Shown in pieces: positions 1 through 64,000 of a stretch of DNA of 64,000 bases. This DNA is from Desulfosoma sp. (GTDB lineage Bacteria; Desulfobacterota; Syntrophobacteria; Syntrophobacterales; DSM-9756). The DNA is taken from NCBI GenBank assembly GCA_037481835.1, contig JBBFKW010000002.1, positions 96,001 through 160,000 on the forward strand. Direction: 5' to 3'. Under the pieces are notes generated by a model that was not told where the DNA came from, ran no database searches, and worked only from the letters and a program-made list of their open reading frames with translations. Position 1 is the stretch's first letter. The number at the start of each line of letters is the position of its first letter. The translations under genes and the position numbers were made by a program.

Positions 1-1
1 T

Positions 2-997
2 TCCGACAACTGCCCGCGCGGGGCCGATCCCGGCGAGACCATGATGGTCATGCGCCGCTACTTGACGAGCCTGTACGACTGGACGGGGTTTTCCCGAAAA
101 TTCTACACCTCGGAAAAATTTGAAATCATGGCCGTGATCGTGACGGGTCTTTTCGTCGGGCTCCTCATGCTGCTTATTCACGGGGAATTCGACTGGCAGC
201 ACGCCTCCCTGGAAAAGGCCTGGCCGGCCCACGGGATGGAAATCGCCGACCTCATCATGGCCTCCATCCTGTCGTTTTTCCTGTTGACCAACGTGTACCG
301 GTTCATGAAGTTCACCATGGGGGATCTCTTGACCAAGATTCCCCTGCGCATATACGCCAGCCAAGCCAAGGAACTGGTGCTCCATTTCCTCACCCAAAAG
401 CGCTGGGCCAAGTGCGAGGACCGGACCCAGTGGGTCATCCACCTGCTCATCATGACGGGCTACACCACGGCCTTCATCCTGGTGGCCGTCCTCCTTGCGG
501 GCGGCTTGGCCGTCTTGGGCCTGACGTGGGAACCGCTACGGTTCCAGCGGCCCTTTGATCCCGCCACGGGTCGGGATGTGATCTATCCCATCTTCCATCC
601 CATCCGCCTTTTGGGCTACTACGCGACCGTCGCCATTTTGATCGGCGCCACGTACGCCCTGATCGGCCGCTTCAAGAGGAGCAAGGCGCCGTACAAGAAT
701 TCCCACGGCACAGACTGGATGTTCCTGGTGCTTTTGGAACTCACGGTCATCACGGGGATTTGCGTGCACATTCTGCGCCTCATGGACATTCCCTTCGCGA
801 CCTACGCCATGTACATCCTCCACCTCATGATCGCCGTGCCCATGCTCGTCTTGGAAGTGCCCTTCTCCAAATGGTCGCACTTGGCCTACCGACCCATGGC
901 AGCGTACCTTAAAGGTGTGAAAGAAAAATACTTTGCCGAAATCCAAGGCGCGCAGGCTCAGGCTCCGGCCGCGGAATCGGCCCAAGCCGAAGCCTAG
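2..997 (+). CDS. qmoC: QmoC-like membrane oxidoreductase subunit (5'-truncated by window edge)
   Basis: Frame is open from base 2 (SDNCPRGADPGETM, end of a ferredoxin-type cluster motif), then multiple TM helices with heme-b-type His (WVIHLL, YILHL) and a C-terminal PFSKWSHLAYRP motif. Confidence 0.75.
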   Translation, partial: SDNCPRGADPGETMMVMRRYLTSLYDWTGFSRKFYTSEKFEIMAVIVTGLFVGLLMLLIHGEFDWQHASLEKAWPAHGMEIADLIMASILSFFLLTNVYRFMKFTMGDLLTKIPLRIYASQAKELVLHFLTQKRWAKCEDRTQWVIHLLIMTGYTTAFILVAVLLAGGLAVLGLTWEPLRFQRPFDPATGRDVIYPIFHPIRLLGYYATVAILIGATYALIGRFKRSKAPYKNSHGTDWMFLVLLELTVITGICVHILRLMDIPFATYAMYILHLMIAVPMLVLEVPFSKWSHLAYRPMAAYLKGVKEKYFAEIQGAQAQAPAAESAQAEA

Positions 998-1119
998 GAG
1001 GCTGTCTGAGAAGGAACCCGAAGGCCTCTTGTCCTGGGAGCGCGGGCCTCCGGCCTGCACGAGAAGCGGGCGAGACGCCCGCGCTCCCAGGAATATGCCA
1101 TTCTCGGACAAGCTCCTAG
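994..1119. mobile_element. MITE-like element, copy 1 (CTAG-flanked terminal inverted repeats, internal REP-like palindrome)
   Basis: Left end CTAGGAGGCTGTCTGAGAA; right end TTCTCGGACAAGCTCCTAG; internal inverted repeat CCTGGGAGCGCGGGC...GCCCGCGCTCCCAGG (1033-1091). Near-identical ends recur at 8557-8663. Confidence 0.7.
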
Positions 1120-1269
1120 AAAAAATCCCCTCTCCCTCTCTCAAGGGGGAGAGGGGAAGCCTCAGGGCGGGAGCCGTCCACGGACCCGCCCGAAATTTTT
1201 ACAAGCTCCGTTTGTCTCGGGAGCATCGGAAGTTCTCAGGGGCGTCGTCGTCTTCCATCAAGACGGACG

Positions 1270-1296
1270 TGATGTTCGTGTGGATGTTGCCGTCTC
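1270..1296. repeat. 27-bp exact copy of an internal segment of the downstream-lying glcD-like gene (1685-1711)
   Basis: TGATGTTCGTGTGGATGTTGCCGTCTC occurs at both 1270-1296 and 1685-1711. Confidence 0.9.
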
Positions 1297-1415
1297 GCCC
1301 CAGTTTCCCCCATGCCCCTTCCGGAAAGACGCCAAGGAAGCCTCGGACTTCGAACCGTCCATAGGGCCTTTTGTCTCCCCTCCGATGGCGAACTTCCGCT
1401 GCGGGCTCCGCAGGC

Positions 1416-2846
1416 TCAGCGGGAGGGGGTTGTGTGGAAAAAGGCGCGGTTGGGCGTGAACATTTTTCCGGGATTCAAAATGTCGTTGGGGTCCAAGGCT
1501 CGTTTGATGCGCAGCATGGCGTCGAAGGCCCCGGGGTCCACTTCCCACTGGAAAAAAGGGCTCTTGGTGATGCCGATGCCGTGTTCGCCGGAAAGGGTTC
1601 CCCCGAGCCGCAGCACTTCCGCGAAGAGTTCTTCCACCGCCTTTTCGGCGCGCTTCATTTCCTCCGGGTTGGACCGGTCCACCATGATGTTCGTGTGGAT
1701 GTTGCCGTCTCCCGCATGACCGAAACTCACAATGACGAGGTCATACTTTCGGGCGAGGCCCTGGTTGAAGGTGATGAGTTCTGCGATGCGCGATCTGGGG
1801 ACCGTGACGTCTTCGTTGATCTTGCCGGTCCGGATGCGACCCAGCGCCGGGGAGATGGCGCGACGGGCGGCCCAGAGTTTTTCCCGGTCCTCGGGGGTTT
1901 CCGCCCTGGTGACCTGGGTCGCGCCGTGGTCTCGGAAAATTTGATCCATGGCGGAGACCTGGCGGGGGAGGACTTCCGGGGGGCCGTCCAGTTCGGCGAT
2001 GAGGAGCCCTTCCGCTTCGGCGGGAATCCCCAAGGGGACGTGGTTTTCCACGGCCTGAAGGGTCGCCCGGTCCAGGATTTCCAGACACGTGGGCACGATG
2101 CGCGCCTTGAGGACGGCGGCGACGGCCCGGCCGGCCGCATCGATTCTCGGAAAAACGGCCGAGACGGTCATGACCGCTTCCGGGGCCGGGATGAGGCGCA
2201 AAACGACTTTTGTGATCACGCCCAGGGTTCCTTCCGATCCCACCAAGAGGCGCGTGAGGTCGTAGCCGACGACCCCTTTCATGGTGCGGGTTCCCGTAGT
2301 GATCCGTTCTCCCGTGGGAAGGACCGCTTCCAGTCCTAGCACGTAATCCCGCGTGACCCCGTATTTTACAGCCCGAGGGCCTCCGGCGCAGGTCGCCACA
2401 TTGCCGCCGATGGTGCTGAATTCCAAGCTGGCCGGATCGGGCGGATAAAACAAGCCGTATTGCGCCACGGTCTTCTGGAAGACTCCCGTGACCACGGCGG
2501 GTTCCACCACGGCCACCATGTCGTCGGGGTGGATTTCCAGGATGCGGTTCAATCGGGCGAGGGAAAGGACGACGCCGCCGCGATCGGGGACGGCGCCGCC
2601 CACCATGCCGCTTCCCGCTCCTCGAGGATAGACCGGAAAACGATACCGGTTGGCCAGCCGAAGGATGCCGCCGACTTGGGCGGCATCGGCGGGAAAGACT
2701 ACGGCTTGAGGCGGGGCGCTGAGCTTGCTCGCATCGTAGCCGTATGGGACGCGGTCCTCCAGGGCCGTGAGGACATGCCCATGGCCGACGATGTCTCGAA
2801 GCATGTCCAGAACTTCATGGGGCATGGAAGGGGCGGGGGCTTTCAT
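1416..2846 (-). CDS. FAD-linked oxidase, GlcD/D-2-hydroxyacid dehydrogenase family
   Basis: PRGAGSG, PDPAS..STIGGN, GSEGTLG, GHAGDGNIH and GEHGIG motifs. Confidence 0.9.
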   Translation of the reverse strand: MKAPAPSMPHEVLDMLRDIVGHGHVLTALEDRVPYGYDASKLSAPPQAVVFPADAAQVGGILRLANRYRFPVYPRGAGSGMVGGAVPDRGGVVLSLARLNRILEIHPDDMVAVVEPAVVTGVFQKTVAQYGLFYPPDPASLEFSTIGGNVATCAGGPRAVKYGVTRDYVLGLEAVLPTGERITTGTRTMKGVVGYDLTRLLVGSEGTLGVITKVVLRLIPAPEAVMTVSAVFPRIDAAGRAVAAVLKARIVPTCLEILDRATLQAVENHVPLGIPAEAEGLLIAELDGPPEVLPRQVSAMDQIFRDHGATQVTRAETPEDREKLWAARRAISPALGRIRTGKINEDVTVPRSRIAELITFNQGLARKYDLVIVSFGHAGDGNIHTNIMVDRSNPEEMKRAEKAVEELFAEVLRLGGTLSGEHGIGITKSPFFQWEVDPGAFDAMLRIKRALDPNDILNPGKMFTPNRAFFHTTPSR

Positions 2847-2969
2847 GGTCTCTTCGGCGGCCTTTTCGGTGTCGGTTCTCGACCTTTTGCCTTTCGGTTA
2901 CGAAAGTAAATATACTAACGGCAGCAGCGAGTCCAATGTCATGAGATGGGGCGGGAGGAGAAAACGGCG

Positions 2970-4091
2970 GTGAAGCCGGTTGTCGCCATCCTTCTTTGTG
3001 TGGTGCTCTGGGGGGCGGCCGAAGCCCAGGGGCCCTCGGCGGATTTCCTCAAGGTCACCGGGCCGTGCGCCATGACCTTTCCCAAGGACCACGGAGCGCA
3101 TCCCGGATACCGCACCGAATGGTGGTACTACACGGGGAACGTGCGCACGGCATCCGGACGGCTCTTCGGCTTCCAGCTGACCTTTTTTCGCTCCCAGCTG
3201 AGTCCGGGCTTGGACGACGCGGGTCCTGACGGTCCGACGTCTCCCTGGCGGACGAACCAGATGTACTTCGCCCATGCGGCCTTGAGCGACGTACAGGGTA
3301 AGCGGTTTTTCTATGGGCAGAAGGCCCTTCGGGGCGCCTTGGGCCTGGCTGGCGTTGAAGCAGCCCGGGATAGCGTGACGGTCCGGGTCCATCCCTGGTG
3401 GGCTTCCATCGGGGCGGATGTCCAGGAGCTTCGAGCCGACACGGCGCAGTTCGCTGTGAATCTGCGCCTTGTGCCCCGAAAGAACCTGATCCTTCACGGC
3501 CTGGAGGGCTACAGCCTCAAGGGGTCGAGTCCTCACCGGGCGAGCTGTTATTATAGTTTTACGCGATTGGCCGCGGAAGGGCATGTGCGGGTGGGCACCG
3601 AGACCCATGCCGTCACCGGCCTTGCCTGGATGGACCACGAATACAGTTCGGAACCCCTGGAGCCGGGCCTCCAGGGCTGGGATTGGTTCAGCCTGCAGCT
3701 CTCCGACGGAACCGAACTCATGCTCTTCGGCCTGCGGCAAAAAGACGGGTCCTGGCACGGCGCGTCCGCCGGGACCTTCGTGGACGCTTCGGGAACGGCG
3801 CGCCGACTCCAGCGGGACGATTTCTCCGTGAACGTGCTCTCGTTCTGGAAGAGCCCCCGATCCAAAGCGACCTATCCCGCCCAATGGCGCCTTCGGGTGC
3901 CGGCGCTCGCTCTGGATCTTCACCTGAAGCCCCATTTGGCGGACCAGGAGCTGGACACCGGGTCCAGCACCGGCGTCACCTACTGGGAAGGCTCCATCGG
4001 CTGCCGCGGCACGCGGGACGGCGCCCCCGTGGACGGGGCGGGCTACGTGGAACTGACCGGCTACGCCCGCCCGTTCGACGCGCCGCTTTAA
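2970..4091 (+). CDS. Secreted lipocalin-like / AttH-CrtC hydratase family protein
   Basis: Signal peptide; FPKDHGAHP.YRTEWWY, WMDHE, GWDWF, YWEG, GYVELTGY motifs. GTG 2970 follows RBS GGAGGAG; alternative start 2946. Confidence 0.85.
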   Translation: MKPVVAILLCVVLWGAAEAQGPSADFLKVTGPCAMTFPKDHGAHPGYRTEWWYYTGNVRTASGRLFGFQLTFFRSQLSPGLDDAGPDGPTSPWRTNQMYFAHAALSDVQGKRFFYGQKALRGALGLAGVEAARDSVTVRVHPWWASIGADVQELRADTAQFAVNLRLVPRKNLILHGLEGYSLKGSSPHRASCYYSFTRLAAEGHVRVGTETHAVTGLAWMDHEYSSEPLEPGLQGWDWFSLQLSDGTELMLFGLRQKDGSWHGASAGTFVDASGTARRLQRDDFSVNVLSFWKSPRSKATYPAQWRLRVPALALDLHLKPHLADQELDTGSSTGVTYWEGSIGCRGTRDGAPVDGAGYVELTGYARPFDAPL

Positions 4092-4111
4092 AAACCCCTC
4101 CACCCCACCCC

Positions 4112-4141
4112 TTGACTTTCACCATATATTCACCTTACCAT
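4112..4141 (+). promoter_or_regulatory. sigma70-type promoter of imuB-dnaE2 with a direct-repeat operator in the spacer
   Basis: TTGACT (4112) -N18- TACCAT (4136); TTCACC repeated at 4118 and 4129 (11-bp period). Confidence 0.6.
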
Positions 4142-4250
4142 GACAGAGCGAAGACGCCTCGGGAAGATGCCCCGGAGTTCGATCTGTGGGCATCCATGAG
4201 GGCCTTGGGGCCGGCCTCCGAAGGGGAGGCGCAGGGGGAGGTTTCGGGTC

Positions 4251-5423
4251 ATGGAACGAGCGGTGCTGCACCTGCATGTGCCGGATTTTTGTGCGGTTTT
4301 GGAAGAGCTTCGGGATCCGTCCCGGGCGCGCCGCCCCTTGGCGGTGGCCGATCCCGGGGGGCGGGCCGTGATTCTGGCGGTCAACCGCGTCGCTCGCCGG
4401 GAAGGCCTCCGCGAAGGAATGCCGTACGCTGCGGCCGTGCGGCGCTGCCGTGCCGTGCAGGTGGTGCCTCCCGACCGACCCTTCTACCGCCGGGCCCATG
4501 AAACCATCCTGGGGGATCTTGCGGCCTTTTCCCCTCTGGTGGAGGGCGGCCCTTTAGGCCGCTACTTCGTCGATCTTTCGGGAACCCGGCGTTTGTGGGG
4601 GCCGGCGACGGACACGGCCTGCCGTCTGGAAGAGCATCTCCTTCGGCGCCATGGGCTGGCGACCCGGGCGGGTCTTGCAGGAAACAAGCTGGTGAGTCAG
4701 GTGGCCGCCGAATGCGTGGGCGTGGGGGATGTGAGTCGGGTGTTTGCGGGCGGGGAACGCACCTTTCTGCACGGGCTTCCCGTGGAGGTCCTTCCGGGGG
4801 TGGGGGCCAAGACGGCGGAGCGGCTCATGGATTTCAACATCCGCAGGGTGGGGGAGCTGGCGGTTCTGAGTTCCGGGGACCTCTTTCCCGTTTTCGGGGG
4901 GCATGCCCCTCGGCTTCTTCGCTTGGCCCGCGGCGAAGACGATCTCCCGGTGGTGCCTTTCGAAAAAGAGGCCGCTCTTCGGCTGGTGCGCGACCTGGAA
5001 CGGGACGAGATCGATCGGGAGCGGATCGAGGCCGTTTTGTTCGATCTTGTGGAAGAAGGGGGCTGGGTGTTGAGGCGCCGCAACCGCGTTCCAGGCCGGA
5101 TCCTTTTGGAAGTGCGCTACGCCGACGGGATGGAGGTCCAGGGGGCGCGGGATGTGGGATTCACGGGCCAGGTTTTGGATCGAGTTCTTTTCGAAACGGT
5201 CCGCGATTGTGCCCGTTCGGTGATCCGAAGGCGCGTGGCGGTGCGCCGGATGGCCGTGACCTGGACCCGATTCCGGGTTCCCTTGCGGCAGCTGGCCCTG
5301 TTTCCCGAAGCGGGGTCGGCCGGGGGGCGGGAACGGCGGATCCAGGAGGCTTTGGACGCTGTGCGCCGCCGCTACGGCCGAGGCGCCATCTTTTGGGGAG
5401 TGACGACCCTCGGGGGCGCGTAG
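4251..5423 (+). CDS. imuB: Catalytically inactive Y-family polymerase (ImuB-like)
   Basis: DinB fold (G.REGMP, GLAGNKLVS, LPGVG.KT) but the DMDAF and SIDE acidic motifs are replaced (LHVPDF; GPLGRYFVD). Clamp motif QLALF near the C-terminus; directly upstream of dnaE2. Confidence 0.75.
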   Translation: MERAVLHLHVPDFCAVLEELRDPSRARRPLAVADPGGRAVILAVNRVARREGLREGMPYAAAVRRCRAVQVVPPDRPFYRRAHETILGDLAAFSPLVEGGPLGRYFVDLSGTRRLWGPATDTACRLEEHLLRRHGLATRAGLAGNKLVSQVAAECVGVGDVSRVFAGGERTFLHGLPVEVLPGVGAKTAERLMDFNIRRVGELAVLSSGDLFPVFGGHAPRLLRLARGEDDLPVVPFEKEAALRLVRDLERDEIDRERIEAVLFDLVEEGGWVLRRRNRVPGRILLEVRYADGMEVQGARDVGFTGQVLDRVLFETVRDCARSVIRRRVAVRRMAVTWTRFRVPLRQLALFPEAGSAGGRERRIQEALDAVRRRYGRGAIFWGVTTLGGA

Positions 5424-5446
5424 GGGACCGGAGCCTGGGAAAAACC

Positions 5447-8400
5447 ATGGTGTGCGTGGTCCATACGTTCTATTCCTTCATGAGGGGGGTGAATTCCCCG
5501 GAAGCGTTGTGCCGGTGCGCGGTCCAGCGGGGCCACAGGGCTGTGCTGTGCGCCGATCGGAACGGCTTTTACGGCCTGGTGCGTTTCCTCGCCGCCGCCC
5601 GACGCTTCAAGGTGGATCCGGTGGTCGGCGTGCATCTGGAGCACCAGGGGCGGCACGTCATCGCCATCGCCAAGGATCTCACGGGTTATGAAATGCTGTG
5701 CCCTTGGGTGTCCCGGCGGCATCTGGATCCCGGCTTTTCCCTGGAAAGGGATTTTCCCGAGGCGGGATCCCATGTGGCGGTGATCAGCGCCGACGCCGCC
5801 TTTCTTCGAGCGGTTGCCCCGAAGGCGGAAGCCTATGTGGGCGTCGCCGCCGGAGCCGAAGGGCGGCGGGCTTTGCGCCTGGCTCGGGACCTGGGGCTTT
5901 CTCCGGTAGCCGTCCATCCCGTCTATTTCGCCGATCCCGAGGATTTTTCCCTGCACCGGCTCGTTCGGGCCATCGACACCAACTGCACCCTGAGCACCCT
6001 GGATGTCCGGGAGTTGGCCTCGCCTGAAGCGTGGCTCAAGGCGCCCGGAGACGTGGAGCGCCATTTTCCCCATTGTCCCGAGGCCGTGGCCCGCGGGGAG
6101 GCCCTCATGCGGGAGTGCCGTGCCGGTTGGGACCGATTTGAAACCGTTTTTCCCCATTACGGCGACGATTCCGGAGATCGTTTCGATGACCTGGTGCGGC
6201 GCTGCCGGGAAGGGATCGTCCGGCGTTACGGGCGAAGCTTTCCCGAATTGGAAAAGAGGCTTGCGGCGGAATTGGAACTCATCCATGCCAAGGGCTACGT
6301 GGATTATTTCCTCGTGGTGGCCGACATTGTGGGGCGCCGGCCCATCCATTGCGGCCGGGGGAGCGCGGCGGCGAGCCTGGTGAGCTATCTTTTGGGGATC
6401 ACCCACGTGGATCCCCTCCGGCACCGGTTGGTTTTCGAGCGGTTTCTCAATCCCCATCGCACGGACCATCCGGACATCGACGTGGATTTTCCCTGGGACG
6501 AACGGGACTTCCTCCTGCACGAGGTGGAGCGGATCTACGGGCCGCAGCGGTTCGCCATGGTGGCCAACCATGTGGGATTCGGCGCCCGGGCGGCGGTGCG
6601 GGAAACGGCCAAGGTGTACGGAATGCCCGCCGCCGAGATCGCGGAAGTGACGCGGCGATTGAGCGGCTGGACTCGACCGGAACGCATCGGGGAAAGGATC
6701 CGATCCCATCCGGCGTTCCGCGGCTTCGCCCTGGACCCGCCGTGGCCGGAAATCCTTGCGCTGGCCGGGCGGCTGGAGGGCCTTCCCCGGCACCTTTCGG
6801 TCCATTGCGGCGGCATGGTGCTGGCCCCGGATCGGGTGGATCGCCGGGTTCCGGTGGAACGGGCGGCCAAAGGGGTGCGGATCATCCAGTGGGAAAAGGA
6901 CCAGGCGGAAGAGGGCGGCCTGGTCAAGATCGACCTTTTGGGGAATCGGTCCTTGGGCGTGATCCGGGATGCTCTGGCCATGGTGGAGGAAAACACGGGC
7001 CACCGGGTGGATTACGCCTCCCTGAACCCGCTGGATGACCCGGACACTCAGGCCCTGCTGGCCCGAGGCGATACCATGGGCGTGTTCTACGTGGAATCGC
7101 CCGCCATGCGCCAGCTCCAGCAAAAGACCCGGCGGGGTGATTTCGAGCACCTGGTGATCCATTCCTCCATCATTCGACCCGCCGCCAACCGATACATCCA
7201 GGCCTACATCGAGCGGCTCCACGGGGCACCCTACGAACCGCTGCATCCCGCCTTGAAAGACCTCCTGGAAGAAACCTACGGCATCTTGGTCTACCAGGAA
7301 CACGTGGTCCTGTGCGCCATGGCCCTGGCGGGATTTCAATGGGCGGAAGCGGACGGGCTGCGTAAGGTGCTGAGCAAGAAGAGCCGGGAGCAGATCGAAG
7401 ACTATCGGCGCCGTTTCGAGGAAGGCTGCCGGGCTCGCGGCGTGGGCGAAGACGTCATCGGCGCCCTTTGGGATATGTTCACATCCTTTGCCGGCTACTC
7501 CTTTTGCAAACCCCATTCCGCGTCATACGCTTTGGTGAGTTTCAAGTCGGCGTGGCTCAAGGTCCATTATCCCGCCGAATTCATGGCCGCGGTCATCGCC
7601 AACGGCGGGGGCTACTACACGGCCTTCGCCTACGTCTCCGAAGCGCGGCGCATGGGCTTGGAAGTCCTCGGGCCCGATGTGAACGAAAGTCGGTGGACAT
7701 GTTGGGGCAAGGGGCGAAGGATCCGGCTGGGCCTGCAGCTCCTGCGGGGCATTCGGCGGGAGGTCGTGGAACGACTGCTGGAAGAGCGATCCCGAAACGG
7801 CCCTTTCGTCTCCCTGGATGATCTTTTCGACCGGGTGCCTCTGCAGCCCTCCGATGCGACGGTTTTGGCCAAAAGCGGCGCGTTGGACGCCTTGGCCGGG
7901 CCGCTCCACCGGGCCCGGCTCCTGTGGTGGATCCACGCCCGGTGCGCTCATGGCAAGGGCCGGGAGACCCGGCATGCCGCCCTCATGGCGCCGCAGGGAC
8001 GGCATGCTTTGGAAGGCTCTGGAGGAGCCGACGGTTTCCGCTCAGCCTCGCCCATGCCGTGCTCCAACGGGTCGCCTCGGCGTTCGTGGAAGGAATGGAG
8101 GGGGATGGCAAGGCAAGAGAGCCTCTCGGCGTTCGGGGGCACCGCGGTCCGCGTGCCGGCCCTGCCGGCTCCGGAGGCGGCGCTTTTATGGCGCCACGAG
8201 CAGGAAACCCTGGGTTTTGTCCTCTCCGTGCATCCCCTGGCCTGTTACGATGCCGCGTACCGCAAACGCCCCCGGCCGTGGGTGCGCGCCGAGGCCATGC
8301 CCCGCTTGGTGGGGAAAACGGTGTGGCTCAAAGGCTGGCCCATCACCCGCAAAGAGGTGGTCACTCGGGAAGGCGATCCCATGGCGTTCGTCTCCTTCGA

Positions 8401-8560
8401 GGATGAGACGGCCATTTACGAAACGGTCTTTTTCCCCGACGCTTACCGCCGCTTTTGCCAAACCCTGGGCTGGGAAAGGCCCTACGCCCTTCGAGGCACG
8501 GTGGAAGAATCCTTCGGCGCCGTAAGCCTCACCGTCTCCCATCTGGAATTCGTAGCCTAG
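5447..8560 (+). CDS. dnaE2: Error-prone DNA polymerase III alpha subunit (DnaE2/ImuC)
   Basis: PHP N-terminus, GRGSAAAS, FERFLNP, PDIDVDF, KIDLLG, YSFCKPHS and C-terminal OB fold. True start is ATG 5447, not 4595. Confidence 0.9.
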   Translation: MVCVVHTFYSFMRGVNSPEALCRCAVQRGHRAVLCADRNGFYGLVRFLAAARRFKVDPVVGVHLEHQGRHVIAIAKDLTGYEMLCPWVSRRHLDPGFSLERDFPEAGSHVAVISADAAFLRAVAPKAEAYVGVAAGAEGRRALRLARDLGLSPVAVHPVYFADPEDFSLHRLVRAIDTNCTLSTLDVRELASPEAWLKAPGDVERHFPHCPEAVARGEALMRECRAGWDRFETVFPHYGDDSGDRFDDLVRRCREGIVRRYGRSFPELEKRLAAELELIHAKGYVDYFLVVADIVGRRPIHCGRGSAAASLVSYLLGITHVDPLRHRLVFERFLNPHRTDHPDIDVDFPWDERDFLLHEVERIYGPQRFAMVANHVGFGARAAVRETAKVYGMPAAEIAEVTRRLSGWTRPERIGERIRSHPAFRGFALDPPWPEILALAGRLEGLPRHLSVHCGGMVLAPDRVDRRVPVERAAKGVRIIQWEKDQAEEGGLVKIDLLGNRSLGVIRDALAMVEENTGHRVDYASLNPLDDPDTQALLARGDTMGVFYVESPAMRQLQQKTRRGDFEHLVIHSSIIRPAANRYIQAYIERLHGAPYEPLHPALKDLLEETYGILVYQEHVVLCAMALAGFQWAEADGLRKVLSKKSREQIEDYRRRFEEGCRARGVGEDVIGALWDMFTSFAGYSFCKPHSASYALVSFKSAWLKVHYPAEFMAAVIANGGGYYTAFAYVSEARRMGLEVLGPDVNESRWTCWGKGRRIRLGLQLLRGIRREVVERLLEERSRNGPFVSLDDLFDRVPLQPSDATVLAKSGALDALAGPLHRARLLWWIHARCAHGKGRETRHAALMAPQGRHALEGSGGADGFRSASPMPCSNGSPRRSWKEWRGMARQESLSAFGGTAVRVPALPAPEAALLWRHEQETLGFVLSVHPLACYDAAYRKRPRPWVRAEAMPRLVGKTVWLKGWPITRKEVVTREGDPMAFVSFEDETAIYETVFFPDAYRRFCQTLGWERPYALRGTVEESFGAVSLTVSHLEFVA

Positions 8561-8663
8561 GAGGCTGTCCGAGAACTCGATTCTTGCCGATCTGAGCAAC
8601 GTAAATTCAGATAGTTACGATGCCATAAAGCACCAAAATCGGCATTCTCGGACAAGCTCCTAG
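8557..8663. mobile_element. MITE-like element, copy 2
   Basis: CTAGGAGGCTGTCCGAGAA ... TTCTCGGACAAGCTCCTAG; ends shared with 994-1119, interior different. Confidence 0.7.
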
Positions 8664-8790
8664 GGCCTGAACGAAAATTTTTCCGCTGCAATTCCCGACC
8701 CGGCACTTCCAAACACTGACCGCAAAAGAATCCTTGTTTCACGAAGGTCCGCTGCACGAAGGGTCTTGGCCGCACTTGTGCCGCAAAACT

Positions 8791-8817
8791 GTCACACAAC
8801 AGACATCGTGTCGTCAC
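8791..8817 (+). promoter_or_regulatory. Pho-box-like array upstream of small ORF/phoH
   Basis: GTCAC (8791), GACAT (8802), GTCAC (8813): 11-bp period. Confidence 0.65.
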
Positions 8818-8879
8818 ACGGCGTGGACAGACTCTTTGACAGAAGGATGAAAACCCGTACCCAAACAAGGGGGAGTCCC

Positions 8880-9077
8880 ATGGGAACCTGGCACGCCGTG
8901 TGTCTCATCGCCTTCGCCCTTCTTCTTATGACTTTGGCAAGAATCAGAGTGTTTCCCCACAATCAACCCAAGACGGATTTGATCGTGGGGCTCCTCAACA
9001 GCCTATCGGCGGGATCCATAAGTGCGGGGAAATCTCGCTGCGTCTCCATGGGGCTGGGAGGTGCCGACAACGGATGA
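8880..9077 (+). CDS. Small hypothetical membrane protein (65 aa)
   Basis: RBS AAGGGGGAG; N-terminal hydrophobic helix; stop overlaps the phoH start (ATGA). Confidence 0.4.
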   Translation: MGTWHAVCLIAFALLLMTLARIRVFPHNQPKTDLIVGLLNSLSAGSISAGKSRCVSMGLGGADNG

Positions 9078-10375
9078 GCAAAACCTACGTGTTGGACACC
9101 AACGTCATCCTGCACAATCCCAACGCCATCTTTTCTTTTCAAGACAATCACATTGTCATTCCTCTGGCCGTCATCGAAGAAATCGACGACCAAAAAAAAC
9201 GCCAGGACGAAATCGGCCGAAACGCCAGGTTTTTTTCGCGCCTTCTGGATAAGTTGAGAGGTCAAGGTCCGTTGTCCCAGGGTGTTCCTCTGCCCACGGG
9301 GGGGCTGATCCGGGTGGAAGTCAACCATGTGGCCGACAATGGCCTTCCCCGCGAGTTTGACGGGCACAAGTACGACAACAGAATCCTCGCCTTGGCCCAT
9401 GCCCTGGCCAAGGAAGGAAACGGCCCGGTCATCCTCGTCACCAAGGATCTCAATCTTCGCATCAAGGCCGATGTCATCGGGGTCCGCGCCGAAGATTATT
9501 TTTCCGACAAGGTGGACTACAACGAACTGTACCAGGGCTTTCGCACCCTTTATGTGGAAGGCGACGAACTCAACCGGTTCTATAGAGAGCACAGCCTGGA
9601 GCTTCAGGGTGAGGTGAACCTCCACCCCAGGGAATTCGTTATCCTCAAGCATTCGGCTCATCCGTCCCAGTCCGCCCTGGCTCGGCACGATCATGGACGC
9701 CTCGTGCCGCTCAAGCACGCCGATGCGGTGATCTGGGGCATTCGAGCCCGCAACAAGGAACAAAAATTCGCTTTGGAACTCCTGCTCGACGACACGGTTC
9801 GCGTGGTGACCCAGGTGGGTCGGGCCGGAACCGGCAAGACGCTTTTGGCTTTGGCGGCGGGTTTGGAAAAGGTCGTGGAACACAGGGCGTACCATCGCTT
9901 TCTCATCACCCGGCCTGTCGTTCCTGTGGGAGACGACTTGGGGTATCTGCCCGGATCCCGCGAGGAAAAGCTTCGGCCGTGGATGCAGCCCATCTACGAT
10001 AATCTCGAGTTCCTTTTTCAGGAAGCGGAAGATCCCGCAGAACCCATCGACCATTTAATCCAACGCGGGGTGCTGCAGATGGAAACCTTCACCTACATTC
10101 GAGGGCGAAGCATCCCCAATCAGTTCATTTTGTGCGATGAAGCGCAAAACCTCACGCCCAACATGATCAAGACCTTGATCACCCGGGTGGGCAAGGGCAC
10201 CAAGATCGTCTTCACGGGAGACCCGGAACAGATCGACCACCCCTATCTGGACGCCGGCACCAACGGACTGTCCACTTTGGTGGAAAAGCTCAAGCACGAG
10301 CCTTTGGTAGGCCATGTGACACTGAGACAAGGGGAGCGATCCCGGGTCGCCGAGATGGGCGCCGCCCTTTTGTAG
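9074..10375 (+). CDS. phoH: PhoH-family ATPase with N-terminal PIN domain (PhoH2/YlaK-like)
   Basis: YVLDTNV and VTKDLNLRIKA PIN motifs; GRAGTGKT Walker A; GYLPG, YIRGRS, DEAQN, GDPEQID. Confidence 0.92.
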   Translation: MSKTYVLDTNVILHNPNAIFSFQDNHIVIPLAVIEEIDDQKKRQDEIGRNARFFSRLLDKLRGQGPLSQGVPLPTGGLIRVEVNHVADNGLPREFDGHKYDNRILALAHALAKEGNGPVILVTKDLNLRIKADVIGVRAEDYFSDKVDYNELYQGFRTLYVEGDELNRFYREHSLELQGEVNLHPREFVILKHSAHPSQSALARHDHGRLVPLKHADAVIWGIRARNKEQKFALELLLDDTVRVVTQVGRAGTGKTLLALAAGLEKVVEHRAYHRFLITRPVVPVGDDLGYLPGSREEKLRPWMQPIYDNLEFLFQEAEDPAEPIDHLIQRGVLQMETFTYIRGRSIPNQFILCDEAQNLTPNMIKTLITRVGKGTKIVFTGDPEQIDHPYLDAGTNGLSTLVEKLKHEPLVGHVTLRQGERSRVAEMGAALL

Positions 10376-10713
10376 ACGCCGCGGACTCCTTTGGCCCAAA
10401 AACGGCCGTTGCCTTTGAGGATGTGACGCCCTGGGTTGGAGACGGTTGCACGACGGAATCCTTTCCCCCTTCATTGCGGGATTCGGATCGAGGCGCACCC
10501 ATTGCCTGGGAAGAGCATCGCGAACGGCGTGAAATGCCAAACCGTTGCTTTCGGCCAATTGAAGGAAGGCAAGTTCCGTGGGCGACCCGTCCAAAAGCTG
10601 GGTTGCACCCTGAGGGTCTACCTGCAGCCGGGCTCCATGCACAGATCGGCATGGCCCCGAGCGGTGCTATCTTGGCCAACTCGGTTCGCTTGTTTCGTTC
10701 GGCTTCAGAGGAC

Positions 10714-10766
10714 GTCACACCGTTGTCACAAAAGTGACGTCAAGGCGACACGAACGGAAAGATACT
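10714..10766 (+). promoter_or_regulatory. Pho-box-like array plus -10 element of the GT4 operon
   Basis: GTCACA (10714), GTCACA (10725), GACGT (10736), GACAC (10747), then GATACT (10761). A 10-bp hairpin (10777-10806) lies before the RBS. Confidence 0.7.
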
Positions 10767-10834
10767 GTGGCGACGACGCCGAAGGGCGAGCTGCCACCCT
10801 TCGGCGAGAAATGTTGGGACAAAAGAGGAGTCTC

Positions 10835-12025
10835 ATGCCCGTCATCACCATCTGTGACGTGATCCAATTTCACAGCCCGCTCAGCGGTGGCATCAAACGC
10901 TACGTGACGGATAAGGCCCGTTTTGTGAAGTCGTTAAAGGATGTGAGCCATTGCGTGATTGTTCCCGGCTCAGAGGATCGCCTGGAAGTTTTTGGAAAGT
11001 CCAGGTTTTACTTTGTTCGGTCTCTGCCCATGGTGGGTGCCGTAGGCTACCGGCTGTTGCTTTCTCGCTGGAAGATCTTGGACATTCTGCGGAAGGAAAA
11101 ACCCCACGTCATTGAAATCGGGGATCCTTACTACTCGGCATGGGTGGCTTTGGCATATGGCGAAAAATCCCGGACTCCCACCGTCGGCTATTATCATTCG
11201 GATTTTCCACGAGCTCTGGATCGCACCGTAAAAAAATACTTCGGTTCCACCACGGCCCGGATGACCTCTTTTTATATCCACGGCTATCTCAGCCGGCTTT
11301 ACCGGCGCATGGATGCCGTCGTTGCGGCCACCCGCCGAGGTCGGGATGCCCTGGGCCATCTGGGCGTGCGCACGACACGCATCATTCCCTTGGGCGTCGA
11401 TCTCGAAATTTTCCACCCTCGGAGGGAGCGAGAGGAATTTCGAAGGACTCTGGGAATTTCTGCCTCGGGCCGTTTGATTCTCTACGTCGGGCGACTGGCT
11501 AGGGAAAAGAACGTGTCGAGCCTGGTGCCCATGATGGACCGACTCAATGGCAACGGAGTGCCCGCCGTTTTATGCATCGTGGGCGATGGGGAGCTTCGCA
11601 AGAAGCTCTGCAAGGCAGCCGCTCGGAGGTCCTACATCCGAATGATGCCCTATTGCCGATCCATGGAGACTCTGGCCCGCATTTATTCGGCGGCCGACCT
11701 GTGCGTCTATCCCGGCACGAGTGAGACTTTCGGCTACGTCTCCGTGGAAGCGCAAGCCTGTGGCACGCGGGTCTTGGTGGTCCAGGGCGGTGGGGCCGAA
11801 GAGACCGTGAAGGGTGAAGATCCGTGTTACCTGGCCCGGTCCTCCAATCCCGAAGATCTGGCCCAGGCGGCGGCCCTCTCCTTGACCACACCCGAATCGG
11901 AGGAGACGCGCCGGATGCGGCATTACCGGATCGCCGATCGGTTCCCGTGGCATCGAACCTTCGAACAGCTCCTCACTTTGTATCGGGAATTGGCCGATAA
12001 GGACCCGATTTCCTGGGCGGCTTGA
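10835..12025 (+). CDS. GT4 glycosyltransferase (putative lipid GlcNAc/hexosyl transferase)
   Basis: SGGIKRY, GYYHSD, IPLGVD, YVGRLAREK, ETFG..SVEAQACG; RBS GAGGAG. Confidence 0.88.
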   Translation: MPVITICDVIQFHSPLSGGIKRYVTDKARFVKSLKDVSHCVIVPGSEDRLEVFGKSRFYFVRSLPMVGAVGYRLLLSRWKILDILRKEKPHVIEIGDPYYSAWVALAYGEKSRTPTVGYYHSDFPRALDRTVKKYFGSTTARMTSFYIHGYLSRLYRRMDAVVAATRRGRDALGHLGVRTTRIIPLGVDLEIFHPRREREEFRRTLGISASGRLILYVGRLAREKNVSSLVPMMDRLNGNGVPAVLCIVGDGELRKKLCKAAARRSYIRMMPYCRSMETLARIYSAADLCVYPGTSETFGYVSVEAQACGTRVLVVQGGGAEETVKGEDPCYLARSSNPEDLAQAAALSLTTPESEETRRMRHYRIADRFPWHRTFEQLLTLYRELADKDPISWAA

Positions 12026-12044
12026 AAAGAGGACCATTTGGGGA

Positions 12045-12800
12045 ATGGGGTCTTCGAACAAGGCTCTGATCGTCTCCTTCCATGATGTAACGCCCGTGAC
12101 TTACAACGCGTTTTCGGCCTTTGCAGAAGAATTGGCCGCCGTGGGTGTCTTTTCATTGACGTGGCTTATTGTGCCTTTGTGGCACGGGCATTTGTTACTC
12201 CCGCCCGAAAGCCCTTGCGCTCAGTACCTGCGCACAAGGCAGGCTCACGGCGACACCATGATCCTTCACGGCTTGACGCATCGGAAAACGGGCAGACCGT
12301 TGGGGGAATCTTTCAAGAACTTCATCATCCGGCGAGTGTATACCGCAAGGGAGAGCGAATTCTTGCATCTCCGCGAAGACATTTTGAGACGCAAAATCCG
12401 CCTGGGCAAGGCGATTTTGGAAGGGGCCGGAATTGGACCTACGGGATTCATCGCGCCGGGCTGGATTTTCCCGCCGGACGGCCACGGGATTCTCAAGGAG
12501 ATGGGTTTCCTTCTCACCGAAACTTACGGGCACATTCACGGGGTACAAACAAACCGTTCCGTTCGGGCGCCCGTGATCACGGCAAGCAGCCGCGCGTTGT
12601 GGCGGACGGTCCTTTCACGGGCTCTCGTGCCGGCATTGAGGCATCTATATTCGGATGCTGTGGTGGTGCGCGTGGCCATTCATCCCGCAGATCTTCATGA
12701 CTCCGCAATGCGCCGTCTTTGGCTGGAAGTCATCGGGAAACTGCTTGGCCGGCGAGAGCCCCGAACCCTGTCTTCGTGGGCGGCGAGCGTCGGGCTGTAA
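12045..12800 (+). CDS. DUF2334 / NodB-like deacetylase
   Basis: SFHDV, LHGLTH, ESEF, GFIAPGW, RVAIHPAD. Confidence 0.82.
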   Translation: MGSSNKALIVSFHDVTPVTYNAFSAFAEELAAVGVFSLTWLIVPLWHGHLLLPPESPCAQYLRTRQAHGDTMILHGLTHRKTGRPLGESFKNFIIRRVYTARESEFLHLREDILRRKIRLGKAILEGAGIGPTGFIAPGWIFPPDGHGILKEMGFLLTETYGHIHGVQTNRSVRAPVITASSRALWRTVLSRALVPALRHLYSDAVVVRVAIHPADLHDSAMRRLWLEVIGKLLGRREPRTLSSWAASVGL

Positions 12801-13804
12801 TGCTTTTTCACGGTTCCAGAGCGCCCCTTTACGAGGGGCGAAAACTTTTGAAGGCCGCATTCTTTGGAGCGGTTCTTTGCATTTTTCCCCCTCTTGTCGT
12901 CCTCCTCTCCCGGGACGGCCCCGAGATGTTGGAGAATTTCCACAGGGTGCCCATAGGGCTCCTCGGCCTTTTCTCATCCATGGTTTTCGGGGCGTGGGTG
13001 TGCCACAGCCTGCGCGTTCTGATCATGGTGAGGGCTCTGGGATACCCCTGTTCTTGGGTGGACGCCTTCTTTGCAGCTTTGGCCATGGAATTCGGTGTGG
13101 CAGCTACCCCGGGAGGCGTGGGCGGGGCTACCTTGAAGGTTGCCTCTCTCAAGAAACTGGGGATGCCGGTCGGGGAATCCCTGGGGCTTATCGCCACGGA
13201 TCTCCTCATTGATATGGTTTTTTTCCTTGCGACGGGAATTGCGGGCACATGGGCCGCCGTCACGGATCCCCGATGGCAGAAAATGTGGGCTTCGGTCACG
13301 GTAAGACGTCTCCCGGAGGTGGGCTGGGAAGCTGTGGCGGTATTCGGCGTGGCGGTTCTAATGAGTCTCCTGTGGATGAAAAAGAGCCGATCCAATCGAA
13401 CCGGCCTCGTGGGGGAAGTTCCGGGAGCTGCGGAGTCGTCGCCGAGAGAAAGCCTCTGGGGGAAGACTCTGGATGCCCTTCGCCTCGGGTGTCGTGTGGC
13501 GCCCCGATTGTTTCAAAACCATGCGGCCGCCGTTTTCACCTGTCTGTTTCTCTCGTTAGGCCAAGGATTATGCCGGTTCGGCATACTGCCCCTTTTGGTG
13601 CGTTTCTTCGATGCCGACTTCAGCCTCCTCCCTTTGTTTCCTCTCCAGGCGTTGCTCTGGGCTCTGTCCCTGGCCCTCGTGACTCCCGGCGGGGGCGGCG
13701 GTGTGGAAATTCTTTCGCTGGTGTTTCTCCGAGCCCTGCTGTCGACGGAAGAGGCGACCGTCATTGTTTTCGTGTGGCGTTTCTTTACCTTGCACCTGAA
13801 TTGA
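12800..13804 (+). CDS. Lysylphosphatidylglycerol-synthase TM (flippase-like) membrane protein; C-terminus possibly truncated
   Basis: ATPGGVGG, TPGGGGGVE, WRFFT motifs and many TM helices; TAATG coupling to the deacetylase. A hydrophobic in-frame tail continues past the TGA to 13855. Confidence 0.8.
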   Translation: MLFHGSRAPLYEGRKLLKAAFFGAVLCIFPPLVVLLSRDGPEMLENFHRVPIGLLGLFSSMVFGAWVCHSLRVLIMVRALGYPCSWVDAFFAALAMEFGVAATPGGVGGATLKVASLKKLGMPVGESLGLIATDLLIDMVFFLATGIAGTWAAVTDPRWQKMWASVTVRRLPEVGWEAVAVFGVAVLMSLLWMKKSRSNRTGLVGEVPGAAESSPRESLWGKTLDALRLGCRVAPRLFQNHAAAVFTCLFLSLGQGLCRFGILPLLVRFFDADFSLLPLFPLQALLWALSLALVTPGGGGGVEILSLVFLRALLSTEEATVIVFVWRFFTLHLN

Positions 13805-13971
13805 CTTGTTGGTTCTCTTGCCTTGTTCCGTCTTTTTCCGAAGGCTCATAGCTGAAACGCATCGCATCGGCGCAAAATCCTCTTCCAGCTTTTTGTGGCG
13901 CCCAATGGGGTCGGCCGCCTCATCGATGAACCTTGCGCGATGATTCGGAGTCGACTGAAATCTCTTTGCCT

Positions 13972-13998
13972 TTCATCAAATTGTCACGCCGTTGACGC
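13972..13998 (+). promoter_or_regulatory. Pho-box-like array upstream of PHP-GT4
   Basis: TTCAT (13972), GTCAC (13983), GACGC (13994): 11-bp period. Confidence 0.5.
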
Positions 13999-14062
13999 CT
14001 CCTGGAAACCTTCCCGTGGCAGAGTTGTCGCGAACGAAAACCTGAAAGGGGGAGGCGAACCC

Positions 14063-16525
14063 ATGAAGGCGGATCTGCACGTGCATTCCCGATTTTCCAA
14101 GAGACCCTCGCAATGGATTCTTCAGAAGCTTGGATGTCCGGAGAGTTTTACCCAACCCATAGACGTGTATCGCATCGCTCGAAAAAAGGGCATGGACTTG
14201 GTAACCATTACAGACCACAACACCATCGACGGTGTGGCCGAAATCGCTCACCTGCCCGGGGTCTTCGTCAGTGAAGAGGTCACCACCTATTTCCCGGAGG
14301 ATGGCTGCAAGGTGCACGTTTTGACCTACGGCCTTTCCCCCAATGAGCATCAGGACATCCAAAAGATTCGGGAAAATATTTATGATTTGGTGATGTATCT
14401 GAGGGAGAAGAAGATCGTTCATGCCGTCGCCCATCCCCTTTACAGTATCAATGACAAACTGACGGCGGACCATTTTGAAAAAATGCTCCTTCTGTTTCGC
14501 ATCTTTGAACTCAACGGCGCACGAAACGACGCCCAGAATCGCATCCTACGGGCCCTTCTGCCCGCATTGGACGGTTCCGTTCTTGGACGCCTTGCGGAGA
14601 AACACTGCGATCTTCCGGGTCCTGTGGAGATGGGTCGTAAATGGATCATCGGCGGGTCCGACGATCACAGTTCGCTCAACATCGCCCGGTTTTGGACGCA
14701 GGTTTCGGGGGCTTCGGACATTCCCTCCTTCTTGGAAGGGATCGTCACGGGCCAGGCCGGGGTAGAAGGGGCACCCGCCACTCCCTTGACCATGGCCCAC
14801 AATCTCTACGGGATCGCGTACCAGTACTACCGGGACCGCTTCGGCCTGGGTCGGCATCTCCACAAGGATCTGCTCCTGCAATTTCTTGAACGGGTCCTGG
14901 ATGTCCACCGCGAGGCTGAACCGAGATCCTGGACGAGTCGCGTTTACGATCTGGCTCGCACCAGTCGCTTTTGGCGACGGCGCACCGATGGGGAAAAGGA
15001 ACTTCCTCCGGTCCAGGCTTTCTGGAAAATGTCCCAAAGCCTCGTCGAAAAAGACGGGCGATTCATGGCCGCCGCCGTCGGCCGGTCCCGCCTGTCTGCT
15101 TCGGCGGCCGAAAAGCTCTGGTACGTTTTCGTGGAACAAGCCTGTGACGGCCTTCTGATGGAGCTTTGTCACCGTATCGGAACCCAACTGCGCAGCGCCA
15201 ACGTTTTTGATGTGTTCGGAAGTCTCGGTTCGGCGGGGGCGCTTTACAGTCTTATGGCGCCCTTTTTTGTCGCCTTTTCCCACTTTACCAAGGATCGAAT
15301 CTTGGCGGACGACATCGGGCGTCGTTTCCCAACTCTCGAAACTGCCGAGCCCGGGGCCGGCGGACTGGCCGTGGCCCACTTTTCCGACACGATCTTAGAA
15401 GTCAATGGTGTTGCCCGCACCTTGCTCCAGCAGCTCCAGGTGGCGCAGAGCTTGGGAAACCGTTTGACCCTTTTGACTTCCGATGACGGGTCCAAGGAAC
15501 TGCCTTCCGGCGTGGTGAATTTCAAACCGGTGGGCCGCTATGCCATGCCGGAATATCCCGAAATTTCCCTTAATATCCCCCCATTTTTAGAACTTCTTAG
15601 CTTCTGCTACAAAGAAAACTTCACCCAAATCCACGCCGCAACGCCCGGCCCCATGGGTTTGGCCGCTTTGGCCGTGGGCCGCATCCTCTCCCTTCCCATT
15701 GTTTCCACCTACCACACGGCCTTGCCACAATACGTGCGGCGATTGACGGGGGATGAGGGGCTGGAGGCCCTCACATGGCGATACGTGATATGGTATTATA
15801 ATCAAATGGATAAAATTTACGTTCCTTCGGCGGCCACGGGTGAAGAGCTTATCGGCCACGGGCTTCCGCCGGATAAGGTGTGCACCTACCCGCGGGGCGT
15901 GGATATCGAAAGGTTTTCTCCAGATAAGCGATCCGCCCGATTTCGCGTCCGGCACGGTATTGCGGACAAAACGGCCGCTGTGTATGTGGGGCGCCTTTCC
16001 AAGGAAAAGGATCTGGATGTTCTGTGCCGGGCGTTTCGCAAGCTTCACGCCAAACACCCGAAGACCGCTTTGGTTCTCGTGGGCGATGGGCCCTACCGCC
16101 AAGAATTGGAGAAAGCCCTCACAGGAACCTGTGCGGTCTTCACGGGCTATCTTTCGGGGGAAGCCCTGTCCGAGGCTTTTGCCTCATGCGACTTTCTTGT
16201 TTTTCCCAGCACCACGGACACCTTCGGCAATGTGGTCTTGGAAGCGCAGGCTTCGGGAATTCCCGTGATCGTAAGCGACCGGGGAGGTCCCCGGGAAAAC
16301 GTGGTTCCTGGGCGCACGGGCTGGATTTTTACCGGTCATGACGAAGAGAGTCTTCTGGGACGCATGGAATGGATGTGTATCAACACCGAAAGGCGTCGCG
16401 AAATGGGTCAACAAGCCCGAAAAAGCATGGAACGGCGCTCATTCCAGCGGGCTTTCCAGGCCATGTGGGAACTGTTCGAAGCGACTTCCGAAAAGGAAGA
16501 ACTGTCCCTTCCCGAAGCCGTTTAA
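14063..16525 (+). CDS. PHP phosphoesterase - GT4 glycosyltransferase fusion
   Basis: N-terminal DLHVHS, ITDHN, AHP, GGSDDH; C-terminal NGVARTL, YHT, RGVD, YVGRLSKEK, TDTFGNVVLEA; RBS GGAGG. Confidence 0.88.
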   Translation: MKADLHVHSRFSKRPSQWILQKLGCPESFTQPIDVYRIARKKGMDLVTITDHNTIDGVAEIAHLPGVFVSEEVTTYFPEDGCKVHVLTYGLSPNEHQDIQKIRENIYDLVMYLREKKIVHAVAHPLYSINDKLTADHFEKMLLLFRIFELNGARNDAQNRILRALLPALDGSVLGRLAEKHCDLPGPVEMGRKWIIGGSDDHSSLNIARFWTQVSGASDIPSFLEGIVTGQAGVEGAPATPLTMAHNLYGIAYQYYRDRFGLGRHLHKDLLLQFLERVLDVHREAEPRSWTSRVYDLARTSRFWRRRTDGEKELPPVQAFWKMSQSLVEKDGRFMAAAVGRSRLSASAAEKLWYVFVEQACDGLLMELCHRIGTQLRSANVFDVFGSLGSAGALYSLMAPFFVAFSHFTKDRILADDIGRRFPTLETAEPGAGGLAVAHFSDTILEVNGVARTLLQQLQVAQSLGNRLTLLTSDDGSKELPSGVVNFKPVGRYAMPEYPEISLNIPPFLELLSFCYKENFTQIHAATPGPMGLAALAVGRILSLPIVSTYHTALPQYVRRLTGDEGLEALTWRYVIWYYNQMDKIYVPSAATGEELIGHGLPPDKVCTYPRGVDIERFSPDKRSARFRVRHGIADKTAAVYVGRLSKEKDLDVLCRAFRKLHAKHPKTALVLVGDGPYRQELEKALTGTCAVFTGYLSGEALSEAFASCDFLVFPSTTDTFGNVVLEAQASGIPVIVSDRGGPRENVVPGRTGWIFTGHDEESLLGRMEWMCINTERRREMGQQARKSMERRSFQRAFQAMWELFEATSEKEELSLPEAV

Positions 16526-16558
16526 CAACACCCCGTCAAAGAGACCGCGAAAGGACGA

Positions 16559-18391
16559 GTGCCCATGGATACGGCGGACAAAGGCGCCATCCGCTTGCTT
16601 CCACGGACTGCCGGCTTGTGGCGTCCCGTGCTCAAATGTTTGGATAAAATAACGGCGTTGGAGCCTCTGGAATGCACCTACCGAAGCCTTCCCCGTGCGA
16701 TGGATCCGGCCGGATTTGTGAACGAGGCCTTGAGGGCGCTTGGGGTGGGCCCGGTGGTCCTCGGAAACGAACAGTTTCCGGCCTCGGGCCCGATTTTAGT
16801 GGTGGCCAATCACCCGTTCGGCGGCGTGGAAGGCCTTCTGATCGCCCGTCTTCTTTTGGAGGTGCGCCCAGACGTGAAGATCATGGCCAACGCCCTCTTG
16901 GAACACATTCCGGAGATGGCCCCTTTGATTATCGGTATAGACCCCTTCGGGAACCGAAAGTCTCTGGACCGTAACATCGCGCCTCTGCGCCGTTGCGTGG
17001 CGTGGCTCAAGGACGGAGGCGTTCTGGTCGTGTTCCCGTCGGGCACCGTGTCCCATTTCCATGTGCGAAAGCGGCGCATTACGGATCCGCCGTGGAGCCC
17101 GAGCGTGGGGCGGCTGGTCCTGTGGAGCCGGTGTTCGGTTGTGCCGATCCATTTCGATGGTGCCAACAGCTTGTTATTCCAGCTCCTTGGCCTGTTTCAT
17201 CCGCGTTTGCGAACCCTTCTTTTGCCGAGGGAGTTGCACAACAAGCGTGGACACGAAGTCCGGCTGACCGTGGGCCGAACGATTCCCTTTAAAAAGCTCT
17301 CAGAAATCGGGTCTCCGGAAGGGATCACGGAATATTTGAGAGCGCACACATACGCCCTGGGAATTGCCGGAAACACAAATCGAGGGAGGGGCACGGTTCC
17401 GCGATGGCGTCACGTGGCCCAGAGGCCGTTACGTCCGTGCGCCCCCATCGGGGACGCGGTTCATCCATCTCTCTTGCGTGAGGACATACAGCGCCTGGAC
17501 CCCGCCCAGTGTCTTTTCCAAAGCGGAGCCTACAGAGTCTGGTGTGCCGAAGCGGTGCAGATCCCTCATATTCTCCAGGAAATCGGGCGCCTTCGGGAGA
17601 CGACCTTTCGCGAAGTGGGAGAGGGGACTGGACGGTCTGTGGATTTGGACCGATTCGACCGACATTACGACCACCTGTTCTTGTGGAATGAGGAAACTCA
17701 AAAAATTGCGGGGGCGTATCGCATCGGTCGGGGCGATCGGCTTCTCGGTCAGATGGGCTTGGAAGGTTTTTATACGCACACGCTTTTTAAGTATGAGGCT
17801 GGATTTCGACCTTTTTTGGAAAAGAGCCTGGAGCTGGGGCGTTCTTTCGTCCGGTCCGAATACCAAAAGACCTACGCCCCGCTGTGGTTTCTCTGGAAAG
17901 GGATCGGCCGTTACGCGGCACGCCACGAAAGGTATCGGTTTCTGCTCGGCCCGGTGAGCATCAGTGATGCCTATCACGTGCTTAGTCGGCATCTCATTCT
18001 CATGTATCTGCGGCACAATCATTTTTCGGAACAATGGGCCCGCTGGGTCTGTGCGCGACGGCCGTGGCGCCGCATGCCCTCCATCCCTTGGAATGCTCGC
18101 ACCCTATGTCGGAATCTTACGGATATGGACCTCTTTTCGGAGTTGATCGCAACCATCGAAAAGCGCGAAAGGGCGTTGCCCATCCTTCTTCGCCAATACA
18201 TCAAACTTGGGGGAAAGGTTTTGGGTTTCAACGTGGATCCGAAATTTTCGGATGTCTTGGATGCTCTGATTGTCGTGGATCTTGCCCAGGCCGAGCCCTC
18301 CCTTCTCGAAAAAACCATGGGCCAGGAAGCCGCCCGTCGTTTCCTGAGCGTCCACCAGGCCCCGTCCCTCAGTCTGCCGATGTGTGCGTGA
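16559..18391 (+). CDS. olsF: Bifunctional acyltransferase (PlsC-like + GNAT), OlsF-like ornithine-lipid synthase
   Basis: NHPFGGVEG and VFPSG in the N-half; GRLRETTFREVGEGTG, DLDRFD, GAYRIG, LELGRSFV in the C-half. Confidence 0.75.
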   Translation: MPMDTADKGAIRLLPRTAGLWRPVLKCLDKITALEPLECTYRSLPRAMDPAGFVNEALRALGVGPVVLGNEQFPASGPILVVANHPFGGVEGLLIARLLLEVRPDVKIMANALLEHIPEMAPLIIGIDPFGNRKSLDRNIAPLRRCVAWLKDGGVLVVFPSGTVSHFHVRKRRITDPPWSPSVGRLVLWSRCSVVPIHFDGANSLLFQLLGLFHPRLRTLLLPRELHNKRGHEVRLTVGRTIPFKKLSEIGSPEGITEYLRAHTYALGIAGNTNRGRGTVPRWRHVAQRPLRPCAPIGDAVHPSLLREDIQRLDPAQCLFQSGAYRVWCAEAVQIPHILQEIGRLRETTFREVGEGTGRSVDLDRFDRHYDHLFLWNEETQKIAGAYRIGRGDRLLGQMGLEGFYTHTLFKYEAGFRPFLEKSLELGRSFVRSEYQKTYAPLWFLWKGIGRYAARHERYRFLLGPVSISDAYHVLSRHLILMYLRHNHFSEQWARWVCARRPWRRMPSIPWNARTLCRNLTDMDLFSELIATIEKRERALPILLRQYIKLGGKVLGFNVDPKFSDVLDALIVVDLAQAEPSLLEKTMGQEAARRFLSVHQAPSLSLPMCA

Positions 18392-18438
18392 TCCCCATCG
18401 TTTTCTGAATTTGGCGCCCAAAGAATCGCGGCGGATTT

Positions 18439-18465
18439 GTCACGAAAACGTCACACGTCCGTCAC
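18439..18465 (+). promoter_or_regulatory. Pho-box-like array upstream of arsC
   Basis: Three perfect GTCAC at 18439, 18450 and 18461. Confidence 0.75.
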
Positions 18466-18516
18466 GGACGTCGGTTCATTGTATTTCCGAATAGTCTTCA
18501 AACGGAAAGGATCGCC

Positions 18517-18963
18517 ATGGAACGGAAAATTCTTTTTATTTGCGTGCACAATAGCGGCCGAAGCGTCATGGCCGAAGCCTATGCCAACACGTTCGGCCAG
18601 GGAAGAGTCCGGGCGGAAAGCGCCGGTTTCGAACCCAGGCCCGTACTTCCGGGAATCGTGGAGGTCATGCGGGAGGAGGGCATCGATGTCAGCCAACATC
18701 AGCCGAGAAGCGTTTTCGATCTCTATCGGCAAGGAAAAACGTATGACGCCGTGGTCACCGTCTGCGATGGTACGGAGGAGTCGGCGTGCCCCATCTTTCC
18801 TGGGATAGCCCTTCGCGACCACTGGCCTTTTCCGGACCCGTCAAAGGTCGAAGGCCTTTCGGAGGAAGAGCGAAAAGCGAAGCTTCGGGCCATTCGCGAC
18901 GCGGTGAAAGCCAAGGTCCGGCAATGGATTCATTCTCTGGATGCCGCAGAGAAGGACCTGTAA
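18517..18963 (+). CDS. arsC: Thioredoxin-type arsenate reductase / LMW-PTP family
   Basis: CVHNSGRS P-loop, VTVC....ACP.FPG resolving cysteines, HWPFPDP. Confidence 0.85.
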   Translation: MERKILFICVHNSGRSVMAEAYANTFGQGRVRAESAGFEPRPVLPGIVEVMREEGIDVSQHQPRSVFDLYRQGKTYDAVVTVCDGTEESACPIFPGIALRDHWPFPDPSKVEGLSEEERKAKLRAIRDAVKAKVRQWIHSLDAAEKDL

Positions 18964-19029
18964 ACATGGCGGAGCCGGCGTGCCGCCGGTGGAACGTGGC
19001 GGGCAGGTCGGCTCCTCAAGAGACAGGCT

Positions 19030-19485
19030 TCATGAGTTGACGCACTCCGGATAGCGCCACTGGGGGACAACGAGGGTCTCGGCGGCAGGGGCGTCTAGAG
19101 GAAGGGCGGCCGAAGCGGCTCCTCTGGGTGCGCCGCTTCGCTTTTCCAGTTCGCGCTGGCAATCGATGCACAGCCGTGCAGTGGGCTGGACTTCCAGCCG
19201 TTGCGGCTGGATGGCATCGCCACATCGGTCGCAAACCCCGAAGTCGCCGTCTTTCAGCCTTTTGAGAGCGCTTTCGATTTCCCAAGAAAGCTGCCGGTAC
19301 CGGTTGCGGAGTCGCCGGAGGGTTTCCCTCTGATGTTCCAGGACGGCCAGATCGGCCTCATCCATGGGTTCTCCCATGCGCCCGTGTTCGTCTTGAGAAT
19401 TTTCAAGGGATTGCAGGGATTCCATCAATGTGTCCCGGGCTGAACATAGCAGGGTTTCAAAGCGCTTCCGTGTGAACGGATCCAT
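19030..19485 (-). CDS. DksA/TraR C4 zinc-finger transcription factor
   Basis: Coiled coil with DEAD tip; CDRC..RL..P.ARLCIDC; RBS AAGGAGG. Confidence 0.88.
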   Translation of the reverse strand: MDPFTRKRFETLLCSARDTLMESLQSLENSQDEHGRMGEPMDEADLAVLEHQRETLRRLRNRYRQLSWEIESALKRLKDGDFGVCDRCGDAIQPQRLEVQPTARLCIDCQRELEKRSGAPRGAASAALPLDAPAAETLVVPQWRYPECVNS

Positions 19486-20212
19486 TAAAACATCCTCCTT
19501 GGTTCATGTCAGAGGTTGAGGCAAAAGGCTCTAAGGAAACCACCCGATCCGCCGCCTGCCGACGGACCAGGGCATCGTGGTAGACACCCAGGATGGCCGC
19601 ACCCCGCTGCCGGGCTTCGATGATGAGGGTGACCACGGTGTCCCGATTGCGAGGATCCAGGGATGCGGTGGGTTCGTCCAAGAGCAATATGGGATGCCTG
19701 CACACAAAGACTCGGGCGATATTCACCCGTTGTTGTTCCCCGCCGGAAAAGGTCGTGGGGGACAATCCCCAAAGGCGGCGAGCGATACCGAGGCGATGGA
19801 GCATGGTTTCGGCCCTTTCACGGGCTTCATTGGGAGCGACGCCCTGGTCGAGAAGCGGCTCCATGACGGCGTCGAGAGTGGACACTCTGGGGATGATGCG
19901 AAGGAACTGGCTCACGTAGCCGATGACATCCCGGCGCACCCTGAGCACGGTGCGGGCTGATGCGGTGGCGAGGTCGATGGTCTTCGTGCCGCACCGGATG
20001 AGGATTCGACCGTGATCCGCAGCGTAGTTGCCATAGATCATGCGCAGGACGGAGCTTTTCCCAATCCCGGATGGGCCTATGAGGGCGACGCTTTCCCCCC
20101 GCATGACTTCGAGGCTTAAACCGTTGAGGATGCAGAGTCGCACGCCGCCCTGCCCGTGGAGCGTGAAGGTCTTGGCGACGCATTCCACGCGAATCATCCA
20201 TTCCTTTGCCAT
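19457..20212 (-). CDS. phnL: C-P lyase ATPase PhnL
   Basis: KTFTLHGQGG, GPSGIGKS, IYGNY, GYVSQFLR.IPRV, PTTFSGGEQQRVNIAR. Confidence 0.95.
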   Translation of the reverse strand: MAKEWMIRVECVAKTFTLHGQGGVRLCILNGLSLEVMRGESVALIGPSGIGKSSVLRMIYGNYAADHGRILIRCGTKTIDLATASARTVLRVRRDVIGYVSQFLRIIPRVSTLDAVMEPLLDQGVAPNEARERAETMLHRLGIARRLWGLSPTTFSGGEQQRVNIARVFVCRHPILLLDEPTASLDPRNRDTVVTLIIEARQRGAAILGVYHDALVRRQAADRVVSLEPFASTSDMNQGGCFNGSVHTEAL

Positions 20213-20228
20213 GGCCCTCTCCTCGGGG

Positions 20229-21044
20229 TTAAACGCTCAGACGGGACGAGACAAGGAGTTGGGTGTACGGGTGCTGAGGATCATCGAGGACCCGATCCGT
20301 GAGTCCGTGTTCCACGATGCGCCCTTGGAACATGACGAAAAGGCGATGGGCGAGCAGCCGAGCTACGGTAAGATCGTGGGTGACCATGACCACCGACAAG
20401 GCGAGCTCGCGGACGAGGCGACGCATGAGGTCCAGGAAGCGGGCCTGAACGGAGACATCCAAACCGCTGGTGGGCTCGTCCATGAAAACAATCCGGGGGT
20501 TGGTGGCCAGGTTCTTGGCGATCTGAAGCCGCTGAAGCATACCGCCCGAATAAGTGCACGGAAGATCATCCAACCGCTTCAGATCCAGTTCGACGCGCTC
20601 CATCCAAAAGGACGCACACTCCCGCAGGTGCCGGAAACGACGTTCCCCCTCGGCCAGCAGCCTTTCGCAAATGTTCCCGCCGGCGCTGACACGCATGCGA
20701 ATCCCTTCCTCCGGCCGTTGAAAGACCACGCCGATGGCGGTGCGCAGCAGCCGGCGGCGAAGCGACGCATCCATGTGGTAGAGATCGACGAAATCCGAGC
20801 CGTTTCGATAAAGAACCGTTCCTTTGGTCGGGGCGAGAAGGCCCGAAAGGCACCGAAGCAAAGTCGTCTTCCCCGAGCCCGATTCCCCCACCACGCAAAC
20901 GACTTCGCCGGGGTATACGTCGAGGTCCACATTCAAGCATCCAACGCGAGTGCCGTACCGACGGGTGAGGCTTCGAGCGCGCAAAATGGGGTCGTCATCC
21001 ATGATTGTCGCCGATGGAAGCCTGTCACGGTGCGCCGTGGTCAT
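20229..21044 (-). CDS. phnK: C-P lyase ATPase PhnK
   Basis: GESGSGKT, VSAGGNI.ERL, SGGM.QRLQIA, GLDVSVQAR, VLDDPQHPYTQLLVSS; ATGA overlap with phnJ. Confidence 0.95.
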   Translation of the reverse strand: MTTAHRDRLPSATIMDDDPILRARSLTRRYGTRVGCLNVDLDVYPGEVVCVVGESGSGKTTLLRCLSGLLAPTKGTVLYRNGSDFVDLYHMDASLRRRLLRTAIGVVFQRPEEGIRMRVSAGGNICERLLAEGERRFRHLRECASFWMERVELDLKRLDDLPCTYSGGMLQRLQIAKNLATNPRIVFMDEPTSGLDVSVQARFLDLMRRLVRELALSVVMVTHDLTVARLLAHRLFVMFQGRIVEHGLTDRVLDDPQHPYTQLLVSSRLSV

Positions 21045-22039
21045 GGGCCCTCCTTTCCGGACGACGGTTCGAAGACGTCTTGGCGGTTTGTTAGGCCTTG
21101 GGTGGAGGGGCTGTCCGAAGAGTGAGCGACCGAAGCCTTCGCCCGTCGTTTTCGGCACGCGTCCGTATCCGAGCACACGAACATGCGGTGTCCCTCATCG
21201 TCCACGATGATTTCGTCCAGGTAATGGTCGTCGGCGCCGCACAGGCGGCATCGTTCCTTCCATCCTTCCACCGCAAAGGGAACATCCTCGAAGTCCAGGG
21301 GCTGTACGTCGGTGTAGGGTGGAACGGCATAGATGCGCTTTTCGCGGCCCGCTCCGAAAAGTTGCAAAGCCGGCATCTGGTGCATCTTCGGCGTGTCGAA
21401 CTTGGGGATGGGCGAGGGACTCATGACGTAGCGATTGTTCACCAGGACGGGGTAATCGAACGCTACGCCGATACGCCCCGTGCGCACCACGTCTTCATAG
21501 AGTTTGACGTACATGAGGCCGTAGTCCGCCAGGGCGTGCAGGGTTCGGCATTCTTCTTCCCGGGGTTCGATGAATCGCAGAGGTTCGGGAATGGGGACTT
21601 GGTAGACCAGGATTTGGCCTTCCCGCAGCGGCGTTTCGGGAATGCGGTGCCTCGTTTGAATGATCGTCGCCTCCTCGGTGACGGTGGTCGTCCTCACGTC
21701 GGCCGTTTTTCGAAAAAAATGCCGAATGCTCACGGCGTTGGTCGTATCGTCCGCTCCTTGGTCAATCACTTTAAGGACGTCGTCAGGCCCGATGAGCGAA
21801 GCCGTGATTTGGATTCCACCGGTGCCCCAGCCGTAGGGGAGCGGAATCTCCCGGCTGGCGAAGGGAATCTGGTGCCCGGGTATGGCCACGGCTTTGAGGA
21901 TGGTGCGTCGGATCATGCGCTTGGTCGTTTCGTCGAGAAAGGCTGGGTTATAACCCATAAGGCCGCGCCACGATTTTCTCTCCGCAGGCTGTCCCGTGAT
22001 GGTCTTAGCCAATGGGGGCGTGGGGGATGGCGATTCCAT
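21041..22039 (-). CDS. phnJ: C-P lyase radical-SAM subunit PhnJ
   Basis: PYGWGTGG glycyl-radical motif, IQTRHRIPE, CxxC...CSDTDAC. Confidence 0.97.
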   Translation of the reverse strand: MESPSPTPPLAKTITGQPAERKSWRGLMGYNPAFLDETTKRMIRRTILKAVAIPGHQIPFASREIPLPYGWGTGGIQITASLIGPDDVLKVIDQGADDTTNAVSIRHFFRKTADVRTTTVTEEATIIQTRHRIPETPLREGQILVYQVPIPEPLRFIEPREEECRTLHALADYGLMYVKLYEDVVRTGRIGVAFDYPVLVNNRYVMSPSPIPKFDTPKMHQMPALQLFGAGREKRIYAVPPYTDVQPLDFEDVPFAVEGWKERCRLCGADDHYLDEIIVDDEGHRMFVCSDTDACRKRRAKASVAHSSDSPSTQGLTNRQDVFEPSSGKEGP

Positions 22040-22048
22040 GGGAGCACC

Positions 22049-23149
22049 TTATCTTTCAGCCCCATCTTGGGGGACGGGGTCTTTGGGGGAACGGCGCACA
22101 TGACACAGTTCGGCCTGAAAGTCCACGTAATGGGGCAGCTTCAAATGCTGGACGAAGCCCGAGGCTTCCACGTTGTCGCTATGTCTCAGCACGAATTCCT
22201 GATCTTGGGCGGGATAGCGCACCTCTTCACCCAACTCTTGGGATCGCAGGGCGCGGTCCACGAGGGCCATGGCCATGGCCTTTCTTTCGTTGGCGCCGAA
22301 GACCAAACCGTACCCTTGCACGAAACCAGGGCAACCGGGGGAGCGCTGCTCGTTTCGGCTGAGCATCACGCACTCGGTGACCAAAATGGATCCGATGGTC
22401 ACGGTGAAGCCCGTCTCCGGCAGTTCAACGGTCACGGGCACATAGCCCATGCGGATTTCGCCTACGAATGGATGGCCTCGGAAACCAAACCCTCTTTGGG
22501 CGGAGTACGCCATTCCCACGAGGAAGCCCTCGTCTGCCCGGCCCAGGGTTTGCAGGCGGGCGCTGCGCGGCGCGGGAATCTCCAAGGGTTCTTGGGTCAC
22601 GTCCCGGGGTTCCAGGGCTTCGTCCGCTTTTGACTTTTCCACCAGGTGGGTGTCCCGAAGAAGATCGGCAAGGCGTGGTGCCCGCTGGGCCAAGGGAACG
22701 GATCGATCCGCCAGATAGACCACGTTTTCGGGGACGGCCTTGGATTGGAGAAGGGAGAAATCGAGCAGCCTGTGCGTGTAATCGTAGGTCGGGCCGAGGA
22801 GCTGACCTCCTGGAAGATCTTTGAAGGCTGCGGAAATACGCCGAAGAAGGCGCATGGCCCCCGTGTCCAGAGGTGTGGAAACACCGAGGCGCGGCAGGGT
22901 GGTTCGATAGGCGCGAAGAAGGAAGGCGGCTTCCACGAGATCCCCCTGGGCCTGTTTCACGGCCAGGGCGGCCAGTTCTCGATCATAGAGCGATCCTTCA
23001 GCCGCCACGCGATCCACGGCGAGTCCCAATTGCTCCTGGATCTGCTTCACATCGAGCTCCGGAAGCCGAATGTCGCCGCGCCGCTTTTCCGCAAGGAAGC
23101 GATGGGCGTTGGCAATGGCTCTTTCACCGCCCTTTACTGCGACGTACAT
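22049..23149 (-). CDS. phnI: C-P lyase subunit PhnI
   Basis: MYVAVKGGE start, RRISA.FKDLPGGQ.LGPT.DYTHRLL, HLKLPHYVDFQ. Confidence 0.97.
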   Translation of the reverse strand: MYVAVKGGERAIANAHRFLAEKRRGDIRLPELDVKQIQEQLGLAVDRVAAEGSLYDRELAALAVKQAQGDLVEAAFLLRAYRTTLPRLGVSTPLDTGAMRLLRRISAAFKDLPGGQLLGPTYDYTHRLLDFSLLQSKAVPENVVYLADRSVPLAQRAPRLADLLRDTHLVEKSKADEALEPRDVTQEPLEIPAPRSARLQTLGRADEGFLVGMAYSAQRGFGFRGHPFVGEIRMGYVPVTVELPETGFTVTIGSILVTECVMLSRNEQRSPGCPGFVQGYGLVFGANERKAMAMALVDRALRSQELGEEVRYPAQDQEFVLRHSDNVEASGFVQHLKLPHYVDFQAELCHVRRSPKDPVPQDGAER

Positions 23150-23778
23150 GAGAGACCTCCCACGGGCGATACATGGGTTGACCGGGGGACAGCCACCAGG
23201 TCGGCTTGGTGAGTAAAAAGCACATCCAATCCTCTGGGATAGAGGGCTTCCAGGCTTTGCCGCCAGTCCCAAAAGCTTTTCGGGCAACCGCGGACGCACA
23301 GGGCGCTCAGCCCTTGAATCCCTGGACCCGAAAGAAAAAAACCGTCCGCCACACCCGGGCTTGCCGAAGGGCTCAAAGACGCGACTTGCACGATGACGGT
23401 GGCGCCCAGGTAAGGTTCGTGTTCGGTGCCCATGGGAAAATCCACGGGGAAGGAAAGGCCGGATGGATCCGTGATCAAGGCAAGGTCAGCTTCCCGGGGG
23501 TCGCTTACCGTTCGCACCCGGGTGACCGACTGGATAGCCCATCGGGATTCATGGTCGATGGGCAGGTCGGTCCAAAGCCGTATCGACTCGTCGCCCAAGG
23601 TGAGGAGGACGACCCAGGATGCGGCATGAAGGTCCCGGGGGATCCCGCTCGGCTCTCGAAAAGTCACAAGCCGTCCGGGGTGAGCCATGGCGGTGAGCAG
23701 GGTTCGGAAAGCTTCCTGGGATTCCAAAATGGGTTCTCGAAAACCCATGGCGCGGATGACCTCGGCATAACTTGGCAT
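23134..23778 (-). CDS. phnH: C-P lyase subunit PhnH
   Basis: SQ..FR.LL.AMA.PG, GT...P..GAT, LSGPGI, YPRGLD. Confidence 0.93.
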   Translation of the reverse strand: MPSYAEVIRAMGFREPILESQEAFRTLLTAMAHPGRLVTFREPSGIPRDLHAASWVVLLTLGDESIRLWTDLPIDHESRWAIQSVTRVRTVSDPREADLALITDPSGLSFPVDFPMGTEHEPYLGATVIVQVASLSPSASPGVADGFFLSGPGIQGLSALCVRGCPKSFWDWRQSLEALYPRGLDVLFTHQADLVAVPRSTHVSPVGGLSCTSQ

Positions 23779-23842
23779 GGTTACTCCAAAACGTTTTCCG
23801 TGGCCTTTCGGGGACGGCCGCAGCAGGCGATGAGTGTGCGGT

Positions 23843-24313
23843 TCATTCGCCGCGAACCAAGGTCACGAATTCCACGCGCGTCGCCGCCACTCGGCCGGCT
23901 TCGCGCCGTTGCGCTTCCTGTTTTCGTCTCCACAGGGGATCGACGAAGGCAGCCGTGAGGTGTTCCCTCTTTTTCGGGTCCTGAAGTTGGGCGTCCAAAA
24001 CGGCGGCGATTTCCGCATGGCGCGGGCGCCGCCCCAAGACCATGGCTGTTCCCAAGCGACCGTCCCGGTCACTGACCGAGCATCGCGTCACGGTCACTTC
24101 TCCCACGTAGAAACGTTCCCCTTCGCCGCCGACTCGGGCCTGTACCATGAGCAACCCGATTTCGGGGCCATGAACCACGGCGTATTCAGGTTTGGGCTCG
24201 TAGCGATCCCAAAAGAGTTGGAGATCCTCCGAATCCGCTTCTGCCAAAACGGTCATCCATCGGCGGCGGGCCTCTTGCATTTCTTTTTCAACACCGGATG
24301 AGATGGGTTCCAT
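23843..24313 (-). CDS. phnG: C-P lyase subunit PhnG
   Basis: PEIGL.MV..R.GG.G..F.VGE.TVTRC, AAVLDA, ATRVEF.TLVRGE. True start 24313 lies inside the long track ORF. Confidence 0.93.
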   Translation of the reverse strand: MEPISSGVEKEMQEARRRWMTVLAEADSEDLQLFWDRYEPKPEYAVVHGPEIGLLMVQARVGGEGERFYVGEVTVTRCSVSDRDGRLGTAMVLGRRPRHAEIAAVLDAQLQDPKKREHLTAAFVDPLWRRKQEAQRREAGRVAATRVEFVTLVRGE

Positions 24314-24324
24314 GGGGTGCCCTC

Positions 24325-25470
24325 TCAAATAAAACGGCGGCGCAGCTTGGCGCACAAGGTGTCGATGATCGTGACGGCCAAAATGACCATACCCATCATG
24401 GTGGCCACATCCCGGTACTGGTAACTGCTGATCTTGTCGAACATGAGAAAGCCGATACCCCCTGCACCGCAAAAGCCCAGAATGGTGGCGCTGCGCACAT
24501 TGGATTCGAACCGCAGAAGGCTGTAGCTCACGACCAAAGGCATGACTTGGGGCATGACGGCAAAGGAGAGCACCTGCAGCGGACCGGCTCCGGTGGCCGA
24601 GACCGCCTCCGCTTGCCCCGGTTCGATGGCTTCGATGGCTTCGCTGAAGACCTTGCCTAGGATGCCGAAAGTATGGATGGCGAGGGCCATGACGCCGGCA
24701 AAAGGCCCTAGCCCGATGACCGCGACGAAAACGAGAGCCATGACGAATTCGTTGAAACCGCGGCAAAAATCCAAGAGTCGACGGATGGTGAATTGGCACG
24801 CGCGGCGCAGCGTGCGATAAATCCATCCTTCGCCGGGAAAGAAAATTTCCAAAGTGTTCCGTGCCGCAAAAAAAGATACGGGCAGAGCCCACAAGACGGC
24901 GAGCAGGCTTCCCCAGATGGCGATGGCCACCGTCTCCATAAGGGACACGGCATAGGACTTGATGTTGGATGCACTGGTCTGGGGAGGAAAGAAGCCGCCC
25001 CGTTTTTCCGTCACAAGGCGTTTGAATTCTTTGTCCGCGAGACTGCGGCGTTCTTCCTCGGGCATGGCGGCCAAACGCTTTTCCGCCAGGGCTTTGGCCT
25101 CCCGTAACAACGCCGAGGATTCTGCAAGGCGTCCCGACGCATGGGCCTTGGCTTTGATTTCCTGAAGAATTTCCTGGGTCAGAATAATCTCCGGCATGCG
25201 TTCGGCCTGCCGGCGCGCCTCCTCCAGTTCCTCGACCGTAAGTTCGCGGCCGAAAAGATAAGTCCAGGCGTGATGCCGTTTCTCCCAAAGCTTCAAGGGG
25301 TCGATTCCGGTGCGGACATAAGTGACGCCCAGAACGAGCAGGATGGCCCCGAGCATCAAAGCCTTTTTCACATGCTGCACGGTTACAGGAGACCCAGCTC
25401 TTGAAGGGGCTCTCACTTCGACAACGTCCATAACGGCCTTCCCGGGAGACGCCGGCAGGCGTTCCCCCAT
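24325..25470 (-). CDS. phnE: Phosphonate ABC permease PhnE (with helical insertion)
   Basis: GLGPFAGV.AL..HT.G.LGK.FSEAIE, RFESNVRSATILG. Alternative start 25431. Confidence 0.93.
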   Translation of the reverse strand: MGERLPASPGKAVMDVVEVRAPSRAGSPVTVQHVKKALMLGAILLVLGVTYVRTGIDPLKLWEKRHHAWTYLFGRELTVEELEEARRQAERMPEIILTQEILQEIKAKAHASGRLAESSALLREAKALAEKRLAAMPEEERRSLADKEFKRLVTEKRGGFFPPQTSASNIKSYAVSLMETVAIAIWGSLLAVLWALPVSFFAARNTLEIFFPGEGWIYRTLRRACQFTIRRLLDFCRGFNEFVMALVFVAVIGLGPFAGVMALAIHTFGILGKVFSEAIEAIEPGQAEAVSATGAGPLQVLSFAVMPQVMPLVVSYSLLRFESNVRSATILGFCGAGGIGFLMFDKISSYQYRDVATMMGMVILAVTIIDTLCAKLRRRFI

Positions 25471-25534
25471 TACTTTTCCGCCGAAGGGCTGCCGCAGGGA
25501 TCAGGGCGGGAGCCGGCTTCGGCAGCACAAGGAT

Positions 25535-26425
25535 TTAAGACGCTTGAGCCAACTGTTTTTTGAGCTGGTTGAGATAGCGAATGACGTCGTAGACCGAGTC
25601 GTCGGCCGGGCCGTAACCGCCGATCTGAAGTTTTTCCAAAGCGGGTTTGTCGGCGTTGAACATCATCAAAGCCCCGGCGAAGGCGGCCTTCAGGCTTTCG
25701 GGGAGATCCTTTCGAGCGCACATGGGCGATCCGGGGATGAGTTCCGACTTCCACAGAACGGTAAAATCGTCAAAGGACGCCTGCCCTTTTTCGCTCATGC
25801 GGTTAATGTCGATGTTGTTTGTGGCCGCCACATCGATGGAACCGTTCTTGACGGCCAGAATGCTTGCCCCGTGGGAGCCGGAAAATTTGACGTCCTTAAA
25901 GTACTGCTTCGGGTCCACTTTCAGGTCCCGGTAAAAAAGCAGGTTCGGCACCAAGTACCCAGAAGTGGAGTTGGGGTCGGTGAAGGCAAAGACCTTGCCC
26001 TTGGCGTCCTCCAATTTTTCGATCCCTGAGCCTTTCTTGGCAATGATGACGCCGTAGTATCCCGGCTCACCCGAGGTGTCTTTCTCCATGGCCAAAGCGA
26101 CGGCTCCCGCCTTTTCTGAAGCTTCCACGTAGCTCTTGGGGCCAAGATAGGCAAAGTCGATGTGTTTATGGGCCATGGCCGTGATGACACCCGCATAATC
26201 GGAAGCACTCTGAGCCTCGACCTTGACTCCCAGGGTTTTTTCCAGGTGCTTGATGAGCGGCTCAAATCTCTTGACGATGTCCGCTCCCCCTTCGGTGGGA
26301 ATCAGTCCGATACGCACGGTTTGGGGCCACGAGTCCGGGTTGGCCATGGAAACGGACGAGCCGAAGCTTGCCAAGAAGCCTAAAATCACCCCGTAAAAAA
26401 CCAAGCTCTTTTGCCACAGGTTCAT
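25535..26425 (-). CDS. phnD: Phosphonate ABC substrate-binding protein PhnD
   Basis: Signal peptide; ASDYAGVI, DPNSTSGYLVP, SGSH.AS, WKSELIP. Confidence 0.95.
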   Translation of the reverse strand: MNLWQKSLVFYGVILGFLASFGSSVSMANPDSWPQTVRIGLIPTEGGADIVKRFEPLIKHLEKTLGVKVEAQSASDYAGVITAMAHKHIDFAYLGPKSYVEASEKAGAVALAMEKDTSGEPGYYGVIIAKKGSGIEKLEDAKGKVFAFTDPNSTSGYLVPNLLFYRDLKVDPKQYFKDVKFSGSHGASILAVKNGSIDVAATNNIDINRMSEKGQASFDDFTVLWKSELIPGSPMCARKDLPESLKAAFAGALMMFNADKPALEKLQIGGYGPADDSVYDVIRYLNQLKKQLAQAS

Positions 26426-26466
26426 TTTCGCTCTCCTCCTTTTTCAATAATCTGCCTCATGATCCC

Positions 26467-27297
26467 TTACGCACAGGCCAGGGCCTCCTCCCTTGCCACG
26501 GGGCATCGACCCTGATAGATGTGAGCCACCGTCTCCTCGTCCAAAAGAGACGCCTCACCGTCAAAGACCACCCGCCCTGCGCTCATTCCCATGACCCTTT
26601 TGGCGTAACGTTTGACGAAGTCCAAATGATGCAGGTTGACCACCACGGGAATGCCTTTCCTTTCGTGAATTTCCTGAAGGAGGCTCATGACCGTCGAAGC
26701 GCTTCGCGGGTCCAGGCTGGCAATGGGTTCATCGGCCAAAATGACATCCGGTTCCTGGGCCAGGACCCGGGCGATGGCCACGCGTTGCTGTTGTCCGCCC
26801 GAGAGGCGGTCGGCGCGCTGAGAGGCCAGGTTCGCAATGCCCACTTCAGCCAGGCAGTGCAGGGCGTAGTCTTTTTCGTGTTTGGAAAAGAACCGGGCGA
26901 GGGACAAGGTGTGAAGCACGGGGGAATTTTGAAACCGCAAACGCCCCGCCAGAACGTTTTCCAAAACCGTCAACCTACTGACCAAGTGAAACTGTTGGAA
27001 AATCATGCCAACCCGGCGCCTCACCCGCTGCAAGGCCTTGCCGGACACGGTGGTGATGTCCTCGCCAAGAAGGATCAGCCGCCCGGATGTGGGCTCCAGA
27101 AGCCTGTTGAGGCAGCGCAGCAGGGTGGACTTTCCGGCTCCGGAACACCCGATGATAATGAGAAAATCGTCGGCGAGGAGATCGAAACTGACGTTGTCGA
27201 CCGCTAAGGTTCCCGATGGGTAGCGCTTGACCAAATTTCGGACCTGGAAGACGGGGTCCGCGTTGAGGCAGTTCAGGGACGACGCTGCTAGACGCAT
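26467..27297 (-). CDS. phnC: Phosphonate ABC ATPase PhnC
   Basis: [48 protein letters not shown]. Confidence 0.95.
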
Positions 27298-28526
27298 GAC
27301 GAACACTCCTTGTCGGCAGAGTTTTTCTTATTGGGCGCGAACGAGTGAAAGCGCTGAAGCTCCGTCCCTTTCGGCCCGGCTTCGTACACGAGTCGCCCCG
27401 CGACCCACAATCGGGTCACTCGGGCCCATGGTCCGTGGACCTCGACGACGGCCACATCCGCGGGGTACCCAGGTTTGAGAAAACCGCAGGGGACGGTCCG
27501 GGAAAGAAGGCCGGCCGGTCCTGAGGTCACGTGAGCCAGGCAAAGGTCCAAAGGGGTGGCGCACAGCCGGTGAAGGACGAAGGGTGCCTGGAGCAGGCAC
27601 TCCGGGTAATAGTCGCTGACCAGAGCGTCGGTAAGCCCCATGGAGACCGCTTCCCGTGCGCTCAGATGGCTGTTGGAGGACGCCCCGCGAACGACGTTGG
27701 GCGCGCCGACCAGGACCGCCATGGCCCGATCCTTGGCTTCCCGGGCCGCCTCGGCCGTCACGGGGAATTCAGAGCCGCAGGCACCGAGATCATGGACGAA
27801 GCCCACTTTTTCCCGGCTGTCGTCATCATGGCTCAGGAGTGGGGTGCGGCATCGGGATGCAGCCTCCGCAATGCGTCCCACATCCCGCCAAGCCTGATCC
27901 CTTTTACGGACTTTGGCCGCGGCCATGGAGGCCGTTTCGTCAGGGCTGAGCTTGTACGTACCCGAATAGTAGCGATGAAAGGCCTCAAAACTACGGAACT
28001 GCCCCTGACCGGGAGTGTGGTCCATGATGGAGACCATGTCCAAAAGGCCTTCGAGCAAAAGACGTTCAAAGATTTCTCGCGCCTTGTCCGAACCCACTTC
28101 AAAACGCCCGTGAACGCAATGGCGGACCGAAGAATGGCCGGAGGCGTCAAAAGCCTTGATGAGCCGCACAAGGGCTTCGGCCCTGTCCGGCGATCGAAGG
28201 CCGAGCTCGTTGTCTGCGAAGCTGATGGCGTGACAAAACGTGGTGATCCCGGAGGCGGCAAGCCTTCGATCCAGGGTGGTTAGGGCGAAATCCGGCTCAA
28301 AGAGCACCCCGGGGCGCATTTCGATGCATTTTTCCAAAACATCCGAGTGAAGGTCTACGAGCCCCGGGAGGATGAGGCCCCCGCGGACGTCCACGGAAAC
28401 CGTCCCCTGGGAAGGGCCGTCGACGCCATGCACTTCGAGGACGCCCGTGTGATCGAAGACGATTCGTCCTCGGTCGTAAAGCCTTTCGCCGTCAAACAAG
28501 GGACCGCCGTAAAGACGCGTTCTCAT
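27288..28526 (-). CDS. phnM: Ribose 1-methylphosphonate 5-triphosphate diphosphatase PhnM
   Basis: PGLVDLHSD..E, MDHTPGQGQF, SHDD, EFP, GAPNVVRG.S, SDYYP. Confidence 0.95.
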   Translation of the reverse strand: MRTRLYGGPLFDGERLYDRGRIVFDHTGVLEVHGVDGPSQGTVSVDVRGGLILPGLVDLHSDVLEKCIEMRPGVLFEPDFALTTLDRRLAASGITTFCHAISFADNELGLRSPDRAEALVRLIKAFDASGHSSVRHCVHGRFEVGSDKAREIFERLLLEGLLDMVSIMDHTPGQGQFRSFEAFHRYYSGTYKLSPDETASMAAAKVRKRDQAWRDVGRIAEAASRCRTPLLSHDDDSREKVGFVHDLGACGSEFPVTAEAAREAKDRAMAVLVGAPNVVRGASSNSHLSAREAVSMGLTDALVSDYYPECLLQAPFVLHRLCATPLDLCLAHVTSGPAGLLSRTVPCGFLKPGYPADVAVVEVHGPWARVTRLWVAGRLVYEAGPKGTELQRFHSFAPNKKNSADKECSSCV

Positions 28527-29065
28527 GGCACCTCCTCGACCGGCGACAAAAAAGCGCCTGCGTTGTCGCCGCAACACAGGGCTCGACACGTGGGCGCATC
28601 GATGCGGTAGACTCTGGACCGGGCATCCCGAAAGCCCGCTTTCTCGTAAAAACCCCGCCGTGTGCTTTCCCGCTCCTCGCTGGTCACGACTTCCAGCCGG
28701 ACCGCGCGGCAACTGCGGGCATACGCTACGGCATGCGACGAAAGGGCTCGGCCCACACCCCGCCCCCGCCATTCGGGGCGGACAACGAGCTCTTCGATGG
28801 TCACCTGTTCTCCTCCAAGACGCAGGCAGAGATGGCGGCGCACGGTGATCATGCCGATGATGCGGCCTTCCGGATGGGAGACGGCCAGAACGCAGCGATA
28901 CGCCGGATCGTGGAAGAGCTCAAGGCAGACAAGCTGAAGGCGATCCATGGGAACGTCATATCCCAAGGCGTTCAGGAGTTCGCGGATGGATTCCAGATCC
29001 TTCAGACGAGCGTTCCGAAAAACGAAGGGTGTCTCTTCCGCACGGGAGGGCGCATCGGCTATCAT
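28523..29065 (-). CDS. phnO: GNAT acetyltransferase, PhnO-like (aminoalkylphosphonate N-acetyltransferase)
   Basis: IEELVV.PEWRGRGVG and FYEKAGF; first gene of the phn operon; RBS GAGGAG. Confidence 0.65.
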   Translation of the reverse strand: MIADAPSRAEETPFVFRNARLKDLESIRELLNALGYDVPMDRLQLVCLELFHDPAYRCVLAVSHPEGRIIGMITVRRHLCLRLGGEQVTIEELVVRPEWRGRGVGRALSSHAVAYARSCRAVRLEVVTSEERESTRRGFYEKAGFRDARSRVYRIDAPTCRALCCGDNAGAFLSPVEEVP

Positions 29066-29133
29066 GATCGCTCCTCGAAAAAAGGCGACTTTCAGGGGCC
29101 TCATTCACTCCGGGGCCATTGAAAGCTTCCCAT

Positions 29134-29171
29134 GTGACGCGATCGTGACCCTACCGTGAAAATCCAGTGAC
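29134..29171 (-). promoter_or_regulatory. Pho-box-like array upstream of the phn operon
   Basis: On + strand GTGAC (29134), GTGAC (29145), GTGAA (29156), GTGAC (29167), i.e. GTCAC repeats on the minus strand with 11-bp period. Confidence 0.78.
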
Positions 29172-29387
29172 AGGGCTTCGGGATGAAGAGGTGTTCCAGG
29201 GGCGGCCTGAGGGGCGGGACGGTAGGAATTCATGGGAGGCGGGAAGCCGGCGGGGGTTTTTCGCCCCACGAGGCTCCCCGCGGTGATGGGTAACGCCGCC
29301 GCCCGATGTCCGGGGTGACGCCCGAAGGCCGCGGTCCCGGAAGGGACCGCGCCTGTGCCGGACCGGCCGAGCCTTCCGGCGTTTTCT

Positions 29388-29681
29388 TTAGGGTTCGCAG
29401 TAAATGGGCTCGCCCATTTCCTTAAACGAAAAATTGTAAAAAACGTTGTGTCCGTTGTAGTCCAGGACCCGCAGGTCGTCTGTTTGGTTCAGATCGCCCA
29501 GCACGATGTTGAACTGGAGGCCGTACTTCTGTTTCACCGATTCCAGAGGCAGTTCCCGGGCGATAAATTTCTTGATCCCCTTATTGTTGAGTTTTTCGAT
29601 GAATTTCGGGTCTTGGAACGACTCGTAGCTCGTGAGGACCAAGATGGGCCCCGTACCTGTAAAGATGATTCCGGCTTTCAT
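29388..29681 (-). CDS. Small hypothetical cytosolic protein (97 aa)
   Basis: Strong RBS AAGGAGG; globular composition; GIKKFIA and DLRVLDYNGH look like conserved blocks. Confidence 0.75.
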   Translation of the reverse strand: MKAGIIFTGTGPILVLTSYESFQDPKFIEKLNNKGIKKFIARELPLESVKQKYGLQFNIVLGDLNQTDDLRVLDYNGHNVFYNFSFKEMGEPIYCEP

Positions 29682-29916
29682 GGCGCTTCCTCCTTTTGGG
29701 GAGGTGTGGATCCTTCCGTCCGCACCTGATCAAGGGTGGCGGCCCCTCCCCCGGGATAAGCCATGAGGACATTTGAGGATTGACAACGCACAAAAAGATG
29801 TGGAAAAGGTCGCCCGTCCCGCGGAATATCCCGTGGGGGTTTGATCATTCATAACCCCGAACTCATTTGTCCGGCAAGGTCTTGACAGGTCCCACGAAGT
29901 CCATGGGGAGGCGTCT

Positions 29917-30249
29917 ATGAAGCAATATGTCATCGATCAACTGAGGGAGTCGGACTACGACCGCATCCGGGACTACCTGGTCAATCATGCGGAATCGGCG
30001 GCCATGGAAGGTATTTACTACGTGGACCTCCCTGACACCCTGTACACGGACCTCCAAAAGTCCCACGACCGCTGCCAGCCGTACTACTTTGCGGTGAACC
30101 TCACGAGAAAGCAGGTGGGCTTCGAGTGGCTCATCCGCAGCCGAAACACGCTTCGGTGCGCCTGCATCGGCTACGCCACTCAGGAACAGCGGGACTACAT
30201 CATCGATTACGCCGACGGGATTCTGGACCTGTTGCGGATCAAGCTTTAA
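29917..30249 (+). CDS. Hypothetical protein (110 aa)
   Basis: RBS GGAGG; typical codon usage; RCACIGYAT motif. Confidence 0.75.
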   Translation: MKQYVIDQLRESDYDRIRDYLVNHAESAAMEGIYYVDLPDTLYTDLQKSHDRCQPYYFAVNLTRKQVGFEWLIRSRNTLRCACIGYATQEQRDYIIDYADGILDLLRIKL

Positions 30250-30279
30250 AAAACCCCGCCTGCTCGCAAGGGTCCTTGG

Positions 30280-31203
30280 GTGGAAGGCTTTGACGCAGAC
30301 TCCGCACCTTATCTCCTGCCGACGGAACACCCGTGGGAGGCTCTTTCGCCCATTCCCCTAAAGGGTCGAAGGGTTCTTGCCGTCGCGGGAAGCGGCGACA
30401 TTCCCTTGTTGTTCGCGTCCCGGGATCCGGCGTCCCTTGAAGTGGTGGACGTGTCTCGAAGGGCCTGCTTTCTCGCGGAGCTGAAAAGAGCGGCCTACAG
30501 GCATCTTCCAAGGCGGGAGTTTCTGCGGTTTTTCTTCGCCGACGCGGTTCCTTCGGTTTATCTTCTGGATAATGCCAAGGAGACCTCCACCCCGGAGCCT
30601 CCCGGGAGATTGGTGCTCTACCGAACCCTGAGGCCCGATTTGACGTCTGAGGCCCAGGGCTTCTTCGATGCCTTCTTGACCGCCCAGGGCGAACAAACCA
30701 ATCCCTTCGCCCAATTCTTGAGGCCGACTGACGTCTTCCATGGGAGCCTTTTCCCGCCCTTGGTCCGTGAAGAAGCTTACCGGACCTGGGCGTACGGCGC
30801 ACGCCGGCCCTTTCCCATTCATTGCCGAGCCCTCGAAGATTTCTTGGCCGAGACGCCCTCGTGCTTTGATTTCATCTATACTTCCAACGTCTTCGAGTAC
30901 CTCCGCGCCCGTTACGTCGTCGAAGCTTCCGCGTCCGTTTTCCGGGCCTCCATGCGCTCTTTTTGGGAATCCCTGCATCGCGTCCTCTCGCCGGGGGGGC
31001 GGGTGGTTTTTTACCTGTGCCAGGGGCAGGAGACGGCCCTTTTTCCGCGGTTGCTTAAAGAACTCGCCCCGCCGCGTTCCATGAGGTATAAGAGACACCT
31101 CGTGCCGGTCATCCTTCGGCCCCCGGCGCTTCCCGGGACCGTGTGGCGCCACGTTGTCGTTTTCTTTGAGAAGGCATCTTCTAAAACACGAGAGGCTCGA
31201 TGA
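30280..31203 (+). CDS. DUF3419/BtaA-like SAM-dependent transferase
   Basis: VLAVAGSGD....P..LEVVD...LAELK.AA...L...EF..FF and FDFIYTSNVFEY. Confidence 0.6.
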   Translation: MEGFDADSAPYLLPTEHPWEALSPIPLKGRRVLAVAGSGDIPLLFASRDPASLEVVDVSRRACFLAELKRAAYRHLPRREFLRFFFADAVPSVYLLDNAKETSTPEPPGRLVLYRTLRPDLTSEAQGFFDAFLTAQGEQTNPFAQFLRPTDVFHGSLFPPLVREEAYRTWAYGARRPFPIHCRALEDFLAETPSCFDFIYTSNVFEYLRARYVVEASASVFRASMRSFWESLHRVLSPGGRVVFYLCQGQETALFPRLLKELAPPRSMRYKRHLVPVILRPPALPGTVWRHVVVFFEKASSKTREAR

Positions 31204-31697
31204 GTCGACAGCGTAAAGACCTAATGCTGGAAGCCTTCGTCGGCGAGGCTCGGGCCCATTTTCGACTCCTTTTTTACGCCGAAAAGGCCGACGAGGAAGG
31301 CTATCCCCAGATCGCCCGCCTCTTTCGGGCCATCGCCGAAGGGGAACGGATCCATGCCCGAAACCACGCCTCTCTCTTGGAATCCGTGGGATCGACGGAA
31401 GAAAACCTCCAGGCGGCGTTTCAATCGGAGTCTTTTGTGAACCAGGTGGCCTACCCCAATCTCCTGAAGGAAGCCTGGGCCTTGGATGACAAGGCCGCCA
31501 TTTGGTTCCTCACATCGGCCCGAAACGCCGAGGAGCGTCATGCCAAGCTCTACAAAATGGCCCTCCAGGACATGGTGGCCGATCGCATGACCCTCTACAC
31601 CGTATGCGGCAACTGCGGCTGGGTGGAAGAAGGCGGCCCGCCGCAGAAGTGCCCCAACTGCGGAAGAGATCGAGAGGCGTTTCGAGAGGTGTCCTGA
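31200..31697 (+). CDS. Rubrerythrin-family protein
   Basis: AF.GE, A.EEGYPQIARLFRA, two ExxH motifs, C-terminal CGNCG...CPNC. Confidence 0.9.
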   Translation: MSRQRKDLMLEAFVGEARAHFRLLFYAEKADEEGYPQIARLFRAIAEGERIHARNHASLLESVGSTEENLQAAFQSESFVNQVAYPNLLKEAWALDDKAAIWFLTSARNAEERHAKLYKMALQDMVADRMTLYTVCGNCGWVEEGGPPQKCPNCGRDREAFREVS

Positions 31698-31747
31698 GGA
31701 TTTCCGCCGAGCTTCCTTCCTTGCCCAGAAAGGAATACGAGAGCCGT

Positions 31748-32572
31748 ATGAGTCCATTTCAGCCGGGAGAATTGGTGCTGCTCACGTCCCAGAAGGGGAA
31801 AACCTGGCTCGTGCGGGCCGGGGCCGGATCTTTTTCTTCCCACTTGGGCACCGTGGATCTTCAGGATGTGGTGGGCCGGGAAGAAGGGGAGTTTCTGGAA
31901 ACCACGCAAGGGGCCAAGGTCTTTCTCTTTCGGCCGTCTCTCGGGGATTACATCCACAAACTCAAACGGCGCACCCAGGTCATCTACCCCAAGGACATCG
32001 GAGCCTTCCTCGTTTACGGCGACATCCGCCCGGGAGACGTGGTCCTGGAATCCGGCGTCGGGTCCGGAGCCCTCACCTTGGCGCTTCTTCGAGCCGTAGG
32101 CCCTACGGGGCGTGTCGTTTCCGTGGAAATCCGCCCGGAATTTGCCGAACTGGCTAAGAAAAACATCGAGGTTTTCTTTGGAAAGAACCCGGACAACCAC
32201 ACCCTTGTGGTGGGAGACATCACGGCCTCTCCCGTGGCGCTCCACGCCGACCGCGTGGTCTTGGATCTTCCCGAACCGTGGAACGCCGTGGGGGCCGTCT
32301 CGGCGTGCCTTCGAACCGGAGGGCTCCTCGTGTCCTTGAGTCCCCAGGTGGGCCAGGTCCAAATGGTGTGCCAGGAACTGAAACGGCACGGCTACGCCAA
32401 TGTGACGACCTTTGAGTTGCTCAAGCGCAACTGGAAAATCGACCCGCGCCGGGCCAGGCCCGAAGACCGGATGATCGGTCATACGGGCTTTATCACCGTG
32501 GCGAAGAAGATTGCCCGCACGTCGGAGGAGGTTCCGACGATCCGAGATCCTGAAGCCCCCCTGCCGTCGTAA
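31748..32572 (+). CDS. trmI: tRNA (adenine58-N1)-methyltransferase
   Basis: TQVIYPKD, ESGVGSGALT, LDLPEPW, RP..RMIGHTGF. Confidence 0.93.
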   Translation: MSPFQPGELVLLTSQKGKTWLVRAGAGSFSSHLGTVDLQDVVGREEGEFLETTQGAKVFLFRPSLGDYIHKLKRRTQVIYPKDIGAFLVYGDIRPGDVVLESGVGSGALTLALLRAVGPTGRVVSVEIRPEFAELAKKNIEVFFGKNPDNHTLVVGDITASPVALHADRVVLDLPEPWNAVGAVSACLRTGGLLVSLSPQVGQVQMVCQELKRHGYANVTTFELLKRNWKIDPRRARPEDRMIGHTGFITVAKKIARTSEEVPTIRDPEAPLPS

Positions 32573-32696
32573 AGCCGCACCCGCCGGAACAGCCGGAACA
32601 GTGAGTGGTCTCGCCCCGAAACGTCTTCATGAAGTGACGGACGACCACGAGGACGCCCACGAGTATGCAGACTCCCACAAGAAGATGCTGCCACAT
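32493..32696 (-). CDS. FeoB-associated Cys-rich membrane protein
   Basis: N-terminal TM helix then CSGCSGGC; directly downstream of feoB. Confidence 0.8.
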   Translation of the reverse strand: MWQHLLVGVCILVGVLVVVRHFMKTFRGETTHCSGCSGGCGFTTAGGLQDLGSSEPPPTCGQSSSPR

Positions 32697-32729
32697 GGAA
32701 AGAATTCCTTTCTCTGAACCTGCTTGCCT

Positions 32730-34961
32730 CTAGCCCAGGCCCAAGAGCCGACCGCCTTGATAGACGGCGGTTGCGGCCAAAAAGGCCACCGTCGTGTTGA
32801 ACGCCATGGAAAAGAGCCCCCATTTCCAAGACCCCGATTCCTTGATGATGCACGTCACGGTGACGAAACACGGCGAATAGAGCATGATGAACACCATGGC
32901 GGCGAAAGCGACCAAGGGATTCCAGTGGGGGTCTTGACGCAACCTCTGGCTGAGCGTCGTGCTTTCCCCGGCATCCAGTTCCCCTAGAGAATAGGCCGTG
33001 CCCAAGGTGGAAATGATGACTTCCTTGGCGGCAAATCCACCCACCAGGGCCACGTTGGTCCGCCAGTCGAACCCGCACCAGCGGGTGACCCTTTCCAGTG
33101 CGGTGCCGATCCTGCCGGCAAAGGATGAGCGAAGGGCTGCCGTCGCTTCGTCCCGGGCGATTTCCTTGAGGCGGCGGCGGGCTTCCTCTACGGCGGTGCC
33201 GGCGGCCTGGTCTGTTTCCAGCAAGGATCGATCGTCCGGGGACAGGGATTCCATGACGGCTTGCCGCGCCGCCTGAAAGCGGGTTTTTTCTTCCGCGGAC
33301 AGGCCCGGATAGGTCATGAGGGCCCACAGCAGGACGGATATGGCCACGATGATCGTCCCGGCCTTGCGCACGTACTGCCAGATCCTCTCCCACGTGTGAA
33401 TCATCAATCCCTTGAAGGTGGGAATGCGATACGGGGGAAGCTCCAAAAGAAACGGGCTGCTGGGCCCTCGAAGGATCGTCACCCGAATCACTTTGGCCAG
33501 CACAAGGGCGAAAACCCACGCCAAAAGGGTCAGCAGGAAAAGCATCTGCGCCCGTTTTTCCGCGAAGAAGGCTGCAATCAGCATGGCCAGCACCGGCACC
33601 TTGGCGCCGCAGTTCATGAACGGGGCCGTAAGCAGCGTCGCCAGCCTTTCCCGGGACGTCCGAAGGGTCCTCGTGGCCATGACGCCCGGCACAGCGCACC
33701 CGCCTGCGATGCCGCCGGAGATGATGAATGCCATGAAGGAATTGCCATGCAGGCCGAAGATGCGAAACACCCGGTCCAGCATGTAGGCGGCTCGAGCCAA
33801 GTAGCCCGTGTCCTCCAAGAAGGCGATGGCCAAGAACATGAAGAAGATCAGCGGCACAAAGCCCATGACCCCGCCCACGCCGTCGATAATGCCGGAGACC
33901 ACGAGAGAGCGCAGCGGCCCTTCCGGCAGAACCCCTTCGGCCCAGCGGCTCAGGGCGGCGAAAGCGGCTTCGAACCACTGCACGGGAAGCTCGCTGTAGG
34001 TGAAAGTGATTTCGTAAACCCCGTACAGCACGGCCACCATGACGATGGGGCCGAAGAATCGGTTGGTGAGCACCCGATCGATCTGATCCGAGAGGTGGAG
34101 CCGGTTGCCTTTGAAACGCTGCTCCAAAACACCGTCCTTGAGCAGTGCCGCGATAAAACCGTAGCGGTGGTCGGCGATGATGGCTTCCGGGTAACTATCC
34201 AGCGTCTTTTGAATATGCTCGGTCACCTTGGCGGCCATGGTCTCCAGCATTTGGGAGACCCCGGGGTCCTTCTCCCGCCCCTTTTTTTTGACCTGCTCGT
34301 CTTCTTCCAGGTATTTCAAAGCCGTCCAGCGGGCGGGGTAGAGGTCCGTGAGGAATCCCGATTCTTCGATGATCTTTTCCATGTCCGCAAGGACCGGGTC
34401 CACATCGGGCCCGTAGGAAATGCGCAACGGCTGCCAATGCCTCTCAGAGCGGGCAAGATCCACGGCCGCCCGAATGACGGCGTCCTTGCCTTCCCCGCGC
34501 CGTGCCACCGTGGGCACCACGGGCACCCCCAACCGCTTGGAAAGTTCCTCGGCGTTGATGCGAACCCCGCGTCCTTCCGCCACATCGATCATATTGAGCG
34601 CCACCACCACGGGAACACCCAGTTCCAACAGCTGCAGCGTCAGGTAGAGGTTGCGGTCCAGGTTGGACGCATCCACAATGTTGATAACCACTTCCGGGCG
34701 CTCGTGGACCAGGAAGTCCCTCGCGACCAGCTCTTCCAGGGAATAGGCCGTGAGGGAATAGGTTCCCGGCAGATCCACCAAACGGATCTGCCGTCCGTTG
34801 AGAGCGTACAGCCCTTCTTTCTTTTCCACCGTAATGCCGGGATAGTTGCCCACATGCTGGCGCGCACCCGTGATGGCGTTGAAAAGGGTCGTTTTGCCGC
34901 AGTTGGGATTGCCCGCCAGGGCGAAAAGATGCTCGCGGGTCTCTTGAGAGGTTCGGGTCAC
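32730..34961 (-). CDS. feoB: Ferrous iron transporter B
   Basis: GNPNCGKT, VGNYPG.TVE, DLPG, NMID; gate and TM motifs. Confidence 0.97.
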   Translation of the reverse strand: MTRTSQETREHLFALAGNPNCGKTTLFNAITGARQHVGNYPGITVEKKEGLYALNGRQIRLVDLPGTYSLTAYSLEELVARDFLVHERPEVVINIVDASNLDRNLYLTLQLLELGVPVVVALNMIDVAEGRGVRINAEELSKRLGVPVVPTVARRGEGKDAVIRAAVDLARSERHWQPLRISYGPDVDPVLADMEKIIEESGFLTDLYPARWTALKYLEEDEQVKKKGREKDPGVSQMLETMAAKVTEHIQKTLDSYPEAIIADHRYGFIAALLKDGVLEQRFKGNRLHLSDQIDRVLTNRFFGPIVMVAVLYGVYEITFTYSELPVQWFEAAFAALSRWAEGVLPEGPLRSLVVSGIIDGVGGVMGFVPLIFFMFLAIAFLEDTGYLARAAYMLDRVFRIFGLHGNSFMAFIISGGIAGGCAVPGVMATRTLRTSRERLATLLTAPFMNCGAKVPVLAMLIAAFFAEKRAQMLFLLTLLAWVFALVLAKVIRVTILRGPSSPFLLELPPYRIPTFKGLMIHTWERIWQYVRKAGTIIVAISVLLWALMTYPGLSAEEKTRFQAARQAVMESLSPDDRSLLETDQAAGTAVEEARRRLKEIARDEATAALRSSFAGRIGTALERVTRWCGFDWRTNVALVGGFAAKEVIISTLGTAYSLGELDAGESTTLSQRLRQDPHWNPLVAFAAMVFIMLYSPCFVTVTCIIKESGSWKWGLFSMAFNTTVAFLAATAVYQGGRLLGLG

Positions 34962-35200
34962 GGGGATTCCTCCACGTCCACGAAAATGTGATCCGCTTCA
35001 TTGTTGCGCAAAGTGAGCGTAAATTGACGCACGCGAACGGCGACCGGATCCTTGAGGGGCGCTCTTCCCTGGACCTGGATGGGCGTTCCCGGCACAAGCC
35101 CCATGTCGCGGATGCGCCGGCCCAGCTCGCCGGTGGCCGTCACCTTCACAATGACTCCGCGCTGCTTCGGTTCCATGTGTCGCAAAAGCACTGTCGGCAT
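34958..35200 (-). CDS. feoA: Ferrous iron transport protein A
   Basis: RIRDMGLVPG, APLKDP, LTLRNNEA. Confidence 0.92.
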   Translation of the reverse strand: MPTVLLRHMEPKQRGVIVKVTATGELGRRIRDMGLVPGTPIQVQGRAPLKDPVAVRVRQFTLTLRNNEADHIFVDVEESP

Positions 35201-35215
35201 AAAGCGCCTCGATGA

Positions 35216-35229
35216 TTAGGGGGCGCTAA
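35216..35229. promoter_or_regulatory. DtxR/MntR-like palindromic operator (internal, before feoA)
   Basis: TTAGGGGGCGCTAA followed by CTTT; same layout as 35629-35642. Confidence 0.45.
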
Positions 35230-35302
35230 CTTTAGAGACATGAAAAGAGCGGCCCATATGGCCGCTCCGAAAGACAACCTTCACCGAACAGGTCGGCGTC
35301 GA

Positions 35303-35599
35303 TCACGCCGATTGGCCGCACACCAGGATCTTGTTGCTCACCCCGACTCCGAGACTCAAGGTGCTCCCGTGCACCTTGATGAGGCACGGGCGGTCGCATC
35401 CGGCACACAGCACCTCCACTTCGGCTCCCGGGTAAATGCCGAGGGCGGCCATGCGCGCGCACAAGTTCCGTCCCCCTTCGATGCGCTGGACGAGGAGTTT
35501 TCGTCCCGCCGGCGCTTGAGACAAAGGAACGACCGACTCCCGGCAACCATTGTCCGTTCTGCATGGAGAAAAACATCGCATCATGGGCCACCACCTCAT
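35303..35599 (-). CDS. feoA: Second FeoA protein (start uncertain)
   Basis: RMAALGIYPG.EVEV, LSLG.G...KILV. Confidence 0.82.
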   Translation of the reverse strand: MRWWPMMRCFSPCRTDNGCRESVVPLSQAPAGRKLLVQRIEGGRNLCARMAALGIYPGAEVEVLCAGCDRPCLIKVHGSTLSLGVGVSNKILVCGQSA

Positions 35600-35628
35600 C
35601 GTGCCGCTCCTTTGGCATTGGACGGATA

Positions 35629-35658
35629 TTAGTTAAGCCAAACTTTTCCCCCTGTCAA
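35629..35658 (-). promoter_or_regulatory. feo promoter region with DtxR/MntR-like operator
   Basis: TTGACA on the minus strand (35653-35658); TTAGTTAAGCCAAA (35629-35642) covers the expected -10 position. Confidence 0.5.
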
Positions 35659-35941
35659 GGGGAATCCTCCGTTCACGGAGCCTTCTCCTTTCTAGTCGGC
35701 CGATTTTCAGAATTTCCTGATACCCTTGAGCGCTCAGTTCCTGAAGCCCTGGTGGGCCGCTTGAGTTGCTCGTCTTTTGGAGCGCAGTGGCCGATGATCG
35801 CTCATCTTGCCGCGATGGACACCTCTCGCCCCATGCCCAGGGGACCTTGGCGGCTTTCTTTTCGTTCGAGAAGCGTGATAGAGACAATCCCTGGAAAAGG
35901 ACCGGCGAGATCGGGACGGCTCAAAGGGGGATGATTTTCCC

Positions 35942-37912
35942 ATGACACATGAAACGCCTTCCGGACGCCGACGGGGTATCGAGCTCCGGCGTGGCCTTGA
36001 AGCGGCGCAGGACGGCGACTGGAAAACCATAGGGCGCTTGCTGTGCGACATGACAAGGATTCCCCTGGCACATGTCCCCGGCGATGTGTTGGAATTTCTA
36101 TTTGATCTTATTTTTTGGTGCTACGGAACGACCCCTTGCCTCGACTCCTGTGGGCTGGGTTCGAAAACGCCGGAGGCGGAAGGATCGGGATTTCCCGCTC
36201 CCTTCTTGCTGGCGAAGATCCAAAAGGCTCTCTCGGCCCTCCCGACCTTCCTGCAAACGAAAACGTACCCTTTGACCGGGGTGGCCGCTTTGGGAATTCC
36301 GGTGCCGAGGCCTTTTCGGAAATCCCCGGGGCGCTCTGTGTGGAGGCGCCGTTTTCGAATCCTTCGGCGTCGCCTTCTGGAAAATCCTGGGGCCGAACCA
36401 AGGCGAAACGGTCTTCCGAAGAAAGATGAGCAGTTCTTTGCGCCCGTGACCTTAAGCGATCTTTCGAGGTTGTGGCAGCCGGGTCCCGGAAGGGGATGTC
36501 TCCCGTTTCGCCCCGGGCGCTTTCTCAAGATCGGCCGTTGTCTCGCCCCTCCTGTGCGCCGGTCCGCATCTTGTCAAAGCCCTTTTTTCCCGGCATCGGA
36601 TAGGGCCCCGAAGGGTCCGGCAGGGTTCCGGCGTGGACGTGCGCGCCAGAGGTCCGCCGTGGAATTCTGGGGCGGACTCGGTGCGGGCGCCGTGCGGTTC
36701 CTGGAAGAACTCGTTGATGCCGTTGCGGAAGAGCTGCGGGCCGTACGGCGTCTGGCCGAGGCGGTGAGTCGTGCGCGGCGCCGGGTGGTTTTGAGCCTTC
36801 ACAATGCGGCCTCAGCCGCATGCAGCGGCTGGGCTTTTCAAGACATGGTCCGCCAATTCGGGCAGAGGCGAACGGCGGAGCTTTTCTTTAAGAATGTCAA
36901 GGACCGGCTGAGCGTCCCCCTCCTTTCCGAAAGGGTTCCCTCCAGCGAACCGATGCTTCAAAGACTTTGGGCGGCATGGCAGGATCGGCTGATCAGGCCG
37001 AAAGCTCTCCATGGTCTGTGGGACGCGTGGAGCCGCTCCGTTCTGGGTGGGCCTAATGAGCTTGATGCGGCGGCACGGGCGTTTGAAGATCTTTTTCCCA
37101 TGACGCCCGCTGTTGTCATGGCTGAGACCGCGCCGCTGGCCTGGTCGGGATGGCTCAGCCCTCAGCAGCAGTTTTCGTGGCGGATTGTGGAGGCCTGGCG
37201 GCGGGAAAAGAAGGCGCTTTGGGTGCCGGGATTCCGATGCCTCAAAGCCCTTCTTCAGGAAGCCCAGCAGAGGCTGGACGCGGGAGACGCGGACGCTCTC
37301 GTGGTTCCATGGATCGACAAGTTCTTCATCTCATCCAAGAGGGAAGGGGACCTGGACTATCTGCGCATGCTTTTGGACTGGCTGCGCATGGAAGGGCTTT
37401 CTCCTCTCGTCCTCTTCTGGGAAGACACGACGCGGGGACACGATCCCACCTTGGCCGTGGCCCTGAGAAGCCGATGGGCGGCCTCGCAGTTCATGGGCTT
37501 CGGCGTTTTCGGCGATGGAACGTGGACACGGCGCGACGCCGAGGGTATTTTGACAAGGACGGCCGAACCGGGCTGCCTCTATGTGCTGAGGCCTCTCGAC
37601 GACACGCACCGGCCTCTGTCCGTGGAAGCCGTGCTCCATGGGCGTGCGGATCGGAGGGATTTTTTTGCCATGTACGATTCGTCGTGGAAGGACGGCACCT
37701 ACGCCTTTTATGCAGGCACCCAGGTGGCCCCGCTGACATCCATCGCCACGGAACCGGAAAAGATTCCTCCCTGGGTGATGGTGCGTGGGGTTCGGCGAGC
37801 TCTGGGATGGTATTTTCGCCTCGCCATCAGACAGCGGGCCCTTGGAGGCGACGACGAGCCAATTCGGCCTCCGGCGATCCGGCTTTACGAGCGGTTTGCC
37901 AATCTCCTCTAG
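35942..37912 (+). CDS. Large hypothetical protein (656 aa)
   Basis: Long ORF filling the gap between feo and pcm; ordered-looking C-half; no family recognised; start uncertain. Confidence 0.65.
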   Translation: MTHETPSGRRRGIELRRGLEAAQDGDWKTIGRLLCDMTRIPLAHVPGDVLEFLFDLIFWCYGTTPCLDSCGLGSKTPEAEGSGFPAPFLLAKIQKALSALPTFLQTKTYPLTGVAALGIPVPRPFRKSPGRSVWRRRFRILRRRLLENPGAEPRRNGLPKKDEQFFAPVTLSDLSRLWQPGPGRGCLPFRPGRFLKIGRCLAPPVRRSASCQSPFFPASDRAPKGPAGFRRGRARQRSAVEFWGGLGAGAVRFLEELVDAVAEELRAVRRLAEAVSRARRRVVLSLHNAASAACSGWAFQDMVRQFGQRRTAELFFKNVKDRLSVPLLSERVPSSEPMLQRLWAAWQDRLIRPKALHGLWDAWSRSVLGGPNELDAAARAFEDLFPMTPAVVMAETAPLAWSGWLSPQQQFSWRIVEAWRREKKALWVPGFRCLKALLQEAQQRLDAGDADALVVPWIDKFFISSKREGDLDYLRMLLDWLRMEGLSPLVLFWEDTTRGHDPTLAVALRSRWAASQFMGFGVFGDGTWTRRDAEGILTRTAEPGCLYVLRPLDDTHRPLSVEAVLHGRADRRDFFAMYDSSWKDGTYAFYAGTQVAPLTSIATEPEKIPPWVMVRGVRRALGWYFRLAIRQRALGGDDEPIRPPAIRLYERFANLL

Positions 37913-37997
37913 GGCGGGAAAAAGGAATTGACTTTATTTTCAAATAGTTCTAAGCGTTACAGTGAGTTGGATTCCCAAACCCGATGCGTACGGCGTG

Positions 37998-38645
37998 ATG
38001 AACAACAATTTCCAAAAAGCCCGTGACAAGATGGTGGACACCCAGCTGGTCACGCGGGGGATTTACGATCCTCGGGTGCTGGCGGCCATGCGCAAGGTGC
38101 CCAGGCATCTTTTCGTCAGCGAAGCGTTGCAATCTCAGGCCTATGCGGATCATCCGCTGCCCATCGGCGACAAGCAGACCATCAGCCAACCCTACATCGT
38201 GGCGCTCATGACCGAGGCGCTCCAACTCAAGGGGCATGAAAAGGTCCTGGAAATCGGCACGGGCTCGGGCTATCAGACGGCCATCCTGGCGGAACTGGCC
38301 GATCGGGTTTTCAGCATCGAGCGACTTCCCGGGCTGTTGCACAGGGCACGCCACGTCTTGGAAAAGCTGGGCTACCGCAACGTGATTCTCAAGGTCGGGG
38401 ACGGCACCATGGGCTGGCCGGAAGAGGCGCCTTTCGACGCCATTTTGGTGTCGGCTGGAGCACCCAAGGTGCCGCAGCCCTTGGTAGACCAGTTGGCCAT
38501 GGGAGGCCGCCTTGTCCTTCCTGTGGGAGACCGGCTGAGTCAGGATTTGGTGCTCGTGGAGCGGGTGCCGGAGGGGATTCGCAAGAGCAGTCTAGGTGGG
38601 TGCCGTTTTGTGGATCTCATTGGCAAGTGGGGCTGGGAAGAGTAA
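37998..38645 (+). CDS. pcm: Protein-L-isoaspartate O-methyltransferase
   Basis: [36 protein letters not shown]. Confidence 0.96.
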
Positions 38646-38662
38646 ACGGCGAAGGACGCACC

Positions 38663-39820
38663 ATGAACGAAGCGATGGGGGAGGAACCGCGTTCGGCCGA
38701 CATTCTGGAAGAGAACCGGCTGCTTCGCCAGGAACTGGAAAGGCTTGTTCACACGGCGGCCGCCAATGAAAAGATTTGGCGGCACATGGTGGAGATCGAA
38801 CGCGTGCTGTTCCGGACGCGGGAATTCGATCGGCTGGCGTCGGAACTCCTGAAGGAGATTCGGGCCCGGTTCGACGTGGACGGGGTCGCCCTGATCATCA
38901 CCCATCCGGACGTGGTGGATCGTTTCTTCCCCCAGTTGCTCAACGGCGGCGGATGCCGAAGCCTGCAAAGCGACGGCGGCACCTGCATCCTCGCCCTGAC
39001 GGATCCGCCGACCCGACGCGAACTCACGGAGAAGGTGGCCGAGCCCGTGTTGCTTCGTGGGGAGGAGGCTTTGAGGGCGCTCTTGGCCCAGATGCCCCCC
39101 CTTCCCGAGGGGTTTTGCCCCATCGGTTCAGCCGCCCTGGTCCCGCTCACCATTCATGAGCTTTCCTATGGTTTTTTGCTCCTTACCTGTTCCGATCCCG
39201 ATCATTACCGGCCCGGGGACGGCACGGAACTGCTGGCCCAAATGGGCGTCAAGATCGCCTTGTGCATGGACAACTGCCTGGCCTACGAACGCGTGAAGGA
39301 TTTGTCCGATCGCGACGCACCGACGGGGCTATTGAATTTTTTTCAAATCCACAACGTGCTGGAACGGGAATTCCGAAGGGCCCGGCGGCTCGGCACGCCC
39401 CTGTCGCTCCTTGCCGTCGATTTGGAGTTCGTGGACGAGGCGGCGGAACACGAGGACATGGTGGACCCGGTGTTGCGGCACGTGGGGGAACTCCTGCGCA
39501 CGACTTTTCCCGACGGCGACGGCTTCATCGGGCGCTACGGCAGCGTGGAATTCCTGGTGGTGTGCCCGTATGCGGATGAAAACGAAGCCCGGACCCTGGC
39601 GTCCAACCTGTACGACCTCATCCGCCGCTCCCCGCTGAGGCGTTCGAAAACGGTGATCCTTATTAAGCCGCGCATCGGGACTGGAACGCTGACTCCCGCC
39701 ATGGAAAAGGCTCACGAGCTTCTCGATGCGGCCCAAAGGGCTCTGTGCCTCCTCAAGACATCCCAAGCCCCGCACACAGGCTTATCGGTCCCTTCGTCGG
39801 ACACGGCCTCCCCCGCCTAG
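38663..39820 (+). CDS. Coiled-coil/GAF (DUF484-like) + degenerate GGDEF protein
   Basis: D..TGLLN, LSLLAVD, RYGSVEF in place of RYGGDEF. Confidence 0.8.
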   Translation: MNEAMGEEPRSADILEENRLLRQELERLVHTAAANEKIWRHMVEIERVLFRTREFDRLASELLKEIRARFDVDGVALIITHPDVVDRFFPQLLNGGGCRSLQSDGGTCILALTDPPTRRELTEKVAEPVLLRGEEALRALLAQMPPLPEGFCPIGSAALVPLTIHELSYGFLLLTCSDPDHYRPGDGTELLAQMGVKIALCMDNCLAYERVKDLSDRDAPTGLLNFFQIHNVLEREFRRARRLGTPLSLLAVDLEFVDEAAEHEDMVDPVLRHVGELLRTTFPDGDGFIGRYGSVEFLVVCPYADENEARTLASNLYDLIRRSPLRRSKTVILIKPRIGTGTLTPAMEKAHELLDAAQRALCLLKTSQAPHTGLSVPSSDTASPA

Positions 39821-39952
39821 AAAAACCAGCGGAGAAAAGGCCCCTCAGCCCCTTAAAGGCGTCGGGGAAAGGGGGGCGGGCGGCTCCACGGAACGCCGCC
39901 CCATCATCATAGGGCAGGGCGTGCGTCTTCTGGTCTGGGAGGTGCGCTGTGC

Positions 39953-40795
39953 TTAGAGTTCCGGGAGCATGGCGCGCAGGGCCGTTCCTGAAAAGACGGG
40001 GCCGTCCACGCACACGTACGTCCCGCCGATGTTACACCGACCGCACAGCCCAATGCCGCACTTCATGCGGCGTTCCAGGGTGGTGTAGATCTGATCGTCG
40101 TCGTATCCCAGTTGTTTCAATCCTGCCAGGACGAATTTGATCATGATGGGCGGACCGCAGGTGACGGCCACACGGTTGTAGGGACTGGGAGCTTCTTCGG
40201 CGAGCACCGTGGGGACGAAGCCGACCCGTTCCCGCCAGCCGGGGGAGTCGGCATCCACGGTGAGGATGAGATTGACGCCGGCGGCGCGCCAGGCATCGAA
40301 TTCGTACCGATAACACAAGTCCTGGGGAGATCGTGCGCCGTAGATGACCGTGATGTCTCCGAAGTCGGCCCGATTGTCGATCATGGTGAGCAGCAGGGTG
40401 CGCAGCGGCGCCATGCCGATGCCGCCTCCCACAAAGAGCACGTCCCGGCCTTTCATGGAGGCGTAGGGGAAGCTGTTTCCCAGGGGAGCGCGTACGCCGA
40501 CGGTGTCGCCGATGTTCAGTTGGTGCAGGGCGCGGGTGACTTCTCCCGTTCGCATGACGCTGAACTGAAGCGTCTCTCTGCGGGTCGGGGGAGAATTGAT
40601 GACGAAAGTGGATTCCCCGACGCCGAAGACGGACAGCTGGCCCACCTGCCCCGGCTGGAAGGAAAAGGCGGCCATGGCGGCAGGATCGTCCAAAACGATG
40701 CGGAACGTTCGAATCGCCGGCGTTTCCTCGATGATCTCGCGAATGGTCGCTTTATGGGGGAGATAGGGATTCGCCTTGAGAAGGGCTCTAGACAT
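39953..40795 (-). CDS. flxA: FAD/NAD-binding [2Fe-2S] subunit FlxA
   Basis: PGQ, GGGIGMAPLR, CGPPIM, ERRMKCGIGLCGRC..VCVDGPVF. Confidence 0.88.
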   Translation of the reverse strand: MSRALLKANPYLPHKATIREIIEETPAIRTFRIVLDDPAAMAAFSFQPGQVGQLSVFGVGESTFVINSPPTRRETLQFSVMRTGEVTRALHQLNIGDTVGVRAPLGNSFPYASMKGRDVLFVGGGIGMAPLRTLLLTMIDNRADFGDITVIYGARSPQDLCYRYEFDAWRAAGVNLILTVDADSPGWRERVGFVPTVLAEEAPSPYNRVAVTCGPPIMIKFVLAGLKQLGYDDDQIYTTLERRMKCGIGLCGRCNIGGTYVCVDGPVFSGTALRAMLPEL

Positions 40796-41849
40796 GGGCG
40801 TCCTCCGTCTGGGACAGGGCACGGACGATGGCGCGGATGTCCATGGAAACCGGGCAGGACCGGATGCAGCGGCCGCATCCGCAGCAGGCGATTCGGCCGT
40901 GTTTTTCAGGAAAATAGGAAAACTTGTGCCCGACGCGGTTGCGATACCGTTCGGCCTTGGATGGCCGGGGGTTGTGCCCGCTGGCTTCCTGGGTGAAATG
41001 ATGGAACATGCAGGCGTCCCACGAACGGAGCCGTTCCCCGTGGATGCCGTCGGATTCGTCCGTGATGGTGAAGCAGTAGCACGTAGGGCACACAAAAGTG
41101 CACAGGCCGCAACTCAGGCATCGTTCGGTCCAGAGCCTCCAGAAGGCGGCGTCGGAAAAGCGTTTCCGAAAATCGTCACTAGGGGATACCAGAGCCGCGT
41201 CTTCCAACCTTTGTGCGCGCCCCTGTTCCAATGCAGCCTGAGCCTCTTGGTGCTGGGCGAGGGTCGGCTGAACGCCCACGCCCTCCAAAAACCTTTCGCC
41301 TTTAGCGGTTACGGCCCGGAAGATGTGTCCCTCGGTTACGGGGATCATCTGGACGTCGCTTCCTTCTTCATCCGCCGGGTGACTTCCCACGGCGTGACAA
41401 AAACAGGCCGCATCCCACGTTCGGCACACCCTGGAGACCACGACCGCGCGTTCCCGACGCTCCCGATAGTAGGGGTCTGCGTAAGGGCCCTGAAGGAAGG
41501 CTTCGTCGAAGACGAGAAACCCGCGGGCATCACACGGCGGGCAGCCGAAAAGAACGGCGCAATCGACCGGGAGCACGTCTTCAAAAGACAGTCGATAGCC
41601 CGATGGGGCCGAAGGGTCCTTGTCTTTTTGAAACCGCAGGAGCACTTCCCCTTGGGGATAGAGAACCCCCTTGGCTGAAAGGGACGGCAGACGCCGAAAA
41701 TCGGGCCGGGATCCCGGCGTGAAGGGCTTATATGAGACAACCTGGGGGTGAGCGGGATCCGGGTCGGGGACCCAAACCGTGGCCTTTTCTGCCAGTCGGG
41801 CAAGCCAGCTGAGCAGATCCTCATGGGAAAGAAAGCAGGTCCTTTTCAT
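40788..41849 (-). CDS. flxB: 4Fe-4S dicluster subunit FlxB
   Basis: PCD, CFC, CLSCGLCTFVCPTCYCF, R.WDAC, CCGCGRCIRSCP. Confidence 0.85.
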   Translation of the reverse strand: MKRTCFLSHEDLLSWLARLAEKATVWVPDPDPAHPQVVSYKPFTPGSRPDFRRLPSLSAKGVLYPQGEVLLRFQKDKDPSAPSGYRLSFEDVLPVDCAVLFGCPPCDARGFLVFDEAFLQGPYADPYYRERRERAVVVSRVCRTWDAACFCHAVGSHPADEEGSDVQMIPVTEGHIFRAVTAKGERFLEGVGVQPTLAQHQEAQAALEQGRAQRLEDAALVSPSDDFRKRFSDAAFWRLWTERCLSCGLCTFVCPTCYCFTITDESDGIHGERLRSWDACMFHHFTQEASGHNPRPSKAERYRNRVGHKFSYFPEKHGRIACCGCGRCIRSCPVSMDIRAIVRALSQTEDAHV

Positions 41850-41886
41850 AAAGCTCCTTGAGGGCATCCATGGCGGAATGGGAGTC

Positions 41887-42840
41887 TCAAAGACCGCTCA
41901 CCGAAGGATCGTAGGTGAGCAAAGGCGGCGGAACCAACGTGTCGAGCCCCGCTTCGTAGTGCCAGAGGTCAAAAGCGATTTCCGCCGTTTTTTCCTTCAA
42001 AAGCCCGATGGGGATTTTCATGGGGCAGACCCTTTCGCACTCGCCGCATTCCGTGCATCGACCCGCAAGATGCAAGGTATGGATCATGTGAAAGAGCACC
42101 TTGTCCCGAAGGCTGTCCCTCTGGCTGACCCACTTGGGAGAACGCGTTTCGGCGAGGCACCGGTCTTGGCACACACACAGAGGGCAGGCGTTTCGGCAGG
42201 CATAGCAACGCAGGCAGCGCCCCAGCTCCCTTTCCCAGAAGGCTCTGCGGGCTTCCAAAGGCTGGGCGTCCAACTCCCGCACGTGGGCGAAGGGGTCTTG
42301 AGGCGCGGGCCGGTCCACAGGATCGCCCACCAAGACGTCGGAGAGCACGGGGTTGGGATGCCGGCAACGCCGGCAACGGCGCGCCACGACACGCTCCAAG
42401 GGGATCCGTTCCGTTCCGTCGTCGGAGACGATTTCCACAATGTCCCGAGTGAAACGCACATGGGTCACCGGGGCGGAACTGGTGCGGGCGGCGTTCAAGG
42501 CGTCCGGATCCACCGTCCCGGAACAGGGAAGTCCCACAATGAGGAGTCGATCCCGAGAGACCAGGCCTTCCTGGATGAGGGCGACCAGTGAGCGGCTATC
42601 GCAGCCTTTGACGCAGACGGCGGTTTTTTTAGGCCCTTCGGCGGTCTTTTCCCATGTCTTGGCCAGGTACCCGGAAAGATTGGGCGCACACAGGGGATTC
42701 CACAGGAGCTTGGTGAGGTCTTCCCGGCGCCGGATGAAGGCCGGCACGGCACGAAACGGGTCATAGCCCGCCTCCCAGCCCAAAACGACCTCCACCTCGT
42801 CCCACAGGGATTCCAACACGGTTGTCAAACTGTCCGCCAT
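41887..42840 (-). CDS. flxC: 4Fe-4S subunit FlxC
   Basis: KGCD.RS, CLRCYACRNACPLCVC, HLAGRCTECGECERVCP. Confidence 0.82.
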   Translation of the reverse strand: MADSLTTVLESLWDEVEVVLGWEAGYDPFRAVPAFIRRREDLTKLLWNPLCAPNLSGYLAKTWEKTAEGPKKTAVCVKGCDSRSLVALIQEGLVSRDRLLIVGLPCSGTVDPDALNAARTSSAPVTHVRFTRDIVEIVSDDGTERIPLERVVARRCRRCRHPNPVLSDVLVGDPVDRPAPQDPFAHVRELDAQPLEARRAFWERELGRCLRCYACRNACPLCVCQDRCLAETRSPKWVSQRDSLRDKVLFHMIHTLHLAGRCTECGECERVCPMKIPIGLLKEKTAEIAFDLWHYEAGLDTLVPPPLLTYDPSVSGL

Positions 42841-42869
42841 ATGCTCGATGCGTCCTTTGTCATGGTGTC

Positions 42870-42899
42870 AAAAAAATCCGGCGGCCGGGCTCGCCGGAT
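42870..42899 (-). terminator. Intrinsic terminator-like hairpin between flxD and flxC
   Basis: Minus strand ATCCGGCG-8nt-CGCCGGAT followed by a run of T. Confidence 0.6.
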
Positions 42900-42995
42900 A
42901 TCATGGACAATGCCGGGTTTTCGCACTGTCGTTCGCCCCGAAAAACCGGGCCGCCGTTGTGCGCCTTGGGTGTTGCGCGTTGGAGCTCGCCGCCT

Positions 42996-43451
42996 TCATC
43001 CCGACAAAAATTGCCGCGAGTGTGATGCCGGGGCCGACGAGCCAATGCCCGGATTGGGGCCCAGCTCTTCGATGAGGGCCGAAAACTCGGTCACCACCTG
43101 CTGCCATCGTTGCCCTTCGGAAGCCGACACCCAGGTGTAGCGGAATCGGCGCGGATCCATACCGATGAACGAAAGGAAGCGTCCCACCGTCTCCAGTCGG
43201 CGCCGCGCGTAAAAGTTTCCCACACCGTAGTGGCAATCCTTGGGATGGCAGCCGGAAACCAAGACTCCGTCCGCGCCTTGGACGAGGGCTTTGACGACGA
43301 ACATGGGGTCCATTCGCCCCGTGCAGGGAATGCGGATGATCCGAAGAAGCGCCGGCTGGCGGAACCGGCACACGCCGGCGGTGTCCGCCCCGCCGTAAGA
43401 GCACCAATTGCACAAGAAGCCGAGAATTCGAAGGGAGGACCGATCCGTCAC
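42996..43451 (-). CDS. flxD: MvhD/FlxD [2Fe-2S] subunit
   Basis: FLCNWCSYGGAD, PCTGR, GADGV..SGCH..DCHY, WVSASEG. Confidence 0.9.
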   Translation of the reverse strand: MTDRSSLRILGFLCNWCSYGGADTAGVCRFRQPALLRIIRIPCTGRMDPMFVVKALVQGADGVLVSGCHPKDCHYGVGNFYARRRLETVGRFLSFIGMDPRRFRYTWVSASEGQRWQQVVTEFSALIEELGPNPGIGSSAPASHSRQFLSG

Positions 43452-43498
43452 CTGTCACCTCGTGATTTCGCTTCCGTCGGAAAAGGGCCGAAACGCCG

Positions 43499-45457
43499 CT
43501 AGGCGCACAGCGTTTCCAATTGGGCCAGAATCTGATCGTCCGTAAAGTGGTTGAGCTGCACGGCCTTGGGCGGGCATGTGGCGTTGCACAGGCCGCAGCC
43601 TTGGCAGACCGTTTCCAAAACCTGGGCCTTTTTCGTCCCGTCGCGGAGCGTCTTCCATTGGATGGCCCCGAAGGGACAGACGCTCAGGCACTTGCCGCAC
43701 CCGATGCAAACCTTTTCCATCACGTGGGCCGTCTGCGGGTCGGTGGCAATGCTGTCTCGGGCGAAAAGGGCCAGGACTTTGGCCGCCGCCGCACTGCCTT
43801 GGGCCACGGACGCGGGGATGTCCTTCGGGCCCTGGCAGGCCCCGGCCAGATAAATCCCCGCCGTGTTGGTTTCCACGGGTTTCAGCTTGGGGTGGCCTTC
43901 CATGAAAAAACCGTTTGTGTCTGCGGAAATATGAAGCTTTTCCGCCAATTCCCGGGCTCCTCGGGACGGTTCCACCCCGGTGGCGAGAACCACGAGATCG
44001 GCATCCACTTCCACCCGAGCTCCCAGGAGGGTATCGGCCCCCTGGACGACCAGCCGCTCGCCCTTGGGGTAGATCTTGCCCACCCGTCCCCGAATGTACT
44101 GAACCCCGTATTCTTCAACAGCCCGGCGCACGAACTCGTCGTAATTCTTTCCCGGCGCTCTGATGTCCATGTAGAAAACGTAGCAGCGCGCCTCGGGCAG
44201 ATGGTCCCGGGCCAGGATGGCCTGCTTGGCGATGACCATGCAACAGACTCCCGAGCAATAGGGGCGGTTTACCGATTTGTCCCGGGATCCCACACAGGCG
44301 ACGAAGACGATGTCTCGGGGTTCCCGCCCGTCTGAGGGCCGCCGGATATGGCCGCCGTAAGGCCCCGAGGCGCTCAGGATGCGTTCGAACTGCATCGCCG
44401 TGATCACGTCCGGGTATCTGCCCGCACCGTATTCCCCATAGGCTGCGGGATCGAAAAGATCGTAGCCCGTGGCCACGATGATGGCGCCCACGTGTTCCAC
44501 AACCTGCCGGTCCTCCATGTCGAAGCGAACGGCCCCCACGGGACAGATCTTTTGGCACACTCGGCATTTCCCCGTGCTGAAATACCTGCAGGCACTTCTA
44601 TCGATGTGAGCCTTTTTGGGAATGGCTTGGGGAAAGGGAATGCGGATAGCCGGGGCCGCTCCCAAGCCTTCGTTGAACCCGTCGGGGTTCTTCTTGGACG
44701 GGCATTTTTCCATGCACAGGCCGCATCCCGTGCAGGCGTCCCAATCCACGTAGACGGCCTTCTTGCGCAAGGTGACCGTAAAATTGCCGATGGTGCCGCT
44801 CAGGGACTCCACTTCTGTGGCGGCGTGAAGCGTGATGTTTTCCTTTTGCGCCACGTCCACCATCTTGGGGCCGAGAATGCAGGACGAACAGTCGATGGTC
44901 GGAAAGGTCTTGTCCAGCTTGGCCATCTTGCCGCCGATGGTGGGTTCCCTTTCCACAAGCACCACGTCCAGGCCGGCGTCAGCGCAATCCAGGGCGGCTT
45001 GGATGCCCGCCACCCCGCCGCCGATGACCATGACGCGTTTGGTGAGGGGCACTTGGGAGCCGAAAAGCGGCTCGTTCCGGCGCACCTTGGCCACGGCCAT
45101 GCGCACCAGTTCAAGGGCTTTTTCGGTGTTGGCGGCCTTGTCCTGGCCGATCCATGAAACGTGCTCCCGGATGTTGGCCATTTCCAGGAGGTACCGGTTG
45201 AGCCCCGCCTTTTCCACGGCGCGACGGAAGGTGAGCTCGTGCATGCGCGGGGAGCAGGCGGCGACTACCACGCCCTGGAGCCGATGGGTGAGGACGGCGT
45301 TTTGGATTTCCTGCTGGCCCGGTTCGGAACACGTGTACAGGAGTTCCGTGGCATAGACCACGTCCGGGGATGCCAGAGCCCCGGCCGCCACCGCTTGGGT
45401 ATCCACGGTGCCGGCGATGTTCGTTCCGCAGCGGCAGACAAAGACACCGATCCGCAT
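43499..45457 (-). CDS. hdrA: Heterodisulfide reductase subunit A (electron-bifurcating flavoprotein)
   Basis: CRCGTNI, AACSP, GGGVAG, LDKTFPT.DC..C, CVGSRD, YCS.VCC, GACQGPKDI, ferredoxin motifs. Confidence 0.96.
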   Translation of the reverse strand: MRIGVFVCRCGTNIAGTVDTQAVAAGALASPDVVYATELLYTCSEPGQQEIQNAVLTHRLQGVVVAACSPRMHELTFRRAVEKAGLNRYLLEMANIREHVSWIGQDKAANTEKALELVRMAVAKVRRNEPLFGSQVPLTKRVMVIGGGVAGIQAALDCADAGLDVVLVEREPTIGGKMAKLDKTFPTIDCSSCILGPKMVDVAQKENITLHAATEVESLSGTIGNFTVTLRKKAVYVDWDACTGCGLCMEKCPSKKNPDGFNEGLGAAPAIRIPFPQAIPKKAHIDRSACRYFSTGKCRVCQKICPVGAVRFDMEDRQVVEHVGAIIVATGYDLFDPAAYGEYGAGRYPDVITAMQFERILSASGPYGGHIRRPSDGREPRDIVFVACVGSRDKSVNRPYCSGVCCMVIAKQAILARDHLPEARCYVFYMDIRAPGKNYDEFVRRAVEEYGVQYIRGRVGKIYPKGERLVVQGADTLLGARVEVDADLVVLATGVEPSRGARELAEKLHISADTNGFFMEGHPKLKPVETNTAGIYLAGACQGPKDIPASVAQGSAAAAKVLALFARDSIATDPQTAHVMEKVCIGCGKCLSVCPFGAIQWKTLRDGTKKAQVLETVCQGCGLCNATCPPKAVQLNHFTDDQILAQLETLCA

Positions 45458-45478
45458 GAGCGTTCCCTCAATTCATCT

Positions 45479-46369
45479 TCACGATTCCGAAGGCTCCGGG
45501 GGCTCCCGGGCCGGCAAGAGGCCGTCTCCAGGCACGATGAGTTTTTCCAATCCCAGGTCTTTTTGCGGCAGTCCCAGGGCCCAGCCGATGACCTGGGTGA
45601 GGTAAAAAACGGGGATGCCGAAACGGGTTCCCATGGCCTTTTCCGCCTGAGCCTGCCTCAGGTCCAGGTTCTGCTGGCACAAAGGACAGGCGACGACGAT
45701 GGCTCGAGCCCCCGAGCGCTGGGCCATATCCAGAATGCGACCCGAGAGGCGGGAGACGATGTCGCTTCGCGTGATGCCCGAGGTCGCCCCGCAGCATTCG
45801 GTTTTGAAAGGAAAGTCCGGAACGGTGCAGCCGACGGCTTCCAAAAGGCGGTCCATGGAAACCGGGTTTTCGGGATCATCGAACCGCGCGACGGCCTGGG
45901 GGCGGGTGAGCAAACATCCGTAGTAGGGCACCACCGGCAGGCCGTCGAACCCCCGGCGCACGGCTCGGGACAGTGCCTCGGGGCCGACCTTTTCGTAGAG
46001 AAGCTGCAGCACGGATACGGCATGCACTTGTTCGGACAGGGGGCGGCCCAAAGCCTGAGCCAAGGCCTCAGGGTGGGAATCGCGGATTTTGATGGCCCCC
46101 TTGAGCGCCTTGAGGCACCCGGGACACGGCGTCATGACGGTGTTCAAATGGTTCTCTTGGGCTAGAAGGAGATTGCGCCCGGCAAGGGCAGCGGAAAGCA
46201 TGGGCTCATGGAGGGAGGCCGGGGAGGAGCCGCAGCAGTTCCAATCGTTCAGTTCCACCAGGGTGAGGCCGAGCGCCCGGCACACGGCTCGGGTGGACAC
46301 ATCGTATTCCACCGCCAGGCCTTCCAAAGAACATCCGGGATAATAGGCAACGCAGTCGCTCATGGGCAT
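45479..46369 (-). CDS. hdrB: Heterodisulfide reductase subunit B
   Basis: Two CCG domains: YYPGC, WNCCG, CPGC; YYGC, ECCG, ACPLC. Confidence 0.95.
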   Translation of the reverse strand: MPMSDCVAYYPGCSLEGLAVEYDVSTRAVCRALGLTLVELNDWNCCGSSPASLHEPMLSAALAGRNLLLAQENHLNTVMTPCPGCLKALKGAIKIRDSHPEALAQALGRPLSEQVHAVSVLQLLYEKVGPEALSRAVRRGFDGLPVVPYYGCLLTRPQAVARFDDPENPVSMDRLLEAVGCTVPDFPFKTECCGATSGITRSDIVSRLSGRILDMAQRSGARAIVVACPLCQQNLDLRQAQAEKAMGTRFGIPVFYLTQVIGWALGLPQKDLGLEKLIVPGDGLLPAREPPEPSES

Positions 46370-46395
46370 GAGGCACCTGTGACCATAACGGAGCG

Positions 46396-46962
46396 TTAGA
46401 GAGCGCTGGAAAAACGTTTCACCAGAGCGGCCACTTCCCGACGGCCTCCGATGCGATGGGGCACGAAGCTCAGCTTGCCTTTTTTCAAGAGTTCGGGAGC
46501 CAACTCCATGTCGCTCAGGACGGTTCCCGACCGGAGCTTGTAGGCGGCAAGCAGGCCGGCTTCGAAAACGCGCCCGAAAAGGGATACCGACCGGAGAAAT
46601 TCATCGGCGAAACGCCGCAGGTTCTTGTCGGCGACATACCCGTTTTCCAAGGCAAGGACCCGAAGGGTGCCCATGACCCGGGCAACGTCGATGGTGCACG
46701 GGCATCGCACCGTGCAGGCCTGGCACTGGCCGCACAACCAGATGGCCCGACTGCCGAGCACGGTTTCCTTGCGGCCCAACTGGATCAGGCGCATGATCTG
46801 GTTGACGGGAAAGTCGTAATCGTCCGTAAAGGCGCAGCTCGCCGTGCAGTTGCCGCATTGGTAACACTGGGAGACCTTTTGATGGCTTTGTTGTTCCACG
46901 CGGCGCACAAAGGCGCAGTCATGGTGCTCCTGAATCCTCAGAACGTTCTGCCCGTTTTTCAT
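46396..46962 (-). CDS. hdrC: Heterodisulfide reductase subunit C
   Basis: CYQCGNCTASC and WLCGQCQACTVRCP. Confidence 0.92.
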   Translation of the reverse strand: MKNGQNVLRIQEHHDCAFVRRVEQQSHQKVSQCYQCGNCTASCAFTDDYDFPVNQIMRLIQLGRKETVLGSRAIWLCGQCQACTVRCPCTIDVARVMGTLRVLALENGYVADKNLRRFADEFLRSVSLFGRVFEAGLLAAYKLRSGTVLSDMELAPELLKKGKLSFVPHRIGGRREVAALVKRFSSAL

Positions 46963-46975
46963 GACCGTCTCGTCC

Positions 46976-48025
46976 CTAGCGGCTGCTTCCTTCGTAACCG
47001 AAATCGATGAGCAGTTGCTGGTATTCGTATTTGACGCGCTGGTACATGCGAGCGTTTTCAATGGCCATGGCGCACTGTTGGGCGACGGCGGCCGCAAACT
47101 GGATTTCCAAGTCGTGGAACGGGGGACGTTCCCCGGTGAGGATCCGCAGCACGCCGATGACCTTGCCGCGCACCTGCAAGGGAATGGAAAGGATCTTGCG
47201 GATGCCTTCCTCGATGACTTCCGCACGGTATTGGATCCGCGGGTCCGTGTACACGTCCTCGATGACGACGATCCGGCCGGCCATGTTTTCGGCGATGCTT
47301 TTCGCCGCATCCACTGGACCTTTCTTGAGGAACCGCTCGCTCAAGCCGTAGGCCTGGGCCAGGTAGAGCGTGTTGGACTTGGGATCCAGGAGGCGGACGG
47401 TCGTGCCGAGAACCCCCATGACCTGCGTGATTTTGGTGACCACCAGTTCCAGCACCTTGTTGATGTTCAGCGTCGAATTGATGGCCTGGGTGATGTCCTG
47501 GAAGCTGCTCAGATAACGCCGCTCCCTTTCGACGAGGGATTCCAGCTTGCGTTCCCATGCCAGGGCCACGATCCCGCGGCCCGCCAAGGCTTCGGCAAAC
47601 TGGATTTCTTCCTTTGTGAAGGTTCTGGGTTCGGCCGAAAACAAAACGAGCATCCCCGCAGGGTGCTGCTCCACCTCGAGGGGAATGACGGCGGCGGCGC
47701 GGATGCCTTCGAGGAGCATGGCTTCCCAATCCCCGTCGCCGTTTTGGGCGCGCAGATCCTCGATCTGGATCACCTCCTGCGGAACCGCCGCACACGGGCT
47801 TCCCTGACGGGGTTTGGAAAAAAGAAAATGTTCGCTCAAGCCCCAACCGGCCACCAGTTCCAGCCGGGATCGGGTCGGGTCATAAGCCTTGATGACCGCC
47901 CCCTTGAGGCCGAGGGATTGGGTGAGGCGCCGCACGATGAGGTTCATGACGTCGGCGGCTTCCACGCCGTCGCACAGAGCGCGGCTCACTTCCGCAAAAG
48001 GTTTGAGAATGCTGGAAACATCCAT
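46976..48025 (-). CDS. Tandem GAF-GAF protein without output domain
   Basis: Two GAF repeats (GWGLSEHFL / AYGLSERFL; EGIR....IPL); ends in a short helix 13 bp before hdrC. Confidence 0.85.
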   Translation of the reverse strand: MDVSSILKPFAEVSRALCDGVEAADVMNLIVRRLTQSLGLKGAVIKAYDPTRSRLELVAGWGLSEHFLFSKPRQGSPCAAVPQEVIQIEDLRAQNGDGDWEAMLLEGIRAAAVIPLEVEQHPAGMLVLFSAEPRTFTKEEIQFAEALAGRGIVALAWERKLESLVERERRYLSSFQDITQAINSTLNINKVLELVVTKITQVMGVLGTTVRLLDPKSNTLYLAQAYGLSERFLKKGPVDAAKSIAENMAGRIVVIEDVYTDPRIQYRAEVIEEGIRKILSIPLQVRGKVIGVLRILTGERPPFHDLEIQFAAAVAQQCAMAIENARMYQRVKYEYQQLLIDFGYEGSSR

Positions 48026-48112
48026 ACCGGCTTTCCTTTGCGTGTCGGCATCGACTCTATGGCATCCCCCGTGGGGGGAAGAAAAAGCCCCTCGACAGCC
48101 GGCGAGAGGCCC

Positions 48113-48174
48113 ATGAATGAATGACCATTCATAACAGGAGCGCTAATTTAGGCAAAGACGCTCGGCCCTGTCAA
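48113..48174 (-). promoter_or_regulatory. Promoter of the GAF-hdr-flx operon with TetR-type palindromic operator
   Basis: Minus strand TTGACA (48169-48174) -N18- TAAATT (48145-48150); palindrome ATGAATG-N6-CATTCAT at 48113-48132. Confidence 0.65.
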
Positions 48175-48342
48175 TCCCCATGGTCATGATCCCCCAAGAC
48201 TGGAGGGGCGGCCCGTTTTCGGCTGTGGGCCCGGTGAGCCCCCATGGGTAAAAAGGGCCGTGGCGAGGGGATGCGTTGCGGGGAAAAGCCTTGACCTTTT
48301 TGGGAACCTTCGGATTTGATGAGATGGCTCGTGAGGGGATCC

Positions 48343-48420
48343 TGGTCGGGACGGGCGGATTTGAACCGCCGACCCCCTGCTCCCAAGGCAGGTGCGCTGA
48401 CCAGTCTGCGCTACGCCCCG
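48343..48420 (-). tRNA. tRNA-Pro(TGG)
   Basis: Cloverleaf CGGGGCG.../...CGTCCCGACCA; anticodon arm CCTGC-CTTGGGA-GCAGG; GTTCAAATC T-loop. Confidence 0.97.
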
Positions 48421-48655
48421 ACGCGTCCCGAGCGGGACGGGATTGGCTCGGTGCCTATCACAGCGATCCTTGAAATGCAAGCCGATTACCAGGAGGGGCC
48501 GAGGAAGGGCGAGGCAATAAAGAAGGGCTCGCGAAGAAGATGGGCCGCCGCAGGGCTGGTGGATCTGCGGAGAGCCTGAGGGTGTCAACCGCGGCGGAAG
48601 CGGGATGATCTTCACATGAAAAGCGGGGCGCCAAGCCCCGGGTGAGGAGACGTGG

Positions 48656-50869
48656 ATGGTGCGCAGTATTGCGGTGATGACCAGCGGCGGGGACGCGCCG
48701 GGCATGAACGCCGGGGTTCGGGCGGTGGTTCGGCGCGCTTTGGATTGCGGGTTAAAGGTCTACGGCATCCAAAACGGCTATGAAGGGCTGGTAAGCGGCG
48801 GTGGATCCATTCGCCCCATGGGGTGGAACGACGTGGGCGGGATCCTTCCCCGGGGCGGAACGTTTCTCGGCACGGCCCGGTCCGAAAGATTCCGCAGTCG
48901 CGAAGGTCGGCTCGAGGCCGTGAGGAATCTTGTGGCCGTGGGGATTGACGCCCTTGTGGTGATCGGAGGCGACGGGTCGCTCATGGGAGCCCATATCCTG
49001 GCGGAAGAGTGGCCGTCCCACGTGGAAGCGCTTCAGAAGGAAGGCGTATCGGAAGCGCCCCAAGCCTTGCACGTCGTGGGTCTTCCCGGATCCATCGATA
49101 ATGACCTCTACGGGACGGACATGTCCATCGGGGTGGATACGGCGCTGAACCACATCGTGCAAGCCATCGACGATTTGACGTCCACGGCGGCGTCCCACCA
49201 GCGCACCTTCGTGGTGGAAACCATGGGGCGCCACTGCGGATACCTGGCCCTCATGGGGGCTCTGGGCGGTGGAGCCTCCTGGGTGCTTGTGCCCGAAGAG
49301 GAATTGGACCTGCGCTGGCATCAGAAGATGACGCGGGCCATCGAAAAGGCGCGAGCCATCGGGCGGCCGCACCAGATGGTCGTGGTGGCGGAAGGGGCCC
49401 GCCATCCCGACGGACTGCCGATTCGAACCGAGGAACTCAAGAAGATCCTGGCGGACCGCTTGGGCATTGATGTGCGTGCGACCGTCTTGGGCCACGTGCA
49501 GCGGGGCGGGGCGCCTTCGGCTTTCGATCGGATTCTCGCCACCCGCCTGGGTGTGGCCGCCGTGGACGCCCTGGTGCAAGCGGGGGACGAGCCGCTTCGG
49601 CACATGGTCGGGCTCCAAAAGAACCGAGTGGTCATGACCCCTCTGATGGAAGTGGTGGAAAAGAGCCAAGCGGTGGGCAAGCAGATCGACCAGGGATACT
49701 ACCAGGAAGCGCAGAAACTTCGCGGGGAAGGATTCATTCGCACCCTGGAACTCATCAAGACGCTCACGCGCATCGAGCCGGCGGCGGCGACGCATACGGA
49801 CGGCGCCGTAGCGCTGCTCACCGGAGGAGCCGACGCCCCGGGGATGAACACGGCGGTGAGCATCGCCGCCCGGTGCCTCATGAACGAAGGGTTTCCCGTA
49901 CTGGGGGTGCGGGACGCCTTCTGGGGCCTGATCCGAGGGGAATTCATGCCCCTGGAATGGAACGAGCTGACCTCGTGGGTTAACCGGCCCAGTTCGGATC
50001 TGGGCACCATGAGGCACGACCTCAGTGCGCAAGACGTGGAAAGGGTGGCCCAAACCATCGAAAAGCACCAAATCCGGGGACTCATCGCCATCGGCGGCTT
50101 GGGGACCTACCAGAACGTGGTGCGGCTGGTTGAGAGGGCCTCCGAGCTGAAACCTTTGGCCATTCCCATGGTCTTGGTCCCGGCGACCATCGACAACAAC
50201 CTTCCGGGAACGGAATTCACCATCGGCTGCGATACGGCGCTGAACAACATCGTGCAGGCCATCGACAAGATCCGGCACACGGCGGGTGCCACCAAGCGCA
50301 CCTTCGTGGTGGAAGTCATGGGGCGCCAGTCCGGGTTTCTCGCCTTGATGGCGGCTTTGGCTTCCGGAGCGGAAAAGGCCTATCTGCCGGAAAAAGGCAT
50401 CACGCTGGCCGAACTGAACGAAGATGTGGCCGCCCTTCGAGAAAGCTTCCAGTGCGGAAAAAGGATGGTCATCTATCTACGAAACGAGAATGCATCGCGG
50501 CATTACACCACGGATTTCATCAGCCGCCTTTTGGAGGAGGAAAGCCATGGGCTGTACCAGGTGCGAACCGCCATCCTCGGGCATCTCCAACGGGGCGGCG
50601 TCCCGTCGGCCTTCGACCGCATTCTCGCCAGCCGCATGGGGTCGACGGCGGCTCGAGAAATGAGCGCCATGCTGCGCCAAGACCGGCGGGACGTTTTGGT
50701 CCTGGGCCAACGGGGCAGGGGTTTGGAGGTCTTTCCGTTGGCGCAGATTCTTCAAGAGATTGATTTCAAAGAGGGTCGTCCCAAAGCGGAATGGTTTCTT
50801 GAGCTTACGGCCATGGCGGAGGCGCTGGCCAAGCACGCGCCGGTCTGCCGCATGGACGAGTCGAGGTGA
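48656..50869 (+). CDS. pfkA: 6-phosphofructokinase, duplicated (eukaryote-type) architecture
   Basis: N-half TSGGDAPGMN, GGDGS, SIDND, MGR.CG; C-half GGADAPGMN, GGLGT, TIDNN, MGR.SG. Confidence 0.92.
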   Translation: MVRSIAVMTSGGDAPGMNAGVRAVVRRALDCGLKVYGIQNGYEGLVSGGGSIRPMGWNDVGGILPRGGTFLGTARSERFRSREGRLEAVRNLVAVGIDALVVIGGDGSLMGAHILAEEWPSHVEALQKEGVSEAPQALHVVGLPGSIDNDLYGTDMSIGVDTALNHIVQAIDDLTSTAASHQRTFVVETMGRHCGYLALMGALGGGASWVLVPEEELDLRWHQKMTRAIEKARAIGRPHQMVVVAEGARHPDGLPIRTEELKKILADRLGIDVRATVLGHVQRGGAPSAFDRILATRLGVAAVDALVQAGDEPLRHMVGLQKNRVVMTPLMEVVEKSQAVGKQIDQGYYQEAQKLRGEGFIRTLELIKTLTRIEPAAATHTDGAVALLTGGADAPGMNTAVSIAARCLMNEGFPVLGVRDAFWGLIRGEFMPLEWNELTSWVNRPSSDLGTMRHDLSAQDVERVAQTIEKHQIRGLIAIGGLGTYQNVVRLVERASELKPLAIPMVLVPATIDNNLPGTEFTIGCDTALNNIVQAIDKIRHTAGATKRTFVVEVMGRQSGFLALMAALASGAEKAYLPEKGITLAELNEDVAALRESFQCGKRMVIYLRNENASRHYTTDFISRLLEEESHGLYQVRTAILGHLQRGGVPSAFDRILASRMGSTAAREMSAMLRQDRRDVLVLGQRGRGLEVFPLAQILQEIDFKEGRPKAEWFLELTAMAEALAKHAPVCRMDESR

Positions 50870-50872
50870 GCC

Positions 50873-51400
50873 ATGAGACGGATGGTCTTTGTTCTGTGCC
50901 TCTGTGTGTTGGGGATTTCGGCCGGATGCGCCCACGTCATCTCTCCCGGGGTGCGCGAGCAGGCGACCATGAATCTCGGCCTGGAAGAGGTGCGTCGAAA
51001 CCCGGATTTTTACAAGGGCAAGGTGATCATCTGGAGCGGCAAGATTCTCTCCGGAGAAAACAGGGCCGACGGGACATGGTTTGAAATCCTCGAACTGCCG
51101 GCCGACCGGCAGGGAAAACCGTCCAATTCCACTCGATCGGGAGGAAGGTTTCTCGCCAAAGATCCTCGCTTTGTGGACACGGCCCTCTTTGCTCCCAACC
51201 GGCTGGTGACCGTGGCCGGGACCATCACCGGAACGGAGCAGAGGAACGTGGGCGCCGTTTCCTACGTGTACCCCGTCGTGACCGTCCTGGAAATGCACCT
51301 ATGGCCCGAGGAACCGGTGGTCATCCGGGACCCCTATTGGGAGGACCGGTACCCTCCCATTTGGTGGCGGTTTTACTTCGGGCACGGGTGGTGCTGGTGA
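50873..51400 (+). CDS. Slp-family outer-membrane lipoprotein
   Basis: Lipobox SAGC; V.W.G.I, GRFLA, VTVAG.I, Y.YPV, HLW. Confidence 0.88.
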   Translation: MRRMVFVLCLCVLGISAGCAHVISPGVREQATMNLGLEEVRRNPDFYKGKVIIWSGKILSGENRADGTWFEILELPADRQGKPSNSTRSGGRFLAKDPRFVDTALFAPNRLVTVAGTITGTEQRNVGAVSYVYPVVTVLEMHLWPEEPVVIRDPYWEDRYPPIWWRFYFGHGWCW

Positions 51401-51406
51401 GCGCCC

Positions 51407-53476
51407 CTAAACCGGGACGATGCGGCACGGGATGGCCCGAACCTGCGGTGTCGCCATCACGGGGTCCGTTCGGTCCACCGCCGTAAGCATGTTGAGGTTG
51501 GCCGTCTCCCAACCCCGCAAAGGATCGTGGGTCCTTTCCGGGAACCACCAGCCGTAGTCGGCCGACACCACGGGGTGTTTCAGCGCGTCCGTGAGATGAG
51601 CCCGTTGCTGGATCCGACCGTAGGCCGTCTCGATGGCCACGTGCTGTCCTTCGTCGATGCCCAGCCGAGCTGCCGTATCCCTTGGAATCCACACGACGGG
51701 TTCCGGGTGTTTCTTGCGCAGGCTCTCCAGGTGCCTGTAGGCCGAGTGGAAAAAGTCCTTGGGCTTTCGGCTGGTGAGCAGCAGGGGGAAATCGTCCGGC
51801 AGGGGCCCGGGGTCCTCGGCTGCCGGAAGCGCCTCAAATCCCCACTTTTCCAGGAGGCTTGATCGCAGTTCCACCTTGCCGGACGGGGTCTTGAATCCTT
51901 TGTCCCGGTACGTTCGAAAGCGCTTGGGTCCGAACAGCACTCCTTTTTGGCAAAACTCGGCGTAAGAGATCCCGGATGGAGCCAGGATGGCTTCCAGGAT
52001 GGCCTCGGGACCGTCCCAAAACCGATGGGCCAGTCCCAGGCGTTTTCCCCATTCGTTCAGGATCCACAAGTCCGAACGGCACCCTTCGGGAGGATCCACC
52101 ACCTTGGGGCGTGCCGTGACGAACCCGTGGGGCAGGCCGTAGTGGCCCATATCGTCGTATTCCATGGGCAGGGCAATGGGGAGCACCACGTCCGCCAGCG
52201 CGGCCGTGGGCGTCATGACCTGGTCGGCCACAGCCAGAAAATCCAAGGACTCCAGAGCCCTCTTGACGCTCGGGGCCTCGGAGTAACTGAGCATGGGGTT
52301 GGTGCCTTGCACGTACAGGCAGCGGATGGGGTAGGGGGCCTGCTTGAGAATGGATTGCACCACCATCCAGCTGGGCACGGAAATGAGGCGCGGCAGGATG
52401 CCGTGGTGGTGGTTGAGGAGCTTCCTGGGACGATCGGGAAAATCATCCAGAGCGATCATGTCCTTGAGGGGCAAGAGGCGCGGCATTTCAGTGCGCACAT
52501 TGCCCCCGGGTTCTTCCAAATTGCCCGTGACGGCCATGAGATGCACCAGGGCGCGACACGTGTGGGCGCTGTTGGGGGTGTGTTCCACGGCGTTACCCCA
52601 CTGGAGGCACGCCGGGCGGGATCGGGCGTAAAGCCGTGCCGCCGAGACGATCTTTTCCCTGTCCACCCAGCAGCCGGCGGCGACCCGATCGGGCGTATAG
52701 GATTGCACGGCCCGGCGCAGATCGTCGAAGCCCACCGTCCACTGATCCACGAACTCCCGATCGTACAGTCCCTCTTCCAAGATCACATGGAGGAAGCCCA
52801 TGGCGAGCAGGTCGTCCGTGCCGGGGCGGATCTGGAGCCACAGGTCGGCTTTTTCGGCCGCACCCGTCCGCATGGGGTCCACGACCACAAGACGCGCACC
52901 TTGCTTGAGGCACGCATGGAGATGGCCTCCCAGAACCCCTTCCTCGTTGGTGGCCGAAGGGTTACTCCCCCACAAGAGCACGCACCGAGACGGGCCGTGC
53001 AAATCGGCTACGGGAAAGAATCCGCAGGTGACGAGAGCCATCTGTTCCCGAGGCATGTGACACACGTGCTGGCTTCCGGCCACGTTGGGGCAGCGGAGCA
53101 GGTTCGCCAGGCGAAGGAGCAGGAAAAATTCCGGGCCCTTGGGCGCCCCCTGGGCGAAAGCGAGGCTTTCCGGTCCCGTGGCCTGCAGCGCCTTGGAAAA
53201 GGCCTGGGTCAGTTGGCCCAGAGCCTCATCCCAGGAAATGGGTTTCCACAGGCCGGAGCCTCGAGGCCCGTTTCGCTGAAGGGGCTGAGTGAGCCTCAAG
53301 GGATGTTCCAAGCGCTCTTTCGCGGAAAGGCCTTTGCGGCAATGCCAGCCACGGCTGAAAGGATCGTCGGGGTCCGGCGCCACCGTGTCGATACGGCCGT
53401 CCTCGACGGCCACCTTCAAGCCGCAGCCGCCATGATCAAAGCGGGCACAATGGGTCCGAAACCATTCCTGCGCCAT
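51407..53476 (-). CDS. Cytoplasmic Mo/W-bisPGD oxidoreductase, acetylene-hydratase-like clade
   Basis: RL..PL.R.G.RG.G.W..ISWDEAL, WGSNP, VDP, IRPGTD, FKTPSGKVE, FHS; putative Cys ligand in HVCH; no Tat signal. Confidence 0.85.
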   Translation of the reverse strand: MAQEWFRTHCARFDHGGCGLKVAVEDGRIDTVAPDPDDPFSRGWHCRKGLSAKERLEHPLRLTQPLQRNGPRGSGLWKPISWDEALGQLTQAFSKALQATGPESLAFAQGAPKGPEFFLLLRLANLLRCPNVAGSQHVCHMPREQMALVTCGFFPVADLHGPSRCVLLWGSNPSATNEEGVLGGHLHACLKQGARLVVVDPMRTGAAEKADLWLQIRPGTDDLLAMGFLHVILEEGLYDREFVDQWTVGFDDLRRAVQSYTPDRVAAGCWVDREKIVSAARLYARSRPACLQWGNAVEHTPNSAHTCRALVHLMAVTGNLEEPGGNVRTEMPRLLPLKDMIALDDFPDRPRKLLNHHHGILPRLISVPSWMVVQSILKQAPYPIRCLYVQGTNPMLSYSEAPSVKRALESLDFLAVADQVMTPTAALADVVLPIALPMEYDDMGHYGLPHGFVTARPKVVDPPEGCRSDLWILNEWGKRLGLAHRFWDGPEAILEAILAPSGISYAEFCQKGVLFGPKRFRTYRDKGFKTPSGKVELRSSLLEKWGFEALPAAEDPGPLPDDFPLLLTSRKPKDFFHSAYRHLESLRKKHPEPVVWIPRDTAARLGIDEGQHVAIETAYGRIQQRAHLTDALKHPVVSADYGWWFPERTHDPLRGWETANLNMLTAVDRTDPVMATPQVRAIPCRIVPV

Positions 53477-53502
53477 GGTTTTTTCCTCATAGACCTTCAC
53501 AG

Positions 53503-53844
53503 TCACGATGGGAGGTTCGCTCTCGCCTTTTCCAGCAGGACCGTCAATTCCAAGGATTTTTGGGCGATGGTTTCCAAGGTCTCCGCGACCTCGGGAAGGC
53601 CTTCCGAGCGGGCGCGCTGCGCCCACAGGCGGTAGGAGGTCACGTGATCGTGGTTATGATGCACCCAATGATCGAGCATCTTGGCAAGTTTTTCCTTGGC
53701 GGACAGGGGGCTGGGGGAGTGTTCGTCTTGGGACGCTTCTGCTTCGGGGCCGGCGTGCGTCGCGTGCCCGGGGTCGTGGTGATGGTGGTGGTGTCCGTGT
53801 CCGTGCCCGTGATGATGGGAGTCGTCATGGTGATGATGTGTCAT
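53503..53844 (-). CDS. His-rich putative metal chaperone/storage protein
   Basis: 17 His in the first 30 residues; helical domain with HWVHHNHDH; RBS GAGGAAGG. Confidence 0.85.
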   Translation of the reverse strand: MTHHHHDDSHHHGHGHGHHHHHHDPGHATHAGPEAEASQDEHSPSPLSAKEKLAKMLDHWVHHNHDHVTSYRLWAQRARSEGLPEVAETLETIAQKSLELTVLLEKARANLPS

Positions 53845-53868
53845 GGGTGTCCCTTCCTCAAAGGAGGA

Positions 53869-54672
53869 TCACTTCATGTCTGTGGTGTGGACCCAGAAGA
53901 CCGCGCCGATTTCCACGGGCTTGGGAACCCCGTCTTTTTTGAGCTTCCACGGAGCTTCGCTGAGCGCCGCAAAGCCCCACCAGCCGGCTCGAGGCATGGC
54001 ATAGGTGAACACGCCGTTGCGGTCGGCTTTGACCACCTGGGTCACGTACGGGTCCGAAGGGGCCTTGACTGTGGAGGGATTATCCGGCGATTCGTTGAGG
54101 TATTCCACTTCCACCTCGGCGTAAGGGACGGGTTTTCCTTTGAGGAGCACCCGGCCGGTAAAGACATTTCCGGTCCATAGGCCGTAGGGCCTGGTCAGCG
54201 GCACGATTTCCGTCTCCAAACCGACCTCTGCGTCCCAGCCTTCCTCCAATCCCAGGGCCTGCACGCACACCTTGGTGTAGTGCACGATGTACTTGTCCTC
54301 GGCGGGTTCCCAGTAGGGAGCCGGCTCCAAGAAGAAGAGATAGTCGCCGGGCTTTCGGATGGCGGTGGTCGTCTCCCAAAACGTAAAATCGCGATCCTGA
54401 TCCGGGGCACGCCCTTTACGGGCCTGGAGGGATGGGGTAAGGTCCGTTTTCTGACCCTTGTGGAGGAAACCGAACCGTTTGGGTTTTTCCATGTCCATGT
54501 AGTGGCCTTCCATGGGATGGAGGAACTTGGCCTGAACGGTCACGGTCTTGGGGTCATCGGAGGTGACGATGTCGTCGGAGGGGAGGATCAGCCCGAAATG
54601 GGCCACGGCGCGATCGGCGCCCATGAGAAAACAGGACAAGAGAGCAAGGCACACAACGGTCAAGCGTTTCAT
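53869..54672 (-). CDS. DUF4198 periplasmic Ni/Co-uptake-associated protein
   Basis: Signal peptide ending [39 protein letters not shown]. Confidence 0.88.
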
Positions 54673-54802
54673 GGCAACCTCCTTCACTGAAGCGGGCCGA
54701 TGGGTTTGGGAAAGCTTCTGCGTCATGAGCCGGGTCTTCGTGACCGGAGGTTCATGGGAGGGTTCCACCGGGGAACCTTGTGGGGTTTGTGGGGTCGTGC
54801 CG

Positions 54803-54860
54803 GGAAAGTTTCAACTTTCCATTACCGGCCTAATGTGAAGGAAAACGCAGGACCTGTCAA
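54803..54860. promoter_or_regulatory. Divergent promoter region with two adjacent palindromes
   Basis: GGAAAGTT-TC-AACTTTCC (54803-54820), CATTA-N6-TAATG (54820-54835), minus-strand TTGACA (54855-54860). Confidence 0.5.
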
Positions 54861-54876
54861 GGCGCGGAGGACAGAA

Positions 54877-55149
54877 GTGACAAAGGAAAGATCCGTGGCA
54901 GGAAAAACGGCGCAACAGGACGACGGCATTGCCGATTACCGGGGCGATTGTTGAGCGGGCTTTCTGGACGTAAGTTTACGTCTTCGGTTTTTGCGGCCGG
55001 GCGAAGGGTTCCGCATCCGCGTCACGGCCGACCAGCGCCCCAAGATGGAACGGGTGGTGGCCCACAACGGCGGCATTGTGGCCGACCTGCTCCAAAAGCC
55101 AGACGCTGTGGAAATGCTCATCGTCAGAAAACCCAAAGAGCCCTCCTAA
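54877..55149 (+). CDS. TusA/SirA-like selenoprotein (90 aa; Cys25-Sec26), truncated at the TGA in the ORF track
   Basis: RBS GGAGG + GTG; DYRGDC-TGA(54952-54954)-AGFLDVSLRLRFLRPGEGFRIRV...GG.V...EMLIVRK to TAA, matching the TusA pattern; SECIS-like hairpin right after the TGA. Confidence 0.8.
54955..54994 (+). promoter_or_regulatory. Putative bacterial SECIS element
   Basis: GACGTA-AGTT-TACGTC stem-loop (54967-54982) with loop G 20 nt after the UGA; extendable lower stem with G-U pairs. Confidence 0.7.
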
Positions 55150-55351
55150 CGTTCGGTTTGCCACTCCCTCGTTTCCGCTCACGAGGCTTTCTTTGCGCCT
55201 TTGCGCAAGACCTTTTTACCTCGCGCCAGGCCCCAAGGCGCTGTTTTGTTTGACATGAGCCTCCACGTCTCCACCCTGGGGGATCTCATGAAAAATTTCC
55301 CTTGACACGACCGGGCGGGGCTTGTTACCCGTAGAGCACAATTTTTCATGA

Positions 55352-55515
55352 GCGGTCAGGTGCTCGGCGCTTAAAAGGGAATCCCGTGAGAGTCGGGAGC
55401 GGTCCCGCCGCTGTGAACGGGGACGGCGCCTGCAGGAATGCCACTGGCGACGAAAAATCGCCGGGAAGGTGCAGGCGTTCGGATGATCCGTGAGCCAGAA
55501 GACCTGCCTGATCGC
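55352..55515 (+). ncRNA. Cobalamin riboswitch
   Basis: AGGTGC, AAAAGGGAA, CCCGCCGCTGT, GCCACTG, GGGAAG, B12 box GAGCCAGAAGACCTGCC; P1 GCGGTCAGG/CCTGATCGC. Confidence 0.95.
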
Positions 55516-55580
55516 CGGGAAACACGGCACGGGTGCATGCCGTCACGTTTCCGCCGCAAGGACCAAGCGAAACTGGGTGC

Positions 55581-55616
55581 AATCCTTAGAGCTGCCGGCT
55601 CTAAGGATTTTTTTTT
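55581..55616 (+). terminator. Intrinsic terminator in the riboswitch expression platform
   Basis: AATCCTTAGAGC-TGCCG-GCTCTAAGGATT followed by a T run. Confidence 0.9.
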
Positions 55617-55732
55617 GGGAAAGGACGGCCCATCCTTTCCCCGCACCACCCTCCTCATCGTTCCTTTCACCCTTTAACCGCTCGGGGACGACGCCGTGCG
55701 TCCCCGAGCGCACCCAAAAATGGAGGAACATC

Positions 55733-55978
55733 ATGAAAAGAGGACTCATCGTTTATGTGACGGGCGGTGGAGAACTTCACGAAGAAAGCTGGGGTTCCTA
55801 CGCGTGCATGGACCGCTTCGGGGCCGACGCGGTGGGGGTCGCCCGCAGCGAATTCGACATCGCCGAAAACTGGTGGCGCATGATCACTCGAGGCATGCAG
55901 GAAATCCTCTGCGTGCGGGCTCAGGTAAGTGACGACGGCATGAGCATCATCGGGGCTCCTTTGAGGATTTGCGGCTGA
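55733..55978 (+). CDS. Small hypothetical protein under B12 riboswitch control (81 aa)
   Basis: RBS GGAGG; first ORF after the riboswitch; alternating beta/alpha pattern; ends LRICG. Confidence 0.75.
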   Translation: MKRGLIVYVTGGGELHEESWGSYACMDRFGADAVGVARSEFDIAENWWRMITRGMQEILCVRAQVSDDGMSIIGAPLRICG

Positions 55979-56037
55979 GGGAGCGCGCGGCTCGGGCGGG
56001 CCATGGATTCTTTTGCCTTGGGAAAGGAGAACACTCT

Positions 56038-56955
56038 ATGCTCAAAAGGTTCGTGAAACATCCGGGGGTTCTTCTGGGCGTTCTTGGTCTTTTGGTGGTT
56101 TTTTGCGGAGGCTTCGGGGTGGATAAGGCTTTTGCCAAACACGGGGCGGATCGAGAAGGCAAGCAGGCGATCCTGGTGGTGGCTTTCGGCACCAGTGTGC
56201 CGGAAGCGAAGAAGGCGTACGATGCCATCGACAAGCGCATCGGGGAGGCTTTCCCCGGCATGGAAAGGCGCTGGGCGTACACGTCGGGCATCATCCGGAA
56301 AAAGCTCCGATCCCAGGGAACCGAGATCCATTCCCCGGAAACGGCTATGGCCAAACTCATGGAAGACGGCTTTACTCATGTGGCCGTTGTGTCCCTGCAC
56401 GTCATTCCCGGGGCCGAATTCCACGACCTCTACACGAACGCTCGGCTGTTCACCCAGATGTCGGGCGGGTTCAAAAAGGTGACGTTCGCCATGCCGCTCC
56501 TTTCGTCCACTGAGGACATGGCGGACGTCGTGCGCGCCGTCACGGCCGCCGTCCCTCGGGAGCGCCGCCCTGAAGAAGCGGTGGTCTTCATGGGGCACGG
56601 GAGCGAGCATCACCCGGCCGACGCTTTCTATACGGCCATGGACGCCCTTTTTCAGAAGCAGGATCCCAACATGTTCCTTGCCACCGTGGAAGGCTCGCCA
56701 GGCTTCGACGATGTGCTGCCCGTCCTCGAGAGCCGCAAAATCAAGAAAGCCTACCTCATCCCCTTCATGGTCGTCGCCGGGGATCACGCCCGAAACGACA
56801 TGGCGGGAGACGACGCAGACAGCTGGAAGTCCCGCCTCGCCGCCAAGGGCATTGCGGCGGTCCCCGTTTTTCGGGGTATGGGTGAAATTCCCGATGTGGT
56901 GGACGTTTGGGTCCGTCACCTGCGTTCGGCCGTGGAGGCCTTGGGGACGCCGTAA
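56038..56955 (+). CDS. cbiK: Periplasmic-type sirohydrochlorin cobaltochelatase CbiK
   Basis: Signal peptide; VAFGTS, WAYTS..IR.KL, LHVIPG.EF, FMGHG, TVEG, PFM.VAGDHA.NDMAG. Confidence 0.92.
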   Translation: MLKRFVKHPGVLLGVLGLLVVFCGGFGVDKAFAKHGADREGKQAILVVAFGTSVPEAKKAYDAIDKRIGEAFPGMERRWAYTSGIIRKKLRSQGTEIHSPETAMAKLMEDGFTHVAVVSLHVIPGAEFHDLYTNARLFTQMSGGFKKVTFAMPLLSSTEDMADVVRAVTAAVPRERRPEEAVVFMGHGSEHHPADAFYTAMDALFQKQDPNMFLATVEGSPGFDDVLPVLESRKIKKAYLIPFMVVAGDHARNDMAGDDADSWKSRLAAKGIAAVPVFRGMGEIPDVVDVWVRHLRSAVEALGTP

Positions 56956-57701
56956 CTGCACGGGACGTCCGCCACGCATTTGCCGCACACGTCCACAAGG
57001 GGCAGGTCGGCATAGTGGCGATCGTTTTCCAGAAGCTGGGCGTAGCACCGATGGCGATCGAGCCCGTCTTGGGTGAGGGCGCCGTAGGTGCAGCGCCGGA
57101 CGCAGGCCGAGCACGAATGGCCGGACTTGGCCAGGCAGTATTCCCGTCCGGGACGAGTCGTGGGTTCCATGGGTTTGGACGTGACCAGACTGCCCAGCCG
57201 GCCGCACGCGCCTTGAGGGGTGATGAGCTGGTGATGAAGGCCGAAGGTTCCCAAGCCGGCGATGTATCCCAGATGCTTGTGGGACCATCGGCTCACCAGC
57301 CGCTTTTCATCAAAGTTGTGGGTCGCCGGTGTCACGGCGCTCTCATGGCCTTCCGCGGCAAACGCCTGCCGAAGAGCCTCGCAGATTTGGGCGATGAGGG
57401 CGTTGGTTGCCAGGTAGGCTTCGGCCCACGATCGGGCCGCATAGGGCGTTTTGTTTCGGTTTTTTTGAGCGAGGGCTTCCTGGAACGGCAGGAAAAACAC
57501 GACGACCGATGCGGCGGAAGAAAGCAGATCTCGGGGCAGGGCATGATCCGGGGCCACCACCTCGCGGAGTTTCTCAAAGAGCGGGTCTGTGACGTCGGCG
57601 ATGCCGACGCACACGGGAAACCGCCAGTACGCCCTCCCCCCGAAGCTGTCCGTGCAGCGGCGCACTTCCTTTTCGATGATATGTCGGATTCTCTGGATCA
57701 T
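56916..57701 (-). CDS. QueG-like (epoxyqueuosine reductase family) Fe-S protein
   Basis: WSHKH..YIAGLGTFG, GRLGSLVT, C..C..CV.RC, DVCGKC...PC. Confidence 0.75.
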   Translation of the reverse strand: MIQRIRHIIEKEVRRCTDSFGGRAYWRFPVCVGIADVTDPLFEKLREVVAPDHALPRDLLSSAASVVVFFLPFQEALAQKNRNKTPYAARSWAEAYLATNALIAQICEALRQAFAAEGHESAVTPATHNFDEKRLVSRWSHKHLGYIAGLGTFGLHHQLITPQGACGRLGSLVTSKPMEPTTRPGREYCLAKSGHSCSACVRRCTYGALTQDGLDRHRCYAQLLENDRHYADLPLVDVCGKCVADVPCSYGVPKASTAERR

Positions 57702-57832
57702 CAGACTCCCTCATGACGGCATGGGAGAAAAGAGCTCGAAACACCGGTGTGGTTGCGCCTTCGGTCTCGAGCCTTTACAATGGGCCTCGTTGTCCATGCA
57801 CTTCCGAGAATTCTTAATGCGCGGTTTCTCCC

Positions 57833-58324
57833 ATGACGAACATCCCTCAGGGATCCCAAGCGTTTTTTCGTGCCGACCGAAGAGCGAGCCGTTGGGACGT
57901 CACTGTCATGGTCCTGCTGGCGATCCTTCTTTTGATTCCCATCCCCTTCGTCCAGTTTCGGTCGTGGCCCGAAAGGCGCCTTATCCTGGAACGGCCAGTG
58001 CTCCCGTGGAGTGCCTTTCGCCTGTGCTACCACCCCATCGAAGGCGGACCGCCCGTGGAAGAGCTCTACCGCTTTGAGGGATCGGGACGCCTCGCCCCGC
58101 AACCCCTGAACGCCGTGTCTCCTTTGGCCTTGGAATCCTCGGAGCTCCCCTTTCTCCAATGGCAAAAGCAGCCGGAAATCGGCTTGCATGAAATCCATCG
58201 CACAGGGGCGTTGCTGGAAATCACGGTCCGCTGGCAACCCATCCTGGCCTACCCTTTGAAAATGCTTAGAGATGCCTGGCAGGCTCATCCCTTGGGATCC
58301 CACGGAGGTGAAGCCAGCCGATAA
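57833..58324 (+). CDS. Membrane-anchored hypothetical protein (DUF1850-like)
   Basis: Single TM helix followed by F.L.YH.....PVEE.Y. Confidence 0.5.
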   Translation: MTNIPQGSQAFFRADRRASRWDVTVMVLLAILLLIPIPFVQFRSWPERRLILERPVLPWSAFRLCYHPIEGGPPVEELYRFEGSGRLAPQPLNAVSPLALESSELPFLQWQKQPEIGLHEIHRTGALLEITVRWQPILAYPLKMLRDAWQAHPLGSHGGEASR

Positions 58325-58857
58325 ATGACCCGAATGCGTTCCGGGTTGACCCCCTCATCCAAAAGGGAGACGACGCGGCGCAGACTGCGCCGCAGCTTGT
58401 AAAGCGCCGCGTAGGAAGCCACCATATCGAAAGGCGCCGTGCTCATTTCGGGAAAGGCCTTTTCGAAGACGCTCAAGGCCTGTTCCAAGCGCTCCAGGCC
58501 CTGGCGATAATTGTTTTCCAGCATGGCAACGGAAACCAGATTCGTCAGCAGGCCGAAACACAGCACCGGGTCGCCGGCTGAGACGCCCAAACCTTCCTGA
58601 AGCAGGTCCTTGGCCTTGTCCGTGTTGTGATGGTGCAAGTAGAGGTAGCCCAAATCCCGGCACAGCCGTCCCTGGAGATCGAGGAATTGGCGGGTTCTCG
58701 CCAGATCCAGAGCGAGCTGGTAATAGCGGATGGCCTTGATGAAATGGCGCCGGGTGCAGGCCTGATCGCCCTGATGGATCCAGACAAGAACCTGGTCCCG
58801 GTCGGCGTCGGGATCCGAAGGCTCACGAGGGGGGCGCACCTGTAGACTCCTCTGCAA
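58285..58857 (-). CDS. TPR-like protein
   Basis: KAIRYYQLAL, LGYLY...A..LL.EGL helical repeats. Confidence 0.7.
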   Translation of the reverse strand: MQRSLQVRPPREPSDPDADRDQVLVWIHQGDQACTRRHFIKAIRYYQLALDLARTRQFLDLQGRLCRDLGYLYLHHHNTDKAKDLLQEGLGVSAGDPVLCFGLLTNLVSVAMLENNYRQGLERLEQALSVFEKAFPEMSTAPFDMVASYAALYKLRRSLRRVVSLLDEGVNPERIRVIYRLASPPWDPKG

Positions 58858-59893
58858 GTGTTGGCTCCTGCAGCCGAAGATTGGGAAAGACGAGCCGGCT
58901 TACGGCAAAGCTGAAGGCCAAGGGCAGCCAATAATACGCCATTCGATACAAAAGCACCGCCAGGAGGGCCTGGTTGTAGTCTTTGCCCAAAAGATAGAAC
59001 GCGCCCGCCATGGACCCTTCCATGAGGCCGAGGGATACGGGCGTGATGGAAAACAACCCTGTGAAAATGCCCACCGAAAACCCCACGGACAATTCCCTCA
59101 AGGAAATGGGGCAGTCGACGGCTTTGAAGGCGTACTTGAGACAGAGGAACATGAAGGCCCAATCCAGGGTGGCGTATAGGATCGGGCGCGTGAGGCGCGA
59201 GGTGTTCTGAATCATGAGAGTCAGGCTTTCGTCGAAGTTGTGAAAGAAGGCTTCGGCCTTCTTCGGCACAATCCACTGAGGCTTCTTGAGGACAGCGGCG
59301 AGGCGATGGGCGGCTCGAATGCTCACGTCCCACGCGCGACGGCGGAACGACGGGCTGATGAGGATCTGCAAGGTCATCCACGTCAAGACAAAAGCGGCGC
59401 TCAGGACGAGGATGGCCACCCCCAATTGCTTGGCGTGGATCTGAGCATGCCCGTAAAGATAAAAGAAGCCCAAATAGATGAGGATCACCGCCACGGTGTT
59501 GGTCAGAAACCCGTGAACCATGGAAATACTCAGCGTGCGGCTCGGCGGAATGCGCTGCCGGCTCAGGAGATAAACCTTGACCGCCAGGCCGCTCAGGCCT
59601 CCGAAGGGCATGAGGTAGTTGACGCAACAGGAGACGAGGGAAATGGAAAGGACCGTCCCCAGGGGCAGGGCGTGTTCCAAGTTCTTGATGAGCTCAAAAA
59701 GCACGGCCCCCATGAAGAGATAACTCAAAGCGCTGGCCCCGATGGCCGTGAGAGCCCACATGGGCTCGATTTCTTCGAGGCGCCTCGTAAGCACGGGAAG
59801 ATCCGCCCGATAGAGCACAAAGGCCAAGACGGCAAGCCCGAAAACGCCGGCGACCCAGAAGCGGATTCGATGACGCGCGGGGACACTCACCAT
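58823..59893 (-). CDS. LPG-synthase TM / YbhN-family flippase-like membrane protein
   Basis: P.GGLSG, TP.SLG.MEG, A.LLYR..YYWLP; multiple TM helices; RBS AAGGAG. Confidence 0.82.
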   Translation of the reverse strand: MVSVPARHRIRFWVAGVFGLAVLAFVLYRADLPVLTRRLEEIEPMWALTAIGASALSYLFMGAVLFELIKNLEHALPLGTVLSISLVSCCVNYLMPFGGLSGLAVKVYLLSRQRIPPSRTLSISMVHGFLTNTVAVILIYLGFFYLYGHAQIHAKQLGVAILVLSAAFVLTWMTLQILISPSFRRRAWDVSIRAAHRLAAVLKKPQWIVPKKAEAFFHNFDESLTLMIQNTSRLTRPILYATLDWAFMFLCLKYAFKAVDCPISLRELSVGFSVGIFTGLFSITPVSLGLMEGSMAGAFYLLGKDYNQALLAVLLYRMAYYWLPLAFSFAVSRLVFPNLRLQEPTLAEESTGAPPS

Positions 59894-60119
59894 GGGCTCC
59901 TTAATGGCTTGAGCACGTTGCAGCACAGGTCCTCTTACCAAAGCTTGGCGGTAGAGAAAAGACGATCTTCACGGGAACCGTCCGGGAGACAAGCCCAATG
60001 GGGCGGCATTCCGATGCGGTTGGGAATGCCTTGAATCCAATGGGAAGGGCACTCCGGGCTTGCGGAAAAGTGGCTTTCGGCTGTAGTGATATGAAACGCT
60101 GATTTCGAGACGATGACTC

Positions 60120-61025
60120 ATGCTCAGGGAATTGTGGAAGGCGATGGCAAGATTCGGGGAATACTCCACAGAAGACGTGCTCAAAATGGTGGGCGAGATC
60201 CCCACCTTTTCCACCGCGGTCTCCCATCTCCTAAAACAGCTTCGGGACCCGGATTCGGGCCTGGAAGACATTGCAGCGACCATTTCCGGGGATCCCGGCC
60301 TGTGCGCCCTGGTCCTGCGCATGGCCAATTCCCCCCTGTACCGGCAGGGCTACTCGGCCCCGGCGACGCTCAGCATCCCCAGAGCCGTCCATCTCTTGGG
60401 CCGAAAGACCATGGAATCGGCCGTGCTGAGCTACGCCCTCAAGAGCATGGTGCACACCTCGTCGTTGGCGGAAAAGCTCCTCTGGGAGCATGCGGTGGCG
60501 TGCGCCGTGGTGGCCTCGGAAGTCGTCCGGATCATGGGGTCCAAAAACCTGGACACGGCCTATGTGTGCGGACTCCTCCACGATGTGGGCAAAACCGTCT
60601 TGTGCCGGCGCTTCCCGGACGCCATGCACTCCATCCTCGAAGATCAATATAACGAGTCCTCCGAGGAAGACTCCTGGCCCTCCTCGGTGTCCTTGGAAAA
60701 AGAACGCCTGGGGATCGACCACTGCCACGTGGGCGCGGTGTGCCTCAATGTGTGGCAGTGCGGCGAAGAAGCTGCCATCGCGTGCGCCTATCACCACCGG
60801 CCTAAAGACGCCGCGGGAAGATCCGTGTGGCCTGCGGTGATCCGCGTGGCGGACATCCTCTGCCATAAGCTGGAATATGGCCCCATCCGCCGCCCCGCCA
60901 TGGACCTCAAACCCGTGGAGAAGGCTTTGCGGATCGAAACCTCCGAAATGACGGCTTTGCTCGCGGCGTGGCGAAAAAAGATCCAAGAGACCCTGCTCGC
61001 CTTTTCCGAAAACACTGCCGGTTAG
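60120..61025 (+). CDS. HDOD-domain protein
   Basis: DPGL...VLR.ANS, AV.LLG, LWEH, GLLHDVGK, E...LGIDH..VG, YHH. Alternative start 60144. Confidence 0.92.
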   Translation: MLRELWKAMARFGEYSTEDVLKMVGEIPTFSTAVSHLLKQLRDPDSGLEDIAATISGDPGLCALVLRMANSPLYRQGYSAPATLSIPRAVHLLGRKTMESAVLSYALKSMVHTSSLAEKLLWEHAVACAVVASEVVRIMGSKNLDTAYVCGLLHDVGKTVLCRRFPDAMHSILEDQYNESSEEDSWPSSVSLEKERLGIDHCHVGAVCLNVWQCGEEAAIACAYHHRPKDAAGRSVWPAVIRVADILCHKLEYGPIRRPAMDLKPVEKALRIETSEMTALLAAWRKKIQETLLAFSENTAG

Positions 61026-61049
61026 GTCCCTTCGATGGGGGGTGCCCCC

Positions 61050-61077
61050 AAAGAAAAAGGGCCCTTTCGGGCCCTTT
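61050..61077 (-). terminator. Intrinsic terminator downstream of tRNA-Gly (possibly bidirectional)
   Basis: AAAGGGCCC-TTTC-GGGCCCTTT with an A-tract on the left. Confidence 0.8.
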
Positions 61078-61087
61078 CCATGCGGGG

Positions 61088-61164
61088 TGGAGCGGGAGAC
61101 GGGCTTCGAACCCGCGACCCTCAGCTTGGAAGGCTGATGCTCTAGCCAGCTGAGCTACTCCCGC
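61088..61164 (-). tRNA. tRNA-Gly(TCC)
   Basis: GCGGGAG.../...CTCCCGCTCCA; anticodon arm TCAGC-CTTCCAA-GCTGA. Confidence 0.97.
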
Positions 61165-61331
61165 GTGAAATCAAGGCTTTCATAACACACGATCCCGCCG
61201 TTTTTCAACGATAATTTTGCCTTGCTTTTTCAGGCGGAACGTGGGATTCGATGAGACGAAACATTTTTTGTCAAAAAGGGTCCGATTCATGGGTGCGCCG
61301 GTGTGTCTTCAAAGATGTGTGAGGAGGTCCC

Positions 61332-62333
61332 ATGGAGAAACACTATCGAGATGTGATCGAACAGGTGAACATGTTGGAAGTGTTCAAGGCCCGTCGCATC
61401 GTGCAGCGGGTGCTGCCCAGGACCCCTTTGGCCCGGTACGAAAGATTGTGCGGAGAGTTGGGGGCGGATGTCTACATCAAGCATGAAAACCATCTGCCCA
61501 CCAATTCCTTCAAAGTCCGCGGCGCCGCGAATTTCATGGCCAATGTGACGCCGGAAATCGAGCGCACGGGGATCGTGGTGGCGACCCGAGGCAACCACGG
61601 CATGGCGGTGGCATGGGCGGCTCGGGAAAAAGGGATCTTTTGCAACGTGGTGGTCCCGGAAAGCAACGACCCGGAAATGAATGCGGCAATTGTCTCCTAC
61701 GGGGCCCAGCTCATCGTCAAGGGCGCGGACTTTTACGAAGCGCAGGACTACTGTGAAGAATTGGCGGAGAGCGCCGGCTATTATTATCTACGCCAAGGCA
61801 ACGAGCCCCATCTCATTACGGGCATTGCCGTGATGGGCGTGGAAATCTTCGAGGAACTCCCCGAAGTGGACGTCATCCTCATGCCCATCGGCGGGGGGAC
61901 GGGCTGCGCCGCCTTGGCTGCGGTCATCCAAGGAATCAACCCCAAGGTGGAACTCATCGGCGTCCAGGCGCACAACATCCCCTCCTTTTACGAATCGTGG
62001 AAGCAGAAGAAAAAGGTGACCGTCCCCCTGGCGGAAACCGTGGCTGATGGATTGGCGGCCCGGTCGGTTTTCGAGGTCCCGTTCCTCCTTTTGAAGGACG
62101 TGGTGAGCGATGTTGTCTTGCTGAGCGAGGATGAGCTGGTAGACGGGGTGCGGCTGGCGCTGCGCTATACCCACAATCTGGCGGAGGTGGCCGGGGCGGC
62201 GGCCCTGGCGGCGGCCTTCAAGATCCGGGAGCGTTTGGCCGGAAAGAAGGTGGTCGCGGTCATGACGGGCGGGAACATGACCTACGGGAAACTGGCCAGA
62301 ATCTTTGCCGAAGCGCCGGCTGCAGGCTGTTAG
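61332..62333 (+). CDS. PLP-dependent Ser/Thr dehydratase-family enzyme (no ACT domain)
   Basis: SFKVRGA, TRGNHG, PIGGGTG, TVADGL, TGGN. Confidence 0.88.
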   Translation: MEKHYRDVIEQVNMLEVFKARRIVQRVLPRTPLARYERLCGELGADVYIKHENHLPTNSFKVRGAANFMANVTPEIERTGIVVATRGNHGMAVAWAAREKGIFCNVVVPESNDPEMNAAIVSYGAQLIVKGADFYEAQDYCEELAESAGYYYLRQGNEPHLITGIAVMGVEIFEELPEVDVILMPIGGGTGCAALAAVIQGINPKVELIGVQAHNIPSFYESWKQKKKVTVPLAETVADGLAARSVFEVPFLLLKDVVSDVVLLSEDELVDGVRLALRYTHNLAEVAGAAALAAAFKIRERLAGKKVVAVMTGGNMTYGKLARIFAEAPAAGC

Positions 62334-62466
62334 ACCGGGCGCCGGGCAGAGCGCCCTGCTGCGGCCGCGGCCCTGGTGCCCCTTCGGTTTGCCGCTCCGG
62401 CGTGCAGGCCTGACGTTGGGGGTTTTGCCGTCGGAAGAAGCTGCCGCTGGTTCCTTCGGCGGCGTC

Positions 62467-63021
62467 TCACGCCGCCGAGCGGCATTCCAGGACGACCTTG
62501 TCGGCGCCGTCTTTTTCTTCCAGGTACACGTTAACCTGCTCTTCGGGGCGTGTCTTCAGTTCCAACCCCACGAAATGGGCGCAGATGGGCAGTTCTCGAT
62601 GCCCGCGATCGACCAGGGCGGCGACGCGCACCCTGCGCGGCCGGCCGTAATCCATCAGGGCGTCCAGGGCGGCGCGGATGGTACGCCCGGTAAAGAGCAC
62701 ATCATCCACGAGGACGATGTCCTTATCGTCCACGGCGAAAGGAAGCACGGTGGCACGCACCTTGGGCTGGATGTGGAGACGCGACCAATCGTCGCGATAG
62801 AGGTTGATATCCAGGGTGCCGATGGGCACGTGAAGCCCGTAATCCTTTTCGAGGATCCGGCCGAGGCGCCGGGCCAGGAAAACCCCGCCCGTGTGGATCC
62901 CCACCAGAGCCAGCGCGGAGGGGTCGTCGGCTTCATGGACGATTTCCCGGGCGATGCGCTCCAGAGCCCGTCCCATGGCATCGCTTTCCATGACCACGTG
63001 ATCGAGTGCTTTTGCATCCAT
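62467..63021 (-). CDS. pyrR: Pyrimidine regulatory protein / uracil PRTase PyrR
   Basis: RIA.EI, LDI.LYRDD, LVDDVLFTGRTIRAA, DRGHRELPI. Confidence 0.96.
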   Translation of the reverse strand: MDAKALDHVVMESDAMGRALERIAREIVHEADDPSALALVGIHTGGVFLARRLGRILEKDYGLHVPIGTLDINLYRDDWSRLHIQPKVRATVLPFAVDDKDIVLVDDVLFTGRTIRAALDALMDYGRPRRVRVAALVDRGHRELPICAHFVGLELKTRPEEQVNVYLEEKDGADKVVLECRSAA

Positions 63022-63262
63022 GGTGCCACCTACCGTGTCGTCGAGGAAAAGGAAAAGGGCGCCTCCGCGGGCACCCTGTCAAGCATACCCTAGGAAACCT
63101 CGTGTGGATTGTCAATCTTTTCAAAGGTACGCCCTGCCGTTCTTCGCCTCTTCTTGACGAAAGAAGGAGACCTTTGGTAAGGGGGGCCGGAACGGCGGGA
63201 AAGTCCCGCTGACGATGGGCCCACGGGCGCCGAAGCACGGCCGCCGGCAAAGGAGATTTCGC

Positions 63263-63949
63263 ATGGGTGCAAAGAAGATCAAGGTCCGCAAGAAAGACAC
63301 GGACAAAGCCGAGGAGATTTTGAGCCTGACCGATCGCGTCCTGGAATGGGGCCGAAAGCACCTGACCGTCCTTCTCGGCACGGTGGCGGGGCTTCTTTTG
63401 GTCATGGTGGTCTCGTGGGCCTACGGGGCCTATTCGGACATGAAGGAACGCAAAGCGCAGCGGGAACTGGCGGTCCTTTGGAAAGAAACAGAGGGGCTGG
63501 ATCGGAAGAACGCTGTAGCGCTGGAGGAGCATCTGAGCCGGATGAAGGCCGTTGTGGAAGGCCACAAAGGCACCGCCGCGGCGGCAGGGGCGGCCGCCAC
63601 CTTGGCGCGGCTCCTTTTCGATGCCGGTCGGTATGAGGAAGCCTTGTCGTGGTACGATCGGGCCCTCAAGGAATTCCCCAAGAATGCAGCGGCCGACGTG
63701 GTGCTCGATTACGGGCGGCTCATGTGCCTGGAATCCCTGGGCCGCGTGGAAGAGGCTTTGGCGGGCTGGGCCGCCTTGGCCGAAAAAGTGGACGGGGCCC
63801 TCAAAAGGGAATGCCTGTGGCATCAGGCGCGGCTGGCGTCCGCCAAAGGGGATCGGGACAAGGCCGTGACCCTGTACGAGGCGGCTTTGGCCGTCAAAGG
63901 CTTCTATCCGGAAGACGGCTTTCTCAGGGCGGAAAAAAGCCGGCTCTGA
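63263..63949 (+). CDS. Membrane-anchored TPR protein (YfgM-like)
   Basis: RBS AAGGAG; basic N-terminus, one TM helix, TPR repeats. Confidence 0.82.
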   Translation: MGAKKIKVRKKDTDKAEEILSLTDRVLEWGRKHLTVLLGTVAGLLLVMVVSWAYGAYSDMKERKAQRELAVLWKETEGLDRKNAVALEEHLSRMKAVVEGHKGTAAAAGAAATLARLLFDAGRYEEALSWYDRALKEFPKNAAADVVLDYGRLMCLESLGRVEEALAGWAALAEKVDGALKRECLWHQARLASAKGDRDKAVTLYEAALAVKGFYPEDGFLRAEKSRL

Positions 63950-64000
63950 AAACGCTTTCATCCTCGCAGGGCTGCGGCGCAAACCGGTATTTCGGGGGCG

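What the first reader, a model, noticed from the sequence alone, without database searches (positions are those of the whole stretch)
14063..18391. PHP-GT4 fusion paired with OlsF: a possible one-polypeptide phospholipid-to-glycolipid converter
Seen: an 820-aa protein with intact PHP metal ligands (HVH, DH, AHP, SDDH), a helical linker and a GT4 domain, 33 bp upstream of a PlsC+GNAT acyltransferase and behind a Pho-box-like array. Known: P-starved bacteria free DAG with the metallophosphoesterase PlcP and glycosylate it with GT4 enzymes such as Agt; OlsF makes P-free ornithine lipids. No PlcP-type gene is in the window. Inference: the PHP domain is a non-homologous PlcP substitute (or removes phosphate from a lipid intermediate) and channels DAG to the fused GT4.
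Basis: partly seen in the sequence, partly recalled or inferred. Interest (0 to 1): 0.75.

Follow-up and report, generated by a model that had tools for sequence, protein, structure and literature searches.

The report
Phosphate-starvation glycolipid synthase with fused phosphoesterase
This gene encodes a membrane-lipid sugar transferase fused to a metal-dependent phosphate-ester hydrolase; a relative in a sulfate-reducing bacterium is already known to be needed for phosphorus-free glycolipids, but nobody has tested what the fused hydrolase half does.

Summary
Window 14063-16525 (+) encodes an 820-aa protein with three parts: a divergent but intact PHP phosphoesterase barrel (res 1-236), a 180-residue helical domain (241-421) and a GT4 glycosyltransferase (436-813). 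An OlsF-like ornithine-lipid synthase starts 33 nt downstream. A three-repeat Pho-box-like array lies 66-94 nt upstream.

It is not an orphan. It is 49% identical over its full length to an 816-aa Oleidesulfovibrio alaskensis protein. The G20 gene Dde_3613 carries the same PHP N-terminus, and its mutant lacks all glycolipids (MGDG, GADG) under phosphate limitation (Bosak 2016). That paper treats it as a plain Agt homolog, and its main text never mentions the PHP half.

The fusion is widespread: at least 599 genomic hits, mostly Thermodesulfobacteriota, often beside pst, phoU, phoH2, phn or olsF genes. PHP metal ligands are kept in 123 of 136 diverse representatives. The helical domain is predicted to dock on the GT4 acceptor domain.

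Best reading: a Pho-regulated bifunctional enzyme whose GT4 half glycosylates DAG and whose PHP half probably supplies that DAG. The first part is well supported. The second is inferred and untested.

The parts
13969..13997 (+). Pho-box-like array: three direct half-sites at 11-bp spacing (CTTTCAT / TTGTCAC / TTGACGC), 66-94 nt upstream of the ATG
   Evidence: Sequence read. The pattern TKTCAYN5TKTCAY matches at 13971-13987 with 0 mismatches. That pattern was partly shaped on this site, so the independent support is different: similar arrays before the phn operon, phoH2, the gpgS-like gene and the arsC-like gene, and enrichment upstream of the fusion in other genomes.
14048..14055 (+). Ribosome-binding site GGGGGAGG, 7 nt before the ATG
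   Evidence: Sequence read.
14063..16525 (+). PHP-helical-GT4 fusion gene, 820 aa (P0003)
   Evidence: full-length AF2 model: mean pLDDT 85.2, pTM 0.82.
14063..14770 (+). PHP phosphoesterase barrel, residues 1-236, with ligands H6, H8, H52 (D51), E72, H85, H124, D200, H202
   Evidence: AF2 model with pLDDT 89.7. Foldseek against the PDB gave 19 hits at E<=1e-3, led by RNase AM PHP 7ug9 (1.2e-7), TM0559 2anu, EndoQ 5zb8, BAD_1165 3o0f and Cv1693 2yb1. The ligands are invariant, and all eight are kept in 123 of 136 diverse representatives.
14783..15325 (+). Helical domain, residues 241-421. Helices 346-377 and 383-421 form the predicted interface with the GT4 N-domain.
   Evidence: secondary structure; interface residues 241, 354-373, 398-412. 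Net charge is median +6 in 32 sequences.
14915..14998 (+). Basic/aromatic low-confidence loop, residues 285-312 (…SRVYDLARTSRFWRRR…); candidate membrane-interface segment
   Evidence: Net charge is +1 to +7 (median +4) in 32 of 32 aligned sequences. pLDDT is 43-62. The membrane role is inference.
15401..15913 (+). GT4 N-terminal (acceptor-side) Rossmann domain, residues 447-617
   Evidence: Pfam PF13439, 95 bits. It contacts the helical domain through residues about 490-519 and 541-543.
15947..16423 (+). GT4 C-terminal (nucleotide-sugar) domain, residues 629-787, with invariant D719-x7-E727
   Evidence: Pfam PF00534, 122 bits. Invariant columns. Best structural matches are MshA, BshA, PimB', HepE, SPS and PimA. 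The name 'E-x7-E motif' is recalled, not taken from a call.
16559..18391 (+). OlsF-like bifunctional acyltransferase (PlsC-like residues 40-267, GNAT-like residues 345-580). The gap is 33 nt, so it is probably co-transcribed.
   Evidence: No terminator-like site was called between the two genes.
10836..13804 (+). Upstream neighbours: gpgS-like GT4 (10836-12025), gpgD-like DUF2334 deacetylase (12045-12800) and gpgF-like flippase (12800-13804). This is a separate unit with its own Pho-box-like site at 10713-10729.
   Evidence: NCBIfam scores are 257, 171 and 74 bits against cutoffs of 480, 280 and 320. Starts were read. The module is not conserved next to the fusion elsewhere.

Best explanation
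The gene encodes a phosphate-starvation glycolipid synthase of the Dde_3613 type, probably expressed from a PhoB-type promoter together with the downstream OlsF-like gene.

Shown or strongly supported: it is the full-length counterpart of the sulfate-reducer enzyme without which no monoglycosyl- or glucuronosyl-diacylglycerol is made under phosphate limitation. Its GT4 half is an intact retaining GT-B transferase. Its N-terminal half is an intact, strongly conserved PHP metal-dependent phosphoesterase. A helical domain ties the PHP barrel rigidly to the acceptor-side domain of the GT4.

Inferred: the PHP half hydrolyses the phosphate ester of a glycerophospholipid (phospholipase-C-like) or of phosphatidic acid. 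This frees diacylglycerol at the membrane surface, and the neighbouring GT4 site glycosylates it with a UDP-sugar. One polypeptide would then do the job of the separate PlcP and Agt proteins of proteobacteria. Together with OlsF, the operon would replace phospholipids by glycolipids and ornithine lipids.
For: 1. Orthology to a tested gene. P0349, 'glycosyltransferase [Oleidesulfovibrio alaskensis]', 816 aa, is 49% identical over 819 aligned residues. [quoted passage not shown] Its mutant lacks all glycolipids and keeps more phospholipid under P limitation (section 18 read).

2. Pho context in the window. The Pho-box-like pattern occurs 8 times against 2.24 expected, and 0 of 100 shuffles reach 8. 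Six of the eight lie just upstream of phoH2, the gpgS-like gene, this gene, the arsC-like gene and the phn C-P lyase operon (two sites within a four-repeat array).

3. Pho context elsewhere. A site lies within -300 to -47 of the fusion start in 11 of 73 loci, against 1.46 +/- 1.10 and a maximum of 5 in 200 random draws. Recurrent neighbours are PstB (16 loci), PstS (9), PhoH2 (7), OlsF (6), a PhoB-like regulator (6), PhoU (5) and alkaline phosphatase (5), out of 80 loci.

4. The PHP half looks active. The fold is confirmed, and all eight core ligands are kept in 123 of the 136 representatives (of 150, clustered at 50% identity) that cover them.

5. Fixed architecture. The 120 best hits are 809-872 aa with at least 98% coverage. 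The full-length AF2 model has pTM 0.82. In the complex prediction of residues 1-430 against 435-820, ipSAE was 0.69 and the best of 3 controls 0.01. That mark was reached by 116 of 157 solved complexes and 2 of 215 mismatched pairs. The three runs agree in at least 75% of contacts, and the partner's pLDDT is at least 81. My own alignments were used, so these counts hold only roughly, and the two chains are halves of one polypeptide. The contacts fall on the GT4 acceptor-side domain.

6. No other DAG source is in sight. There is no Metallophos ORF in the window and none among the 32 most recurrent neighbour families. Cluster I of the G20 fitness table, as far as shown, lists no phospholipase. 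The stored part of the G20 gene table holds no 'metallophosphoesterase', 'phospholipase' or 'calcineurin'.

7. In the PlcP-Agt system, the phosphoesterase and the GT sit in one Pho-box operon (passages seen). A fusion is the expected next step of such coupling.

8. A conserved basic/aromatic loop and a positively charged helical domain fit peripheral binding to an anionic membrane.
Against: - No experiment or computation here shows a lipid substrate for the PHP domain.
- Its nearest structural relatives are nucleotide or nucleic-acid phosphoesterases (RNase AM, Cv1693, EndoQ, polymerase PHP domains), at only 11-17% identity.
- The G20 transposon mutant cannot separate the two halves.
- Absence of PlcP was checked only in 64 kb of this genome and in +/-7 kb flanks elsewhere, not genome-wide. 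The G20 table I searched was cut when stored and lists only genes with fitness data.
- Pho-box calls are pattern matches. 62 of 73 loci have no match directly upstream. Three of these have one before an upstream MT-PSD operon.
- 13 of 136 representatives have lost at least one PHP ligand.
- P. aeruginosa still makes some GADG without PlcP, so DAG can come from elsewhere.
Confidence: 0.5

Rival explanations
1. The GT4 half is the glycolipid synthase, but the PHP half works on a soluble phosphate ester rather than on a lipid. Candidates are a nucleotide (UDP or UMP left by the transferase, or pAp-like compounds) or the phospho-headgroup released by another phospholipase. Its role would be to recover phosphate or relieve product inhibition.
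For: The best structural matches are nucleotide-directed PHP enzymes: RNase AM 7ug9, Vibrio RNase AM 9etk, and Cv1693 2yb1, which is bound to AMP and phosphate. Phosphate scavenging fits the Pho context.
Against: Identities are only 11-17%, and the similarity is that of the shared barrel. A scavenging enzyme would not need a rigid, conserved interface with the acceptor-side domain of the GT. It would also not need a basic/aromatic membrane-type loop. Bacteria recycle UDP by kinases (general knowledge). No separate DAG-producing enzyme was found near the gene.
Confidence: 0.2
2. The PHP half is no longer a working enzyme in the pathway. It serves instead as a scaffold, an oligomerisation or membrane-targeting module, or a metal or phosphate sensor that regulates the GT4.
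For: 13 of 136 representatives lack one or more ligands. Pfam's PHP model does not recognise the domain. PHP domains of some Pol III alpha subunits are known to be inactive scaffolds (recalled).
Against: All eight ligands are kept in 123 of 136 representatives spanning less than 50% mutual identity, and they are invariant in 42 N-terminal sequences. That pattern is typical of catalysis rather than of a scaffold.
Confidence: 0.1
3. The order of reactions is reversed, as in sucrose-phosphate synthase/phosphatase or MshA/MshA2. The GT4 glycosylates a phosphorylated acceptor, and the PHP then removes the phosphate, giving a soluble glycoside or a lipid other than MGDG.
For: The closest GT4 structures include MshA (acceptor inositol-1-phosphate) and sucrose-phosphate synthases. 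GT-plus-phosphatase fusions of this logic exist (recalled).
Against: The G20 mutant specifically lacks MGDG and GADG. In these lipids the sugar sits where the phosphate of PA or G3P would be, so dephosphorylation has to come first (chemistry). The neighbours are lipid and Pho genes.
Confidence: 0.07
4. In this organism the enzyme works with the upstream gpgSDF-like genes on phosphatidylglycerol-derived lipids (glucosaminyl-PG type), not on DAG.
For: The GT4 half's best NCBIfam match is the GlcNAc-PG synthase model, at 150 bits over positions 86-345 of 361. The gpgSDF-like genes lie directly upstream.
Against: All scores are far below the cutoffs. The two units are separated by 258 nt, and each has its own Pho-box-like site. 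The gpgSDF-like module accompanies the fusion in at most 1 of 80 loci: L001 has a gpgF-like gene only.
Confidence: 0.05

Closest known systems
Dde_3613 of Oleidesulfovibrio (Desulfovibrio) alaskensis G20, called Agt in Bosak et al. 2016 (PMC5193443; main-text sections and supplement file 3 seen)
   Same: Same three-part architecture: PHP N-terminus plus group-1 GT. The O. alaskensis 816-aa protein is 49% identical over the full length. The physiological setting is phosphate limitation, and an OlsF homolog is present in the same organism.
   Different: In G20 the olsF tag (Dde_3661) is 48 tag numbers from Dde_3613, whereas here the gap is 33 nt. The window's gene is untested. The paper's main text never mentions the PHP half (0 hits for 'PHP', 'phospholipase' or 'PlcP').
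PlcP-Agt lipid-renovation pathway of proteobacteria (P. aeruginosa PA3219/PA3218 and PA0842; Phaeobacter MED193; S. meliloti; A. tumefaciens Agt). PMC8528852 and PMC4796936, passages seen.
   Same: A Pho-box-controlled unit combines a phosphoesterase that yields DAG with a glycosyltransferase that makes MGDG or GADG from UDP-glucose or UDP-glucuronate.
   Different: There the phosphoesterase is a separate protein of the calcineurin-like metallophosphoesterase fold (recalled). Here the candidate is a PHP barrel fused to the GT through a helical domain. No homology to PlcP is claimed. I could not compare the GT4 half with Agt sequences, because none were at hand.
PHP-family phosphoesterases with solved structures: RNase AM/YciV (7ug9, 9etk), TM0559 (2anu), BAD_1165 (3o0f), Cv1693 (2yb1), EndoQ (5zb8)
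   Same: The barrel fold and the His/Asp/Glu metal-ligand set are shared.
   Different: Identity is 11-17%, with TM-score 0.35-0.62 on the target. There is no significant sequence-level match. This protein also has an invariant W18 / P26-E27 insert and C82-K83, a 180-residue helical domain and a fused GT4.
OlsF ornithine-lipid synthase (NCBIfam NF052615; G20 Dde_3661)
   Same: The downstream gene has the N-terminal PlsC-like and C-terminal OlsB/GNAT-like halves and aligns to positions 49-562 of the 570-position model.
   Different: It scores 377 bits against a cutoff of 620, so the amino-acid head group (ornithine or another) is not settled.
GpgSDF, glucosaminyl-phosphatidylglycerol synthesis in P. 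aeruginosa (Khan et al. 2025, PMC12713373; abstract seen)
   Same: The three genes upstream show the same GT4 - DUF2334 deacetylase - flippase-like order.
   Different: All three score well below the NCBIfam cutoffs. They form a separate unit and are not part of the conserved neighbourhood of the fusion.

Membership tests
PHP (polymerase and histidinol phosphatase) phosphoesterase superfamily | Distorted (beta/alpha)7 barrel fold | tested here: met
   The AF2 model has pLDDT 89.7. Foldseek gave 19 PDB hits at E<=1e-3. Those I can classify are PHP enzymes or PHP domains of polymerases. PsfC (7rty) I cannot classify from the listing.
PHP (polymerase and histidinol phosphatase) phosphoesterase superfamily | Metal-ligand motifs: HxH, D-H, E, H, H, DxH | tested here: met
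   H6, H8, D51-H52, E72, H85, H124, D200 and H202 are invariant. All eight are kept in 123 of 136 representatives.
PHP (polymerase and histidinol phosphatase) phosphoesterase superfamily | Match to Pfam PF02811 above the gathering score | tested here: not met
   13.8 bits, E 0.073, against a cutoff of 26.4. This is a very divergent subfamily. PHP_C (PF13263) is seen in a few homologs.
PHP (polymerase and histidinol phosphatase) phosphoesterase superfamily | Metal-dependent phosphoester hydrolysis | not testable with these tools
   Needs an enzyme assay.
GT4 retaining GT-B glycosyltransferases | Two Rossmann domains matching PF13439 and PF00534 above their cutoffs | tested here: met
   95 and 122 bits. 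Structural matches to MshA, BshA, PimB' and PimA have TM-score 0.7-0.83 on the target.
GT4 retaining GT-B glycosyltransferases | Acidic-x7-Glu motif in the C-terminal domain (motif recalled) | tested here: met
   D719-x7-E727; both residues are invariant.
Dde_3613-type (Agt-like) phosphate-starvation glycolipid synthase | Full-length similarity to the genetically tested G20 protein | tested here: met
   49% identity over 819 residues to the O. alaskensis 816-aa protein. Dde_3613 is annotated with a PHP N-terminus plus group-1 GT.
Dde_3613-type (Agt-like) phosphate-starvation glycolipid synthase | Control by phosphate limitation | tested here: inconclusive
   Pho-box-like array in the window, cross-genome enrichment and Pho-regulon neighbours. 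All are in silico only.
Dde_3613-type (Agt-like) phosphate-starvation glycolipid synthase | Makes MGDG and/or GADG from DAG and UDP-sugar | not testable with these tools
   Needs lipidomics or an enzyme assay.
PlcP phospholipase C (calcineurin-like metallophosphoesterase) | Homology to the Metallophos fold (PF00149) | tested here: not met
   No such match in the protein, and the fold is PHP. It can at most work like PlcP. It is not a member.
PlcP phospholipase C (calcineurin-like metallophosphoesterase) | Releases DAG from phospholipids | not testable with these tools
   Needs an assay.
OlsF (downstream gene) | Fused O-acyltransferase and N-acyltransferase halves; NCBIfam NF052615 above its cutoff | tested here: inconclusive
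   Both halves are present and the model is covered from position 49 to 562 of 570. The score is 377 bits against a cutoff of 620.

The most novel reading that the evidence does not exclude
The N-terminal module is a new class of membrane-lipid phosphoesterase: a PHP-fold phospholipase C or phosphatidate phosphatase. It is docked through its own helical domain onto the acceptor side of an Agt-type GT4. A single Pho-regulated polypeptide would then turn phospholipid into glycolipid. This would explain where diacylglycerol comes from in the many sulfate reducers, syntrophs and other anaerobes that carry the fusion and show no PlcP next to it.
Probability: 0.4. Interest if true: 0.75.

Novelty: new variant of a known kind. 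Interest (0 to 1): 0.55.

Why it matters
Replacing phospholipids with phosphorus-free lipids is a major way microbes save phosphorus. In proteobacteria the first step, freeing diacylglycerol, is done by PlcP. For sulfate reducers and their relatives in anoxic sediments, only the glycosyltransferase and OlsF have been named.

If the overlooked PHP half is the missing diacylglycerol-producing activity, three things follow. The PHP superfamily gains a lipid substrate. The two-gene PlcP-Agt pathway gains a one-protein counterpart. A marker becomes available for glycolipid-based phosphorus saving in thousands of anaerobe genomes.

If the PHP half instead acts on nucleotides or is regulatory, the family is simply a known glycolipid synthase with an accessory domain.

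Tried and rejected
- Sequence-only detection of the PHP domain failed. Pfam E was 0.073. NCBIfam listed only GT families among its 25 best for this protein. PDB phmmer and profile searches gave nothing below E 0.19. Only motifs plus fold search settled it.
- I considered the hydrophobic stretch 384-408 as a transmembrane anchor and rejected it. Its Kyte-Doolittle 19-residue mean is 1.42, and the only higher value (1.62) lies in the GT4 Rossmann core. The stretch is also predicted to pack against the GT4 N-domain.
- Scoring upstream regions with the E. coli Pho-box consensus alone was weak. Five of 74 regions scored at least 11 of 14, against 26 of 1460 control pieces. I therefore used a degenerate two-half-site pattern with random-window controls. 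Three near-start hits (at -11 or -29) are partly caused by the ATGAAA start and fall outside the -300 to -47 window counted.
- Conserved synteny with the window's own neighbours is limited (tblastn, at least 50% coverage). OlsF is near in 7 of 80 loci, PhoH2 in 9, ArsC-like in 5 and Phn in 2. The gpgSDF-like module is essentially absent.
- The PNAS 2024 paper on sulfate-reducer lipidomes (PMC11181052) held none of my six terms. The lipocone paper's single PHP mention is unrelated. Semeniuk 2014 (PMC3974981) is not held.
- Literature searches for the PHP-GT link found only Bosak 2016 for Dde_3613, and nothing on the PHP half.
- Not checked: metagenome contigs and viral contigs (closed), genome-wide co-occurrence of the fusion with plcP, genomic context of the stand-alone look-alikes, and coordinates of the models (the tools return none, so the relative orientation of the two active sites was not measured).

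Full report
WHAT IS THERE

The ORF list shows one long + strand frame from 13895 to 16525. Homologs all begin at the ATG at 14063 (MKADLHVHS), which is preceded by GGGGGAGG.

Pfam finds only the C-terminal GT4: PF13439 at residues 447-617 and PF00534 at 629-787. The PHP model scores E 0.073. NCBIfam and two PDB sequence searches also miss the N-terminal half.

H6, H8, D51-H52, E72, H85, H124 and D200-D201-H202 are invariant in 32 full-length and 42 N-terminal homologs.

An AlphaFold2 model of residues 1-445 (pLDDT 89.7, pTM 0.87) shows a barrel at 1-236 followed by an all-helical domain at 241-421. Foldseek against the PDB returns 19 hits at E<=1e-3. They are led by the RNase AM PHP domain (7ug9, 1.2e-7), TM0559, EndoQ, BAD_1165, Cv1693 and the PHP domains of PolC. 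The N-terminal half is therefore a very divergent but structurally and chemically intact PHP phosphoesterase.

The downstream ORF (16559-18391, 33 nt after the stop) has PlsC-like and GNAT-like halves. It covers the OlsF model almost end to end, but it scores below the model's cutoff (377 against 620 bits). No ORF of at least 180 aa in the window (100 scanned) matches Metallophos.

IT HAS A CHARACTERISED RELATIVE

The protein search gave 2416 relatives. The best 120 are all 809-872 aa with at least 98% coverage. The closest named ones are from Desulfosoma, Thermodesulforhabdaceae and Desulfacinum, at 64-69% identity.

A profile of Desulfovibrionales members found an 816-aa 'glycosyltransferase [Oleidesulfovibrio alaskensis]'. 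It is 49% identical to the window protein across 819 residues.

Bosak et al. 2016 (PMC5193443) showed the following for D. alaskensis G20. Phosphate-limited cells replace over 90% of their phospholipids with MGDG, GADG and ornithine lipids. A Dde_3613 mutant lacks all glycolipids. A Dde_3661 (olsF) mutant lacks ornithine lipids (abstract and section 18).

[quoted passage not shown] The tested gene therefore has the same architecture.

The main text calls it an Agt homolog. It contains no 'PHP', 'phospholipase' or 'PlcP'. Four further literature searches found nothing on the PHP half.

DISTRIBUTION AND CONTEXT

Of the 80 best loci, 71 carry Thermodesulfobacteriota or 'delta proteobacterium' labels. 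Four are Hydrogenedentota, and there is one each labelled Anaerolineales, Nitrospirales and Pseudomonadota. Two are unclassified.

The N-terminal module alone finds 1632 clusters at 50% identity. Of the best 150, 63 are at least 750 aa. Many shorter ones look like fragments, and 12 of the 15 proteins of 516-670 aa that I checked still carry the first GT4 half.

Unbiased clustering of neighbours within 7 kb shows two mutually exclusive operon types:
- methyltransferase - PSD-like - fusion, in 25-27 loci;
- fusion - radical SAM, in 24 loci.

The same clustering also shows recurrent Pho-regulon genes: PstB (16 loci), PstS (9), PhoH2 (7), OlsF (6), a PhoB-like regulator (6), PhoU (5), alkaline phosphatase (5) and PstA/C (5). 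No metallophosphoesterase family is among the 32 most recurrent neighbours.

The window's own arrangement, gpgSDF-like upstream and olsF-like downstream, is unusual for the family. OlsF lies within 10 kb in 7 of 80 loci.

PHO BOXES

Upstream of the gene lies CTTTCAT-N4-TTGTCAC-N4-TTGACGC. A degenerate two-half-site pattern occurs 8 times in the window against 2.24 expected, and 0 of 100 shuffles reach 8.

Six of the eight sites are in promoter positions of phosphate-related units:
- phoH2 (8836);
- the gpgS-like gene (10713, which is 107 nt before its true ATG at 10836);
- this gene (13971);
- an arsC-like gene (18438);
- the phn C-P lyase operon, where two sites (29145 and 29156) belong to a four-repeat array TGTCAC/TTTCAC/GGTCAC/CGTCAC.

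The pattern was partly modelled on the site under test, so the independent evidence is the other promoters and the other genomes. In those genomes, 11 of 73 loci have a site at -300 to -47 of the fusion, against 1.46 +/- 1.10 and a maximum of 5 in 200 random draws. All of this is pattern matching, not binding data.

HOW THE TWO HALVES RELATE

The full-length model has pLDDT 85.2 and pTM 0.82. This indicates a defined arrangement of the domains.

I also folded the two halves as separate chains, residues 1-430 against 435-820. The complex scored ipSAE 0.69, and the best of 3 controls scored 0.01. That mark was reached by 116 of 157 solved complexes and 2 of 215 mismatched pairs. The runs agree in at least 75% of contacts, and the partner's pLDDT is at least 81. 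My own alignments were used, so these counts hold only roughly. The chains are halves of one polypeptide, so the pass speaks for a fixed intramolecular interface and nothing more.

The contacts join helices 354-373 and 398-412 to residues about 490-519 and 541-543. The latter lie in the GT4 N-terminal domain, the side that binds the acceptor in GT-B enzymes (general knowledge). This also explains the hydrophobic stretch 384-408, which is not a transmembrane helix.

A poorly ordered loop at 285-312 is basic and aromatic in all 32 aligned sequences, with net charge +1 to +7. The helical domain has median charge +6, against -6 for the GT4 half. That is what one expects of a peripheral membrane-binding surface, but it is inference.

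Family-wide, all eight core PHP ligands are kept in 123 of the 136 representatives that cover them. This argues for a working active site.

MECHANISM

The GT4 half as a DAG glycosyltransferase rests on genetics in a 49%-identical counterpart, and I hold it at about 0.85.

For the PHP half, several facts together make 'supplies the DAG' the most economical reading:
- Chemistry requires the phosphate to leave the glycerol sn-3 position before the sugar can be attached.
- In the proteobacterial pathway, a Pho-box operon pairs the phosphoesterase PlcP with the GT.
- The docking is on the acceptor side of the GT4.
- The module has a membrane-type surface.
- No other candidate lies nearby, and none appears in the portion of the G20 fitness tables I saw.

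Nothing distinguishes a phospholipase-C-like from a phosphatidate-phosphatase activity. The nearest PHP structures act on nucleotides, so a soluble-substrate role stays a serious rival. I put the whole bifunctional reading at 0.5.

VERDICT

A member has been shown to be the glycolipid synthase of a phosphate-starved sulfate reducer.

What remains open and directly testable is the function of a conserved, apparently active phosphoesterase domain. It has gone unremarked in that literature (searches).

Noticed in passing
window 10836-13804 (+), site at 10713-10729: A gpgS/gpgD/gpgF-like trio (GT4, DUF2334 deacetylase, flippase-like; the gpgF-like ATG overlaps the gpgD-like stop at 12800) sits behind its own Pho-box-like site. 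All three score well below the NCBIfam cutoffs for the P. aeruginosa glucosaminyl-PG enzymes, so the lipid they modify under phosphate stress is open.
   Followed up: partly
window 29134-29172 (-) and 19457-29104 (-): A complete-looking C-P lyase/phosphonate cluster on the minus strand: GNAT, PhnM-like, PhnC, PhnD, PhnE-like, PhnG, H, I, J and two ABC-type ATPases. It is preceded by four direct TGTCAC-like half-sites at 11-bp spacing, the clearest Pho-box-like array in the window.
   Followed up: partly
window 8788-8852 and 18438-18454: Pho-box-like sites also lie upstream of a PIN-PhoH2 gene (8881/8900-10375) and of an arsC/LMW-phosphatase-like gene (18517-18963). About 20 kb of the window looks like a Pho-regulon island.
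   Followed up: partly
window 30280-31203 (+): A 307-aa ORF with a partial match to DUF3419 (E 9e-17, model positions 32-116 of 385). From recall, this family includes the betaine-lipid enzyme BtaA. It lies on the far side of the phn promoter region. It may be a third phosphorus-free-lipid gene or merely a methyltransferase-like relative. NCBIfam gave no match.
   Followed up: no
loci L001, L002, L004, L009, L012 and 22 others (PSD-like); L005, L007, L008, L028 and 20 others (radical SAM): In other genomes the fusion sits in one of two mutually exclusive operon types. In the first, a Methyltransf_24 protein and a 234-aa phosphatidylserine-decarboxylase-family protein lie directly upstream (27 loci with PSD, 25 with both). 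In the second, a 436-aa radical SAM protein lies next to it (24 loci). What these partners do to the lipid is unknown.
   Followed up: partly
proteins P0127, P0130, P0134, P0136, P0139, P0140, P0149 and others: Many cluster representatives of 590-670 aa carry the PHP-helical module and only the first GT4 half, ending where the nucleotide-sugar domain should begin. They may be fragments from contig ends or a real truncated or split form. This is not resolved.
   Followed up: partly
ESM Atlas clusters: Stand-alone look-alikes of the N-terminal module exist: a 433-aa 'hypothetical protein' cluster, commonest in Verrucomicrobiota (score 0.93, 211 of 256 features), and shorter ones of 305-382 aa. 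Their gene context could not be fetched.
   Followed up: no
window 4251-8560 (+): A Y-family polymerase (IMS) gene is followed by a DnaE-type polymerase whose PHP domain is the only Pfam-significant PHP match in the window. It is unrelated to the finding. A Pho-box-like match at 4117 before it is probably chance.
   Followed up: no
window 58823-59941 (-): A second flippase-like LPG_synthase_TM gene (MprF flippase-domain type, Pfam 118 bits) lies far from the lipid cluster.
   Followed up: no
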